46,472 nt of DNA, from assembly GCA_903889265.1 (NCBI GenBank), contig CAISWS010000403.1, positions 1-46,472 on the forward strand, in the 5' to 3' direction. Below the pieces are notes generated by a model that had not been told where the DNA came from, did no database searches, and saw only the letters and a program-made list of their open reading frames with translations. The first letter of the stretch is position 1. Each line of letters opens with the position of its first letter. The stretch comes from an uncultured Bacteroidota bacterium. Lineage in GTDB: Bacteria > Bacteroidota > Bacteroidia > Chitinophagales > LD1. Below are positions 1-46,472 of the stretch, one piece after another. Position numbers and translations under genes: made by a program.

Positions 1-609
1 CGACTATATCATCGTCGTCATAAACTGCTGCAGGGCCTTGTTTATTTTATATTCTGTAATATCACCAGGCCTGCCGAATGCTTTTTTAAATAAAGCATCA
101 TAAACAGAGTCCGATTTTAAATAACTGATGGTAATGTCAGTTACCATGGCCAGTTCGTTATGCGCCGCATCTTTTGCTTGTTCGGAAAGTCCGGTAATTT
201 TTCCATCCCAGAAAAGCTGTTTCGCCCACAAAAGGTTTTGAAGGGCCGGTGCATTGCGCCTGGTTAAACCCGTTTCATTTGCGCTCTTTGCCCTACCTGA
301 ATCACTGAAGGCAAATTGCACAAAATGACACGATGCGCATGACTTTTCACCATCCTTCGAAAGATGCTTGTCATAAAACAACCTTCGCCCCAATTCTACA
401 CCCTCATAAGTCAGCGAATCAGCATATTTATCAGTAATCGGTGGAAATTTAAACGGCCGTTGAATGGTATATTTTCGGCCTGCGTAAAGGCTATCAGTAT
501 CCGTTTGTCCGCCAAAAAAACTAAATGGATTATGCCTGCAACCTCTTATGGCTATAATGGCTATACATATACAAACAATAATAAAGCCGGGCCGTTTCAT
601 AAGAAGCAA
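1..609 (-). CDS. di-haem cytochrome c peroxidase / MauG family, N-terminal part (gene continues beyond window start)
   Basis: ORF 4..609 is open to the window edge. Hydrophobic N-terminus MKRPGFIIVCICIAIIAI. Haem-binding CxxCH (CASCH), followed by RNAPALQNLLW and WDG as in bacterial di-haem CCPs. Confidence 0.8.
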
Positions 610-835
610 AAGTGAGAAACTTTAATTGTGTTTGCTTCGCTATTTTCACCTCTTTGCTGATAGTCGCAGCTGATTTTGCTCAGAATAAAAGGCCCCACGA
701 GGGTAAACCAATTTAATTTCCCGGTTAATATGCAAACAAAAACTAAAATCAGTTAAAAGCTTTTGGGTGACATTAAGCTATGGTACTTTCAGGCAGTCAA
801 ACGCTGTAAATTGCCTAACCAATAAATCTGTAATC

Positions 836-1744
836 ATGAAAAAAGCATTTTACCTCATTTTCTTTTCGGCTTTGTTAGCGCCTGTATCAGGATGGGCAAC
901 AGACGGCACCGCACCTGCTCAGCACGGCCCCAATACCGCAGTTAAAAAATATATAAAGGAAACAGTAATGCCGGTTCTGATTCAAAAAAGGCAACAGTTT
1001 GACCGCGAGTTAAGCGCCGCTGAAAAAACCGAAATTGCAGATTGCAGGGCAGCCCTTAAACAACTGCAAAACCTGCACCACGATTGGAAACATGAAACTA
1101 AAGGCGAAGGCGATAACATACCTGCCCCCGGATATGAAAATGGTGGCCGCAATTCAAACCCTGCCTTCGCGCAACGTAAAGCAATCATGGAGCGCCTGCT
1201 GGCCATAGCCGATAAACACAGTAATTCATTACAGGATATCAAAACCCAACTGGAACCTAACCGGAAACAATGGATGGAAGACCTTAAAAAATTGCAGCCG
1301 GTAATTGAGGATGCTAAATCAGATAACCAGTATTATGGCGAAAGGCATATGGAACATGGCCCCGCTGCGTTTTTAAATCAGCATCATTTAGCAGCAGTCC
1401 ATTTTTTATTATTGCCCGCCACTCCTGAGGAAAATGTATCAGGCGAATTAAAATCAGAAAATGTTGAAGCAGCCCCTGTGGCAACTGGAATAAATGCAAT
1501 CACCCTGCCCTCTTTCGAAGTAATGCCTAACCCGGCAACCAATGATATACAAGTGCGCAGCAATATTCTGCCTGCAACCAATCAGCTAAAAATTGTTGAC
1601 CTGCAGGGAAAGGAAGTATTAAGCCTTGAAAATGTACAGGCAGCGCAGCACCTGGATGTAAGCCAGCTGCCAAGCGGCACTTACCTTGTTCAGATAAAAA
1701 GCGGCAGCCAGGTGATTAGCAAAAAAATCGTCATAAACAGATAA
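836..1744 (+). CDS. secreted protein with T9SS type A (Por) C-terminal sorting domain
   Basis: The ORF track starts at GTG 767. The internal ATG at 836 gives a clean signal peptide, MKKAFYLIFFSALLAPVSGWA. The last ~80 aa (MPNPATNDIQV...VDLQGKEV...LPSGTYLVQIKSG...KKIVI) fit the type A T9SS sorting-domain pattern. The N-terminal part is helical and of unknown function. Confidence 0.75.
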   Translation: MKKAFYLIFFSALLAPVSGWATDGTAPAQHGPNTAVKKYIKETVMPVLIQKRQQFDRELSAAEKTEIADCRAALKQLQNLHHDWKHETKGEGDNIPAPGYENGGRNSNPAFAQRKAIMERLLAIADKHSNSLQDIKTQLEPNRKQWMEDLKKLQPVIEDAKSDNQYYGERHMEHGPAAFLNQHHLAAVHFLLLPATPEENVSGELKSENVEAAPVATGINAITLPSFEVMPNPATNDIQVRSNILPATNQLKIVDLQGKEVLSLENVQAAQHLDVSQLPSGTYLVQIKSGSQVISKKIVINR

Positions 1745-1771
1745 ACGTATCTTTCGTCTTCAAGAAAAAGT

Positions 1772-1808
1772 GGGGATGAGGGAGTAATTCTTTCATCCGC
1801 TTTTTTTT
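1772..1808. terminator. hairpin plus T8 between convergent genes (likely bidirectional intrinsic terminator)
   Basis: GGATGAGG (1774-1781) pairs with TTTCATCC (1791-1798) including GU pairs, then TTTTTTTT at 1801-1808. On the minus strand the hairpin is followed by TTTTTCTT. It lies between the stop at 1744 (+) and the stop at 1967 (-). Confidence 0.5.
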
Positions 1809-1966
1809 CAGAAAGGTTTTTTCAAATAAGCGTCATCAAAATATCCCTGCAAAAACCCTGATTTTTTAATTAAAGCAAAGTCAGCATCGGTTTTAAATTT
1901 GAACCTGAACAGCTAATCACAATACGCCCGAAATGCGGTTGAATATTAGTCAGCAGCAATCAATAA

Positions 1967-4900
1967 TTATCTAAGCAACGTAATACTCCCCGTCCGTAAA
2001 GTTTGGGTATTATCCAGAAAGGTTACCTGAGCTTCGTAAACGTAAACGCCCGGTTGTTGTGCCTGGCCTTTATAGTTTCCATCCCATCCAGCCAGCAGGT
2101 TTTCAGAGTTAAAGACCAGCTCACCCCAGCGGTTAAATACTTTCAGGTTAACGGTTTTAATATTTTCGCCGTATATCAAAAACAAATCATTATTTCCATC
2201 GCCGTTTGGCGAGAACGAATTCGGGATAAAAACCTGGGGTGTTCCTATAACAATTACGGTAGCGCTATCGCTGGTGGTACACCCTTTATTATAGGTAATA
2301 GTAAGTGTATAGCTGTTAATGTGGCTGTACGAGTTAACCACCGGGTTAGGGCAGTCAACACAACTTAAACCGGTTGACGGCGTCCAGTTATAATATGCAA
2401 CAGCTGAAGCCGGGTAATTTGTAAAAGATGAGAACAGCTGTATGGTTTCACCCAGTTGCATAGTAGTATCATGCGGCAGCACTTCGGCAATACCTGCAAC
2501 AGGCATCCCTATGCTGGCCGAAGTATCGGTAACACAACCATTGTAATCGGTTATCTCAATCGTATGGCTACCGGCAGCCAGGTTGTAAAAATCGCCTGAA
2601 AACTGTAGTGGGCTTCCATCCACCGCATATTGGAACGGGGAATTTTGCCCCACCAGGCCACTAACGTGTATCGCCCCATCCACATACTGCGCACCGAAAC
2701 AAGAGGTTGAATCCGCGGTTATATTAAAAGAATCTGGTACCGCATTGGGCACATAAGTAGTATCCAATAAAGTGCAACCGTTTGCATCCGATATAAGAAC
2801 AGTATAATAGCCTGTATCAAGCCCCACAATAACCGAATCAGTTGTATAAGTAAAGTTTGACAAATCAGTCGTAGCTGCATATTCGTAAGGCGGAACACCC
2901 CCCGAGGTATTACCCAGCGAAATGGTTCCGTCTTTTGAGCCAATGCATTTTACAGCTGTTGAATCAATGGTGAAAAGAATTTGAGCAGGCTCGCCAATAA
3001 CCACATTACCATCAACAGCACAGCCCAAATTATCGGTTACTGTGCTTTCATACAAACCGGCAATAAGCAGGGTTGCCGTTTTTGTTGTTTCGCCGTTGCT
3101 CCATAAGTAATGATAAGGAGTGGTGCCGCCGACAGCGATATCAACGGCGCTTCCGTCGCCACCGCCATAGCATAAAGAATTTTGCCCTGTAATGGTAAGG
3201 GTAAGCTGAGCCGGCTGCCCAACCACAACGCTATCCACCGCAGTGCAGTTGTTGGCATCCGTTACTATTACCGCATAAAGGCCGGCAGTAAGGTTGCTAT
3301 CCGGGTTTTGGGCTACTGTTCCGTTCCAGGTATAAGTATATCCGGGTACACCATTATAAGCGTACACCTCAACAATACCATTGCTCTTTCCGTAACAGGT
3401 AGGGTTGGTAACCAAAGCATTTGCAAAAACTATCTGACCGGGCGAACTGACTATAATTTCATTCGTAACAAAACACCCCAGGTTATCGGTTACAGTTGGA
3501 TAATAATTACCTGCAGCAATATTAGTGGCATTCTGACTGGCAATGCCATTCCCCCAGTTATAAGAATAAGGCGTGGTGCCGCCGGTAACCGTTAAATAAA
3601 TTGCCCCGTCGGTGCCATTGGCAGTTCCATAACAACTGGCATTAACTACAGAATCTGCAAGCACCAGTGCCGCAGGTTGGGTAATTAAGGCCGTGTCGTA
3701 CGCATTGCATCCATGCGAATCGGTAATCGTTAACAGGTACGTATTTGAAGGTATATTAATTCTGTTTTGCAGCGTACTCCCATCACTCCACGCATAACGA
3801 TAGGGCGTGGTCCCCCCCGAAGGGCTTATAAAAATACTTCCTGTGCTGGTTCCAAAGCAGGAAACATCAGTGGTATCCATAATTGAAGTTAAAAAGGGTG
3901 CCTGGGCAACATTGCTGTTGGCACTGGCTGTACAGCCTGCATTATCTGTTACCGTTAGCGGATAGTTACCGGCAATTAAGCCGCTAATGCCAGGGGTGGT
4001 GGCACCGGTGCCCCACAAATAAGAATAAGGTGCAGTTCCCCCGCCCACACCTGCCGTAACCGAACCGTTTGAACCGCTAAAGCACGAAACCTCTGTTACA
4101 TTCATAACAATTGTAAGTGGCGGCAAAGTACTTACCGCTAAAGTAGTGATAGCAGTACAAGCGTTGGCATCAGTTGCTGTAACCGTATAGGTTCCGGCAG
4201 CCAGGTTTGAAGCCATAGCCGTTGTGCTACCCGAACTCCACGCAAAAGCTATAGTTCCGGTACCACCGGTTGCACTTATGGCCGCGCCGCCGTTATTTCC
4301 TCCCGGACATGAAACCGGCGTAACAACCGGTATTCCGAAGCTAATAACCGGTGGGGCATAAACTGTAATAGTATCCATGGCAGTACAACCCAGCTGATCG
4401 GAAATGGTAACATTGTAAAGACCGGAGGTAAGGTTGCCGGCAGTTGCAGTAAGGGCCCCACTACTCCATTGGTATCCGAAAGGCGCGGTACCAGTATTAA
4501 CACTGGCAGTCGCCGTGCCGGTGGCTGAATAAGAACAACTGGCGGCAACAGAGTTTATAGAAGCCCGCACGCTATCATTGGTTATTTTGATAGTATCGCT
4601 GGCACTGCAACGTCCGCTGGTAACAAAAACCACATAAGTCTTCGACACGGAAGACGTATCCATCGGATTGAATATCGCACTATCCGTAAGTCCTGAACCC
4701 GGTACCCAGGTATAAACAAACGAAGAACCACTTATAGAATTGCCGGTAACAATTGCATTTAGCTGTACGGCAATGCCGCAACTTAAAATATCCGGTCCTG
4801 CCGAAACGCTAAACGGTGGCGTTGTATAGATAGCAACTACAGTCGAGTCAACTGATGTGCAACCATTAAAAGTGGCACTGCATACGTATGTAGTAGTGGC

Positions 4901-6208
4901 CTGCGGAAACACAAACGGGTTGCTGATATTTGTGGCCGAAATATTGGTTGATGGGTTCCAGCTATAAGTTGTGCCAGGGGCTCCGTTGGCAGATAGTTTA
5001 ACCGTATCTCCAGGGCATACTGAAGTATCATTTCCGGTTGTTATTTTCTGCGCGGCAACTATATATATAATAATGCTATCGTAAGGATTTGCATTGCACT
5101 GGTTGGTTAAATATAAAATTACCGTTTGCGTTTGGGTTGATGTCCCTATGGGATGAATAATTATTTGCGCACTGCTGTCGCCGGCTAAAACCTGTTCGGT
5201 ACCTGATAAAAAAGTATAATCTGCACCATTTACTGCGCTGCCCCCAATGGTGTAATTAACAATAGTTGTTTGCGATACAGGCTTTGAAAATTTAAGATTA
5301 ACTATACCATCTGCACAACCCCTGATGGCACTATCAGGAGTAAGGGAAGCATGCGAAGTATCAAAAAATACCTGGTTATAGCTAAGGCTGTTGGCTTCAA
5401 TAAACACGCCAGAATCATATCCCGGGTCGCCTACATCGGCCACCACAAGTTTCAGGTGATATACCGAACAAGGTGTTAACCCCCCTCTTGAAGCCGTTAA
5501 TGTGGTAGTAAACCCGTTGTAACGGATGTAATACGGATTGGCATTATAAGGGGCCTGAGATCCATTGCCATTGTTTACGTAATATTGCGGGTAAGCCAAC
5601 GACTGGTTGGTACCCGTACATGTGCCGCCAAAATTTCCAACCTGGCCCGAATTAATGGAGTTAATTGCCACCGGTATGGTAGTTCCGGGAATCAAAGCCA
5701 TATTCTGCTTACCGGTAATACCCGGCCCGCTGATAAAAAAAGCGAACGCATCATTATACTGACTGCAAACAAACTGCGGGTATTCCTCCGAGCCGAAAAT
5801 ATAGTTAAACTGTACACTATCACCCGGTACCATTACATCAAATTCCAGTGCACAGGCATCAAATAAAACGCTATCGGGCTGGTTAATGGAAGCTGCCAGG
5901 TCCGAATCCCCTTTAGTTCCCCAGGGATAAGAGGCAATTGTGGAATTATTGGGGCCTTCAATACTTTGTGCCAGGCCATTGGTTAATACAATACCTGAGT
6001 CCATACCCAGGCTACAGTTGCTACAGGTAAAGCTACCGGCAGCTCCATCGGGGCAGTTCAGGTTTATGTTCGAAATAACCACCCCATTGCCCGAAATAAT
6101 CTGGGCAAGCTTGCTACCCACAGGGTCTACGGTTACTCCAATCTGCGCAAAAACGGCCGATGAAAATATAAGCAGCGAAAAAAGTAAAAGATAACAGTTT
6201 TTTTTCAT
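1967..6208 (-). CDS. giant cell-surface protein: choice-of-anchor L domain + ~9 SprB-type repeats + T9SS type B (gliding motility-associated) C-terminal sorting domain
   Basis: 1413 aa with signal peptide MKKNCYLLLFSLLIFSSAVFA. The N-terminal region (GIVLTNG, FGSEEYPQFV, NDAFAFFISGPG) fits choice-of-anchor L. About nine ~70-aa Cys-bounded repeats carry GGTxPYxYxW ... TVTDxxGC. The C-terminus FIPNSFSPNGDGNND...FNRWGELVF...GWDG is a type B sorting domain. Confidence 0.85.
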   Translation of the reverse strand: MKKNCYLLLFSLLIFSSAVFAQIGVTVDPVGSKLAQIISGNGVVISNINLNCPDGAAGSFTCSNCSLGMDSGIVLTNGLAQSIEGPNNSTIASYPWGTKGDSDLAASINQPDSVLFDACALEFDVMVPGDSVQFNYIFGSEEYPQFVCSQYNDAFAFFISGPGITGKQNMALIPGTTIPVAINSINSGQVGNFGGTCTGTNQSLAYPQYYVNNGNGSQAPYNANPYYIRYNGFTTTLTASRGGLTPCSVYHLKLVVADVGDPGYDSGVFIEANSLSYNQVFFDTSHASLTPDSAIRGCADGIVNLKFSKPVSQTTIVNYTIGGSAVNGADYTFLSGTEQVLAGDSSAQIIIHPIGTSTQTQTVILYLTNQCNANPYDSIIIYIVAAQKITTGNDTSVCPGDTVKLSANGAPGTTYSWNPSTNISATNISNPFVFPQATTTYVCSATFNGCTSVDSTVVAIYTTPPFSVSAGPDILSCGIAVQLNAIVTGNSISGSSFVYTWVPGSGLTDSAIFNPMDTSSVSKTYVVFVTSGRCSASDTIKITNDSVRASINSVAASCSYSATGTATASVNTGTAPFGYQWSSGALTATAGNLTSGLYNVTISDQLGCTAMDTITVYAPPVISFGIPVVTPVSCPGGNNGGAAISATGGTGTIAFAWSSGSTTAMASNLAAGTYTVTATDANACTAITTLAVSTLPPLTIVMNVTEVSCFSGSNGSVTAGVGGGTAPYSYLWGTGATTPGISGLIAGNYPLTVTDNAGCTASANSNVAQAPFLTSIMDTTDVSCFGTSTGSIFISPSGGTTPYRYAWSDGSTLQNRINIPSNTYLLTITDSHGCNAYDTALITQPAALVLADSVVNASCYGTANGTDGAIYLTVTGGTTPYSYNWGNGIASQNATNIAAGNYYPTVTDNLGCFVTNEIIVSSPGQIVFANALVTNPTCYGKSNGIVEVYAYNGVPGYTYTWNGTVAQNPDSNLTAGLYAVIVTDANNCTAVDSVVVGQPAQLTLTITGQNSLCYGGGDGSAVDIAVGGTTPYHYLWSNGETTKTATLLIAGLYESTVTDNLGCAVDGNVVIGEPAQILFTIDSTAVKCIGSKDGTISLGNTSGGVPPYEYAATTDLSNFTYTTDSVIVGLDTGYYTVLISDANGCTLLDTTYVPNAVPDSFNITADSTSCFGAQYVDGAIHVSGLVGQNSPFQYAVDGSPLQFSGDFYNLAAGSHTIEITDYNGCVTDTSASIGMPVAGIAEVLPHDTTMQLGETIQLFSSFTNYPASAVAYYNWTPSTGLSCVDCPNPVVNSYSHINSYTLTITYNKGCTTSDSATVIVIGTPQVFIPNSFSPNGDGNNDLFLIYGENIKTVNLKVFNRWGELVFNSENLLAGWDGNYKGQAQQPGVYVYEAQVTFLDNTQTLRTGSITLLR

Positions 6209-6227
6209 TAAAACGCAATCGCTGATT

Positions 6228-6235
6228 CAAATATA
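6228..6235 (-). promoter_or_regulatory. candidate Bacteroidota -7 promoter box (TAnnTTTG)
   Basis: The minus strand reads TATATTTG, 20 nt upstream of the ATG at 6208. No clean -33 TTTG was seen. Confidence 0.3.
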
Positions 6236-6348
6236 ATTTTCAATTTTAAAAAAAATCCGCACCATCTGCCCTTACCAATAAGAAGGCTTATGATAGACAA
6301 AAGTTGCACACGCCAACTTTCATACTGAAAACTCAATGTTTCGGGTTA

Positions 6349-9300
6349 TTATCGAAGAAGCGTAACGCTGCCATGCTTTTCAATCTGGGTATCATCCAGA
6401 AATATTATTTCAGCATCATAGGTATAAACACCGGGGTTCTGTAAAATGCCTTTGTAGTAGCCATCCCACCCTTTAAACTGGTTGGTGCTTTCATAAACCA
6501 ACTCGCCCCAGCGGTTAAATATCCTCATCTTAACGCTTTTAATGTTTTCCCCGTAAATTTCAAAAACGTCATTATTCCCGTCTCCGTTAGGTGAGAATGA
6601 ATTGGGGATAAAAGGTTTACTCTGGTTCTCAACAATAATTCGCATACTGTCGCTGGCAGTACAAAGCCCGTTATAAGTAATTGTCAGATAATACTCCGAT
6701 ACATGGCTGTAAGGCGTGGCAACCGGATTAGGGCAATCAATACAGCTTAGCCCCATGGAAGGCACCCAGTTATACGAAGTAATACTCGACAGGCTATAAG
6801 GCGAAAATCCTGAATACAGGATTACGGATTGCCCTAAATGCAAGGTTGTATCCTGGGGGAATATGGTGGCATATGCCTGGCCCGGCTGCCCAACCACGGT
6901 ATCAAGATTGCTGGTACAGCCAAATTGGTTAGTAGCTACAATATGGTGCGGCCCGGCTGTCAGATTGCCAAAGTACGAAGTATCCTGCACTGCGCCATTG
7001 TCAATGGTATAAGTATAAGGCATGTTATTGGCGGTAAATGCCGTAACATAAATTGACCCATCAGCATACTGCTGCCCAAAGCAAGTGGTAGAATCAACCG
7101 TGATAGCAAAACTATCGGCCACCGGCGATTTTATAAAAGCAGTATCAGTGTGCGGACAGCCGTTATTATCGGTTAGCACAATAGTATATAAACCGGAATC
7201 CAGTTGGGTAACAACTCCGCTTGTGGTACTAACGGTATTCGCAAAATTATCCTTGGTAACCGAATAGTCGTAAGGCGGTGTGCCACCCACGGCAACAGCT
7301 GTAATAGTGCCATCCTGCAGGCCAGGACAGGTTACCTGGGTTTCAGTGTGGGTGAAGGTTAAAACCGGTGGCTGACTCAACGACGCGGTATCGTGGGTTC
7401 TGCAGCCTTTACTATCAGTAATTGTTACCGTATAAGGACTAGGCGCAACAGGCAACAACGAATCCAGTTGGGTAGTTGAACCATCACCCCATTGGTAAGT
7501 AAATGGTGGATTTCCACCATAGGCAATTGCAGTTAAGCTGCCATCATTACCACCAAAACACCTCACATTTGAACGCATGATACTGTCCAGAATGGGTGCA
7601 GGCTGACCCACAACTACGATAGTAGATGCCGTGCAACCATTTCCGTCCGTAACTACCACAGTGTAGGAATTAGCCGCCAGGTTCACCTGCGGGTTGTTTC
7701 CCGCAGCGCCATTCCAGGTATAGGTATAAGGTCCTCCGTTTCCACCTGATGGTGTCACCTGTGCGCTTCCATCGCTCTTGCCAAAGCAGCTCACATTAAT
7801 CACAATCGAATCTCCAAAAACTATTTGTATTCCTTGTGTAACCGCATTCGTGCTTGATACCGTACATCCTCCGCCATCGGTAGCTGTTACCGTATAAGTT
7901 CCTGCTGCTAAACCAGTCTCTGTAGGGCTGTTTACCTGGGGCGCATTGGCACTCCACGCATAACTAAACCCTGGCGTTCCGCCGCTTGGCGTTACAGTGA
8001 TGGAACCGGTAGAGGCCCCAAAGCATTGTGCGTTATCAACCACCGCAGTTAACGAAGGTCCTGTTGAAGGCTGCGTAACTATGTAAGACGCAGTGTCGGT
8101 ACAGTTATTCGCATCTGTTACCGTCAGGTGATAGGTATTAGCCGGGAGGTTGCTGATGGCGGCAGTAGTAGCCGTATTACTCCAGGTATAATTTAACGTG
8201 CCCGTTCCCCCTGAAGCGCTGGCAATGATAGCACCGGTGGCCCCGTTAAGGCATGCGTCATTCTGAATAACGGGTGCATTTAGAACAATAGGCGGTGGCT
8301 GTGTTAAATTAAACGTACGGTTCTGCTGGCATCCGTTTGCATCCGTAATGGTTACGCTATAGCTGTTGGCTGCCAGGTTGGTTATGGCCGGGGTAGTGGC
8401 ATTATTTGCACTGGCGCCCCATGCATAACTTACCGTGGGTGCAGCATTAGTTGTAGCCGTAATAGCAATACTGCCGGTTGAGCTGCCATTACATAAAACA
8501 TTTACAGAATCGGCTACAATTACAATGGCACCTGGTTGAGTGATGGTAATAGTTGCCGTTGTAATGCAGGAACTATCATCCGTAACACTTACAGTATAAG
8601 CCTGGGCAGCAAGGTTAGTGGCCGTTTGCGTAATCTGGCCTGATGGTGTCCATAAATAGCTGTAAGGAGGTGCCCCACCCGTTGGGTTTATGGTTGCACT
8701 GCCTGTGCCCCCAAAACATTTTGCGTTATTAATTGTAGGAGGGCCGAAAGTAACAGCTATGGCAGCATTAACCGTATTGGTAGATGATGCGGTACATCCG
8801 TTAGCATCGCTAACGGTAACAACGTACGGCCCTGCAGTCAGATTCTGGGCTGTAGGAGAATTAAGTCCGGCATTTTGGCTCCAACTATAAGTATAAGCTC
8901 CGGTTCCACCGGTCGGCGATACCGTAATTTTACCGGTTGTGCTGTTCGGGCACTTATCGTTTTGAATAACAGCGGCACCAAAAGTAATTTGCGGTGGGGC
9001 AGAAATAACTATACTGGTACTTACACTACAGCCATTGGCATCTGATGCGGTAACATCATAAGTGGCCGCCCCAAGGCCGGTTTGAAACGAGTCTGGGGGA
9101 AGTGAGTTACTCCAGGCATAAGTGTAAGGCCTGGTTCCGCCCGTAAAAGTGGTAGTTATATTTGCAGTCTGGTAGCCGAAGCATTTTAAGGGTGTAGTTG
9201 TAACCCCGCTGTTTATAAGCGATAGCGGCTGAGAAACTGAGACTGAAGCCGTACCGGAACATGAGTTTGCATCAGATACAGTTACTGAATAAGTTCCCGC

Positions 9301-10857
9301 CGGAAGATTATTGGCAGTATTGGAATTTCCCGGATTGGGCAGTGCATTCCAGGTGTAGCTGTAAGGCAGCGTACCGTTAGACGGAGTTATTACTATTTTA
9401 CCGTTATGGTCGCTAAAGCAGGTTACATTCGTTACGGTAGTATCCACGTTTAGCGAGCCTAAAGTTACCTTTACAGTATCATAATGGTTACAGGCTCCAC
9501 CCGTCATTTCCACCACATAAGTTGTATTTACAACAGGGTTTACCGTAACCGAAGCGCCTGTTCCAACTGCCGTGCCTGCAAGTGTAGTCCAGGTAAAAGC
9601 AGCTGGGCCCGGTAAAATAGTACCGGTTACAGTAGCCGTAAGGGTCACAGCACTGCCTGGGCAAGAACTGATATCGGGTCCCGCACTTACCGTTGAATTA
9701 TCAACCACAGCATTTACTGTTTGCGTGGTAACACAGGTACCGTTGGTAACAGCAATGGTATAAGCCTGTGAGGTAACGGGGTGCGCGGTAGGGTCACTGC
9801 TGTCGGGTTTGTTCACCGCATTTGAGCCTACAGATGGGGTCCATACAATAGGGTAGTTATCAATATTCGCCCGGCAATAACCAAAATGTATGTTGGGTCG
9901 CTGCATTGTAATTCCCTGTGGCGCAATGGTAGTTCCGCAAAGGTCAGCGCCATTTGAATAGGCATATACATAACTGTTAAAAGCAGTAGTTGTATACTGT
10001 GCCTTATTGTTCTGATTGCCCCGGGTTCCTGCATCATACCAGCAAACATCCACAATCAGATTAGAAACCCCATCCCAGCTATACGGTTGCGTAAATGCAA
10101 AATCATTCCACCCGCCTACTGAGGGTTGGATAGAAGAAGGAGCCTCCACCTGTACCAGGTTATTATCAAAAGCCGATAAGCTGGTAAGGTTAGTGCAGGC
10201 TATGCTGATGGTAAAATCCTGTAAATAAGCATTGCTGTTAAATATCCCCAGATAAAACCCAATACCATCCAAAGTGCACGGGCCTCCCAATGCCGCAGTC
10301 AGCTCTGCTGCAGTGTACAGCATCTGATTCCGCCCGCTGTTATTAAAATTACCCATAATAGTAGGTGGGGCAGTGGGCCCTCCGCCCTGGTTTAAAACCC
10401 CGTTACCAAGTGACGAAGAAACTGTGGTAGTAACACAACCCGGGGCAACTCCACACAAATTGGGTACAATCTGAGAATTTAACTGAACCAAGGTACCAGG
10501 GCAAATGGGTGTTGTTGGGCTGATGGTTGTTTGAAGTATAAGCGCCGCGCCGCTAACCGTTACAACCAGCGAATCAGCAGCCGTACAACCGCCGCTGGTA
10601 ACCGAAAGCACATAGGTAGTGGTAGAAATTGGCGAAGCTACAGGGGTTAATGTATTAGCACCTGTTAAAGTAGCCGTTGGGGTCCAGGAATAAGTATAGG
10701 CTCCCGCAGCAGGGGTAACAGTTCCGTGCAAATTAGCGGTTTGATTAGCACAAATGGTGGTATCCGCACCGGCATTAACCGTAAAAGTGCAGGGCTGAGA
10801 GAAACTTTTAACAAAACCCGCTATCAAAAAACATACAGCAACTAAAAATCTTTTCAT
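6349..10857 (-). CDS. giant cell-surface protein: Ig-like modules + unknown head domain + ~11 SprB-type repeats + T9SS type B C-terminal sorting domain
   Basis: 1502 aa with signal peptide MKRFLVAVCFLIAGFVKSFS. About eleven repeats carry the xCFGxxxG...GGTxPYxYxW...TVTDxNGC pattern. The C-terminal ~250 aa are collinear with the neighbouring 1413-aa protein (FIPNSFSPNGDGNND, FNRWGELVY, GWDG). Confidence 0.85.
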   Translation of the reverse strand: MKRFLVAVCFLIAGFVKSFSQPCTFTVNAGADTTICANQTANLHGTVTPAAGAYTYSWTPTATLTGANTLTPVASPISTTTYVLSVTSGGCTAADSLVVTVSGAALILQTTISPTTPICPGTLVQLNSQIVPNLCGVAPGCVTTTVSSSLGNGVLNQGGGPTAPPTIMGNFNNSGRNQMLYTAAELTAALGGPCTLDGIGFYLGIFNSNAYLQDFTISIACTNLTSLSAFDNNLVQVEAPSSIQPSVGGWNDFAFTQPYSWDGVSNLIVDVCWYDAGTRGNQNNKAQYTTTAFNSYVYAYSNGADLCGTTIAPQGITMQRPNIHFGYCRANIDNYPIVWTPSVGSNAVNKPDSSDPTAHPVTSQAYTIAVTNGTCVTTQTVNAVVDNSTVSAGPDISSCPGSAVTLTATVTGTILPGPAAFTWTTLAGTAVGTGASVTVNPVVNTTYVVEMTGGACNHYDTVKVTLGSLNVDTTVTNVTCFSDHNGKIVITPSNGTLPYSYTWNALPNPGNSNTANNLPAGTYSVTVSDANSCSGTASVSVSQPLSLINSGVTTTPLKCFGYQTANITTTFTGGTRPYTYAWSNSLPPDSFQTGLGAATYDVTASDANGCSVSTSIVISAPPQITFGAAVIQNDKCPNSTTGKITVSPTGGTGAYTYSWSQNAGLNSPTAQNLTAGPYVVTVSDANGCTASSTNTVNAAIAVTFGPPTINNAKCFGGTGSATINPTGGAPPYSYLWTPSGQITQTATNLAAQAYTVSVTDDSSCITTATITITQPGAIVIVADSVNVLCNGSSTGSIAITATTNAAPTVSYAWGASANNATTPAITNLAANSYSVTITDANGCQQNRTFNLTQPPPIVLNAPVIQNDACLNGATGAIIASASGGTGTLNYTWSNTATTAAISNLPANTYHLTVTDANNCTDTASYIVTQPSTGPSLTAVVDNAQCFGASTGSITVTPSGGTPGFSYAWSANAPQVNSPTETGLAAGTYTVTATDGGGCTVSSTNAVTQGIQIVFGDSIVINVSCFGKSDGSAQVTPSGGNGGPYTYTWNGAAGNNPQVNLAANSYTVVVTDGNGCTASTIVVVGQPAPILDSIMRSNVRCFGGNDGSLTAIAYGGNPPFTYQWGDGSTTQLDSLLPVAPSPYTVTITDSKGCRTHDTASLSQPPVLTFTHTETQVTCPGLQDGTITAVAVGGTPPYDYSVTKDNFANTVSTTSGVVTQLDSGLYTIVLTDNNGCPHTDTAFIKSPVADSFAITVDSTTCFGQQYADGSIYVTAFTANNMPYTYTIDNGAVQDTSYFGNLTAGPHHIVATNQFGCTSNLDTVVGQPGQAYATIFPQDTTLHLGQSVILYSGFSPYSLSSITSYNWVPSMGLSCIDCPNPVATPYSHVSEYYLTITYNGLCTASDSMRIIVENQSKPFIPNSFSPNGDGNNDVFEIYGENIKSVKMRIFNRWGELVYESTNQFKGWDGYYKGILQNPGVYTYDAEIIFLDDTQIEKHGSVTLLR

Positions 10858-11319
10858 GGGGCGATTTAGACTCCTAAAAATAAAAATAAACCAGTGCCAA
10901 ATTGAAAAATTATTTCCGACATATACAATGACAGGGATTTACCGGTATCTGTTGCATCTGCTACAACAAGTAAGCCCCTGGATTTTGTTCTTTTGAGGCA
11001 CATTTTCAACGCAATTAACTACATAACCTTTACTGGAAAACGCACAAAAGGCCCGCTCAGGTATATCCTGCCAGTTTATTTACTTCTATCCCTGCAATTC
11101 TCAAATCCCCAAAACTGCCATATTCTTAATCCAAATTAAGCCCTCTTAAATCCCCTCAGGTGGCAAAACCACTAAAGGGCTACCATTGTTTACAACCTTG
11201 CCTGTAATAAATAGTAACCGGCTTAAAGTCCGGTTGCATCTTGTCCCCCCAAAATATCCCTTAGGATATTTAAAACAGCTGGTTAATTTCGGTACTTTAT
11301 ACCCTAAACTGAACCACCC

Positions 11320-13080
11320 ATGAGGCGTTTGTTTGTATTGTTTATCTGTGCAATGGAAGTTTTGTGGCTCAGCGCACAGGTAAATCCAAAACCCGGCGCC
11401 AGGCTCAACTATAACCAAATTATGTTTGAGTGCGAAAAAGTGAAAGGGGCTGGCATATACATTTTTCAATTGACTGAAGATACAACCAGGGCCTCCTTTG
11501 GTAAGGTGTTGCTTGAACAAAAAGATTCCTCTAATGCGACCCTTATCAGCGGTTTAAAATTTGGACAAAAATACCAATGGCGGTGTGCAGGTGTTGTAAA
11601 AGGCCAGCCAACCATGTGGAAAGGCCCCTGGCTTTTTGAAATTTCGGCCGACTCGTTACTTCATTACGGTCTTATGTCTTTCAATGTAATAAAAAACGAG
11701 GGGTCCGATGCCGGTGGTTTGATTATCAACGACTGCTCGCATAGTATAGTTGACAGAAATGGAAACCTGGTGTGGTATCTGCCCAAAGTAAAGTGGCATC
11801 CGGTAATGAATAAAAAGACGATGGAAATTAAGCCACAGATATTTGACCTGAGGTTAACACCTTACGGAACGGTAACTTATCTGGCAAACAATATTGCCAC
11901 CGAAACCGATATTGACGGTAACAAGCTATGGGGTGCACCCGATGACGGCCAGGTTTCTGGCAGTAACACGGAGGCTTATAACCACGATTTTAAGCGCCTG
12001 GCCGATGGCCATTATATGGTATTGGGGGGTGAGCAATGGCGAAAACTTCCCGAATACAAAGACACTACAACTGTTATCAGGAAATATCCATCAAGAAAGG
12101 TTATAGATGGCCATGAATATGGGGAGGTTGAACTACCCACCGTAATTGAATATGATAGAAAAGGAAAGGTGGTTTGGAGCTGGAAAAGTGAAAGTTATGT
12201 CGACCCCGATGTATTTGACACCACCCGGGCGCTTTTTGAACGAAAGCCACACGTAAATGCTTTTAGCGTTGATAAGAATAATGAATTTGTTTACGTTGGT
12301 TTCCGCAACACCAGCCGAATTATTAAAATAGAAAAGAAAACCGGTAAAGTTGTTGATTGCTGGGGTGATATATCATCGGCCCATGAGCCAGCTAAATTTG
12401 TGGGTTTACACAGACAGCATGACGCTAATATATTGGATGATGGAACCATTGCCGTTTTTAATAACAACGATTATCCCGGGCTGGATAGTTTTTCAAGCGT
12501 ACTGCTTATTTCACAAAAACCAGAAGACAGTGTCAGGAATTACATAGCCTGGAGGTTTGACTGCGATCTCAAAACGTTAAACCAACACAATGAAAGAAAC
12601 GGAGGCAATGTTGACCAGCTAAAAAACGGCAACTTTTTAGTATGCATGGGTAATATGAACCGCATATTTGAAGTAACCACTGATAAAAAGGTAATATGGG
12701 ACGCCGCCATGGCCCCCGATGGAAAGGCTGGCAATACCTTTTTTCACCGGCTTTACCGGGCTCATTACATTTCATCATTGTACCCCTGCTATTTCACCTT
12801 CGCCACTAATGAGGATGTGCTAACAGCCGGCATTCCTCACCTGCATTTAAAAATATTTAATAAGGGCAGCGAAAGCGATACCTACCAGGTGAAATTAAAT
12901 TCAGCTTCAGGTAATAGCCTGGCGGATATTACCTCAGCTGCCGTACCTGGCAATAGATCAGTTAACTTCGATATAAAATCAAACCACCAGCTTAAAGCCG
13001 GCGACCTCGTGGAAATTGAAGTGAGTTCAAAAACAAATCCGGATTTTGTACGAAGAAGCATGTTGACGGTAGTTAAATAA
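11320..13080 (+). CDS. aryl-sulfate sulfotransferase (ASST)-like secreted beta-propeller protein
   Basis: 586 aa with signal peptide MRRLFVLFICAMEVLWLSAQ. An N-terminal ~100-aa beta-sandwich-like module is followed by blades with HD motifs (YNHDFKRLADGHYMV, HRQHDANILDDGTIAVFNNN, NGGNVDQLKNGNFLVC), as remembered for the Arylsulfotran families. Not HMM-verified. Confidence 0.55.
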   Translation: MRRLFVLFICAMEVLWLSAQVNPKPGARLNYNQIMFECEKVKGAGIYIFQLTEDTTRASFGKVLLEQKDSSNATLISGLKFGQKYQWRCAGVVKGQPTMWKGPWLFEISADSLLHYGLMSFNVIKNEGSDAGGLIINDCSHSIVDRNGNLVWYLPKVKWHPVMNKKTMEIKPQIFDLRLTPYGTVTYLANNIATETDIDGNKLWGAPDDGQVSGSNTEAYNHDFKRLADGHYMVLGGEQWRKLPEYKDTTTVIRKYPSRKVIDGHEYGEVELPTVIEYDRKGKVVWSWKSESYVDPDVFDTTRALFERKPHVNAFSVDKNNEFVYVGFRNTSRIIKIEKKTGKVVDCWGDISSAHEPAKFVGLHRQHDANILDDGTIAVFNNNDYPGLDSFSSVLLISQKPEDSVRNYIAWRFDCDLKTLNQHNERNGGNVDQLKNGNFLVCMGNMNRIFEVTTDKKVIWDAAMAPDGKAGNTFFHRLYRAHYISSLYPCYFTFATNEDVLTAGIPHLHLKIFNKGSESDTYQVKLNSASGNSLADITSAAVPGNRSVNFDIKSNHQLKAGDLVEIEVSSKTNPDFVRRSMLTVVK

Positions 13081-13139
13081 ATTTGCACCCATAAAATTTG
13101 ACATCTTTAAGTAATATTAATAACCAACAAAAATTTATT

Positions 13140-13847
13140 ATGACTTCAAAAGAGGTTTTAAAAAAATTAGAACAATCGGGCAATGAAGGCACCGCTAAAA
13201 TTTTAATGAAACATGGTGCCAAAGCCCCATGCTATGGGGTAAAAGTTGAGGAACTCAAAAAAATCCAAAAACTGGTTAAAACAAACCACGCCCTGGCATC
13301 CGAACTTTTTAATTCGGGTATTTTTGATGCCATGTACCTGGCCGGACTTATTATGGATGGCGCTGAAATGACAAAGAAAGAACTTACCGCCTGGGCCGAA
13401 ACAAATTATGGTTCCAGCATCAGTAGCTATACCGTGCCTTGGGTGGCTTCAGAAAATAAACTGGGGTTGGAACTTGCTTTGCAATGGATAGAATCTAAAA
13501 AAGAGTTTGTGGCTGTTAGCGGTTGGGCAACACTATCATGCATTGTTTCCCTAAGGCCCGATGAGGAGCTTGATATTGCTCTGTTGAGAAGCCTGCTTAA
13601 ACGCGTGGTTGAAAATATCCATACCTCGCCAAACAAGGTTAAACAAGCCATGAATAATTTTGTAATCAGCCTCGGTTGCTATGTGGCACCACTTACTGCC
13701 GAAGCACTAAAGGCCGCCGATAAAATTGGTAAAGTTAAAGTAGACGTAGGCGATACCGATTGCAAAATTCCTGCTGCTACCGAATACATCAATAAACTAA
13801 AAACGAAGGGCACTATTGGCAAAAAGAAAAAAACAGTAAAGTGTTAA
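13140..13847 (+). CDS. DNA alkylation repair protein (AlkC/AlkD-like HEAT-repeat family)
   Basis: ATG at 13140; the ORF track begins at the upstream TTG 13098. The 235-aa protein is all-helical. The pattern KILMKHGAK..YGVKV..LKKI...A..L..SG..DAMYLAG...WA matches the remembered PF08713-type family. Confidence 0.65.
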   Translation: MTSKEVLKKLEQSGNEGTAKILMKHGAKAPCYGVKVEELKKIQKLVKTNHALASELFNSGIFDAMYLAGLIMDGAEMTKKELTAWAETNYGSSISSYTVPWVASENKLGLELALQWIESKKEFVAVSGWATLSCIVSLRPDEELDIALLRSLLKRVVENIHTSPNKVKQAMNNFVISLGCYVAPLTAEALKAADKIGKVKVDVGDTDCKIPAATEYINKLKTKGTIGKKKKTVKC

Positions 13848-13863
13848 ACCGGATCTTATATCA

Positions 13864-14346
13864 ATGCACGGACACCCAACCAATACCGAACAAAAACTGA
13901 CCTGGAAACAAGCCCTTAAAAACGCATGCCTGAAGTTAATTCATGAACGCATTGCCCATATTGAACAAGCCATGCTTGAAGCCCGCGAAGCAGCTAACAG
14001 CGAAGAGAAAAGCTCCGCCGGCGATAAATACGAAACATCCAGGGCTATGAGCCATCTGGCGCAGGAAATGCAGGGCCGCCAGCTGGAAGATGCCAGGCAG
14101 GAACTTGATTTTATTAACCGGTTAAATACAACCGATATTTTTACCATGGCCAACACGGGTGCCGTTGTAATTTGCCCCGATATTATCTTCTACATTTCGT
14201 TGGGTTTGGGTAACACTATCGTTGACGGTTGCAAAATTATGTTGTTATCGCCCAAAGCGCCCATTGCAGCTTTGTTGTATCAGAAAAAAGAGGGCGATAC
14301 TTTCGTTTTTAATAAAAAGACTAATCAGATTCTAAGCATATTTTAA
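13864..14346 (+). CDS. GreA/GreB C-terminal-like domain protein (family often mis-annotated as 3-oxoacyl-ACP synthase)
   Basis: 160 aa. N-terminal coiled coil contains EEKSSAGDKYETSRAM. The C-terminal beta-rich part ends SPKAPIAALLYQKKEGDTFVF. Assignment is recall-based. Confidence 0.4.
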   Translation: MHGHPTNTEQKLTWKQALKNACLKLIHERIAHIEQAMLEAREAANSEEKSSAGDKYETSRAMSHLAQEMQGRQLEDARQELDFINRLNTTDIFTMANTGAVVICPDIIFYISLGLGNTIVDGCKIMLLSPKAPIAALLYQKKEGDTFVFNKKTNQILSIF

Positions 14347-14355
14347 TATCAAAAA

Positions 14356-15054
14356 ATGAAAACAATAGGCCTTATAGGTGGTACCAGCTGGGTGTCTACA
14401 GCAGATTACTACCGCATTATCAATCAGCTTACCACACAACATTTAGGGGGTATCAACTCAGCACAGGTGCTCATGTATTCCGTAAACTACGTGGACTTTA
14501 AAGCACTGGTAGATGCCGGCGAATGGGAAAAATTCAACAGTGTAGTCTCAAACCTGGCCCAAAAACTGGAACACGCAGGCGCCGATTGTATTTTACTTTG
14601 CGCCAACACTATGCACATGGCAGCTGATGCAGTACGGCAAAATATCAATATTCCCTTGCTGCATATTGCCGAAGTAACAGCGAATGAAGTTGCCGGTAAA
14701 AAACTGAGCAAGGTGGGCCTTGTGGGCACAAAGTTTACTATGGAAAAAGATTTCTTTAAAGATAAACTCAGGCAACAGGGCATTGAGGCCATAATACCCG
14801 ATGCCCCTGCCAGGGATTTTATGCATGCCACAATTTTTGATGAAATGAGCAATGGCATTTTTACCCCAGCCACCCGCGCCAGATACGAACAGGAAATAGA
14901 CAAATTGTTACAGGCGGGTGCACAAGGTATTATCTTCGCCTGCACCGAAATACCATTGCTTATTCCGCCCGACGAATGCAGTTTTCCGGTATTTGATACG
15001 CTCGACCTTCATGCAAAAAGCGCCGTTGACTTCGCCCAAGGCCTAACGCAATAA
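14356..15054 (+). CDS. aspartate/glutamate racemase family protein
   Basis: MKTIGLIGGTSW N-terminus and two catalytic-Cys motifs, LLCANTMH and FACTEIPLL. 232 aa. Confidence 0.85.
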   Translation: MKTIGLIGGTSWVSTADYYRIINQLTTQHLGGINSAQVLMYSVNYVDFKALVDAGEWEKFNSVVSNLAQKLEHAGADCILLCANTMHMAADAVRQNINIPLLHIAEVTANEVAGKKLSKVGLVGTKFTMEKDFFKDKLRQQGIEAIIPDAPARDFMHATIFDEMSNGIFTPATRARYEQEIDKLLQAGAQGIIFACTEIPLLIPPDECSFPVFDTLDLHAKSAVDFAQGLTQ

Positions 15055-15059
15055 AACAG

Positions 15060-15093
15060 CAAGGGCAGATGAAAAATATCTCATCTGCCCTTG
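15060..15093. terminator. perfect 13-bp hairpin between convergent genes
   Basis: CAAGGGCAGATGA (15060-15072), 8-nt loop, TCATCTGCCCTTG (15081-15093). The minus strand then reads CTGTTTTAT. It lies between the racemase stop (15054) and the peroxidase stop (15112). Confidence 0.6.
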
Positions 15094-15111
15094 CCTAAAA
15101 AAAATTAAATC

Positions 15112-15660
15112 CTACTTAGCAGCTAAAGCGCTCTCAACCGCCTTTACTATTTCGTCCTCCGTTACTTTTTTGCCGGGATCGAAAGAGGCTATTACATTGC
15201 CATTGCGGCCTACCAGAAATTTCTGAAAATTCCAGGTAACCTTAGCATCCACCGACCCGTTCTCAGCTTTTTTTGTAAGGTAAGAATACAGCGGGGCTAT
15301 ATTTTTTCCTATTACATCAATCTTGGAGAACATCGGAAATTTAACATCGTATTTGGTAGTGCAAAATTGTTTTATCTCGCTGTTACTACCCGGTTCTTGT
15401 CCCATAAAATCGTTTTCAGGAAACCCCAAAACCACCAGGCCTTTATCTTTATATTTCAAATACATGGCTTCGAGGTCAGCGTACTGCGGGGTATGTCCGC
15501 AATGGCTTGCAACGTTTACAACCAAAAGCACCTTGCCTTTATACTGGCTCAGTGATACATCTTTACCATCAATATCCTGCACGGTAAAATCATAAATCGT
15601 TTTAAAAGGAGCCGCAGCCACCAGCAATATGGTAAGTAGGGAGATAAACAAGGGTTTCAT
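15112..15660 (-). CDS. glutathione peroxidase family protein with signal peptide
   Basis: VNVASHCGHTPQY, LGFPENDFMGQEPG and WNFQKFLV signatures. N-terminal signal MKPLFISLLTILLVAAAP. Confidence 0.9.
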   Translation of the reverse strand: MKPLFISLLTILLVAAAPFKTIYDFTVQDIDGKDVSLSQYKGKVLLVVNVASHCGHTPQYADLEAMYLKYKDKGLVVLGFPENDFMGQEPGSNSEIKQFCTTKYDVKFPMFSKIDVIGKNIAPLYSYLTKKAENGSVDAKVTWNFQKFLVGRNGNVIASFDPGKKVTEDEIVKAVESALAAK

Positions 15661-15906
15661 GGTTCTTTATTTTTTGCTTAAAACAAATGTGCCGAAATAA
15701 AAGTTCAAAAACACTGCTATAAGCATAATTAACACTCAGGAATATTTAAAATTAAAGAAAAAACATCTGATAACAGAAAGGCTCAATACAAAGTACATAA
15801 AAAAAATAAACTTTGTGTGCTTTGTATTCGGATTTTTCTTTGTGCTCTTTGTGTTAAACTGCATTGGGATTTAATTTTAACCCGTTTCTCAGTCTCCGCC
15901 AGGCGC

Positions 15907-18900
15907 CTAAAAAGTTACCTGTGCCTTAATATAGCACTGCGTACCCATCAGCGGTGTTCCCGGAAAAGCACTCCACTGGTAATTGGTTACGTTATTTACG
16001 TTAACCGCCAGTAATAATTTCTTATACCATTTAAGCCTGTAGCTAATTGAGGCGTCCAGAATATACATGGGGGCCACCTGCCCTTCATAAACAGACGACT
16101 CACCATAATAAGGCATCTGGTACCTAAACTGAAGTCCGTAACCAAAACCACTCTGTTTTAATGTGTGGTTAAATGAGAATGAAAACTTCGCCTTAGGCGC
16201 ATTCAGCGGTACGCCTTGTCCGGTTGAAAGTATAAACTGGTCTTTATCTACATAACTTAAAGTACTTGCTAAAACAACATTATGCTGGTTAGTTTCATAA
16301 AGGTTGTATTGAAGGCTCATATCAAATCCGAAAACATCCAGTCTGCCCAGGTTTTCAAAAGTGAGTATGTAATCAGAATTTACATTTTTAGAATTCGGCG
16401 TAATAGAGCCGATTGGCAATTGCGATAGCAGTACCACAAGCGCATCCCAGGTACTATCCTTTATAGGTCCGGTGATGGTGGTATTTCTCAGGGCAGCTTC
16501 ACCGTTCAAACCACTCAATAGCTTGGAATAATACCCGCCATAGTTTACATACAGATTCTTATAAAGCTGGCCGGTACTATTATCCGGGCCTAAAAAAGAA
16601 TTATTATAAACTACCCCCATGGATGCAGGAGTAAGGGCACTCACGTAATTATTTATACGTGTCCAGTAAGCATCAACCTGTATATTCAGTTTGTGGAATA
16701 AAAAGCCCTTATATCCCAACTCCATGGTTTGTGTATACTGGTTATTTATCTTTTTCAGGTTCGAAACAGAGGCCGCAACCGAATTAGGAATGGTGCTTTG
16801 CCCATAATCACCGGTGCTACCAAAGGTATTCAGGTTAAGCGCCTTATAAGTTGCGCTGGCTACGGTGCCATTGGCTCCGCCAATTCCGTTAAATACGTTC
16901 TTGAGAAGGCTTTGCGCTTCCTGGTAAGTTATACCCGGTTGCGACGCAAATACCTTGGCCAGGTAATTCTGCACGCTGTCAAATTGCGCAACGCTGGCAG
17001 CTGATTGTGCCGCAGTTACCGAAGCGCTGTTTGTGCTGTTACTAAAAGGCACCCATGAACCAACCCCGCCCCACGGAGCTGTTTTAAATTCAACGTTGGC
17101 ATTACCGTCATACATATAATTATATCCGTAAGGGTTGCCTATGCCGCGGGCATACATACCATTGGGCAACTGCGTTTGCGCTAGGTCCAGGAACTGGTCA
17201 AGCGTATTGGGTGCGTCAAAGGCCCGGTTATAGGTAAGTCGTATATCCTGGTTCTCTGCAACCTTAAACACTATAGCAGCACGCGGACTGGCAGCAACAT
17301 TACCTATAATGCTGTTATAATCTGCGCGGAATGCCGCAACCAGTTTTAGCCACTTCAGAGGGTCGTAAGTACCCTGTAAATACAATCCCGCCATATTCAC
17401 AGCATCTACCGGTTCAAAAACACCGTTAATAGTACCTTCGGTGTTAGGCCTTACAAACTGTGCATCACCGCCGTAAACAAAATTAAGCTTACTAATGGGC
17501 CTCCAGGAGTGCTGAATCTGCAACACATGCAACTTCGATTTATCAATCAGCGACTGCACCTCATAAGGATAAGAGCCCCTTGCTGATTGCGAAAGCTGTG
17601 GTATAATATAAGTAGTGCCGGCATCGCTGGAGTTAATGAAGTATTGAATGAATAGGTTCTTCCATTTAAATTTAGCCTGCAAATACCAGTAAATCCATCC
17701 GCCATTTCCTCCGGCCTGTGCTGCACCCAATCCTGTAAGTTCTATATTGTGCGTACTCGAAACACCTCCATTTATCGTAATAAGGATGTCTTTAGTTGGT
17801 TTTATATCAAAGCGCGCATCAGCATTCCATTTGCGTATGAAAAAATCTTTCTTAAATTTTCTCGTATCCAGCTTAAATGAATCCAGAACGGTTTCGCCGT
17901 TAGCTACATGGGTATACTTTTGCAACGTATCCGGGGTAAAGGTGCCGCCGTTGTGTACACTTCCAAAAACCAGGCTGTCGCCGGTATAAGGTTCACGCGA
18001 GTCATAGCTGGGGTAATCCTGCCCCTGAAGATAACCACCTGAAATTTTGTATCCGAAAATACCGTTTTTGGTGCGGCCAGAATGCCTGAATTCGGGATTA
18101 ATAATATTTCCTGACAAAGCCTTACCGCCATTATCCTGGCGATAAGTTGACATACCACCCGTAGCATTCGGCTCTAAGGTGTTTCCAAGCACAGTAAAAC
18201 CTGAGGTCATAGCAACTGTGGTTTCAAACTGGTCCACCTGGTCAAGCGGGCTCTTGGTAGTAATAGCAATAACACCACTTGACGCATTCGGGCCATAAAG
18301 CGCCGATGCGGGGCCACGTATTACTTCAATCCTATCGTAATCCAGGTCGCTGGTAGGCACCAGTTGGTAAGCATTAATCCGTAATGAAGGCACTGAGCCT
18401 ATCCGGTCATCAACCACATTCAAAACTGAACCGGAAAAAATATCATTAAACCCACGCACCACCACGTTACTTGAAATTAAACCGGTACGCATAATATCAA
18501 CACCGGCTGTACCTTTCAATTCATCAACGGGCGTGGTTACTACATTGGTTTCAAGTTTATCTCTGCCAATTACAGTGATGGAGGCCGGGGCGTCCAGCAA
18601 CTTCTCTTTCTCTTTTGAAACAGACACCACTACCTGGTTAAGCGAAATATCGCTTGATGCCATATCGGTATTCAGCTTGTAATCGCCCCCGTCGCCTTTT
18701 ACAGGAAACTCTTTATTGTCATATCCGATGTAACTGATAACTACAGTTTTTGCATCCTTGGGTACGACCAACGAATATTTACCCACACTATCGGTAGTAG
18801 TGCCAATGGTTGTACCAGGAACTGACACAGTAGCACCCGGCAAAGGATGTTTGGTTTCATCGCGCACCACACCTGAAATAGTAATTGTAGTCTGTGCAAA

Positions 18901-18954
18901 AATGAGTGCGGAGATAAAAATGAAGATAAAACTGAGTAGAATTTTTTGCTTCAT
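15907..18954 (-). CDS. TonB-dependent receptor with carboxypeptidase-regulatory-like N-domain
   Basis: 1015 aa with a signal peptide. ISGVVRDETKHPLPGATVSV module, plug region (VDELKGTAGVD, VVVRGF), long beta-barrel ending in aromatic ...KAQVTF. No adjacent SusD-like gene. Confidence 0.9.
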   Translation of the reverse strand: MKQKILLSFIFIFISALIFAQTTITISGVVRDETKHPLPGATVSVPGTTIGTTTDSVGKYSLVVPKDAKTVVISYIGYDNKEFPVKGDGGDYKLNTDMASSDISLNQVVVSVSKEKEKLLDAPASITVIGRDKLETNVVTTPVDELKGTAGVDIMRTGLISSNVVVRGFNDIFSGSVLNVVDDRIGSVPSLRINAYQLVPTSDLDYDRIEVIRGPASALYGPNASSGVIAITTKSPLDQVDQFETTVAMTSGFTVLGNTLEPNATGGMSTYRQDNGGKALSGNIINPEFRHSGRTKNGIFGYKISGGYLQGQDYPSYDSREPYTGDSLVFGSVHNGGTFTPDTLQKYTHVANGETVLDSFKLDTRKFKKDFFIRKWNADARFDIKPTKDILITINGGVSSTHNIELTGLGAAQAGGNGGWIYWYLQAKFKWKNLFIQYFINSSDAGTTYIIPQLSQSARGSYPYEVQSLIDKSKLHVLQIQHSWRPISKLNFVYGGDAQFVRPNTEGTINGVFEPVDAVNMAGLYLQGTYDPLKWLKLVAAFRADYNSIIGNVAASPRAAIVFKVAENQDIRLTYNRAFDAPNTLDQFLDLAQTQLPNGMYARGIGNPYGYNYMYDGNANVEFKTAPWGGVGSWVPFSNSTNSASVTAAQSAASVAQFDSVQNYLAKVFASQPGITYQEAQSLLKNVFNGIGGANGTVASATYKALNLNTFGSTGDYGQSTIPNSVAASVSNLKKINNQYTQTMELGYKGFLFHKLNIQVDAYWTRINNYVSALTPASMGVVYNNSFLGPDNSTGQLYKNLYVNYGGYYSKLLSGLNGEAALRNTTITGPIKDSTWDALVVLLSQLPIGSITPNSKNVNSDYILTFENLGRLDVFGFDMSLQYNLYETNQHNVVLASTLSYVDKDQFILSTGQGVPLNAPKAKFSFSFNHTLKQSGFGYGLQFRYQMPYYGESSVYEGQVAPMYILDASISYRLKWYKKLLLAVNVNNVTNYQWSAFPGTPLMGTQCYIKAQVTF

Positions 18955-19044
18955 ACACGTCAGGTTTTGGTTATCGAATCAGAAAACAGAAAAAATTACA
19001 GACTAGAAAATCTTATACCTTCAGTTTGCATTTCTAATCGCTTT

Positions 19045-19088
19045 AAAAAATGCAACAAAATTCCAGCACCGGCGGCTTTCACCGCTGG
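19045..19088 (-). terminator. candidate intrinsic terminator downstream of the E2 gene
   Basis: The minus strand reads CCAGCGGTGAAAGCCGCCGGTGCTGG (bulged hairpin, 19088->19063), followed by AATTTTGTTGCATTTTTT. Confidence 0.4.
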
Positions 19089-19133
19089 CTAAGCCAATAA
19101 TAAACAATTACTTCTTATGTTTAAAGAAACCGC

Positions 19134-20444
19134 TTAAATATCTCTGTTAACATCAAAATGTTCAAGATAATCTGCCACCTTCCTTACAAACGAACCACCC
19201 AAAGCACCGTCAATAACCCGGTGGTCGTACGAGTGCGAAAGGAACATCATATGGCGGATACCGATAGTATCTCCTTCAGGTGTTTCAATAACTACAGGTT
19301 TTTTCTTAATAACACCAGTGGCCAGTATAGCCACCTGAGGTTGCAGAATAATGGGCGTACCCATCACATTGCCAAAAGTGCCTACATTTGAAACGGTGTA
19401 TGTGCCACCTTCTATTTCATCCGGTTTTAATTTTCCTTCTCTTGCGCGGCCGGCAAGGTCATTTACCTTTTTAGCCAGGCCCACCAGGTTAAGCATGTCG
19501 GCATTTTTAATTACCGGTACAATCAGATTACCGCTCGGCAAAGCTGCTGCCATACCTACATTAATATCCTTCTTTAAAATAATGTTGGTTCCATCAACAG
19601 ACGAGTTCACCAATGGAAAATCGCGCAGGGCGCGGCTTACCGCTTCAATAAAAATGGGAGTAAAAGTGATGTTCTCCTTATACAGGTCGTGAAACTTCTT
19701 TTTTATTTTGTTTCTCCATAAAACAATATTGGTTACATCGGCCTCAACAAAAGAAGTAACATGGGCAGAGGTATGCCTGCTCTTCACCATGCTGTCGGCA
19801 ATCAGGCGCCTCATCCGGTCCATTTCAATCACTTCAACATTGCCCGAATATGATTTTGCAGCAATCCCTGGTGCTTCCATCTTAGGCGGCTCAACCACCC
19901 GCACTTCCTGCACTGGCTCCTGTATTACCGCTTGCTGCTGTCCACGGTTTTGTATATGCGCCAGTATATCTTTTTTAGTAACCCTTCCATCAGCCCCGGT
20001 ACCTGTCAAAGATTCAAGTTCACTCATCGAAATTCCTTCCTGGCGGGCAATATTTAATACCAGCGGCGAATAAAACCGGTCGGCATTTATAACAGAATGG
20101 GTAGTCGCCACGGCTGCTTTCACTTCAGTTTTTAACGGTGCCGTAAAAGATTCAGTTTTTGTAACTACCGGAGGTTGGGGAACAGAAGTTGTTGAACTGC
20201 CCACCGAAGTTTCAAGTATTGCCACAGCTTTTCCAACTGCAATAACATCGCCTTCCTTATAAAGCAGCTTCTGTATAACCCCGGCCACAGGCGATGGAAC
20301 TTCTGAATCAACTTTATCGGTAGCAATTTCTAAAACAGCTTCATCCAGCTTAACACTTTCGCCTTCCTTTTTCAACCATTTTAAAATCGTTGCTTCGGTT
20401 ATGCTCTCGCCCATTTTGGGCATTATCAATTCAAATTGCGCCAT
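19134..20444 (-). CDS. 2-oxoacid dehydrogenase complex E2 (dihydrolipoamide acyltransferase)
   Basis: Lipoyl domain LEIATDKVDSEVPSP, E3-binding domain SPLVLNIARQEGISMSELESLTGTGADGRVTKKDI, and catalytic domain with SHSYDHRVIDGA. Confidence 0.9.
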   Translation of the reverse strand: MAQFELIMPKMGESITEATILKWLKKEGESVKLDEAVLEIATDKVDSEVPSPVAGVIQKLLYKEGDVIAVGKAVAILETSVGSSTTSVPQPPVVTKTESFTAPLKTEVKAAVATTHSVINADRFYSPLVLNIARQEGISMSELESLTGTGADGRVTKKDILAHIQNRGQQQAVIQEPVQEVRVVEPPKMEAPGIAAKSYSGNVEVIEMDRMRRLIADSMVKSRHTSAHVTSFVEADVTNIVLWRNKIKKKFHDLYKENITFTPIFIEAVSRALRDFPLVNSSVDGTNIILKKDINVGMAAALPSGNLIVPVIKNADMLNLVGLAKKVNDLAGRAREGKLKPDEIEGGTYTVSNVGTFGNVMGTPIILQPQVAILATGVIKKKPVVIETPEGDTIGIRHMMFLSHSYDHRVIDGALGGSFVRKVADYLEHFDVNRDI

Positions 20445-20677
20445 TGCGTTGTTCGGTTTAACCGGGGTAAAAATAAAGGGATTGGGGAGAATTTAGAATT
20501 AACATAAAAGATTCAGGATTTCATCGTCCTTTTTTATGGAATAACTAAAACCTACTGCAAATTACAACATAAAATGTAAAATGAGCTTTTCAGGGGCAAT
20601 TCCTGCAAAACCACGAATTCTCTCGGGCAAACCACCGGGTTATACCTAAATTAGCACAGCCTTTTTGGGGCAAAGCG

Positions 20678-21592
20678 ATGGTGAATAAAATCATAAGGTC
20701 CGTTTTTTTTGGCAACTATTTTATAGGGGTGCTGGCTATTGCTTTGTCGTTAGAAACCGTTATTCAACATCGCCTGCCTTTTAATTCCATTGCATATTAT
20801 GCCCTGCTTTTTTGCGGCACTATCATGTATTATACCTATGCGTATGCGGGGGTGCTCCAATCCTATTCTACAGATAATCCCCGCTCGGTCTGGTATCAGC
20901 AACATCAGGCACTGGTAAGGTTTAGCCAGATATCTTTATTGCTGCTTTGCTGCATTTTCGGGGTCAGGGAGTTGTTGAATACTATTGCAAACCTGCGCTC
21001 ATTACCCTGGATATACTGGCTGATAATGGTTGCCATTGGCATGGCTGGTATTTTATATTACGGGCTACTACCAGGCGCACTGGTAAAACTAAACCTGCGC
21101 AATACCGGTTGGCTAAAAGCATTTGTAATCGGATTTGTCTGGGCCGGGTGTGTAAGCCTTTTACCCATCATTGTACTCCAGCTCGAACAAGGCGCTTATT
21201 CAGCTGACCCTGTTCTTGTAGTGTGGCTCTTTATTAAAAACTGGATGTTCTGCACAGTAAACGCCATTATGTTTGACATGAAAGATTATGCCGATGACAC
21301 CAACAAACAACTAAAAACCTTTGTGGTCCGGTTCGGGCTTCGCAATACTATACTTTTTGTATTAACACCCTTATGTTTGATAGGCATCTTTTTTACGCTG
21401 ATTTTTGCACTTTACAGGTGCTTTACTTTTTTACCTGTGCTGTTTAATGTGCTGCCCTTTTTGTTGCTACTGGCGGTAACCTATACCATGCAGCGCCAAA
21501 AGGATATTTTCTTCTACCTTATAGTGATTGATGGCCTGGTATTTATAAAAGCAATTTGCGGAATTGCGGGCATGGCTTTTGTTGCAGGTTAA
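20678..21592 (+). CDS. polytopic membrane protein, UbiA prenyltransferase superfamily-like (only the second Asp-rich motif is recognisable)
   Basis: 304 aa with ~8 hydrophobic helices. NAIMFDMKDYADDTNKQLKTFVVRFG resembles the UbiA second motif (D..D...D...kT....G). No canonical NxxxDxxxD first motif was found. Confidence 0.4.
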   Translation: MVNKIIRSVFFGNYFIGVLAIALSLETVIQHRLPFNSIAYYALLFCGTIMYYTYAYAGVLQSYSTDNPRSVWYQQHQALVRFSQISLLLLCCIFGVRELLNTIANLRSLPWIYWLIMVAIGMAGILYYGLLPGALVKLNLRNTGWLKAFVIGFVWAGCVSLLPIIVLQLEQGAYSADPVLVVWLFIKNWMFCTVNAIMFDMKDYADDTNKQLKTFVVRFGLRNTILFVLTPLCLIGIFFTLIFALYRCFTFLPVLFNVLPFLLLLAVTYTMQRQKDIFFYLIVIDGLVFIKAICGIAGMAFVAG

Positions 21593-21614
21593 AATCAACA
21601 TTTTAAAATAAATT

Positions 21615-22241
21615 ATGGCTGCCAACTACGACAAAATTGCAAAGGTTTACGACCTGTTAAGCCGTATGGTTTATGGCAATCATATCCGTAAATCGCAGGT
21701 GTGCCTTTTGAAGTACATCCCGGCTGGCAGTTGTATCTTAATTGTAGGGGGAGGCACAGGTTGGATATTGGAAGAAATAACAAATCAATTTAATGCCGGC
21801 CTTACAATTGATTATGTCGAATCTTCCTCTCAAATGATAACCCTTTCAAAGAAAAAATGGCATGGGGATAACCACGTAAGCTTTATTAACCTGCCTATAG
21901 AAAATTTTACGGCCGGCCATTTGTACGATGTAGTATTAACCCCATTTTTGTTTGATAATTTTGATGCCGCAAAAGCCGGACTGTTATTTAACAATATGCA
22001 CGGGCAATTAAAAACCAAAGGTATCTGGCTTTACGCCGATTTCGTTTATATCGAAAACGAAAGCCCCGTATGGCAAAAAATACTGCTAAAAACCATGTAC
22101 CTTTTTTTCCGCCTTACCAGCAATATTGAAACCAACCAACTGGAAAATATGGAAAGCAGTTTTAATAACCGTTATCAAAAAATATTTGAAAGCTGGTTTT
22201 ATGGCAGATTCATCAGGTCCCAGGCTTATCAAAAACTTTAA
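21615..22241 (+). CDS. class I SAM-dependent methyltransferase
   Basis: Motif I ILIVGGGTGW. 208 aa. Lies 22 nt downstream of the UbiA-like gene on the same strand. Confidence 0.8.
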   Translation: MAANYDKIAKVYDLLSRMVYGNHIRKSQVCLLKYIPAGSCILIVGGGTGWILEEITNQFNAGLTIDYVESSSQMITLSKKKWHGDNHVSFINLPIENFTAGHLYDVVLTPFLFDNFDAAKAGLLFNNMHGQLKTKGIWLYADFVYIENESPVWQKILLKTMYLFFRLTSNIETNQLENMESSFNNRYQKIFESWFYGRFIRSQAYQKL

Positions 22242-22248
22242 GCAGCAG

Positions 22249-23127
22249 CTACTTGCTCAAAATCTTAACCTCCACCCTCCGGTTTAATACCTTGTCATGC
22301 TCGGTAAATTCTTGTACCAAAGGAAATTTAGCCCCAAGGCCAATATAGGTCATCCGGTCGCGTTCAACTCCGTTTTCAGAGAGATATAAATAAATCTCCC
22401 GGGCCCGTTCAATAGACAAATCCTCTTTATAGGTATCCTCATCAAACGCATCGCCCTGGTAATTTGGCAAACAACAAACATGGCCGCGTATTTCAATTTT
22501 TAAGGTTTTATTCAACAGCATGGTATTCAGCAATATTTTCAAGGCATTCATCGACCTCTCTAAAATCAAATGACGGTCAGGATAAAAATTAATATCCGGC
22601 AACTGAATAATATCGTTTACCTGCACCTTGCTGATATCAATGGTTTTTAGGTTTGTAGTATCCCTAACGCCTGAGTTTACCACAGCGCCCTTTTTTGCAG
22701 GTGTTTTAAGCTGAACAATTATTTCAACCCTACGGTTATCATCGCGGTTAGCCGGTGTTTGATTATCGTTAAGAGGCTTGCGTTTACCATAACCTTTAAC
22801 ATTAGAAATTAAAGAATCACCTATTCCGTTTAACACCAGGTAGGCCTTTACATTTTGAGCCCTTTTAAACGAAAGCGCATCATTATAAACATTACTGCCA
22901 ACCGAATCGCAGTGCCCCGCAATTTCAATTTTCGCAACTGCCAGGGTGTCGGACTTTAAAAAAAGTATCAGGCTATCTAAATGAGATTTGGTCTGGGAAT
23001 TTAAATCGTAAATATTAAAATCAAAATGAACGGTCCATTTGAAAATTGATATGGCATCTGTAAAAGCACTCAATTGCTCATCTGAACAGGCTATAAGAAT
23101 CATACAGATAGCAATTACCTTTTTCAT
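22249..23127 (-). CDS. OmpA-family lipoprotein with two OmpA-like domains
   Basis: Lipoprotein-type signal MKKVIAICMILIAC. Two peptidoglycan-binding OmpA modules end in NRRVEIIV and NRRVEVKI. Confidence 0.8.
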   Translation of the reverse strand: MKKVIAICMILIACSDEQLSAFTDAISIFKWTVHFDFNIYDLNSQTKSHLDSLILFLKSDTLAVAKIEIAGHCDSVGSNVYNDALSFKRAQNVKAYLVLNGIGDSLISNVKGYGKRKPLNDNQTPANRDDNRRVEIIVQLKTPAKKGAVVNSGVRDTTNLKTIDISKVQVNDIIQLPDINFYPDRHLILERSMNALKILLNTMLLNKTLKIEIRGHVCCLPNYQGDAFDEDTYKEDLSIERAREIYLYLSENGVERDRMTYIGLGAKFPLVQEFTEHDKVLNRRVEVKILSK

Positions 23128-23168
23128 GATACGTAAACGGGGTTAATAAATGCTTATTGCCCATTAAT

Positions 23169-23537
23169 CTACTTGCCGAAAAACATTTTCAGGGCGGTTA
23201 ACATCATAAATCCGGCAAATAATTTTTTCATGATATCAACCGGCAGGGAAATTGCCAGTTTGGAACCAAACCAGCCGCCAAAAATAAAAGCAGCCGCTAT
23301 CACAAGGGCATATTTAATGTCCAGGTACCCGGCTTTATAATAATTCATGGCCGCAAGGATACCAATGGGTGGTAACATAACTGCCACACTGGTACCCTGT
23401 GCCTCTTTCGGCCCCAGGTTAAGCAACATTATCAGCGCAGGCACAATAATAAGTCCTCCGCCAACACCAAACATACCGCCCAGCACACCCGCTGCAATGC
23501 CAATAAGAATTAAAACAAAAAGAGTATATGTATCCAT
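23169..23537 (-). CDS. half-size TauE/SafE-family anion exporter
   Basis: ATG at 23537; the ORF track starts at 23585. 122 aa with 4 TM helices. GGMFGVGGGLIIVPAL and GTSVAVMLP motifs are typical of TauE/SafE. Confidence 0.7.
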   Translation of the reverse strand: MDTYTLFVLILIGIAAGVLGGMFGVGGGLIIVPALIMLLNLGPKEAQGTSVAVMLPPIGILAAMNYYKAGYLDIKYALVIAAAFIFGGWFGSKLAISLPVDIMKKLFAGFMMLTALKMFFGK

Positions 23538-23642
23538 AATTTTGATTTTAAAGCTAAAATCGGCAAAATCAGAATAACAACACACCGGCTTGGCTAACCG
23601 CTGGCCAGAAGTTGTACACCGGTTGACACACCTTTATTGGCA

Positions 23643-24077
23643 TTACTTTCCTCCTAAAATAAAAGTAGTTATCTGTTCGGTTTCAACTGTTCTTTCGCAC
23701 AGCAGGTTTAAAAGCATATCGAAACTTTTAAGATCAGCATCGTCTATTTCAGAATAGTTAAATATGTAAGTAAAAAGGGCTTCATAACCGGTGTTCCCGG
23801 TGCTGTTGATATGGTCCATCAGTTCGCCTGAATCGTCTTTTACATCCAGGGTGCAATTGCGCAGGCCCTCCCAGTTGGTATAAGCATGCAACACTATAGT
23901 ATCTGTTTTTAGCAGGGTATCCAGTTTAAGAGTAGGTGCATCGGCAAAGGTAGAGGTGGCCACCAGTTTACTATTCAGATAAATATCAACTCTATCCAAA
24001 CCTGCACAAGCAAACTGCGAATGCACGGCACAAGGGAAAATAAAAAGCAGTATCACAAAGTGCAAAAATAGCCTCAT
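23643..24077 (-). CDS. small secreted protein, tandem paralog A (unknown family)
   Basis: 144 aa with a signal peptide. Shares a collinear pattern with the next two genes (LDRV.IYLN.KL, DT[IL]V..A, GL.N.T.DVKDD.G, F.Y.FN). Confidence 0.65.
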   Translation of the reverse strand: MRLFLHFVILLFIFPCAVHSQFACAGLDRVDIYLNSKLVATSTFADAPTLKLDTLLKTDTIVLHAYTNWEGLRNCTLDVKDDSGELMDHINSTGNTGYEALFTYIFNYSEIDDADLKSFDMLLNLLCERTVETEQITTFILGGK

Positions 24078-24079
24078 GC

Positions 24080-24514
24080 TTATTTTTTGGGAATCATAAT
24101 AATTGCAATAGTGGGCGGTGAAAGATTACGGATGGGGTCTGCATTCAAAAAAACCTGTATAGACATTACTTTGACCGCGTCAATTTTTTTTATGTTAAAA
24201 ACATATTCAAAATCCGCTGAGTTGTTGCTGCTGTTCATATCCTGAATCCTCTCAATAGGCACACCTGTATCATCTTTTACGTCAATACTTGAATTGCCGA
24301 GGCCACCCAAATCAGTACGTGCTTTAAAAACAAGTGTATCGCCATCCTTTATATTATCAATGTGTACCACACCGCTTTCATCGGCGCGCCAGGTACCTGC
24401 CAGCTTGTTGTTGAGAAAAACGAAAACGCGGTCTAACTCGTCATAGCGGTAAGCTGGTGCCAACAGTGAGTTGAAAGCAAAACATAGTATAAGACAAAAA
24501 CGCACCTTATTCAT
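24080..24514 (-). CDS. small secreted protein, tandem paralog B (unknown family)
   Basis: 144 aa with a signal peptide. Its stop is 2 nt from the start of paralog A. Motifs: LDRVFVFLNNKL, DTLVFKARTDLGGLGNSSIDVKDDTG, FEYVFN. Confidence 0.65.
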   Translation of the reverse strand: MNKVRFCLILCFAFNSLLAPAYRYDELDRVFVFLNNKLAGTWRADESGVVHIDNIKDGDTLVFKARTDLGGLGNSSIDVKDDTGVPIERIQDMNSSNNSADFEYVFNIKKIDAVKVMSIQVFLNADPIRNLSPPTIAIIMIPKK

Positions 24515-24593
24515 AAACCCCTGTTTCTTTTAATAAAAAGAATACATCCGTAAGTTAAACAAACTTTGCGCCAAAACCGGAGATAAAACGGAC

Positions 24594-25037
24594 TTAGTGC
24601 CTGGTATCTAAAAAAATAAGCGCTACATTATGCGGCTCAGGGTCGTTATCCTGGTGTACATCAAGGATAACCTGAAACCGGCGGTCCTTCATTTTTTTTA
24701 CATTTTCCCGGTTCAGCACGTATATAAAAGTAGCCTCACTTTCATCCTCCAACCTGGTCAACCTGGCAACTTCTTCTATTAAATTTCCTGCCATGTCCCA
24801 TAACTGAAGCGTGGACCTTTTTAAGCCCCCAGACCCTGAAATTGCCTGAAAAACAAGTGTATCCGGCGGAAACATCGTATCAATCTGCATGGTAATCGGC
24901 CGCTTATCTTTTGGCCAGCTTTGAAGCAAAAAATGGCCTACATAAATATTTACCTTTTCAACGCCTGCCGGTGGAGATGCCAATGTCCGCAAAACAAATA
25001 TCAACAATAAACCAATGCAACAGATAATCCTGACCAT
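24594..25037 (-). CDS. small secreted protein, tandem paralog C (unknown family, most divergent)
   Basis: 147 aa with a signal peptide. Motifs: VEKVNIYVGHFLL, DTLVFQAISGSGGLKRSTLQLWDMAGN, FIYVLN. Confidence 0.6.
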   Translation of the reverse strand: MVRIICCIGLLLIFVLRTLASPPAGVEKVNIYVGHFLLQSWPKDKRPITMQIDTMFPPDTLVFQAISGSGGLKRSTLQLWDMAGNLIEEVARLTRLEDESEATFIYVLNRENVKKMKDRRFQVILDVHQDNDPEPHNVALIFLDTRH

Positions 25038-25143
25038 ACTTTAAACCAACAATTCAGTTAAACAAAATTACCTTTTTTGTGTTGGCATAACCCCACATTC
25101 ATACATCATTGCCCCCTGTTGCGCTTTGCTTACCAAAACTGAA

Positions 25144-27000
25144 TCATCTACCCGACTGTAACGGAAGCGAAACAATCCTTATAAAATCAGGATTTGTAAC
25201 TGATGAAATAATTACTTTAACCACATCCCCTCCAGCAGGTTTTTTATTGGGTGAGATTTCAAGATTTACCGACTTTCCACTTCGAATCACCTGCGTGGTT
25301 AACTCGTTTCCATAAGCCCCTTTAACTGAGGATATTTTAACCTTATAGCGATCCTCTTCTGTACCGGCATTGAAAATTCTCAGTTTACATGAGGGTGCTC
25401 TATCACATAAAATATCACTGTCGGTAGTTACACTAAAATAACAGGGATAAAGAGATGAAGTATAATATACCTGGTATAATGAATTTGGTTGCCACGCAGA
25501 AAAGTTGAGGTCATATTTCTCCATCTCGGCCTGCCATACTACTTTTTTTTCACGTGTAACTTCAAAAACCCTGTTCGTTTTACCCATACAAACCAACAGG
25601 TTGCCGTCTTTTAGCTCGTTAATACTTCCGCCACGCAGGCTGTGGTAAACAATACCATCAAACCTGCAGTCAAATTTCCAAAGCAACCTGCTTTTTGCAC
25701 TGTCCGAGAATATAACCACGCTTGAAGGCTCAACAGGTAAACCACTATTGGCAGATGGCAAATTGCCGTTACTAAAAACAGCTATAGAACCATCATGTAA
25801 CAAAGTTACATCGTGTTGCTTGGCAAAAAAACCGTCGCCATCATCAGCACCGCCCAGGGGCATAGCGGCACCCCAGCTGCGAATGGCTTTTCCGCTTTTC
25901 AAATCGATTTTTACAACCCTGCTTACATTGCGGAAACCGGCAAAAACAAAACCATTTTTTTCATCCACATCAAAAGCGTTTAAATGCCCGCCCGGCTCCC
26001 TGGCAAGAACACCTGAGTCAGGTGGTGCCTGCAACATGTTCTTTACCTCATCAAGCGTAAAGTAATTCTTCGAATTCCAACTCCATATCAATCTGCCCTT
26101 TTTATCAAACTCTTTAATGATATCGTACTGCAGGCCGGTTGCCCCGCCAATTATCCTCGGTGCGGTGGGTATCGACATCGGCGCGCCGGCAGGTTGCCGT
26201 TGTAATTCACCCACCGACAGGCTTGCAGGCGCCGCTGTTTGCGATGGATTGACAGTTGAAATAAGTGAAGGCGGAACCGGTTCGTTAATTTTACTTTGCA
26301 CCATATAATTGCCATCCGCAAGGCGTTTAAAACAATGGTTATAGCTATAAGGGTTAGGCATTAAACCTTTTACAGAGTCAGGTAATACGGTGTTTTTAGG
26401 TGCCATCCATAAAATATTACCATTCAAATCACTTTCAACGGCCTTTCTTCCTTCCAAAAAAGTAAGCGTTCCCGCCCGGGTAAGTTGCAAATCATTAATT
26501 TCCCCTTCGGGCCTGCCGGTTTCAGAATCCGGAGGTAAAAACCAAACAAAATTTCCGTTACGGTCAGCTATGGTACGCACTTCATCCAATACTAAAAGGC
26601 CGGTCTCATTTGCGTTGACATCATTATTTAAAACCCTTAACCGGTAAACACTTGTATCAGCATATTTATTTTTTAATATCTCAAAACTCATTGGTCCCAC
26701 CCAACCGGTTTGCCTGCCACTTTTTATTCCGGTGTATTTCCAGCTGTATTTCCTGCCAAATTGAAGGCCACTGATCATAGTAGCTGTTGAAGAATCAATA
26801 CTTTCAGCAACCTTAGATATTTTTTCATCTCCGTTATCTGCATACACTTGCAGCAAATAAACCTCTGCGCCTGGCACTTTTGGATGCTCGAACATAACCT
26901 GGGTATAATTCAGCTTAGCTCCTTCCGCAGGCCACATTTGTCCGTGCGCTAAATGCGAAACTACCAGTAGAAATAATAAAACTGCTCCTTTATAACCCAT
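25144..27000 (-). CDS. aryl-sulfate sulfotransferase (ASST)-like secreted beta-propeller protein, paralog 2
   Basis: 618 aa, collinear with 11320..13080. Shared motifs are GAKLNYTQVMFEHPKV vs GARLNYNQIMFECEKV, NHCFKRLADGNYMV, KQHDVTLLHDGSIAVFSNGN and SSLYPCYF. It has an extra Pro/Ala-rich insert (PVPPSLISTVNPSQTAAPASL...). Confidence 0.55.
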   Translation of the reverse strand: MGYKGAVLLFLLVVSHLAHGQMWPAEGAKLNYTQVMFEHPKVPGAEVYLLQVYADNGDEKISKVAESIDSSTATMISGLQFGRKYSWKYTGIKSGRQTGWVGPMSFEILKNKYADTSVYRLRVLNNDVNANETGLLVLDEVRTIADRNGNFVWFLPPDSETGRPEGEINDLQLTRAGTLTFLEGRKAVESDLNGNILWMAPKNTVLPDSVKGLMPNPYSYNHCFKRLADGNYMVQSKINEPVPPSLISTVNPSQTAAPASLSVGELQRQPAGAPMSIPTAPRIIGGATGLQYDIIKEFDKKGRLIWSWNSKNYFTLDEVKNMLQAPPDSGVLAREPGGHLNAFDVDEKNGFVFAGFRNVSRVVKIDLKSGKAIRSWGAAMPLGGADDGDGFFAKQHDVTLLHDGSIAVFSNGNLPSANSGLPVEPSSVVIFSDSAKSRLLWKFDCRFDGIVYHSLRGGSINELKDGNLLVCMGKTNRVFEVTREKKVVWQAEMEKYDLNFSAWQPNSLYQVYYTSSLYPCYFSVTTDSDILCDRAPSCKLRIFNAGTEEDRYKVKISSVKGAYGNELTTQVIRSGKSVNLEISPNKKPAGGDVVKVIISSVTNPDFIRIVSLPLQSGR

Positions 27001-27194
27001 ATCATTATTCCAGAGGCAAAAGCACTCCCGGTTTTTATTCAGACAAACTTCCCGTCAACGCAATCCCAAGTTGCGGTCAAAAATATATTATTACCAGCAA
27101 ATAAAGAGTTTCTCACTGCCAGATCTTGCACAGGCCGGTTAAACAAAACTTAATTAAATTTGATAACAGGAATCAAACAAAAAGTACCCGCCCC

Positions 27195-27533
27195 ATGCCC
27201 ATCATCACAGACGATTACATGAAGCAAATGCTTGCCACCACTAAAAATTATTCAATCATGACTTTAAGGCCAGGCCCCAACATGAACCACCCTGAGCTTA
27301 AAAAAATCATCTGGGAACACGGCAGAAGAAACTTTGAGCTAAGGGCCGAAGGTTTGCTATCGATAGTTTGCCCAGTTACTGAAGAAGCCGACATACAGGG
27401 CTTCGGTATTTTTAATACCGATGTGGAGTCGACAAAAAAAATACTTGATGGCGACCCCGCGGTCATCGCAGGTATTTTTGTTTATGATGTTTATCCGGTA
27501 AAGAGCTTCCCGGGAGATAGCTTACCTGTATAA
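27195..27533 (+). CDS. small cytoplasmic protein, possibly YciI-like
   Basis: ATG at 27195; the ORF track starts at 27126. 112 aa. GPN...EHGRRN..LRAEG...CPV...G..IF...DPAV.AG resembles the YciI-like alpha/beta fold pattern. Weak, recall-based. Confidence 0.35.
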   Translation: MPIITDDYMKQMLATTKNYSIMTLRPGPNMNHPELKKIIWEHGRRNFELRAEGLLSIVCPVTEEADIQGFGIFNTDVESTKKILDGDPAVIAGIFVYDVYPVKSFPGDSLPV

Positions 27534-27556
27534 GTAAAAACAAAATCCTCTTTAGT

Positions 27557-28690
27557 TTATAGCCAAAGGTTAACCACCGATGCATCGGCCTCCGGTTGTT
27601 TTACAATCGTTTCGCCGTCTTTTACCAGCACAAAATGCATATCAGAACCAAGGTCCCAAAACTGGCCGTGCAGAAAAGTAATGATGCCATTTTTCAAGCC
27701 CGCTTCTTTCATGCGTCCGGGTAAAGCATAACGCACCCAACCTTCCAGGATGGTAATTTTTCCAATATCGCTTTTATCAATATCAGCAGGGTTATCAAAA
27801 CCACTGTAACCAGGCCATGGATTTTTAAAGGCACCGTTGCCCTCTACATAGGATGGTACAATCACAAAATCCACATGCCGGGCAGAAGCGTTTTTATAGC
27901 ATTCGGGGTACCAGCTATCCGCGCAAATAAGCACCGCCATTTTTCCTGCCGGGGTATTGTAAACCGGAATACCCGCAGCGTCCGCCTTGCAGGTAAATAC
28001 CAGTTCATCAGCTATAGGAAATGCCTTTTTAATAATTTTTTCATCAGCTTTTCCATCCGGCCTGTACACTACGCTTACATTATACAAAATGCCATCATGC
28101 ACTGTTAAGGAACCATCCTTTATTTCAGGTTCCGGCAACACAATGGAACCCGCCACAATCGTTACACTATATTGCTTTGCCAACACACTGAAGGCCTCAT
28201 TATAAACAGAGGCCATTCTCTTAGCTTTCATCCGGAAAAGAGCGGACGCAGATTTATCAGTCGTTTTTGCACTAAGATAATCGGGCAGAAAAGAAAAAAG
28301 GTTGGACAAAACCATGGTGCGCATAGCCGCATCAACCGTTTTTGCATCAAACACTGCTTTTTTTTCACCGGCTATAACCAGCCATGTGCCCAGGTACTCG
28401 GGAAAAGAAACTACAGTGTTTTTATTTAGCCACCCCTTTGATTGTGCCTGTTTAAGATATGCATCAAGGGTTTTATAAAAGCTCTGCTCAGAAGCATAAT
28501 CACCGGGAAGCATATAAGGTTGAATGCTTACAATATTACCCCGGCCCGAATCAGTGCCGAACTGTTGCATATCTACTTTGCCGTTATAACCTTGTCCGGC
28601 AGTACTTACCCTGTCCGTGAGTGCCCATGTAAAATAAAGTACAGTGGCCAGGGTAATCGCTGTAATAAAATAATAAATTTTACGCTTCAT
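27557..28690 (-). CDS. membrane-anchored carbon-nitrogen hydrolase (nitrilase superfamily) protein
   Basis: N-terminal TM helix YYFITAITLATVLYFTWAL. Candidate E-K-C triad contexts are VVSFPEYLG, IIKKAFP and MAVLICADSWYPE. Confidence 0.7.
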   Translation of the reverse strand: MKRKIYYFITAITLATVLYFTWALTDRVSTAGQGYNGKVDMQQFGTDSGRGNIVSIQPYMLPGDYASEQSFYKTLDAYLKQAQSKGWLNKNTVVSFPEYLGTWLVIAGEKKAVFDAKTVDAAMRTMVLSNLFSFLPDYLSAKTTDKSASALFRMKAKRMASVYNEAFSVLAKQYSVTIVAGSIVLPEPEIKDGSLTVHDGILYNVSVVYRPDGKADEKIIKKAFPIADELVFTCKADAAGIPVYNTPAGKMAVLICADSWYPECYKNASARHVDFVIVPSYVEGNGAFKNPWPGYSGFDNPADIDKSDIGKITILEGWVRYALPGRMKEAGLKNGIITFLHGQFWDLGSDMHFVLVKDGETIVKQPEADASVVNLWL

Positions 28691-28740
28691 TCTGGTCTTC
28701 AGTAATTATTCATTATTGTATTTAACAGTGGAGGGGGCTT

Positions 28741-29319
28741 CTACTTCACTAAACGCATAAAAACACTGGCTCCCTTGCTCATTTCAAGTTCAACCAGCAG
28801 GCCGTTTTTGTACCGGTAAATATTATCTACACCATTATCCAGCTTACATTCGTAAACACCGTTACCTTCCGGATTAAAATTCCAATACCGGCCCAGTCGC
28901 TCTGAAAAAATAGTTGCCCGGCCCTTAGGTTCAAAAAAATACAACATGATGTTTGAAAAATCTACAGCTTGTTTCAGCACTAAAGTTTCTTCCCCTCTTT
29001 TAATTACATATTTCGCTCCGTCCCATAAAACCGTGGCCACTTCGGTTACATCATCCTTAACGTTTTTCACATACGAGGAAACCAGCTGGCCGTTTTTATA
29101 GATAACATCCATATTCAGCGCCGAAGTTTTCTTTGTAAATAGGATACTAACGGCAGAGTTACTGGCCAGTTTAAATTCAACTTCTCCGTTACCTTTGTCA
29201 ATGCGCTCTACAACGGTACTGCCTATTTTTTTTCCAAAAAGTTCAACATCATAAATATGCTTTTGCGCACTTAGCACCAGTGGAAGGAGGAATAAAAAAA
29301 CAAGCGCAAACTGTCTCAA
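28741..29319 (-). CDS. secreted hypothetical protein (beta-rich, unknown family)
   Basis: 192 aa with signal peptide MRQFALVFLFLLPLVLSAQ. No motif was recognised with confidence. Confidence 0.6.
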   Translation of the reverse strand: MRQFALVFLFLLPLVLSAQKHIYDVELFGKKIGSTVVERIDKGNGEVEFKLASNSAVSILFTKKTSALNMDVIYKNGQLVSSYVKNVKDDVTEVATVLWDGAKYVIKRGEETLVLKQAVDFSNIMLYFFEPKGRATIFSERLGRYWNFNPEGNGVYECKLDNGVDNIYRYKNGLLVELEMSKGASVFMRLVK

Positions 29320-29467
29320 AGGGCCCCGTTATTTGTTACTATGAAAATAGAAATAAAATCACAGAAACAGAAGTTAGATATCAGAAGCAGCATATGAGAT
29401 ATAAGACTTGAGGACAGGCATAACAGAATCTGTCGGACAACAGGTCTTGGTTCCTTATTCCCGGTTC

Positions 29468-30643
29468 TTAAATCTCCTGAACAATTACCTTTACTTTTTT
29501 AGCATTAGCAATGGCAATGTGTTTAATTGTGTCAACATCGCTGCCAACCGGGCCCCAGGCCAAAGTTACACCCATGCGACGGTATGGCCGGGTGGTGGGC
29601 TTTCCAAATATGCGTATGTCCGTTTGTTTTTCAGACATAGCATCTTCCAAACCGGTATAGTCAGGAGACTTTCCTTCATTATCAGCTAATATCACGGCAC
29701 TCGCTCCCGCTCTTATCAGTTCAATTTCAGGTATAGGTAATCCCAATACTGCACGTGCGTGTAGTTCAAATTCCGAAAAAGTCTGGGTGCCAGCCAATGT
29801 AACCATACCGGTATCATGCGGCCGGGGAGATAACTCACTGAAATAAACACCGTCATCAGCCAGAAAAAATTCCACGCCCCATATACCTGCGCCGGTTAAT
29901 GCTTTGGTCACTCTATCTGCTATTAGTATAGCTTCCTGATGGTAGGCATGGCTCATGGCACAGGGCTGCCAGCTTTCCTGGTAATCGCCCCTCTCCTGCC
30001 GGTGGCCAATGGGCGGACAAAAAAGTGTTGGTCCGTTTTTTTGAGTAACCGTAAGCAAGGTTATTTCGGTATGAAATTTTACAAAGGCTTCAACAATTAC
30101 CTCTGCAATGTCGCCACGCTTACCGCTTTGCGAATAATTCCAGGCCTTTTCAATATCTCCATCGTTTTTTATAGTAGACTGGCCTTTGCCTGATGAACTC
30201 ATCAACGGCTTCACTACACAAGGGATACCCACCTCTCCTACAGCGGCCTTTAACTCTTCGTACGAAGTTGCATATCGGTAATTGGCAGTTTTTAAGCCAA
30301 GTTCTTTTGCGGCCAGGTCGCGTATTTCTTTGCGGTTCATAGTAAAGTTTGCAGCCCGCGCTGACGGCACCACCTGTATCCCCTGCTTTTCGTAATCATA
30401 AAACCGCTCAGTACGAATAGCTTCTATTTCGGGCACAATAATATCCGGCTGATGCCTGGCTACAATGCCATCCAATGCTGTTCCATCCAGCATATTTATT
30501 ACTTCGCGCTCATCTGCTACCTGCTGTGCCGGTGCATCGTTGTACGAATCAACAGCCACTACATAATGGCCTAACCTCTTGATGGCTATTACAAACTCCT
30601 TTCCAAGTTCGCCGCTGCCAAGCAGCATAATTTTTTTGGGCAT
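29468..30643 (-). CDS. purT: formate-dependent phosphoribosylglycinamide formyltransferase (GAR transformylase 2)
   Basis: 391-aa ATP-grasp protein. [36 protein letters not shown] and C-terminal RRMGVTLA are collinear with PurT. Confidence 0.9.
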
Positions 30644-30684
30644 AGCATTTTTTATTAGGTGCTTATGAAGGAAAGCTGACGGTA

Positions 30685-31263
30685 TTATTTGGCTCCGGCC
30701 GGCGGCGTTTTAGTGGCCAGCCAGCTTGGAACGGTAATACGGATATTGGTCATATGCCCTTTCAGGTTTACATCTTTCTTATTGTCTGAAGGATAACCCC
30801 AACTCCGCATCTGACAATCGAAATCGGCAGAAAGGTGGAAATGCTTGTGGTCGGCCTCCCAAACAAACTGGGTAATTTTTATTTTGCTTGATTCCTTCAC
30901 CATCGAATAATCTGTGGAGTTATACTGCAACGCCACAGAGAATATATCGGGCGTCCCGGTTTTAGAATCTTCATAACTCATTTCAAAAGCAACGCTTTCC
31001 GTAAAAGGGGTTTTATCGGGCTTATCATAAGTGGCTCCGTTAAAGGTTGTACTGATAACGGTCCTCGAGGGTGTTCGTCCATCCATGCTGGCAGATTTAC
31101 TAACCAGGATTCCCCGGAACAACTGGTCATCCTTTAATTTAAACATTTTGCCATCTGCTGTGGCGTAAAAAGAACCTTTATCCTTCTGCTGGTCATCCTC
31201 TGCGGTCCGGAAACACAAACCGGTAATGCCTAATAATAAAACGATTAATATGGGCTGTTTCAT
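30685..31263 (-). CDS. secreted hypothetical protein, member 1 of a tandem paralog pair
   Basis: ATG at 31263 gives the signal [18 protein letters not shown]; the ORF track starts at 31353. The C-terminal half aligns with the next gene ([39 protein letters not shown]). Confidence 0.65.
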
Positions 31264-31391
31264 ATAAGCCGCAATATAATCAAAAACCGTATTTGAATAT
31301 TGAGCGGTGTTGATAAAAAAAGAAAGCCGCCATGCATTACACATAGCGACCATCGTTCCGCAGATGACCCTTCGGCCACCTTTATCTTTAA

Positions 31392-32024
31392 TTATTTATC
31401 ATCGCCATCGGCATTTGCCTGCGGCACCGCATTTTTAAGCATAATCCATGAAGGAACGCTGATAACAATGTCTTCCATTTTGCCCTTTACCCTCAGCGTT
31501 TGAGAAGCCTGTGCGGGTGAACCCCAGCTTTTCATTTTAGTATCGAAATCCGCGCTCAGTGTGAAGGACCTTTTGTCTGAACTCCACTCAATTTTATTCA
31601 CTGTAATTTTAGTTTCGGCTGGTATGCTTACAAATTTTTGGTTGTTATAGCTAAGTATCATCTTCTGGTCAGCTGCTTCTCCCAGGGCCCCTTCGTTAAA
31701 AGTGTATTCAAATCCAAGGCTTTCTGTAAAAGTGTTATCGTCGTCATCTTTAAAATCGCTGCCATAAAAATTAACCATGGTTGCCACCCGGGTAAGTTTA
31801 CCACCATTGGCTGAGGCAATTAAGTTATTTGATTCAGCCGATTTGTTCATTAGTTCAGCCGTGTATTTATTATCCTCACGTGCCTGAAAAGATTTACCAT
31901 CTATAATGGCAGTTAAATAACCATCGTTTTTAAACTGCTCAACATGGGCGTTGCGCTTTAATTTAAATGAACTACCTGCAACAATGATTGAAAGCAGGAA
32001 GAAAAGAGTTAAGAAACGTTTCAT
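31392..32024 (-). CDS. secreted hypothetical protein, member 2 of a tandem paralog pair
   Basis: 210 aa with signal MKRFLTLFFLLSIIVAGSS. Motifs: FTESLGFE, SFTLSADFDTKMKSWG, VKGKMEDIVISVPSW. Confidence 0.65.
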   Translation of the reverse strand: MKRFLTLFFLLSIIVAGSSFKLKRNAHVEQFKNDGYLTAIIDGKSFQAREDNKYTAELMNKSAESNNLIASANGGKLTRVATMVNFYGSDFKDDDDNTFTESLGFEYTFNEGALGEAADQKMILSYNNQKFVSIPAETKITVNKIEWSSDKRSFTLSADFDTKMKSWGSPAQASQTLRVKGKMEDIVISVPSWIMLKNAVPQANADGDDK

Positions 32025-32144
32025 AGCATTAAGTTTTAGGTGATAGAACTCGCCTGTTAACTAACTATACGGCATCATTGTTAAAAGGTTACAACACCTG
32101 AAAAAAAATTAAAATAACGCTCACTACTACCATTTTGTGATTGG

Positions 32145-32253
32145 GCCTCTTCGGAAAATCCAGAAAATGCATTTAATCATTTTGTATTACCGGTTGTTCA
32201 CTCTGTATTTTCTCCGCGCAATACCTGTATTTTGGGTATTTTCCGAAGAAGGC
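32145..32253. repeat. long-range inverted repeat (15/16-nt arms, ~78-nt spacer) in an intergenic region
   Basis: GCCTCTTCGGAAAAT (32145-32159) against ATTTTCCGAAGAAGGC (32238-32253), with a 1-nt bulge. The interior has further partial complementarity (AGAAAAT / ATTTTGG) and direct repeats TCATTTTGT x2 and CTGTATTTT x2. Confidence 0.6.
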
Positions 32254-32350
32254 AATTAGTAGAATAGCGGCTCGCGGTTGGTATAAATATCAATCTGAGC
32301 AGGAATTGAAGACGGGACTCAACTTTTGCAAACAACAATTAAAAGCACAG

Positions 32351-35300
32351 CTACCTTATTTTCAGTACAGGTAACCCCGCTGCCTCCAGTTCGCGGTTAA
32401 TATTACCAAATTCAGCATTTACAAGTTCCCATTTCATGCCAAACCGGTCAAAACGCGTATGCAACCCATCCACTGCTTTTACAAGTTGCTCGTTAGGCGC
32501 AACATCCGCAGCCTGAAGCATATTAAACAGCGATTGGTCCGCTTCGCTTATACCATCTAAACTTTCATCTTTACTACCGGCAGGTGTGCTTTGTAAACCA
32601 TTTAACCTTACAATCATTTCATTTAACCGGGTTTTCATGGTGTCATTTACTTTGGGCAACAATTGATTAATCTGGCGCTGCAAAGATTTTAAAGCATCTG
32701 AACCGCCCTTAATTAATTTTTTTTGCTCATAACAAACCATGGATAAATCGTATTGCTGTTTTAAATCCTCCTTTGAGATTTTTACCCTGGGGTCCATAAC
32801 CAAATAAAAGGCCTGTACCTCCTCGGCATTGCCCGCTCTCAATCTGACGGTATAAATGCCTGGCACCATCAACGGCGAGGTAGGTTCAGGTGCTGTATTC
32901 TGGTAAACCGCTGAAATTGGATAAACCGGAGGCTCGTTTATAGGTTGATAATGCAAATCCCATACAAACCGGTGCGCCCCTGGCTCGTTTGAAAGTATTT
33001 GCTGAGGCCGTATCCAGTATAAAGGAATATTTACATCCGGAATTTTATACAGCGTATCGTAATTATTAAAATGCCTTATCAGCCTTCCATCCGAATCAAA
33101 AATATCAAGCGCTACCATGTTGGCTTTATCCTTCAGGTAATAATCAATCACCGCCCCATCAGGTGGGTTCTGCCCGATTGGTTCATCGGGAGGAAGTGGC
33201 GTGTCGGGGTTCATGTTCCACCTAACCCGGTAAGCAGGTGCGGGGCCATATAAAATAACAGCCTTCTTCATTAATTCAGCATTCAGTTGCCGCAGCGGGG
33301 AAATATCATCCAGTATCCAAAACGAGCGGCCATGAGTTGCCACCACTACGTCGTTATCTTTTATTACTAAATCGCGGATAGAAGTTGCAGGCATATTTAA
33401 CCGCAGCGATTGCCAGTGTCCGCCTTCATCCACCGAGAAATAAACTGCCCTTTCTGAACCGGCAAATAAAAGCCCTTTACGTATGGCATCTTCACGCACC
33501 ACATTAATAGGGTCATCGGGCAAACCGCTAACAATTTCATGCCATGTCTTTCCGCCATCATTGGTTTTAAAAATATGCGGGTGCATATCATCACAGCGTA
33601 TCCGGTTAACCGCAACATAAACTGTATTTGGGTCAGTATGACTGGCATCTATCATAGAGATTTTACTCCACGATGTAATTTGGGGTGGGGTTACATTACT
33701 CCAGGTTTGGCCGCCATTGCGCGTAACCTGTATCAGGCCGTCGTCTGTCCCAGCCCATATAATGTTACTGTCAACCGGTGAGGGGGCTATGGTATAAATA
33801 ACCCCGCGCCGTGGCATGGTTTTCATATCCTCAGTTTTATAAACCCCTACACTGGCGGGGATGTCGTACTGAGTACGGGTAAGGTCAGGGCTGATTACAG
33901 ACCACGAATGTCCGCCATCATAAGTTTTAAAAAGCACATTACCTGCATAAAACATTACATGAGGATTGACCGGCGAAAAAACAACCGGCGCAGTACGGAC
34001 GAACCGGTACTCACCTTTATTATCCGGCACCGGCGTAATATCCTGTACCTGCCCGGTGCGTTTGTTATATCGCGATAGTTTACCGCCATAAATAATGTTA
34101 GGGTCCAGAGGATCGGCCACCACATAGCCCCACTCCTCCGCCCCAACCGGGTGCCAATCGCGAAAGGTGATAGCCCCATCATTTCCGCGCGAAGCAATAC
34201 CTACCGAACCACTTTCCTGTTGAGCACCATACACGTTGTAAGGAAATACATTATCCGCACTAACATGATATAATTGCGCAGTGGGCTGATTGTACCACGA
34301 GCTCCACGTTTGACCGCCATTTACAGTAACAACAGCTCCCTGGTCACCCGCCAAAAGCATAATATCTGTATTGTCCGGATTTATCCATAACCGGTGGTAG
34401 TCATCGCCGCCCGGTGCGCCTTTAATACCTGCCCAGGTCTTACCGCCGTTAATCGATTTCCACACCACTACATTTACCGCGTAAACCACCTCTGCATTTT
34501 TGGGGTCGGCTTTTATCTCCGCAAAATCGTCACCCCGGTCCCATAATCTTTTATCACCGCTAAGTTTGGTCCAGCTTTCACCGGCATCATCACTACGGTA
34601 AACGCCCCCGTATCCGGCATCAGCGTTAACCGTTGCGTATAAAATATTATGATTGCTTGCTGCAACGCAAAACCCAATACGGCTCAACCCTTGTTTGTAA
34701 GTTGGCAAACCCGTAGCAATTGGTTTCCAGGTATTACCACCATCCCCCGATTTATATAACCCGCTTTTAGGGCCCTGCCATTTTCCGTTTTCCCAAGGCG
34801 CTTGCCTTGCAGCCCATAAATCAGCATAAACCACCTGCGGATTGACCGGGTCAATTTCAACCTGCACGGCACCCGAGTTTTCGTCAAAATACAAAACCTT
34901 CTTCCAGGTTTTCCCCCCGTCCATTGTTCTGAAAACGCCACGTTGTTCATTCGGCCCGTAAGGATGTCCCAGCACCGCAGCAAAGACCCGGTTTTCATTT
35001 TTTTCATCAATACATAAACCACCTATTTGTTGCGCTTCGCTAAGCCCTGTGTTATGCCAGGATTTTCCGCCATCGTCCGAGCGATAAACCCCATTGCCCA
35101 CCGAAAGGTCGGGCCGCTGAAGGCCTTCGCCACTGGCGGCATAAATTACATTGGGGTTTGAGGGAGCTACGGCAACATCACCTGTTGAACCGGTGGGCTG
35201 GCTGTCAAAAACGGGGTTCCAGGTGCGGCCAAAATCATTGGTTTTCCAAACGCCGCCATTGTTTACGCCGATATAAAAAATGTTGGGTTGTTTAACTATG

Positions 35301-35464
35301 CCACTGGCACCCACGGTTCTGCCACCCCGGTAAGGGCCAATCATCCGCCACTTTAAATTGTTGTAATAGGTGCTGTCGAATGATTGGGCAAAAATTCCAT
35401 TATGGAATAAGAAAAACCCAAATAGCAATAGTGCACTGCATTTTACTATACTGAACATCTTCAT
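32351..35464 (-). CDS. BNR/Asp-box repeat protein, sortilin-VPS10 / glycosyl-hydrolase-like
   Basis: 1037 aa with a signal peptide. At least ten SxDxGxTW-like Asp-boxes (SDDGGKSWHN, TMDGGKTWKK, SGDGGNTWKP, SDDAGESWTK, SINGGKTWAG, TVNGGQTWSS, TYDGGHSWSV, TRNGGQTWSN, TNDGGKTWHE, VDEGGHWQS). Helical C-terminal tail. Confidence 0.8.
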   Translation of the reverse strand: MKMFSIVKCSALLLFGFFLFHNGIFAQSFDSTYYNNLKWRMIGPYRGGRTVGASGIVKQPNIFYIGVNNGGVWKTNDFGRTWNPVFDSQPTGSTGDVAVAPSNPNVIYAASGEGLQRPDLSVGNGVYRSDDGGKSWHNTGLSEAQQIGGLCIDEKNENRVFAAVLGHPYGPNEQRGVFRTMDGGKTWKKVLYFDENSGAVQVEIDPVNPQVVYADLWAARQAPWENGKWQGPKSGLYKSGDGGNTWKPIATGLPTYKQGLSRIGFCVAASNHNILYATVNADAGYGGVYRSDDAGESWTKLSGDKRLWDRGDDFAEIKADPKNAEVVYAVNVVVWKSINGGKTWAGIKGAPGGDDYHRLWINPDNTDIMLLAGDQGAVVTVNGGQTWSSWYNQPTAQLYHVSADNVFPYNVYGAQQESGSVGIASRGNDGAITFRDWHPVGAEEWGYVVADPLDPNIIYGGKLSRYNKRTGQVQDITPVPDNKGEYRFVRTAPVVFSPVNPHVMFYAGNVLFKTYDGGHSWSVISPDLTRTQYDIPASVGVYKTEDMKTMPRRGVIYTIAPSPVDSNIIWAGTDDGLIQVTRNGGQTWSNVTPPQITSWSKISMIDASHTDPNTVYVAVNRIRCDDMHPHIFKTNDGGKTWHEIVSGLPDDPINVVREDAIRKGLLFAGSERAVYFSVDEGGHWQSLRLNMPATSIRDLVIKDNDVVVATHGRSFWILDDISPLRQLNAELMKKAVILYGPAPAYRVRWNMNPDTPLPPDEPIGQNPPDGAVIDYYLKDKANMVALDIFDSDGRLIRHFNNYDTLYKIPDVNIPLYWIRPQQILSNEPGAHRFVWDLHYQPINEPPVYPISAVYQNTAPEPTSPLMVPGIYTVRLRAGNAEEVQAFYLVMDPRVKISKEDLKQQYDLSMVCYEQKKLIKGGSDALKSLQRQINQLLPKVNDTMKTRLNEMIVRLNGLQSTPAGSKDESLDGISEADQSLFNMLQAADVAPNEQLVKAVDGLHTRFDRFGMKWELVNAEFGNINRELEAAGLPVLKIR

Positions 35465-35520
35465 GGCTGAAAAGTAATAGAAAAGATTGGCTACTGAGTC
35501 ACGAACGCACAGTCATTTTA

Positions 35521-36546
35521 TTACCCCACATCATACCAAACCCTGGTCCCTTCGCTGCAATTAGTACAAATATCAATCTCCGCCCTGCCTTTAAGCACGC
35601 GGCTGCGGAATGAGCGGTACAAATCGCTTTGCCATATTTGCGCAAACGATTTGGTGTGAAGGTCGCCTAACTGATGTTGCGCGTCTTTATCAAAGCAACA
35701 GGGCACTATTTTGCCATCCCAGGTTATAACGCAGCTATGCCATAATTTCCAGCAATGGTTCAGCAACTCATTTTTGATTTGATATTCGCCCCTGCCGTTT
35801 TTTTTATATCTGGAATACTGCTCAATATCAGGCATCAGCGGGTTACCTTTTTTAAAATCATTTAGCTGCGCGGTTTTAAGCTTTACTTCATCAACACCCA
35901 GTTCCCTGGCAAGTTTTTTCACATCATCCAACTGGTGCTGATTAGGCCTTACCACTAAAAACTGAAAAATAATATGTGGTGTTTTTGATTTTAGTTCACG
36001 CCGCATCCCCACCAGGTTTTTAGTGCCTTCAATTACTTTTTCGAGGCTACCGCCCACCCGGTATTGTTCATAGGTTTCCTGAGTGGTACCATCAATTGAA
36101 ATGATAATACGGTCAAGGCCCGATTCTACCGTTTCCCTTGCCTTTCGCTCAGTTAAAAAATGGGCGTTGGTTGAGGTTACCGTGTAAATTTTTTTCCGCG
36201 CCGCATATTTTACCAGTTCCGGAAAACGCGGGTGCATATACGGTTCGCCCTGAAAATAGAAATACAGGTAAATCAGCTTCTCTCCTGTTTCATCTATCAG
36301 CCGTTTGTAAAAGTCGTAATCAAGGTTTCCTGTGGGCCGGGTAAAGGATTTCAAGCCACTTGGGCACTCCGGGCAACCCAGGTTACAACTGGTAGTAGGC
36401 TCAACCGAAACATTAAAAGGCATACCCCACTGCATAGGTTTGCCACTTTGCTTTGCCAGATAGTAAGAAGATAACACCATTGAGGCATTAGCTACTTTTG
36501 CCGGACTTAATTTCGATAAAAAATTGAAGGTGTCGTTTAGCTTCAC
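35521..36546 (-). CDS. radical SAM enzyme with C-terminal SPASM-type auxiliary cluster domain
   Basis: GTG start. CxxxCxxC (TSCNLGCPEC). C-terminal Cys-rich region HSCVITWDGKIVPCCFDKD...LGDL...IW...CTNC. Confidence 0.8.
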   Translation of the reverse strand: MKLNDTFNFLSKLSPAKVANASMVLSSYYLAKQSGKPMQWGMPFNVSVEPTTSCNLGCPECPSGLKSFTRPTGNLDYDFYKRLIDETGEKLIYLYFYFQGEPYMHPRFPELVKYAARKKIYTVTSTNAHFLTERKARETVESGLDRIIISIDGTTQETYEQYRVGGSLEKVIEGTKNLVGMRRELKSKTPHIIFQFLVVRPNQHQLDDVKKLARELGVDEVKLKTAQLNDFKKGNPLMPDIEQYSRYKKNGRGEYQIKNELLNHCWKLWHSCVITWDGKIVPCCFDKDAQHQLGDLHTKSFAQIWQSDLYRSFRSRVLKGRAEIDICTNCSEGTRVWYDVG

Positions 36547-36718
36547 TGAAAAACAAAGTTAAGCCAAACACCGGTGTAAACAGCGTTTAGTTTATCAGCA
36601 GGCAAGTAAATCTGAAATATTTCCAAAGCCTCTTCAGGGCAACCCTTGCCCGAAGAAACTCTCCATAGTGTGGGTTATACTAAAACTGTGTGTTAAACTC
36701 TTTTCTTTCGCCCTCCCG

Positions 36719-36749
36719 TTTTATCCCCCCAAGGGGTGGGGGGATAAAA
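36719..36749. terminator. perfect 12-bp hairpin TTTTATCCCCCC / GGGGGGATAAAA (possible terminator or insulator after the two-component genes)
   Basis: Arms at 36719-36730 and 36738-36749, loop AAGGGGT. Flanks TCTTTC / GAAAGA extend the pairing imperfectly. No canonical U-tract on either strand. Confidence 0.3.
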
Positions 36750-36934
36750 ACGAGAAAGACTAAAATATTCCTTAGTGTCAGCAAAGGAAAGCCTCATTGT
36801 AATTAAGTGATACGAAGGTCGGTAACTGAATGGTCCTGAACAATACCTACAAAGTGGTATTCGCTCAATTAAATGTATAGTGATCTATAAATCAACACAG
36901 CATGCGAAGAGCACAATCAACATAAAGATTTGAT

Positions 36935-37594
36935 TTACAGAAGCTTGTGCTTATGAACGAAATTTATAAGCTCAATTGTGTTATTTAAGTTCAGCTTTTC
37001 AAGAATGTTTTTCCTGTGCGTTTTAACAGTATGTTTACTTAAAAACAACTTCTTCGCTATATCCTCTGAGTTTAAACCCTGGGTAATCAGCTTAACTACC
37101 TCCAGCTCACGCTCCGAAATCTTTTGCTTTAACAAAAAAATATCGTCTTTATTGGTTTGCTCGTCAATTTCAGTTTTAATAACTGCCCCATCGCTTATAA
37201 ATGAGCCATTATTGCCTCTAGCCATAATCAGGCGCAGTTTTTTAGCCAGCTCAACCGACGATGTATATTTAAGCAACATGGCTGCCGCCCCGGCAGTCTT
37301 TATACGCTGGCGCATTTTATCATCATCATAGGTGGTAAGTGCCACTACCACAATATCAGGGTATTTCTCCCTTACCATAGCACAAGCTTTAAAGCCATCC
37401 ACAACCGGCATGTTTAAATCCATCAATACCAGGTGCGGCTGCATGGTGGTTAACATCTGCATCAGCTCCTCGCCGTTCGGGGCAATCCCCATCAGCTTAA
37501 AATCCTCCTGCTGTTCAAGCATTATGCCTATTCCTTCCGCCACAATAATCTGGTCGTCGGCAATAATAATCTGGGTGACTGATGAGGCTGACAT
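36935..37594 (-). CDS. response regulator, NarL/FixJ (LuxR HTH) family
   Basis: REC domain (IIIADDQ, LVLMDLNMP, VVALTTY) plus C-terminal HTH ISERELEVVKLITQGLNSEDIAKKLFLSKHTVKTHRKNILEKL. Confidence 0.9.
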   Translation of the reverse strand: MSASSVTQIIIADDQIIVAEGIGIMLEQQEDFKLMGIAPNGEELMQMLTTMQPHLVLMDLNMPVVDGFKACAMVREKYPDIVVVALTTYDDDKMRQRIKTAGAAAMLLKYTSSVELAKKLRLIMARGNNGSFISDGAVIKTEIDEQTNKDDIFLLKQKISERELEVVKLITQGLNSEDIAKKLFLSKHTVKTHRKNILEKLNLNNTIELINFVHKHKLL

Positions 37595-37670
37595 TTTATG
37601 ATTAAATAGATAAAGAAATATATTCCGCTAATATACAAAATGCCATTTAGCGCATCTGTATATATCTGAT

Positions 37671-38984
37671 TCAACTGATAGTTTCCCTGGCCTGTTTAGG
37701 CAACCTGATATAAAAATTACACCCCTTTCCGGGTTCCGATATACACCCTACATCCGCCCCAAAGGCATCCGCTATTTTTTTTACAATGGCCAGCCCCAAG
37801 CCCATAGAATTCTCTCCCTCTCTTGGTACAGATGAGGTTACACCGTATTGTTTAAAGAGCTTTTCCATATCCGCCGCTGATATGCCCGGCCCCGCGTCTA
37901 TTACACAAATCTCAACATAAGCGGGGGCATCGCTCAACTGCACCTTTACGTTACTTCCTGCCGGGCTGTATTTCATGCCATTTGAAATAAAATTTTCAAG
38001 TATTTGCTCCAGCCGGGCTTTATCAGTTTGTAAATAAATACGGTTTTCAGGCAATTGAGCAACTAAATTGATTTGTTTGCTCAAAGCCACAACACTGGCC
38101 TGCTTTAAGTAATTAGTAATTAAGTCGTTCAAACATAACTCAACGGGCTTTAATCCCATTTTGCCCGATTCAATCATATTTACATCCAGCAGGTTTTTAA
38201 TCAGCTCAAACATCCGGTCAGCAGAGGTTGCAATATGTTGCAGATAAATAGTGCGCTTCTCCGGCGTAGTTTTTTCATAACCTGAAATTTCGGCAAAGGC
38301 CCTTACACTGGCCAGGGGGTTTTTAAGGTCGTGGGCCACAATATTCAAAAAATTGTTTTTTTCAATATTCAGGCGTTCAAGTGCTTTATTCTGCTCTTCC
38401 AGCATTTTCTGTGCTTTTCTTTTTCCGCTTTCTGAAATAAAAATGATAAGGGAAATAATAGCTACCAAACCGCTTAATGATAAAAGGTTGAACAGGGGGT
38501 CCTTGGAAGTATCAAACCTCACAGCAAACCTTACACCCCGAAAATTAAAATAGGCAAAGCCACCTACAATAATCAGCGATATAACCAGCCAGGCCATACT
38601 GGCCCGTATGCCCTGCATCATCATGGCCACAGCAGGCAACATAATTATCCACGGCGCTACATTGGCGTTTCTGATACCCCCATCCCAATAAACCAGGCAT
38701 ATATAAACCACAGCAATGAGGGCGGTATAAACATTTGCCAGCGTAACCAAACCTAATCCCCATTTCAAAAGAAGCGGAAGAATCAGAAAAACCACGATGG
38801 AAATAACCATGGCTACGGCAAAATAATAACCACTCATGTAAATACTCATCAGGCAATATCCTAACGCAAAAAATGCAGTAAGAAAACAGGAATTAACAAA
38901 AAGCCGGTGTAACCTTAATGTTTCCGGGCTGGCATAGGCTGAATCCGGAACAAACCACGAAATCCACTCATCAAATTTATTCAT
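37671..38984 (-). CDS. sensor histidine kinase with an all-membrane (about 6-TM) input domain
   Basis: ~190-aa N-terminal polytopic region with no sizeable periplasmic loop, then a coiled coil. H-box NIVAHDLKNPL. ATPase boxes FISNGMKYSP, DAGPGI, GLGLAIVKK. Its ATG overlaps the upstream stop (ATGA at 38981-38984). Confidence 0.85.
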   Translation of the reverse strand: MNKFDEWISWFVPDSAYASPETLRLHRLFVNSCFLTAFFALGYCLMSIYMSGYYFAVAMVISIVVFLILPLLLKWGLGLVTLANVYTALIAVVYICLVYWDGGIRNANVAPWIIMLPAVAMMMQGIRASMAWLVISLIIVGGFAYFNFRGVRFAVRFDTSKDPLFNLLSLSGLVAIISLIIFISESGKRKAQKMLEEQNKALERLNIEKNNFLNIVAHDLKNPLASVRAFAEISGYEKTTPEKRTIYLQHIATSADRMFELIKNLLDVNMIESGKMGLKPVELCLNDLITNYLKQASVVALSKQINLVAQLPENRIYLQTDKARLEQILENFISNGMKYSPAGSNVKVQLSDAPAYVEICVIDAGPGISAADMEKLFKQYGVTSSVPREGENSMGLGLAIVKKIADAFGADVGCISEPGKGCNFYIRLPKQARETIS

Positions 38985-39655
38985 ACCTGCGGCGGATTAA
39001 CCTTATACAAAAGATATAGGTAATAGATATCAAACAAAGCACAAAAAACATACAAAGAAGTAAGAAAATAATTATCCGGGTATTTCGATTGAAACATAAC
39101 ACTTATAATGCCGGTACCCAAAAACTTGGCCCACCCGGTAAGTTTGCGGTTGCCCTCGTAACCCGGTATAAAAAACATGTAAATAAAGCAGATACTCATC
39201 ACCAGGTTTATAACATACGAATCAAGGGGGGCCATCGGCAGGTCATACTTCAGAATAAAACTGCACTGAACAAAAAAGCTGACCACCAACCCCACAATCA
39301 GAAACTTATGAAAATTCTGTTTAAAAAAGTCTACCCGCATTTGCTTGTATCCATACCGGTAAAGCGAAAATATAATGTAAGCGTCTAACACCATCCAGGC
39401 CCAGTAAGCTAATACCAGCGCGTTGCCCATATTAGGCACAAAAAATATGGCCGTGGTTATTTCGCAGCCAAAATTAAGGGTAATGGCAATGGCCGGTATA
39501 TCAAGTGTTTGCTTTTTGCCTATCCAATAAATGGTATTAATGTAGGCGGCCACCCAAAGCACCGCGCCGGTAGTAAATAACACAATTTGCGTTACTGTAT
39601 AATCAACCGTATTAAACCAGGGATGCGGGGTTTGTAAATACTCAAATATGGTCAT
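38981..39655 (-). CDS. 7-TM integral membrane protein, putative Pyr4/PaxB-like transmembrane terpene cyclase (isoprenoid-modifying)
   Basis: 224 aa with seven hydrophobic helices. LWVAAYINTIYWIGKKQTLDIPAIAITLNFGCE parallels the remembered W.INY...Y...K..TYG....P...N[FI][AS]WE block holding the catalytic Glu of Pyr4/PaxB/AusL. The last helix, FCALFDIYYLY, parallels the block holding the catalytic Asp. Recall-based alignment, not verified. Confidence 0.4.
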   Translation of the reverse strand: MTIFEYLQTPHPWFNTVDYTVTQIVLFTTGAVLWVAAYINTIYWIGKKQTLDIPAIAITLNFGCEITTAIFFVPNMGNALVLAYWAWMVLDAYIIFSLYRYGYKQMRVDFFKQNFHKFLIVGLVVSFFVQCSFILKYDLPMAPLDSYVINLVMSICFIYMFFIPGYEGNRKLTGWAKFLGTGIISVMFQSKYPDNYFLTSLYVFCALFDIYYLYLLYKVNPPQV

Positions 39656-39673
39656 GCTTAACTTTTGGTTTAG

Positions 39674-41488
39674 TTATCCGAAAATAAGAGCAAACAAAGC
39701 CCTGAAAGCAAATTCAATTCCATAGGCCAGGCCCCAGAATATCATTAAAATTTTGAGCCACAATGGGGTTTTAGCTGCGTGTGTAAGGCCGCGGTTGTAT
39801 CGCCACAAATCGTACCATTTAAGCGGTAGCAACAGCCAGGGTTCAGTTAGCGGCCATATCTTACAATAAGGTTGGTTTTGCCCTGCCGCATCAATTATAC
39901 AATTAACGGCACGTCGCGCCGCTTCATTGGCCCCTTCCATGGTTGCCAGGTCAGTATTGGTGCGCACATAATCCGCCGCCAGAAAAAGGTTTTGAATATT
40001 GGAACTTGCGTTGGGCCGTAAGGTCCATGAATGCACAGTATTTACTAACAGCGGCTCCAGATTAAACAGCGCCTCATGGCTGCGGCTTTTGTCCTCCAAA
40101 GCCTTTTGGCCCGTTTCAGCATCATGGATATCGCTATCAATATAGTAATATTCAATCATGCTTTTATCCAGCACTTTTGCCCCGTTTATATTCAGGCTGC
40201 GCGATAGCTGTAGCCACACAAAATCAGCAATCTCCTGCCAGGTGCAATCCCTCGCCAGCTTCTCAGCACCGGTAACCGGGTCTTTAAAAGTAGTTTTCAA
40301 CCAGTCAGAGACATCAATAGAAATGATACTTTTCACCTTACCGTTGTAGCACTTACTCAAATCAAAATTTTTCCAGTATTGTGTTTGCGAAATAGAAGTA
40401 ACAGCCCACTCACTATCGCTGTAAATAACATGTCCGTCACTGATATTCACTTCCTGGTTCAGGTAAAACTGAATACCGTTCATCCAGCTTACACTTTTAG
40501 CCAGCGTGTGCAGGGAATCCAGCACATTGTCAGCGGCCACCATACCATGGCTCCTTCTCACCAGCGCAGCGGCTGCCTCAACCGGCACCGCCATAATGTA
40601 GTAATCAGCATTATCTTTTATTAACTGGCCGTTACCATCCTTTACGTGCACACCGCCAACAGCGGCACCGGTCATTTCAATCTTCTCTACCTCGTGGTTC
40701 AAATGATATTTAACCCCTTTTTGTTCCAGGTATTTGCTCCAGGGGTTCAGCCATTTATCATTGGTTGGGCCGTTTAAAACTCTGTCGGTGTTAACACCCG
40801 GTGTGGCCATGGTATACACCAGTTGCAAAAAGACATTGCCACCGGTTTTGGTACTTGCAAACTTAGCTTGCGCCGCAACCAGGGTACGCACCAGGCCCCC
40901 TGCCAGCAAATGCTGGTAGGTTTCGCTGTAATAATCAGCTTCCAGAAATTCCCACCAGCTTAACTTTTCGTACTCGTCCCTTCTCCGTTCTTTACAACTG
41001 GTGGCTAGTTCCAGCACCCGGTCTTCAAAAAACTTCCTTTCTTCGGCGGTTAAGCCGCTGTTTTTAAATTCGGTAATAAACTGAAAAAGCACTTTCCAAT
41101 CGGCAAAGCTGCGCGGAAAGTTGGCGATTGAAATAAGCGGTGGCTTATCATAGCGCGCCAGCATAATGCGGTGCGTGGGTGTAAGGTTGCCGTAACATCC
41201 GTTTTTCTGATACGGCTTACCAGGCCCTTCCTGGTAAGGTATGCGTTTCATGGTATCCGTAATGTGCTTGTAAAAGCCGGGGAAAAACCTGAACCCATGC
41301 TCACCCGGTAACGGGGTCCCTGTATCCTGTTGGCCACCGGGGTCCACATCTACCGACCGTGCTTTGCCGCCAACATAAGTGGGATTTTTATCGTATACAG
41401 TTACGTCAAATCCACGTTCAATTAATTCGTGTGCAGCGCTCATTCCTGCAACTCCTCCGCCTATAATTATTACTTTTCTCTGCTTCAT
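39674..41488 (-). CDS. FAD-dependent oxidoreductase of the amine-oxidase / phytoene-desaturase (CrtI/PDS-like) superfamily with C-terminal membrane helix
   Basis: Rossmann motif KVIIIGGGVAGMSAAHELIERGFDVTVYDK...YVGGKARS, then GEHGFRFFPGFY. C-terminal flavin-contact motif FLAADYVRTNTDLATMEGANEAARRAVN. Terminal hydrophobic segment LWLKILMIFWGLAYGIEFAFRALFALIF. 604 aa. Confidence 0.7.
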   Translation of the reverse strand: MKQRKVIIIGGGVAGMSAAHELIERGFDVTVYDKNPTYVGGKARSVDVDPGGQQDTGTPLPGEHGFRFFPGFYKHITDTMKRIPYQEGPGKPYQKNGCYGNLTPTHRIMLARYDKPPLISIANFPRSFADWKVLFQFITEFKNSGLTAEERKFFEDRVLELATSCKERRRDEYEKLSWWEFLEADYYSETYQHLLAGGLVRTLVAAQAKFASTKTGGNVFLQLVYTMATPGVNTDRVLNGPTNDKWLNPWSKYLEQKGVKYHLNHEVEKIEMTGAAVGGVHVKDGNGQLIKDNADYYIMAVPVEAAAALVRRSHGMVAADNVLDSLHTLAKSVSWMNGIQFYLNQEVNISDGHVIYSDSEWAVTSISQTQYWKNFDLSKCYNGKVKSIISIDVSDWLKTTFKDPVTGAEKLARDCTWQEIADFVWLQLSRSLNINGAKVLDKSMIEYYYIDSDIHDAETGQKALEDKSRSHEALFNLEPLLVNTVHSWTLRPNASSNIQNLFLAADYVRTNTDLATMEGANEAARRAVNCIIDAAGQNQPYCKIWPLTEPWLLLPLKWYDLWRYNRGLTHAAKTPLWLKILMIFWGLAYGIEFAFRALFALIFG

Positions 41489-41876
41489 GGAATAATTGTG
41501 AGGTAAGATAGAATTAGTTATTTATTCAGGCAAAACATTCTTTACAAACTAATTATATCCATGTATTATAACTACCGGAATTCCGTGGTCTAATTAAATG
41601 GACATTTAATTCAATCTCCCTCTGTAAACCAGATTTTGAAATCCCCTCTTTAAAGGAGTAACAAAATTGGCAGAAAAATATCAGGAGACACCATAAAACA
41701 GATGAAATGGTTGTAATAAATAACTATATACTTATCTGAACGATATACCTTTAGCCACATAATGGCTTGCAGTATAGCACAAAAGCGCATAATAATATTG
41801 CCTTATGCCGGCAGATCTTTTACATTTTTTGAAAAGAAGCCCCGCTTTTGCCACTATATTTACCTCTCAATTTGAA

Positions 41877-43478
41877 ATGAACAAGACTCTGGCTTTACTC
41901 TTTATTATTGCGTTTTCAAAAACCGGCAATGCACAGGCGCCGCTTAAAACGCACCCCTATTCCACGCAAAGCGAGGAGGGCTTTTCGCCCTGCCGAGATA
42001 CTTTTTCAATTCTTAAAAACCATTTGTCGTACGATATCGGTATCATACTCCCATCATGGCTACCGGTTGTAGACCGCAACTACGTGGGTATTATGGAGGG
42101 CAAAGTTATATGCAACCCCACCGATGGCAGCGATGGGCCGCATGTGTATGAGGAGGACCTGCCGTTCTATCACTATTCGCATGATGTTAATTTTGATATT
42201 ATACCTGATAGAACCGAGGATAACCGGTTTACCAATTTGTTACCCCTGCTGGTATACAAAAGGCAACCACAAAACGATACGGTAATGAATACCGTTATGC
42301 ATTGCGAATGGGAATGCGGCCTTGCCATGGCCAACCGGATTAACCCCATCAGGGCCGATAATGATGCCGGGCGAAGCGGAGGATTTTTCAGTGCAGGCCA
42401 CGAGATAGGGGATATCATCTGGAACTGGCCTGCACCGGGCGACTGGGCGCACGTTGAAGGTAACTATGTATGGGACCGCGGCCATCCACCGGCTAATGCC
42501 GAACTGCACCCCCTTAGGTTTGTTGCTTTTAAACGCGCATTGCCCGACAGAATAATTATTGGCGACAGCTCGATAAAGTTTGCCACCCGCATTGATATTT
42601 TTGCCAGTGGCGACGGCGGGGCTTTGCTGAACAACCGGTACAACGCACCCAAGTTTGTGCGCCGGGTAAATATGAGTTCGAAAGATTATGAGTTTACTGC
42701 CAAAATTGATCTGCCGCGCCCGTCGCCAAAAGCACATCTTAAATACGTTTTAACGACCCAGAAAGGGGATAACTTTACGGTTGGTGAAATGATTGAGTTG
42801 AACGATGACTCGGCTACGGCGCGTGTTATAATACCATGGAATTCGAAAAACGCAAACGACCTGGAAATTTACGCCCGTACCCTGGATGTTTACTGGGATG
42901 AGGGTAGCGGGGTTGCAGCAACACAGCCGGTTGATATTTATAAAGTAACGCTTACGAACATCCATTTCAGATACCTGGATGAGATACTTTCGAAAGCCGA
43001 AGTGCGTCTTTTTGCCAGCGTGGGCAACGACTGGATTTTTGTAAACGACTTTTTTCCGAAAAAGGGAAAAATACTGTCCAAGGGCCTGGGCAAAACATAC
43101 AAACACCACTGGACTTTGAATAACCAGTTTATTGTTTGTGTTCCGCGCGGTAAAAGCTTTAGGTTAAACATGAGCGGTTGGGAAGTAGATGGTGTAGATA
43201 TGCTTTTTGGTAAATTGCTCGACCCGGGTTCGCCGTGTAACCGCAAAACCAAACATACCTTCAAAGCCAGCTCTTTTACCTTTGCCATGTTTATGCGCGG
43301 ATGCCTTGACGATAATTACGGCGAGATAACCAAACTACACAATTACAATAACCTTGGTAAAACTGATCAGTTTAAAAACTCCCCCCAAAGTGGTGTCAAC
43401 GATGACCCCTGCCCGTTCAGCAAATACCCGCTAAAGGACAGGGTATTTCTGACTTACACCATCGAAAAAATAAATTAA
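41877..43478 (+). CDS. secreted hypothetical protein (533 aa, no recognisable family)
   Basis: ATG at 41877 gives the signal MNKTLALLFIIAFSKTGNAQA; the ORF track starts at 41805. The long ORF has no motif I can assign. A near-consensus -7 box, TATATTTA, lies at 41855-41862. Confidence 0.65.
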   Translation: MNKTLALLFIIAFSKTGNAQAPLKTHPYSTQSEEGFSPCRDTFSILKNHLSYDIGIILPSWLPVVDRNYVGIMEGKVICNPTDGSDGPHVYEEDLPFYHYSHDVNFDIIPDRTEDNRFTNLLPLLVYKRQPQNDTVMNTVMHCEWECGLAMANRINPIRADNDAGRSGGFFSAGHEIGDIIWNWPAPGDWAHVEGNYVWDRGHPPANAELHPLRFVAFKRALPDRIIIGDSSIKFATRIDIFASGDGGALLNNRYNAPKFVRRVNMSSKDYEFTAKIDLPRPSPKAHLKYVLTTQKGDNFTVGEMIELNDDSATARVIIPWNSKNANDLEIYARTLDVYWDEGSGVAATQPVDIYKVTLTNIHFRYLDEILSKAEVRLFASVGNDWIFVNDFFPKKGKILSKGLGKTYKHHWTLNNQFIVCVPRGKSFRLNMSGWEVDGVDMLFGKLLDPGSPCNRKTKHTFKASSFTFAMFMRGCLDDNYGEITKLHNYNNLGKTDQFKNSPQSGVNDDPCPFSKYPLKDRVFLTYTIEKIN

Positions 43479-43542
43479 GCCTGATTATTACTATAATCGC
43501 ACCCGGCGGCAAATAAACAAATAGCTGCAACAACCATCTGCC

Positions 43543-44319
43543 ATGGCTAACTTAAAATCATACAAAAACATTTATCTGGTCTTTATTCTTTTTTTACTAC
43601 AAATAAACTGCATGGCATGGGGGCCTGCCGGACATAAAATTGTAGCCAAAATTGCCTTTAGCCAGTTGAATGCGTCAGAGAAAGACTCGCTTACAAAATA
43701 TTTACAGGGAGCTACGATTGAGGAAGCCAGCGTATGGATGGACGAAATAAAGTCTGACAAATCATATGATTTTCAGAAACCCTACCACTATATAAACATA
43801 GATAAAGATGTTCCCTTCAATGCCGCAGATACCGGTAATATTGTTTGGGAATTAAAACGTGTTGTTGCTGAGTTAAAAGAGCGCCAGAAATATTCGAAAG
43901 AAAAAATTGAGATTGACTTTAAGATTCTGATGCACCTGATGGGCGATCTTCACCAACCCTTGCATGTTGGCTATGCCAAAGACCAGGGTGGCAATACTGT
44001 TCAGGTATTTTATAATCAAAGCCCAACCAACCTGCACCGCGTTTGGGATAGCGAAATAATACAGGATGCCGTATTAGGACAGCCTCTCGACTGGTCTAAA
44101 CTAAGCCAGTTTACAAAAGAAGACCTGGCACGAATAAGGCACGTCGATTTTGAAGCCTGGATGAATGAATCGCGCACCCTGCTGGATACTGTCTATGATT
44201 TTAAGGGAAACGACCTGAAACATAAATACATGGAGCAGAACGCACCCATTGTTGAAAGACAATTGCTTTTGGGTGGAATAAGGCTGGCGGCTGTTTTGAA
44301 ATACATTTTTCAAAACTAA
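43543..44319 (+). CDS. S1/P1-family zinc nuclease (secreted)
   Basis: The mature N-terminus begins WGPAGHKIV. HYINID, HLMGDLHQPLHV and NLHRVWDS match the S1/P1 metal-ligand motifs. Confidence 0.85.
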   Translation: MANLKSYKNIYLVFILFLLQINCMAWGPAGHKIVAKIAFSQLNASEKDSLTKYLQGATIEEASVWMDEIKSDKSYDFQKPYHYINIDKDVPFNAADTGNIVWELKRVVAELKERQKYSKEKIEIDFKILMHLMGDLHQPLHVGYAKDQGGNTVQVFYNQSPTNLHRVWDSEIIQDAVLGQPLDWSKLSQFTKEDLARIRHVDFEAWMNESRTLLDTVYDFKGNDLKHKYMEQNAPIVERQLLLGGIRLAAVLKYIFQN

Positions 44320-44373
44320 ACTCCGGTTACACTAAGCCTTCAGAGAATACTTCTGTAATCTTCCGCCAGGGTT

Positions 44374-45117
44374 TTAAAAAACAAAAGCTATTTCAACTTC
44401 CTTGCCGGTAAAATTCATGGTAAGTGCTTTGTTTCTGCGCCGGTAAATGGCCTTGTCTTTAAGGCCCAATGCCAAAAATACCGATCCGCCAATAGAGGCA
44501 ACTCCACCTAATACCCCAAGCGCGGCTTCTGAGCCATGGCGTGTTGTAACTTCATCGGAGTAAGCCGAGTCTTTAGGGTTAAGTTTTTTGGATACGGTGG
44601 CCAGCAAAATATCACCGATAATAAAGCCCCCCCCTACAGATAAAATAACCGAACCGGCAATTACTTTAGATTTTGCCCTTTCTCCCAACACCTTTAATGA
44701 CATGGTGTCGGCCTTGGTTAAAAACACCTCGGATTTAACTTCAGGTTTTGTTTCGGGTTGGGGCAGTCCAAGTATTTTGGCTTTTGCTTTGTTGTAATCA
44801 TCATCACTGATTGCACCCGTTTCGTAAAGTTTTTTAAGTTGATCTAGTTTTGCCTGAGTTGAGTCTGTTGTTCCCGCCTTTTGCGGGGTAGCCGTTGTGT
44901 TTTGCGGTTTTGCATTCTGCAATTCCGACTTCATTTTATTATACTCGTCTTCCCCAATAACACCCGAGTCAAGCAACTTTTTGAACTCATCCAGTTTTAT
45001 CTGGATTGAATCGGCGGTAGGATTCTTACCGGTTTCAGAAGGGGCCTGGCCCCGAACACAAATACCCGCAAAAACAAGAAACAAAATGATGCCTGGTTTT
45101 AATTTCACGTTTAACAT
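44374..45117 (-). CDS. membrane protein with two SHOCT-like helical repeats
   Basis: Signal/anchor at the N-terminus. KLDEFKKLLDSGVIGEDEYNKMKSEL and KLDQLKKLYETGAISDDDYNKAKAKILG resemble SHOCT motifs. Two Gly-rich hydrophobic segments lie near the C-terminus. Confidence 0.6.
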   Translation of the reverse strand: MLNVKLKPGIILFLVFAGICVRGQAPSETGKNPTADSIQIKLDEFKKLLDSGVIGEDEYNKMKSELQNAKPQNTTATPQKAGTTDSTQAKLDQLKKLYETGAISDDDYNKAKAKILGLPQPETKPEVKSEVFLTKADTMSLKVLGERAKSKVIAGSVILSVGGGFIIGDILLATVSKKLNPKDSAYSDEVTTRHGSEAALGVLGGVASIGGSVFLALGLKDKAIYRRRNKALTMNFTGKEVEIAFVF

Positions 45118-45551
45118 TTACTCAGTTATAAATTATATCCGCCTTTTCCGGCAAGCCTATATCCAGGCAATTAAACTCCCTACACCCATAAACTGATAAA
45201 AAACACACTTCAATCAGCCAGGGGTGTTTAAAACAAAAATAGAAATAAGATTGAAAGCGGGAATATGCCGGATTTTTGACTTCCCTAAATAACGAAAGAA
45301 ATCAGTGTTATCAGTTGCCTGAACATAAAGCAGGTTTTAGGTTAGTGCCTGCGTCTGTTGTCTTATTACCTCAAAATTACGGGAAGAAAAATGAAGCCCT
45401 GGTTCTTTTTTGCTACGAATTGCATCCAGTACTTTCGCTTGTCTTTTCACACTTATCTGCACAAGGTTGACTAAAAGATGGGTTCACCCAATTGAGCAAT
45501 TTTAAAATCAGCTTTGACCGGGGGGTAAAGATAAATGCGTAAAAGATAAAT

Positions 45552-45582
45552 GCGGTCCGTTAATAGCGGCCCGCTTTTTTTT
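45552..45582 (+). terminator. orphan intrinsic terminator (hairpin + T8) with no annotated upstream gene
   Basis: GCGGTCCG (45552-45559) pairs with CGGCCCGC (45567-45574) with one mismatch, loop TTAATAG, then TTTTTTTT at 45575-45582. It is preceded by the tandem 15-nt repeat TAAAGATAAATGCGT / AAAAGATAAATGCGG at 45526-45555. Confidence 0.5.
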
Positions 45583-45784
45583 GCAAACATCCCAGCCCTC
45601 TGCAAACGGGGGTTAAAGGAATTAACAAATGGCATCATGCTTTCAAACCCAATTTGCCTGATCGGTACATTAGCAGTAACTTACAGTAGCAAATAAATAA
45701 ACTCCACACTGCCTCTGTAAATGAATTATTTTTTTAAGGGGAAAAATCATCTCAAATATTTATTCACCTTTAAAATTAAGTGCT

Positions 45785-45925
45785 ATGCTAATCACATTGT
45801 TTGTTGCCATATTCCGTCATCCTATGTTTTGGTGGCTCATTCTCCCCCTTATCGGGGTTGCACTTTTAGTTGTGTTCATGTTATGGGAAAGCCGCCTTCC
45901 CAAAAACCTGACCAATAGAAAGTGA
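45785..45925 (+). CDS. possible small membrane protein (46 aa), below the ORF-track cutoff
   Basis: ATG..TGA frame read by eye: MLITLFVAIFRHPMFWWLILPLIGVALLVVFMLWESRLPKNLTNRK. Two hydrophobic stretches and a basic tail. No other support. Confidence 0.25.
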   Translation: MLITLFVAIFRHPMFWWLILPLIGVALLVVFMLWESRLPKNLTNRK

Positions 45926-46472
45926 TTGCCTGAAAGGATAACAATTTTGCTTTCCGTAATGAAAGGCCACAAGTTCGTTATTTCTGCAGGTCTGAATTTA
46001 TGGGCATGGGAAATTTATGTGCGATACACAATGCCTTGGCCTAAGCAAAGATGATCGCCTCAGGCATTTAACTATTAATCTCATCCACCGCTCTCCGGAA
46101 CTTGCCGCCCCTTGGTATACCTTACTCCCGGAAACCCTGAAAAATGAAATAATTTACTTGCCCGTGTAAGATTCTTCCCAAGGACTACTATCTCCAAAGC
46201 TACCCGCTAATCATGTAAGATTATTTTTACTAAGTTTTATATACAACAAGGATTGGATTAATTTCGGTTTGCAAAGTAACATTGCCTTGTCAGGATGATG
46301 TCTGCATATAAAATTTGCACAGGAGCGTTTTTAACAAATAAATTTAAATCATTGATTTTCAATAAAACAGGATTCCGAAAGGTTTAAGTGGAACAAAAGT
46401 TTTCATTTTTTTTGATTCTCCTGAAATATTTTCGATATTACATACAATAAAAAAATAAAACTACCGATAAAA

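What the first reader, a model, noticed from the sequence alone, without database searches (positions are those of the whole stretch)
36935..41488. Isoprenoid-type tailoring enzymes fused into one operon with a dedicated two-component system
Four co-directional minus-strand genes are tightly packed. The order is a CrtI/PDS-like flavoprotein (604 aa, C-terminal membrane helix), then after an 18-nt gap a 7-TM Pyr4/PaxB-like protein, then a membrane-only sensor kinase whose ATG overlaps the upstream stop (ATGA), then after a 76-nt gap a LuxR-type regulator.

No canonical carotenoid or terpene partners (crtB/crtE, class I terpene synthase, squalene-hopene cyclase) are in the window, so this is not a standard carotenoid cluster.

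Translational coupling of a putative membrane terpene cyclase to a kinase with no extracytoplasmic sensor domain suggests a unit that makes or remodels a cyclised or oxidised membrane isoprenoid and senses it, or the membrane state, directly. I do not know of a described system with this architecture.
Basis: partly seen in the sequence, partly recalled or inferred. Interest (0 to 1): 0.8.

Follow-up and report, generated by a model that had tools for sequence, protein, structure and literature searches.

The report
Terpene-cyclase-coupled membrane sensor module
A flavoenzyme and a membrane terpene cyclase sit beside a membrane-embedded sensor in about 90% of the related bacterial loci I could check, which points to an undescribed signalling unit that probably reads a self-made membrane lipid. 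In this window the unit signals through a histidine kinase and a LuxR-type regulator.

Summary

**Identities**
- The 604-aa protein is a phytoene-desaturase-like flavoenzyme with a C-terminal membrane helix.
- The 224-aa protein is a seven-helix member of the Pyr4-like transmembrane terpene cyclase family.
- The kinase has six membrane helices and no external domain.
- The regulator is REC plus LuxR/GerE.

**Conservation**
- The flavoenzyme, cyclase and sensor are a conserved trio in Bacteroidota, Acidimicrobiia and relatives. The sensor gene follows the cyclase in 36 of 42 genome loci and 40 of 43 metagenome loci where this could be checked.
- The conserved part of the third gene is only its six-helix N-terminal domain. 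The output differs: usually a class III adenylate cyclase, sometimes a histidine kinase (as here), once a PP2C phosphatase.
- A second, unrelated membrane domain (DUF6989) can replace the cyclase, and the same sensor still follows it.
- The LuxR regulator is specific to this window's clade.

**Reading**
The enzymes most likely make or modify a membrane isoprenoid that the sensor domain detects. This step is inferred; no substrate is known. I found no paper describing this module.

Novelty: new variant of a known kind. Interest 0.75.

The parts
39674..41488 (-). FLAV: a 604-aa phytoene-desaturase/HpnE-like FAD enzyme with a C-terminal membrane helix (residues about 576-603).
   Evidence: Pfam Amino_oxidase E 3.6e-19. 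The best NCBIfam hits are HpnE, zeta-carotene desaturase and PDS, all far below their cut-offs. AlphaFold2 pLDDT is 83.4. The best PDB match is rice phytoene desaturase 5mog, E 4e-22, TM-score 0.78.
38981..39655 (-). TMTC: a 224-aa, seven-helix Pyr4-like transmembrane terpene cyclase homologue. Acidic residues E65, D91, D138 and D209 are invariant.
   Evidence: PF25129 at 23.2 bits for this protein. 25 of 26 orthologues match, best E 9.2e-18. Orthologue P0092 is named 'transmembrane-type terpene cyclase' by NCBI. Alignment A1. AlphaFold2 gives 7 TM helices, pLDDT 90.6.
38385..38984 (-). TM6: the six-helix sensor domain (residues 1-200 of the kinase). Its start codon overlaps the TMTC stop (ATGA at 38981-38984).
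   Evidence: The domain is shared with the N-termini of cyclase-, kinase- and phosphatase-type proteins that follow TMTC or DUF6989 elsewhere. There are 361 representative clusters in the public library. It is distantly MASE6-like: 12 of 90 relatives match MASE6, but the window domain itself only reaches E 2.3.
37671..38384 (-). Kinase core of the sensor: HisKA (H218 in the motif VAHDLKNPL) and HATPase_c.
   Evidence: Pfam HisKA E 6.2e-14 and HATPase_c E 4.9e-23.
36935..37594 (-). NarL/LuxR-type response regulator (REC with D59, plus GerE helix-turn-helix), 76 nt downstream of the kinase.
   Evidence: Pfam Response_reg E 1.6e-21 and GerE E 8.1e-18. It is adjacent only in the window clade: L001 and L003, and L064-L066, L068 and L069.
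41489..41804 (-). Upstream intergenic region shared with the divergent gene at 41805. The proximal ~110 nt are conserved in L002 and L003 and contain the palindrome CGGAATTCCG at 41576-41585. This is a candidate promoter and operator.
   Evidence: Alignment A6 and the sequence itself. Function was not tested. The sigma-70-type scan is uninformative for Bacteroidota.

Best explanation
The locus is a lineage-specific version of a widespread three-part membrane signalling module.

**Proposed mechanism.**
1. A membrane-anchored, phytoene-desaturase-like flavoenzyme (FLAV) and a membrane-embedded, acid-catalysed terpene cyclase (TMTC) act together on a lipophilic polyene or polyprenyl lipid already present in the membrane.
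2. In other genomes the unrelated membrane domain DUF6989 takes the place of TMTC.
3. A dedicated six-helix sensor domain (TM6) is made from a gene translationally coupled to the cyclase gene. It detects the product within the bilayer, or the enzyme-product complex.
4. In most organisms TM6 drives a class III adenylate cyclase, giving cAMP. In this window it drives a histidine kinase that phosphorylates the adjacent NarL/LuxR regulator, turning the same input directly into transcription.

**Shown.** The gene order and coupling, the family assignments, the cross-phylum conservation, the output-domain swapping and the alternative membrane partner.

**Inferred.** That the enzymes are active on an isoprenoid, that TM6 senses their product, and what the regulator controls.
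For: **1. Coupling.** There is an 18-nt gap and an ATGA overlap in the window. In the genome loci the sensor starts within -29 to +5 nt of the cyclase stop, -4 being common.

**2. Conservation.** FLAV lies upstream of TMTC in all 43 genome loci with upstream DNA, directly adjacent in 42. The sensor follows TMTC in 36 of 42 genome loci and 40 of 43 metagenome loci. The carriers include Chitinophagales, Flavobacteriales, Cytophagales, Saprospiraceae, Kapaibacterium and Acidimicrobiia MAGs. The flanking genes are not conserved.

**3. Only the sensor's six-helix domain is conserved.**
- Outputs in the genome set: 27 Guanylate_cyc and 4 HisKA/HATPase.
- Outputs in the metagenome set: 22 cyclase, 11 kinase, 1 PP2C phosphatase.
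- The closest relative of the window's TM6 outside its own clade is cyclase-type (P0247, 39% identity) and lies next to a TMTC.

**4. Kinase versions can still end in a cyclase.** In L030 and L061 the neighbouring response regulators include a REC-Guanylate_cyc protein.

**5. Alternative membrane partner.**
- FLAV is fused to DUF6989 in three independent proteins (P0215, P0191, P0225). Each is followed at once by a TM6-cyclase.
- L010 carries FLAV, a stand-alone DUF6989, a TM6-cyclase, TMTC and a second TM6-cyclase. The two TM6 domains are only 25% identical, so each membrane partner has its own sensor.

**6. The enzymes look catalytically intact.**
- E65, D91, D138 and D209 are invariant in TMTC. 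The published mechanism for this family is Brønsted-acid initiation (PMC13307353).
- FLAV keeps its FAD-binding motifs and has a PDS-like fold.

**7. The cyclases are predicted adenylate cyclases.** All 27 plus 19 cyclases carry the Lys and Asp residues that specify ATP (combined with established knowledge of class III cyclases).

**8. Co-variation.** Pairwise distances of TMTC and TM6 correlate better (Pearson 0.89) than either does with FLAV (0.57 and 0.68).

**9. Precedent.** Six-helix anchors of class III cyclases can act as receptors for lipophilic ligands, as shown by the CqsS swap (PMC4821796).
Against: - No substrate or product is known.
- No prenyltransferase, epoxidase, crtB/crtE or squalene cyclase is nearby.
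- The window TMTC itself scores below the Pfam cut-off (23.2 versus 27).
- FLAV is far below every NCBIfam equivalog cut-off, so its chemistry is open. It could be a desaturase, reductase, isomerase or hydratase-like enzyme.
- Some clades have FLAV and TMTC without a sensor: L004, L006-L009, L046, L063 and L070-L072.
- One locus has FLAV and the sensor without a membrane partner (L062).
- More distant TM6/MASE6-like proteins occur without FLAV or TMTC (L051, L053).
- My neighbour-joining tree of TM6 domains does not resolve a clean FLAV-linked clade.
- The one in-frame TMTC-sensor read-through (L013) is on a 2.3-kb MAG contig and may be an assembly error.
- There are no transcript or biochemical data.
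- The distance correlations are not corrected for shared phylogeny.
Confidence: 0.45

Rival explanations
1. Regulated lipid or pigment operon. FLAV and TMTC make a protective pigment or membrane lipid. The sensor detects an unrelated cue such as light, oxidative stress or envelope stress, and simply controls expression of the operon it rides in.
For: Two-component genes are often co-transcribed with their targets. A LuxR-type regulator is adjacent here. The promoter-proximal block with a palindrome is conserved in the clade. FLAV-TMTC pairs exist without any sensor, so the enzymes have a function of their own.
Against: In most loci the output is cAMP, with no local transcription factor. One locus uses a PP2C phosphatase. 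In L010 each membrane partner has its own sensor. The sensor has no extracytoplasmic or cytoplasmic input domain besides the six helices. Overlapping stop and start codons, and the TMTC-TM6 distance correlation of 0.89, point to partner-specific coupling.
Confidence: 0.25
2. Redox-sensing complex. FLAV works mainly as a sensor of the quinone pool or oxygen, and the membrane partner relays its state to TM6. No dedicated lipid product is involved.
For: PDS/CrtI-type enzymes pass electrons to quinones or O2 (established knowledge of the family). FLAV is the most constant component of the module. L062 has FLAV plus the sensor-cyclase with no membrane partner.
Against: The acidic residues expected for an acid-catalysed cyclase are invariant in TMTC. 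Two unrelated, enzyme-like membrane partners are used. FLAV-TMTC pairs persist in clades that lack the sensor. TMTC co-varies with TM6 more tightly than FLAV does.
Confidence: 0.15
3. Fragment of a specialised-metabolite (meroterpenoid) gene cluster with a pathway-specific regulator, like the known bacterial Pyr4-like pathways for xiamycin, tolypodiol, gromomycin and zigralone.
For: TMTC belongs to the same Pfam family. The JACS 2026 survey kept 37 Bacteroidota sequences after filtering for terpenoid genes within 20 kb.
Against: There is no prenyltransferase, polyprenyl synthase, PKS, P450 or PHBH-type epoxidase next to the module in the window, and no gene family recurs in the flanks of the related loci. 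The same survey notes that many bacterial Pyr4-like genes are stand-alone and unlikely to be in such clusters.
Confidence: 0.05
4. Chance adjacency: four unrelated genes that happen to be packed together.
For: None beyond the fact that tight packing is common in Bacteroidota genomes.
Against: The trio recurs in 36 of 42 and 40 of 43 checkable loci from different phyla, with unrelated flanks.
Confidence: 0.02

Closest known systems
Pyr4-family transmembrane terpene cyclases (fungal Pyr4/PaxB; bacterial XiaH, TylF, GroF and the zigralone cyclase)
   Same: Same Pfam family (PF25129), about 225-245 aa, seven membrane helices, conserved acidic residues. The published mechanism is protonation of an alkene or epoxide by an acidic residue (PMC13307353).
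   Different: The known members sit in biosynthetic clusters with a prenyltransferase and an epoxidase or P450, and make secreted meroterpenoids or triterpenoids. This clade is paired with a PDS-like flavoenzyme and a signalling protein, has no cluster around it, and has no known product.
Phytoene desaturase / CrtI / HpnE flavoenzymes (amine-oxidase fold, COG3349)
   Same: FAD Rossmann motif, Amino_oxidase domain, and best structural match to rice PDS (5mog, E 4e-22). The substrates of this family are membrane polyenes.
   Different: Only about 16% identity to PDS. Scores are far below all equivalog cut-offs. It carries an extra C-terminal membrane helix, or in other genomes a fused DUF6989 membrane domain. 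There is no crtB/crtE or hpn context.
Signal synthase plus six-helix membrane receptor pairs (CqsA/CqsS, LqsA/LqsS), and six-helix class III adenylate cyclases such as Rv1625c
   Same: Enzymes that make a lipophilic molecule are encoded next to a receptor whose only input module is six membrane helices. That module can drive either a kinase or a class III cyclase (PMC4821796).
   Different: The sensor domain is not detectably related to CqsS. The candidate ligand-making enzymes are a flavoenzyme and a terpene cyclase, not a PLP-dependent acyl-CoA transferase. Nothing shows that the signal is exported.
MASE6 membrane-associated sensor domain (Pfam PF20966)
   Same: A multi-helix integral-membrane N-terminal domain found on kinases, cyclases, PP2C phosphatases and MCPs. 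12 of 90 relatives of the window domain match MASE6 (best E 3.7e-7).
   Different: The window domain itself does not match (E 2.3), nor do the 31 TMTC- or DUF6989-linked sensors scanned (one weak MASE7 and one weak MASE11 hit only). No ligand or partner is known for MASE6.
Membrane lycopene cyclases (CrtYc/CrtYd type) working with CrtI in carotenoid clusters
   Same: Based on my own knowledge, not tested here: a small acidic-residue membrane cyclase acts on the end of a polyene made by a CrtI/PDS-type flavoenzyme.
   Different: No sequence relationship was detected: neither TMTC nor the DUF6989 domain matched any Pfam family other than its own, even at relaxed E-values. There is no carotenoid cluster. 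The tie to a sensor is unprecedented.

Membership tests
Pyr4-like transmembrane terpene cyclase (PF25129) | Match to the family HMM at or above the gathering score of 27 bits. | tested here: inconclusive
   The window protein scores 23.2 bits (E 6.3e-5), aligned over profile positions 10-223 of 227. Its orthologues do match: 25 of 26, best E 9.2e-18, and P0092 reaches 44.7 bits. The Pfam seed is fungal only, which explains the low bacterial scores.
Pyr4-like transmembrane terpene cyclase (PF25129) | Compact protein of about 220-250 aa with seven transmembrane helices. | tested here: met
   AlphaFold2 model with pLDDT 90.6. Helices at 21-48, 55-71, 78-105, 115-136, 141-161, 171-191 and 196-218.
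Pyr4-like transmembrane terpene cyclase (PF25129) | Conserved acidic residues that act as the Brønsted acid. From memory these are Glu63 and Asp218 in Pyr4. | tested here: inconclusive
   E65 (helix 2), D91, D138 and D209 (helix 7) are invariant in 26 sequences. I could not align them directly to Pyr4 because no Pyr4 sequence was available.
Pyr4-like transmembrane terpene cyclase (PF25129) | Biosynthetic cluster context: prenyltransferase plus epoxidase or P450. | tested here: not met
   No such genes in the window, and no gene family recurs in the flanks of the related loci.
Pyr4-like transmembrane terpene cyclase (PF25129) | Terpene cyclase activity. | not testable with these tools
   Needs heterologous expression and lipid analysis.
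Phytoene desaturase / CrtI / HpnE flavoenzymes | FAD-binding Rossmann motif and Amino_oxidase domain. | tested here: met
   The GGGVAGMSAA motif is conserved. PF01593 E 3.6e-19 and PF13450 E 5.5e-12.
Phytoene desaturase / CrtI / HpnE flavoenzymes | Score above the cut-off of a named equivalog model (HpnE, PDS, ZDS, CrtD, CrtI). | tested here: not met
   HpnE 84 versus 283 bits, ZDS 57 versus 622, PDS 43 versus 569.
Phytoene desaturase / CrtI / HpnE flavoenzymes | PDS-like three-dimensional fold. | tested here: met
   Foldseek best hit is 5mog (rice PDS), E 4.1e-22, TM-score 0.78 on the target. The next hits are 3ka7, oleate hydratases and CrtD 4rep.
Classical two-component system | HisKA H-box plus HATPase_c in the kinase. 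REC with an acceptor Asp plus a DNA-binding output in the regulator. | tested here: met
   HisKA, HATPase_c, Response_reg and GerE all above their cut-offs. H218 and D59 are visible in the sequence.
MASE6 sensor domain (PF20966) | Match to the MASE6 HMM. | tested here: not met
   The window N-terminal domain scores E 2.3, 8.6 bits. 12 of 90 more distant relatives match weakly, best E 3.7e-7.
Six-helix class III adenylate cyclase (Rv1625c type) | Six membrane helices followed by a Guanylate_cyc catalytic domain with ATP-specifying Lys and Asp. | tested here: not met
   The window protein has a kinase core instead. Its counterparts in 27 of 31 genome loci and 22 of 40 metagenome loci meet the feature.

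The most novel reading that the evidence does not exclude
This is a widespread, undescribed terpenoid-ligand signalling system. A PDS-like flavoenzyme and a membrane cyclase (Pyr4-like or DUF6989) generate a cyclised or modified isoprenoid inside the membrane. That lipid is the natural ligand of a dedicated six-helix receptor domain. Depending on lineage, the receptor drives cAMP synthesis, a phosphorelay (as in this window) or a PP2C phosphatase. If true, it would give the first physiological role for the 'stand-alone' bacterial Pyr4-like cyclases. It would also give a genetically defined ligand source for six-helix cyclase and kinase membrane anchors.
Probability: 0.35. Interest if true: 0.9.

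Novelty: new variant of a known kind. Interest (0 to 1): 0.75.

Why it matters
- **An open question becomes testable.** What the membrane-only input domains of bacterial kinases and six-helix class III adenylate cyclases sense is a long-standing question. Here the genome itself names candidate ligand-making enzymes.
- **The association is strong.** It survives swaps of the output domain (cyclase, kinase, phosphatase) and of the membrane enzyme (Pyr4-like or DUF6989).
- **It assigns a context to orphan proteins.** Many bacterial Pyr4-like proteins were set aside by natural-product surveys as stand-alone. DUF6989 and a large uncharacterised branch of PDS-like flavoenzymes also gain a context.
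- **Experiments are feasible.** Cultured carriers exist: Algoriphagus aestuarii KCTC 42199, Aquiflexum lacus CUG 91378, Ilyomonas limi 17mud1-8 and Lacibacter sp. H407.

Tried and rejected
1. **Word-indexed homologue search with the TM6 alignment (A4).** It returned only four fragments. I replaced it with the exhaustive representative search.
2. **Sigma-70 promoter and terminator scan of 35400-42000.** The counts equal the shuffled expectation and the model does not suit Bacteroidota. It says nothing about operon structure.
3. **Foldseek of the TMTC model against the PDB.** There is no solved Pyr4-like structure. The best hits are SWEET, KDEL-receptor and cystinosin folds at E about 0.02 and TM-score about 0.5, too weak to interpret.
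4. **Is DUF6989 a diverged TMTC, or TM6 a duplicated TMTC?** Rejected: hhalign probability is 1% or less, and BLASTP finds nothing.
5. **FLAV-TM6 or TMTC-TM6 fusion proteins among 149 TM6 representatives.** None found. The only read-through is L013, which may be an assembly artefact.
6. **Is every MASE6-like relative coupled to FLAV and TMTC?** Rejected: the distant relatives P0309 and P0284 are not.
7. **Neighbour-joining tree of TM6 domains, to test whether sensors sort by membrane partner.** Poorly resolved and not used as evidence.
8. **Sequence search of FLAV against the PDB.** Only Rossmann-level hits. The fold search was needed.
9. **Literature searches.** DUF6989, MASE6, and 'Pyr4-like' combined with 'adenylate cyclase' found nothing relevant.

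Full report
**1. The observation**

The four minus-strand ORFs are exactly as described:
- Flavoprotein (FLAV), 39674-41488, 604 aa.
- An 18-nt gap.
- 7-TM protein (TMTC), 38981-39655, 224 aa.
- Kinase, 37671-38984, 437 aa. Its ATG overlaps the TMTC stop (ATGA).
- A 76-nt gap.
- Regulator, 36935-37594, 219 aa.

Pfam gives the following:
- FLAV: Amino_oxidase and NAD_binding_8.
- TMTC: a near-full-length but sub-threshold Pyr4-TMTC match (23.2 bits against a cut-off of 27).
- Kinase: HisKA and HATPase_c, with nothing in its first 200 residues.
- Regulator: Response_reg and GerE.

The window looks like Bacteroidota: it has SprB-repeat and CHU_C type IX secretion proteins and Por_Secre_tail domains. 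The nearest relatives are Bacteroidetes/Chitinophagaceae MAGs from bogs and lakes.

None of the 30 window ORFs scanned (all those of 150 aa or more except an overlapping antisense ORF at 14487-14945) is a phytoene or squalene synthase, a polyprenyl synthase, a class I terpene synthase or a squalene-hopene cyclase. The only related hit is a sub-threshold UbiA-family gene at 20678-21592.

**2. What the two enzymes are**

*TMTC*
- It has 131 relatives in the word-indexed search, and nearly all of the 120 listed carry a precomputed PF25129 domain. NCBI names one of them 'transmembrane-type terpene cyclase'.
- 25 of 26 aligned orthologues match PF25129, best E 9.2e-18.
- The supplement of a 2026 JACS paper states that the Pfam seed is purely fungal. 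That explains the low bacterial scores.
- AlphaFold2 gives a confident seven-helix bundle (pLDDT 90.6).
- E65, D91, D138 and D209 are invariant. This fits the acid-initiated mechanism described for the family (PMC13307353).

*FLAV*
- It lies far from any named equivalog: HpnE 84 bits, ZDS 57 and PDS 43, all far below their cut-offs.
- Its model (pLDDT 83.4) is most similar to rice phytoene desaturase 5mog (E 4e-22, TM-score 0.78). Next come an uncharacterised archaeal oxidoreductase, oleate hydratases and CrtD.
- It ends in a hydrophobic helix at residues 576-603.
- It is therefore a membrane-anchored flavoenzyme of the branch that acts on polyenes and lipids. Its exact chemistry is unknown.

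**3. Synteny**

A pattern scan of one genome per species gave 45 loci.
- FLAV lies upstream of TMTC in all 43 loci that have upstream DNA. It is directly adjacent in 42.
- A third gene starts within -29 to +5 nt of the TMTC stop in 36 of the 42 loci that can be checked.
- Nothing else in the flanks is conserved. The next largest neighbour family occurs in 7 loci.
- Carriers include Chitinophagaceae, Flavobacteriales, Cyclobacteriaceae (Algoriphagus, Aquiflexum), Saprospiraceae, Kapaibacterium and many Acidimicrobiia MAGs.

An independent metagenome scan gave 53 more loci. The sensor gene follows TMTC in 40 of the 43 that can be checked.

**4. The key finding: the third gene is usually not a kinase**

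Reading locus L013 showed a class III nucleotidyl cyclase after the membrane region. Aligning 31 third-gene products shows a shared N-terminal six-helix domain of about 195 aa (TM6). Its near-invariant positions are P13, G102, G103 and G172. Behind it sit different outputs.

| Data set | Cyclase | Kinase | PP2C phosphatase | Cut by contig end | Source |
|---|---|---|---|---|---|
| Genome loci (31 scanned) | 27 | 4 (window, L003, L030, L045) | 0 | 0 | |
| Metagenome loci (40 sensors) | 22 | 11 | 1 (L095; PDB 6k4e, E 7e-38) | 6 | |

- All cyclases carry the Lys and Asp that specify ATP. They are therefore predicted adenylate cyclases.
- In L030 and L061, where TM6 is on a kinase, the neighbouring regulators are a single REC protein and a REC-Guanylate_cyc protein. 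The signal there still ends in a cyclase.
- The closest relative of the window TM6 outside its own clade is a cyclase-type protein (P0247, 39% identity) that lies next to a TMTC.
- The kinase plus LuxR version in this window is thus an output swap. It is confined to its clade (L001, L003, L064-L066, L068, L069).

**5. A second membrane partner**

- Many FLAV homologues are about 800 aa long and carry a C-terminal DUF6989 membrane domain in place of a separate TMTC.
- Three independent fusions (P0215, P0191, P0225) are each followed immediately by a protein of about 415 aa made of TM6 plus a cyclase.
- Locus L010 has FLAV, a stand-alone DUF6989, a TM6-cyclase, TMTC and a second TM6-cyclase. The two TM6 domains are only 25% identical.
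- DUF6989, TMTC and TM6 are mutually unrelated by profile comparison.
- Two different membrane 'enzyme-like' partners have therefore each been tied to their own copy of the same sensor family.

**6. The sensor domain family**

- An exhaustive search found 361 representative clusters.
- In a sample of 90, the outputs were kinases (51), cyclases (20), SpoIIE/PP2C phosphatases (12) and MCP signalling domains (3). Twelve matched Pfam MASE6 weakly.
- The window domain itself does not reach MASE6 (E 2.3).
- Distant relatives (an MCP and a kinase-REC-GerE fusion) are not next to FLAV or TMTC. Close ones are.
- The coupling is thus a property of part of a broader MASE6-like sensor superfamily. A quick tree did not resolve its boundaries.

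**7. Exceptions**

- One clade has FLAV and TMTC but no sensor, despite 69-83% TMTC identity to the window: L004, L006-L009, L046, L063 and L070-L072.
- One locus has FLAV and a TM6-cyclase with no membrane partner (L062).
- L013 reads from TMTC straight into the sensor in frame. It is a short MAG contig, and its relative L012 has an out-of-frame overlap, so I treat the fusion as unconfirmed.

**8. Mechanism**

The best-supported reading has three steps:
1. The flavoenzyme and the membrane cyclase act on a lipid already in the membrane.
2. The TM6 domain detects the product, or the enzyme-product complex, within the bilayer.
3. The output domain converts this into cAMP, phosphotransfer or dephosphorylation.

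Here the output runs through the kinase (H218) and the NarL/LuxR regulator (D59).

Support comes from:
- The translational coupling.
- The invariance of the input domain against changing outputs.
- The one-sensor-per-partner arrangement in L010.
- The intact catalytic motifs.
- The higher TMTC-TM6 distance correlation (0.89 against 0.57 and 0.68, not corrected for phylogeny).
- The precedent that six-helix anchors can be receptors for lipophilic ligands (PMC4821796).

Substrate, product and ligand are all inferred.

The rivals are a stress-regulated lipid or pigment operon (0.25), a FAD-based redox-sensing complex (0.15), a meroterpenoid cluster fragment (0.05) and chance (0.02).

**9. Comparison with what is known, and novelty**

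- The parts belong to known families.
- The closest system-level analogues are the CqsA/CqsS-type synthase-receptor pairs and six-helix adenylate cyclases.
- The 2026 survey of 1107 bacterial Pyr4-like proteins filtered for terpenoid genes in the neighbourhood. It remarks only that many are stand-alone and unlikely to act in meroterpenoid pathways.
- No paper in the library mentions DUF6989. None uses MASE6 in this sense: the single hit is an unrelated paper. None links Pyr4-like cyclases to adenylate cyclases.
- I rate it a new variant of a known kind: signal-making enzymes encoded with their membrane receptor. There is a realistic chance that it is a new terpenoid-based signalling system.

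**10. Verdict**

The real unit is FLAV + membrane enzyme + TM6 sensor. The two-component output is a local variant.
- Interest is 0.75.

Noticed in passing
L010:6196-11948: One Chitinophagaceae MAG locus carries FLAV, a stand-alone DUF6989 protein, a TM6-adenylate cyclase, a Pyr4-like TMTC and a second TM6-adenylate cyclase in a row. The two sensor domains are only 25% identical.
   Followed up: yes
L095:716-2152: Here the TM6 sensor domain that follows TMTC is fused to a PP2C-type serine phosphatase (PDB 6k4e, E 7e-38). This is a third output class for the module.
   Followed up: partly
L030:6667-8297 and L061:7874-9289: Where the sensor is a histidine kinase, the adjacent regulators are a single-domain REC protein and a REC-adenylate cyclase fusion. 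The phosphorelay still ends in a cyclase.
   Followed up: partly
L013:453-2306: TMTC reads in frame into the TM6-cyclase with no stop codon. This could be a natural fusion or a 1-nt assembly error. The relative L012 has an out-of-frame 17-nt overlap at the same point.
   Followed up: partly
window 41576-41585: Perfect 10-bp palindrome CGGAATTCCG, 88-97 nt upstream of the FLAV start codon. It sits inside a ~110-nt block conserved in L002 and L003. It is a candidate operator for the LuxR-type regulator.
   Followed up: no
L003:8372 region: The FLAV gene of this close relative has a 1-nt deletion near codon 36 that breaks the reading frame. It is either a MAG assembly error or a pseudogene.
   Followed up: no
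window 20678-22241 (+): A sub-threshold UbiA prenyltransferase-family gene (30.9 bits against a cut-off of 34.2) is followed by a class I SAM methyltransferase, 17 kb from the module. This is the only isoprenoid-related hint in the window.
   Followed up: partly
window 41805-43478 (+): A divergently transcribed 557-aa protein has no Pfam or NCBIfam match. It is syntenic, together with an S1/P1 nuclease gene at 43543-44319, only in the closest relatives (L001-L003).
   Followed up: partly
window 35521-36546 (-) and 32351-35464 (-): A radical SAM/SPASM maturase-like gene and a large BNR/sortilin-repeat protein lie downstream of the regulator. They are syntenic only in L001 and L003, so they are not part of the conserved module.
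   Followed up: partly
window 1967-10857 (-): Two very large SprB-repeat proteins (1413 and 1502 aa) with CHU_C type IX secretion signals lie side by side.
   Followed up: no
window 11320-13080 (+) and 25144-27000 (-): Two paralogous arylsulfotransferase (ASST)-family genes lie in the same window.
   Followed up: no
L058:11461-12162 (-): A Crp-family cNMP-binding transcription factor lies about 3 kb downstream of a FLAV-DUF6989 plus TM6-cyclase pair. It could be the local cAMP effector.
   Followed up: no
window 38981-39655 (model m9d467a48b424): The predicted TMTC fold weakly resembles the seven-helix SWEET, KDEL-receptor and cystinosin folds (Foldseek E about 0.02, TM-score about 0.5). The PDB copy searched holds no Pyr4-like structure.
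   Followed up: partly
L062:4001-7041: FLAV is followed after 152 nt by a short TM6-adenylate cyclase with no TMTC or DUF6989 between them. This variant lacks the membrane enzyme.
   Followed up: partly

Follow-up and report, generated by a model that had tools for sequence, protein, structure and literature searches.

A small protein encoded in the window (the whole 46,472-nucleotide stretch of DNA analyzed here, from an uncultured Bacteroidota bacterium) almost certainly belongs to the Pyr4-type transmembrane terpene cyclase (TC) family, PF25129, and its gene is part of a conserved three-gene operon that suggests a lipid-based signaling module not yet described. The operon runs from a PDS-like flavoprotein through the cyclase, 18 nt further on, to a sensor kinase, the ATG of which overlaps the cyclase stop codon by 4 nt (ATGA), such that the genes are translationally coupled; a LuxR-type response regulator follows (Table 1). 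We give a probability of roughly 0.6 to the reading that the locus serves as the input of a lipid-based signaling module and not as a natural-product gene cluster, with the mechanism beyond homology drawn from genomic context. The same context makes it slightly more probable still that the enzyme pair is functionally coupled to the sensor, and it lends tentative support, at rather less than even odds, to the idea that the product of the cyclase is the ligand of the sensor.

Table 1. Positions of the operon genes and of the conserved acidic codons of the cyclase in the window
Feature	Position (nt)	Strand	Description
FAD-dependent oxidoreductase, 604 aa, PDS-like fold	39674..41488	(-)	First operon gene; Amino_oxidase + NAD_binding_8 (Pfam)
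Cyclase ORF (Pyr4-family homolog, 224 aa, 7-TM)	38981..39655	(-)	ATG start; middle gene of the operon
Codon Glu65 (N61-F-G-C-E65)	39461..39463	(-)	Aligned with family catalytic Glu (Pyr4 E63, MosB E73)
Codon Asp91, helix 3	39383..39385	(-)	Aligned with fungal W-x-x-I-D Asp (MosB D97)
Codon Asp209, helix 7	39029..39031	(-)	Aligned with family catalytic Asp (Pyr4 D218, MosB D228)
Sensor histidine kinase, 437 aa, 6-TM + HisKA (His218) + HATPase_c	37671..38984	(-)	Pfam
LuxR/GerE-type response regulator, 219 aa, receiver Asp59	36935..37594	(-)	Response_reg + GerE (Pfam); 76 nt 3' of kinase

The family of the cyclase is indicated by profile comparison. PF25129 (Pyr4-TMTC) was the sole Pfam match by hmmscan at an E value of ≤1, and the match was full length (residues 14 to 218 on profile positions 10 to 223 of 227) with a score of 23.2 bits (E value, 6.3e-5), which is below the 27-bit gathering cutoff. 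Nearly all homologs of the cyclase carry a precomputed match to PF25129.2, one of them bears the NCBI name "transmembrane-type terpene cyclase," and distant relatives that are fusion proteins score 50 to 78 bits on PF25129. An earlier note on this DNA had proposed a resemblance to the Pyr4/PaxB family and suggested a profile-profile comparison, and when the 42-sequence bacterial clade was compared by hhalign with 16 fungal sequences of the Pyr4 family, the characterized MosB among them, the proposal was borne out by a full-length alignment of 207 columns (probability, 99.6%; E value, 2.4e-24). Family membership is already public, both in Pfam PF25129 and in the NCBI naming of close homologs, a point that the note missed. 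Its statement that such proteins are essentially uncharacterized in Bacteroidota agrees with Kakumu & Helfrich 2026, in which the known set has six bacterial homologs, none from Bacteroidota, and 37 Bacteroidota candidates are counted, none characterized.

The predicted structure and the key residues of the cyclase also fit the family. An AlphaFold2 model (mean pLDDT, 91.3; pTM, 0.86) has seven long helices (residues 21 to 48, 55 to 70, 78 to 105, 115 to 136, 141 to 161, 171 to 191, and 196 to 216), and together with the ORF translation it agrees with the length and helix number first noted. Two acidic residues were found where they had been placed from the letters alone, Glu65 within L-N-F-G-C-E, close to where helix 2 ends, and Asp209 within A-L-F-D-I-Y-Y-L-Y of helix 7. 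The block reported as Y..IY...KK.T...P is present as Y38-INT-I42-Y43-WIG-K47-K48-Q-T50-LDI-P54, save that its first gap is three residues long and not two. A third conserved intramembrane acidic residue, D91, lies in helix 3, and hhalign paired all three with residues of MosB (E65 with E73, D91 with D97, and D209 with D228). The active-site residues of Pyr4 are E63 and D218 (PMC6486709), and our mapping from the cyclase to Pyr4 runs through the MosB alignment and the E-to-D spacing, which at 155 residues is the same in MosB as in Pyr4. E65 and D209 thereby align with the N-x-x-W-E Glu and the last-helix Asp, the very pair that was said to mirror the Pyr4 family.

Conservation of the Glu and Asp among orthologs had been named as a point on which the family reading could fail, and both, together with D91, are invariant in 121/121 cyclase orthologs. 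Among 149 deep family representatives, the column of E65 holds Glu in 143, that of D91 holds Asp in 141, and that of D209 holds Asp in 127 with 18 gaps. Nearly all nonmatching representatives have gaps at these columns, and the gaps are probably due to sequence fragments. The Trp of the NxxWE block is a Cys in the window cyclase and is not kept in its clade; some fungal members of the family have Cys, Tyr, or Phe at the same position. We consider it probable that the window cyclase, as a putative enzyme, is catalytically active.

A small multipass protein with intramembrane acidic residues that adjoins a carotenoid-desaturase-like gene might, alternatively, be a CruF-type carotenoid hydratase, a CrtYc/Yd-type lycopene cyclase, or a SWEET/PQ-loop-like transporter. 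CrtYc/CrtYd and CruF do resemble it as small intramembrane acid-base enzymes for isoprenoid end groups encoded beside carotenoid desaturases, but Pfam and NCBIfam scans detected no similarity of the window cyclase to either, gave no match at an E value of ≤1 to PF04240, PF18916, or TIGR03462, and returned no NCBIfam model of any kind. Searches of the PDB by sequence, with the single cyclase and with the clade profile, matched no solved structure. The best Foldseek matches of the model in the PDB were SWEET, cystinosin, and the KDEL receptor (TM score, about 0.5; E value, about 0.04), which would favor a transporter; no Pyr4-type structure was returned, and the PDB holds no Pyr4-family entry that could have competed. 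We do not read these weak fold matches as homology. With PF25129 as the lone hmmscan match and a full-length alignment to fungal Pyr4 homologs also against it, assignment to a hydratase, lycopene cyclase, or transporter is close to refuted.

Work on Pyr4-type cyclases treats them as tools for the natural-product chemistry of fungi and actinobacteria, and "standalone" Pyr4-like loci are reportedly a subject of Back et al. 2023 (tolypodiol). Compared with the fungal TCs (Pyr4, PaxB, AusL, AndB, AscF, and MosB, among others), the window cyclase is alike in size (about 225 to 250 aa), in its seven TM helices, in profile over its full length, in the N-x-x-[WC]-E Glu and last-helix Asp, and in a basic residue that is K177 here and Arg in fungi, and acid-initiated (class II-like) cyclization is the presumed common mechanism. 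Identity, however, is only about 17%, and the gene neighborhood of the window cyclase lacks the PKS, the PaxC/UbiA prenyltransferase, and the PHBH-type epoxidase of fungal clusters; its partner is a PDS-like flavoprotein instead, and translation of the cyclase gene is coupled to that of a sensor kinase. In bacteria, XiaE (xiamycin), DmtA1/2 (drimentines), TylF (tolypodiol), GroF (gromomycins), and ZigF (zigralones) show that the fold is an active cyclase (PMC13307353). The window cyclase is of the same family and likewise bacterial, but XiaE-type cyclases reside in secondary-metabolite clusters of Actinomycetota or cyanobacteria with prenyltransferases, polyprenyl synthases, and P450s, all of which the window type is without. 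It belongs to the standalone class that was filtered out as unlikely to be biosynthetic by a 2026 survey, which removed 843 of 1,107 bacterial candidates for having no terpenoid genes nearby. The many bacterial homologs outside biosynthetic clusters have been set aside as probably nonbiosynthetic. Our analysis shows that the loci of at least one large group do not truly stand alone, as the cyclase shares an operon with a flavoprotein and a membrane sensor.

The oxidoreductase adjacent to the cyclase in the window is PDS-like, as had been noted, and not PHBH-type. Rice PDS (5mog) was the first Foldseek match of the flavoprotein (E value, 6.7e-24; TM score on target, 0.79 to 0.80; AlphaFold2 pLDDT, 85.7) and was also on top of a profile search against the PDB. 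Like plant and cyanobacterial PDS/CrtP, its nearest structural match, the flavoprotein has an N-terminal FAD Rossmann motif and probably associates with the membrane, and the substrates of the PDS/CrtP family, to which ZDS and HpnE are related, are long polyisoprenoid hydrocarbons. The flavoprotein is only 16% identical to PDS, however, exceeds it by about 100 residues, and has a hydrophobic helix at its C terminus (residues 576 to 603). Moreover, its NCBIfam scores fall far below the cutoffs for HpnE (84 against 283 bits), ZDS (57 against 622 bits), and PDS (43 against 569 bits), and therefore it is not an ortholog of any of the three. Enzymes of the PDS family are desaturases and not epoxidases, which offers no obvious route by which the flavoprotein would prepare a substrate for the cyclase and counts to that extent against the signaling module.

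The gene downstream of the cyclase, which the earlier note overlooked, encodes a partner as conserved as the flavoprotein. The N-terminal 6-TM sensor domain of the kinase spans about residues 1 to 190 (nt 38415 to 38984), and it is joined to HisKA (E value, 6e-14), with the phosphoacceptor His218 in the H-box HDLKNPL, and to HATPase_c (E value, 5e-23). These domains and the adjoining response regulator make up a two-component system, and the regulator presumably serves the module as its cognate output in the window genome; the same kinase-regulator layout is found in close relatives L002 and L069. Elsewhere the output varies, and 25 of the 32 ORFs downstream of the cyclase on which these statistics rest carry a class III nucleotide cyclase, 3 carry a kinase, and 4 are truncated or unclassified. 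The conserved part of the sensor is the 6-TM domain only. Moreover, the type of partner tracks the output, with a response regulator in the window genome and L069 and, where the sensor is a nucleotide cyclase (L055, L056, L066, and L067), cNMP-binding proteins in its place. A homology search on the 6-TM domain returned a single fragment, and matches to MASE domains were subthreshold (MASE6 E values of 0.12 to 2.3, a MASE7 E value of 2.5, and a MASE11 E value of 7.7e-4 in one relative).

A 6-TM design is known to serve both histidine kinases and adenylate cyclases, as in CqsS and the membrane anchor of Rv1625c (PMC4821796, PMC12414865), and in the loci studied here, kinase and cyclase outputs occur naturally within one 6-TM domain family. 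The operon also resembles the CqsA/CqsS (CAI-1) lipid-autoinducer system, in gene layout and design, in that genes for putative hydrophobic-molecule enzymes adjoin that of a 6-TM sensor. The enzymes of the operon are isoprenoid type, in contrast to the acyl-type CqsA.

The order of the three genes is maintained across distant taxa. Of the 36 orthologous loci with room, 35 have the flavoprotein gene immediately 5' of that of the cyclase, and 37 of 39 have the 6-TM sensor directly 3' (gaps of -3 to +36 nt), high counts that within this orthologous clade are due to inheritance of one arrangement and not to independent events. The loci that have downstream room but no sensor, L003 and L046, mean that the enzyme pair can occur without it. 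The core spans Chitinophagaceae, Cyclobacteriaceae, Saprospiraceae, Kapaibacteria, and high-GC "Acidimicrobiia" MAGs, and any further gene recurs in at most 5 of 54 loci. Carriers in culture include Lacibacter sp. H407, Ilyomonas limi 17mud1-8, Algoriphagus aestuarii KCTC 42199, and Aquiflexum lacus CUG 91378. None of the genes typical of meroterpenoid clusters (a prenyltransferase or polyprenyl synthase, a scaffold synthase, and a PHBH-type epoxidase or P450) flanks the module in the window or recurs in the 54 loci, near which no phytoene/squalene synthase is conserved either. A UbiA-like ORF (nt 20678 to 21592) was considered as a prenyltransferase partner and rejected, as it lies at a distance of 18 kb, scores under the Pfam threshold, and occurs in none of the related loci. 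Likewise, an rSAM/SPASM gene and a 557-aa ORF that flank the module are common only to close relatives L001, L002, and L069 and are not parts of it. A scan for promoters and terminators, the scope of which does not extend to promoters of Bacteroidota, yielded as many candidates as expected from shuffled sequence. In the literature, we found nothing on DUF6989, PF25129, or Pyr4 in signaling, and the conserved genomic context of the cyclase appears to have gone undescribed so far.

How the operon might work can be proposed from its parts. Most likely, the flavoprotein and the cyclase turn a resident membrane isoprenoid into the signal of the sensor, although we infer the substrate, the product, and the link to signaling alike. 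The membrane-associated flavoprotein would desaturate, oxidize, or isomerize a polyisoprenoid already in the membrane, for which a carotenoid- or squalene-like lipid or the side chain of a quinone is a candidate; no gene dedicated to prenyl supply is conserved in the vicinity. The cyclase would then protonate the lipid by means of its Glu/Asp pair in a class II-type manner and cyclize it. Finally, the 6-TM domain of the next protein might read either the membrane-soluble terpenoid or flux through the enzyme pair, and it would switch the kinase and response regulator in the window genome and synthesis of cAMP or cGMP elsewhere. We speculate more tentatively that the loci represent a widespread undescribed system, in which an oxidoreductase and a Pyr4-type cyclase make a cyclic terpenoid serving as native ligand for a 6-TM sensor that signals to a histidine kinase or class III cyclase. 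Such a ligand could possibly be a terpenoid autoinducer or a reporter of the redox or oxygen state of the membrane. Counted against this explanation are the PF25129 score under its cutoff, the change of Trp to Cys in the NxxWE block, the two loci that lack a sensor, and one locus, L063, that lacks an oxidase.

A sensor gene beside biosynthetic genes could also be a cluster-situated regulator. The flavoprotein and cyclase would then be an ordinary biosynthetic pair for a structural membrane terpenoid or pigment, such as a cyclized carotenoid- or squalene-derived lipid, and the kinase or nucleotide cyclase would regulate expression of the cluster. Production of carotenoids is common among many Bacteroidota, and a PDS-like enzyme with a cyclase follows the logic of a carotenoid pathway; moreover, FAD and TC genes are retained without a sensor in two loci. 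In many genomes the flavoprotein is fused to DUF6989. This domain takes the place of the cyclase in some loci, and it gave a faint hint of the CrtYc/d lycopene-cyclase domain TIGR03462 (2 of 10 members match; best E value, 0.011) that we treat as a lead and not a result. DUF6989 as a divergent Pyr4-like domain was rejected by both hmmsearch and hhalign (0.95%). The FAD-DUF6989 fusions are directly followed by the same 6-TM sensor-cyclase (E values, 5e-55 and 1.5e-41), indicating that the flavoprotein and sensor are the constant pair and that the middle membrane component is replaceable. We consider an ordinary biosynthetic pair rather unlikely, as phytoene/squalene synthase, polyprenyl synthase, and prenyltransferase genes are not conserved nearby in the 54 loci, and as it is the membrane domain of the sensor, not its output, that is kept with the translationally coupled enzymes across phyla. 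Fusion of the cyclase domain to signaling outputs elsewhere is likewise unexpected of a pigment enzyme.

Those fusions belong to a wider family that is repeatedly encoded beside oxidases and beside cyclic-nucleotide or kinase signaling proteins. In one arrangement, an MpaB/Lcp oxygenase and a TC precede an ORF of ~1,700 aa, which in L050 is STK-STAND-GAF-cyclase; in others, MpaB precedes a TC-cyclase fusion, or a TC-MpaB fusion adjoins an 898-aa cyclase. In L049, a membrane cyclase comes after the TC; in L054, the neighbor of the TC is a PHBH-type FMO; and in L052, a PHBH-type FMO and the TC match share a single 757-aa ORF. TC domains are also fused to HisKA-HATPase, GGDEF-EAL, or Guanylate_cyc with the Glu and Asp kept. 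Pyr4-like domains stand N-terminal to these outputs much as 7-TM receptor modules do, and the Pyr4-like protein of the window clade may no longer be an enzyme but rather a 7-TM lipid-binding coreceptor or scaffold, working with the 6-TM sensor or fused to outputs elsewhere, that detects a hydrophobic ligand. The TC-kinase fusion of L063 has no adjoining oxidase, and the weak likeness of the cyclase fold to 7-TM SWEET, PQ-loop, and KDEL-receptor proteins would suit a receptor. All three acidic residues, the catalytic Glu and Asp and also D91, are kept family-wide, however, the fusions included, and the Pyr4-like protein is nearly always accompanied by an isoprenoid-type oxidoreductase (PDS-like, MpaB/Lcp, or PHBH-type FMO), a near-constant pairing that implies a relationship of substrate and product. 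Loss of enzymatic activity in favor of ligand binding is therefore improbable.

If the enzyme pair does make the ligand of the sensor, terpene cyclization would be linked to bacterial signal transduction, and cAMP signaling in Bacteroidota would gain a defined input. What the 6-TM anchors of adenylate cyclases sense is a long-standing question, and the module would offer a tractable natural system in which to address it. It would also be the first case in which the orphan membrane anchors of nucleotide cyclases are genetically linked in nature to a system that produces their ligand. Even if the operon is merely a regulated pigment or lipid pathway, it would give the family a substrate class and an oxidase partner that are both new to it.

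Finally, the module might be an antiphage defense system of the Pycsar-like, cyclic-nucleotide type. The sensor-cyclases resemble PycC models at 39 to 51 bits, a generic similarity that any class III cyclase gives, and the giant partner in paralogous modules has STK and STAND domains, which are common in defense proteins. PADLOC, however, had no match for the cyclase or the kinase and matched the flavoprotein by its Rossmann motif only, and signaling by the window module is through a conventional kinase and LuxR regulator. A role in defense is very improbable. A Pycsar-like pair is found in one locus only, L068, where the module is succeeded by a second nucleotide cyclase with a PycTM effector and has a cNMP-binding patatin on its upstream side.

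How the Pyr4-like gene is arranged with its neighbors is strongly conserved. In a context scan limited to one genome per species, 54 loci were found, 46 of them orthologous (≥45% identity). In 35 of the 36 orthologous loci with enough flanking sequence, the gene directly upstream encodes the flavoprotein and has the same orientation, and a homolog of the kinase N-terminal region lies directly downstream in 37 of 39, with a gap of -3 to +36 nt between cyclase and sensor genes across loci. When all neighboring ORFs were clustered, no other gene family occurred in more than 5 loci, and neither prenyltransferases, polyprenyl synthases, nor phytoene or squalene synthases were recurrent. Carriers of this three-gene module include Chitinophagaceae, Cyclobacteriaceae (Algoriphagus and Aquiflexum), Saprospiraceae, Flavobacteriales MAGs, Kapaibacteria, and high-GC "Acidimicrobiia" MAGs. 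The "Acidimicrobiia" copies suggest either transfer between phyla or misbinning, and their sensor proteins have a high-GC amino acid composition. Cyclase identity at these loci (L006, L010, L015 to L018, L021, L023, and L030) is about 51 to 59%.

The output of the sensor is interchangeable. Conservation of the downstream protein is confined to its first 200 to 275 residues, which form a 6-TM domain whose resemblance to MASE6/7/11 is subthreshold only. Class III nucleotide cyclase motifs occur in 25 of 32 downstream ORFs, 3 have a kinase H-box, like the sensor of the window, and the remaining 4 are truncated or unclassified; Guanylate_cyc was confirmed in downstream sensors by Pfam annotation of public contigs. 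Moreover, the cognate partner tracks the output type: kinases occur with a response regulator (the window and related locus L069) and nucleotide cyclases with cNMP-binding proteins (L055, L056, L066, and L067). Published work treats the function of 6-TM anchors of adenylate cyclases as an open question (PMC4821796, PMC12414865). Perhaps, with roughly one chance in three, an enzymatically made terpenoid is the ligand for these kinase and adenylate cyclase membrane sensors.

By sequence, the cyclase belongs to the Pyr4 family and has conserved the family's catalytic residues. PF25129, "Pyr4-like transmembrane terpene cyclases," was its sole Pfam family by hmmscan (E ≤ 1), with a full-length match (residues 14 to 218 on profile positions 10 to 223 of 227) that scored 23.2 bits, below the 27-bit cutoff; NCBIfam and PDB sequences gave no match. 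PF25129 is also precomputed on nearly all of the 131 relatives found by homology search at ≥49% identity, and the relative in Lacibacter sp. H407 is named "transmembrane-type terpene cyclase" by NCBI. Family membership is not new, therefore, as public resources already annotate it. A profile search run without filters across 1.84 billion cluster representatives returned 975 clusters at E ≤ 1e-3. When the bacterial clade was aligned by hhalign to 16 fungal members (Supplementary Data 7 of Tang and Matsuda 2024, PMC11109268, including MosB, characterized there), the match had a probability of 99.6% and an E value of 2.4e-24 over 207 columns, and thus the likeness to Pyr4/PaxB claimed in an earlier note on this DNA was correct.

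The same alignment pairs N61 and E65 with N69 and E73 of the fungal N-I-G-W-E block, D91 with the Asp of W-x-x-I-D (D97), K177 with a nearly invariant fungal Arg, and D209 with D228 of MosB. The active-site residues of Pyr4 are E63 and D218 (PMC6486709). The spacing from Glu to Asp is 155 residues both there and in MosB (E73 to D228), and because of this identity E65 would correspond, via MosB, to E63 and D209 to D218. E65, D91, and D209 are invariant across 121 orthologs, and the Glu and Asp that the note had singled out are indeed conserved. In 149 deep representatives, Glu is present at the first of these positions in 143, Asp at the second in 141, and Asp at the third in 127; nearly all others have gaps there and are probably fragments. 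The one peculiarity of the clade is a missing Trp before the catalytic Glu (Cys64 here), a position that is also Cys, Tyr, or Phe in some fungal members.

The AlphaFold2 model of the cyclase, built from an alignment of 42 homologs (mean pLDDT, 91.3; pTM, 0.86), has seven long helices (residues 21 to 48, 55 to 70, 78 to 105, 115 to 136, 141 to 161, 171 to 191, and 196 to 216), and a hydropathy scan gave the same topology. Glu65 sits in L-N-F-G-C-E close to the end of helix 2, downstream of a Y...IY...KK.T...P block, and Asp209 sits in A-L-F-D-I-Y-Y-L-Y in helix 7. The initial description of the protein (224 aa, seven helices, both acidic residues, and the upstream block) was accurate except that the first gap in the block is three residues, not two; the observation is confirmed and its interpretation supported. 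An N-out/C-in topology is predicted from the distribution of loop Lys and Arg and from relatives with cytoplasmic domains after helix 7. The PDB holds no Pyr4-family structure, and the best folds found by Foldseek, those of 7-TM SWEET transporters, PQ-loop cystinosin, and the KDEL receptor, are all weak (TM about 0.5; probability, 0.99 to 1.0).

The operon runs on one strand in the order FAD oxidoreductase, cyclase, sensor kinase, LuxR-type regulator (table). The flavoprotein scores far under the NCBIfam cutoffs of the HpnE, ZDS, and PDS models. Its closest match, however, is plant phytoene desaturase 5mog, both by profile search (E 3.7e-9) and by Foldseek with an AF2 model of pLDDT 85.7 (E 6.7e-24; TM, 0.79 to 0.80), which bears out the PDS-like neighbor of the original claim. 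Oleate hydratase and a carotenoid desaturase follow at about 1e-18 to 1e-19. The C-terminal helix (residues 576 to 603) is probably a membrane anchor. The main rival to a signaling role is a pathway for a structural lipid or pigment that is under regulation. No terpenoid pathway genes occur in the rest of the window. A UbiA-like ORF was rejected as a partner of the cyclase, as it is 18 kb away and absent from related loci. A radical SAM/SPASM gene is common only to close relatives (L002 and L069), and a divergent 557-aa ORF is conserved only in the closest (L001 and L002).

Features of the window and of related loci (L handles)
Feature	Position	Strand	Remarks
FAD oxidoreductase	39674-41488	-	Rossmann motif, Amino_oxidase domain; 18-nt gap to cyclase
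Cyclase	38981-39655	-	ATG start, 224 aa
Sensor histidine kinase	37671-38984	-	4-nt ATGA overlap with cyclase
LuxR-type response regulator	36935-37594	-	76 nt after sensor kinase
Radical SAM/SPASM protein	35521-36546	-	388 nt downstream of response regulator; no obvious substrate gene; best NCBIfam, tungsten-cofactor oxidoreductase maturase (135 bits; cutoff, 380)
557-aa ORF	41805-43478	+	Divergent from operon; no Pfam or NCBIfam match
UbiA-like prenyltransferase ORF, then SAM methyltransferase	20678-22241	+	UbiA-like ORF (20678-21592) weak (E 2e-7, below threshold)
325-aa protein	767-1744	+	Por_Secre_tail
Giant SprB-repeat protein, 1,413 aa	1967-6208	-	CHU_C type IX secretion signal
Giant SprB-repeat protein, 1,502 aa	6349-10857	-	CHU_C type IX secretion signal
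Arylsulfotransferase (ASST)-like protein	11320-13080	+
Arylsulfotransferase (ASST)-like protein	25144-27000	-
TauE/SafE sulfite-exporter fragment	23169-23585		Near ASST-like genes
Three tandem ORFs, 144 to 147 aa	23643-25037	-	No Pfam match
FAD-DUF6989 fusion, L056	8001-10427		Fusions include P0340, P0364, P0296, and others
FAD-DUF6989 fusions, L057 to L059	8001-10409		As for L056
Pyr4-like gene, then PHBH-type FAD monooxygenase, L054	7923-9787		Cyclase-STAND protein nearby
Pyr4-like match and PHBH-type FAD monooxygenase domain, L052	7628-9901		One 757-aa ORF
Pycsar-like pair, L068	8060-9896		Nucleotide cyclase and PycTM effector (PADLOC, 96 bits)

The theme recurs in other lineages. Many flavoprotein homologs (50 to 57% identity) are fusions of about 805 aa that end in a DUF6989 (PF22497) membrane domain, at loci without a Pyr4-like gene, and are directly followed by a nucleotide cyclase with the 6-TM domain of the window kinase (E 5e-55 and 1.5e-41). 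DUF6989 shows no relationship to the Pyr4-like clade and thus takes the position of the cyclase in the module; a comparison with the CrtYc/d lycopene cyclase domain gave a faint hint (best E, 0.011). Paralogous Pyr4-like genes (25 to 34% identity) lie between an MpaB/Lcp-type oxygenase (PF09995) and a following ORF at L047, L048, L050, L051, and L053. That ORF is about 1,680 to 1,713 aa in four loci, the L051 copy being cut by the contig end, and in L050, the one scanned, it has Ser/Thr kinase, STAND, GAF, and nucleotide cyclase domains. A 255-aa ORF comes next, bestrophin-like in L050. In Thermoanaerobaculia and Gemmatimonadales MAGs, the oxidoreductase is a PHBH-type monooxygenase, the fungal-type epoxidase class, adjacent in L054 and apparently fused in L052. 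In L049, a Pyr4-like paralog precedes a membrane cyclase; in L062, an MpaB-type oxygenase precedes a Pyr4-like/nucleotide cyclase fusion; and in L065, a Pyr4-like/MpaB fusion adjoins an 898-aa nucleotide cyclase. The Pyr4-like domain is N-terminal in fusions to HisKA-HATPase, GGDEF-EAL, or Guanylate_cyc (class III nucleotide cyclase), joined by a soluble stretch of about 250 aa that has no Pfam match. A noncatalytic receptor role for the Pyr4-like protein is less likely, and we note that the signaling fusions keep the Glu and both Asp residues. Fusions include P0209, P0140, P0156, and P0197 (loci L063, L064, and L062); P0197 has a long C-terminal region without a Pfam match. Some of the recurrences share ancestry, but in at least four or five of them a Pyr4-like domain, an isoprenoid-type oxidoreductase, and a signaling enzyme have become associated separately.

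How the module might work can be outlined. The flavoprotein and then the cyclase would act on a polyisoprenoid that the membrane already contains, and the 6-TM domain would read the outcome. The substrate may be a housekeeping lipid, as no supply gene is found near the module. Long isoprenoid chains are suggested by the PDS-like fold of the flavoprotein, by the MpaB/Lcp and PHBH-type enzymes that stand in its place elsewhere, and by the hint from DUF6989. Because each of these three alternative kinds of oxidase requires O2 or the quinone pool, we speculate that the module reports membrane redox or oxygen status; alternatively, it might make a self-produced signal. A role in defense is less likely. 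In L068, one metagenomic genome, a Pycsar-like pair directly follows the module and a cNMP-binding patatin lies upstream, but the pair is probably coincidental, as it is found at only one locus.

The conserved link of the cyclase with a PDS-like flavoprotein and with a 6-TM sensor whose outputs are interchangeable appears to be undescribed, and the literature searched held nothing on DUF6989, PF25129, or Pyr4-type cyclases tied to signaling. Kakumu and Helfrich (JACS 2026, PMC13307353) used a profile of XiaE, TylF, DmtA1/2, and two uncharacterized homologs, mentioned GroF, and characterized ZigF. Of 1,107 bacterial candidates, they retained the 264 with terpenoid genes no more than 20 kb away, 37 from Bacteroidota and one from Chitinophagaceae. 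According to their SI, some of the Pyr4-like proteins, at "standalone loci," are unlikely to be biosynthetic and were filtered out. Against that study, the statement that members in Bacteroidota are uncharacterized is accurate. Elsewhere the window encodes SprB-repeat T9SS proteins and a TonB receptor, as is typical of Bacteroidota; its SprB-repeat, CHU_C, and Por_Secre_tail proteins point to a gliding, T9SS-bearing organism.
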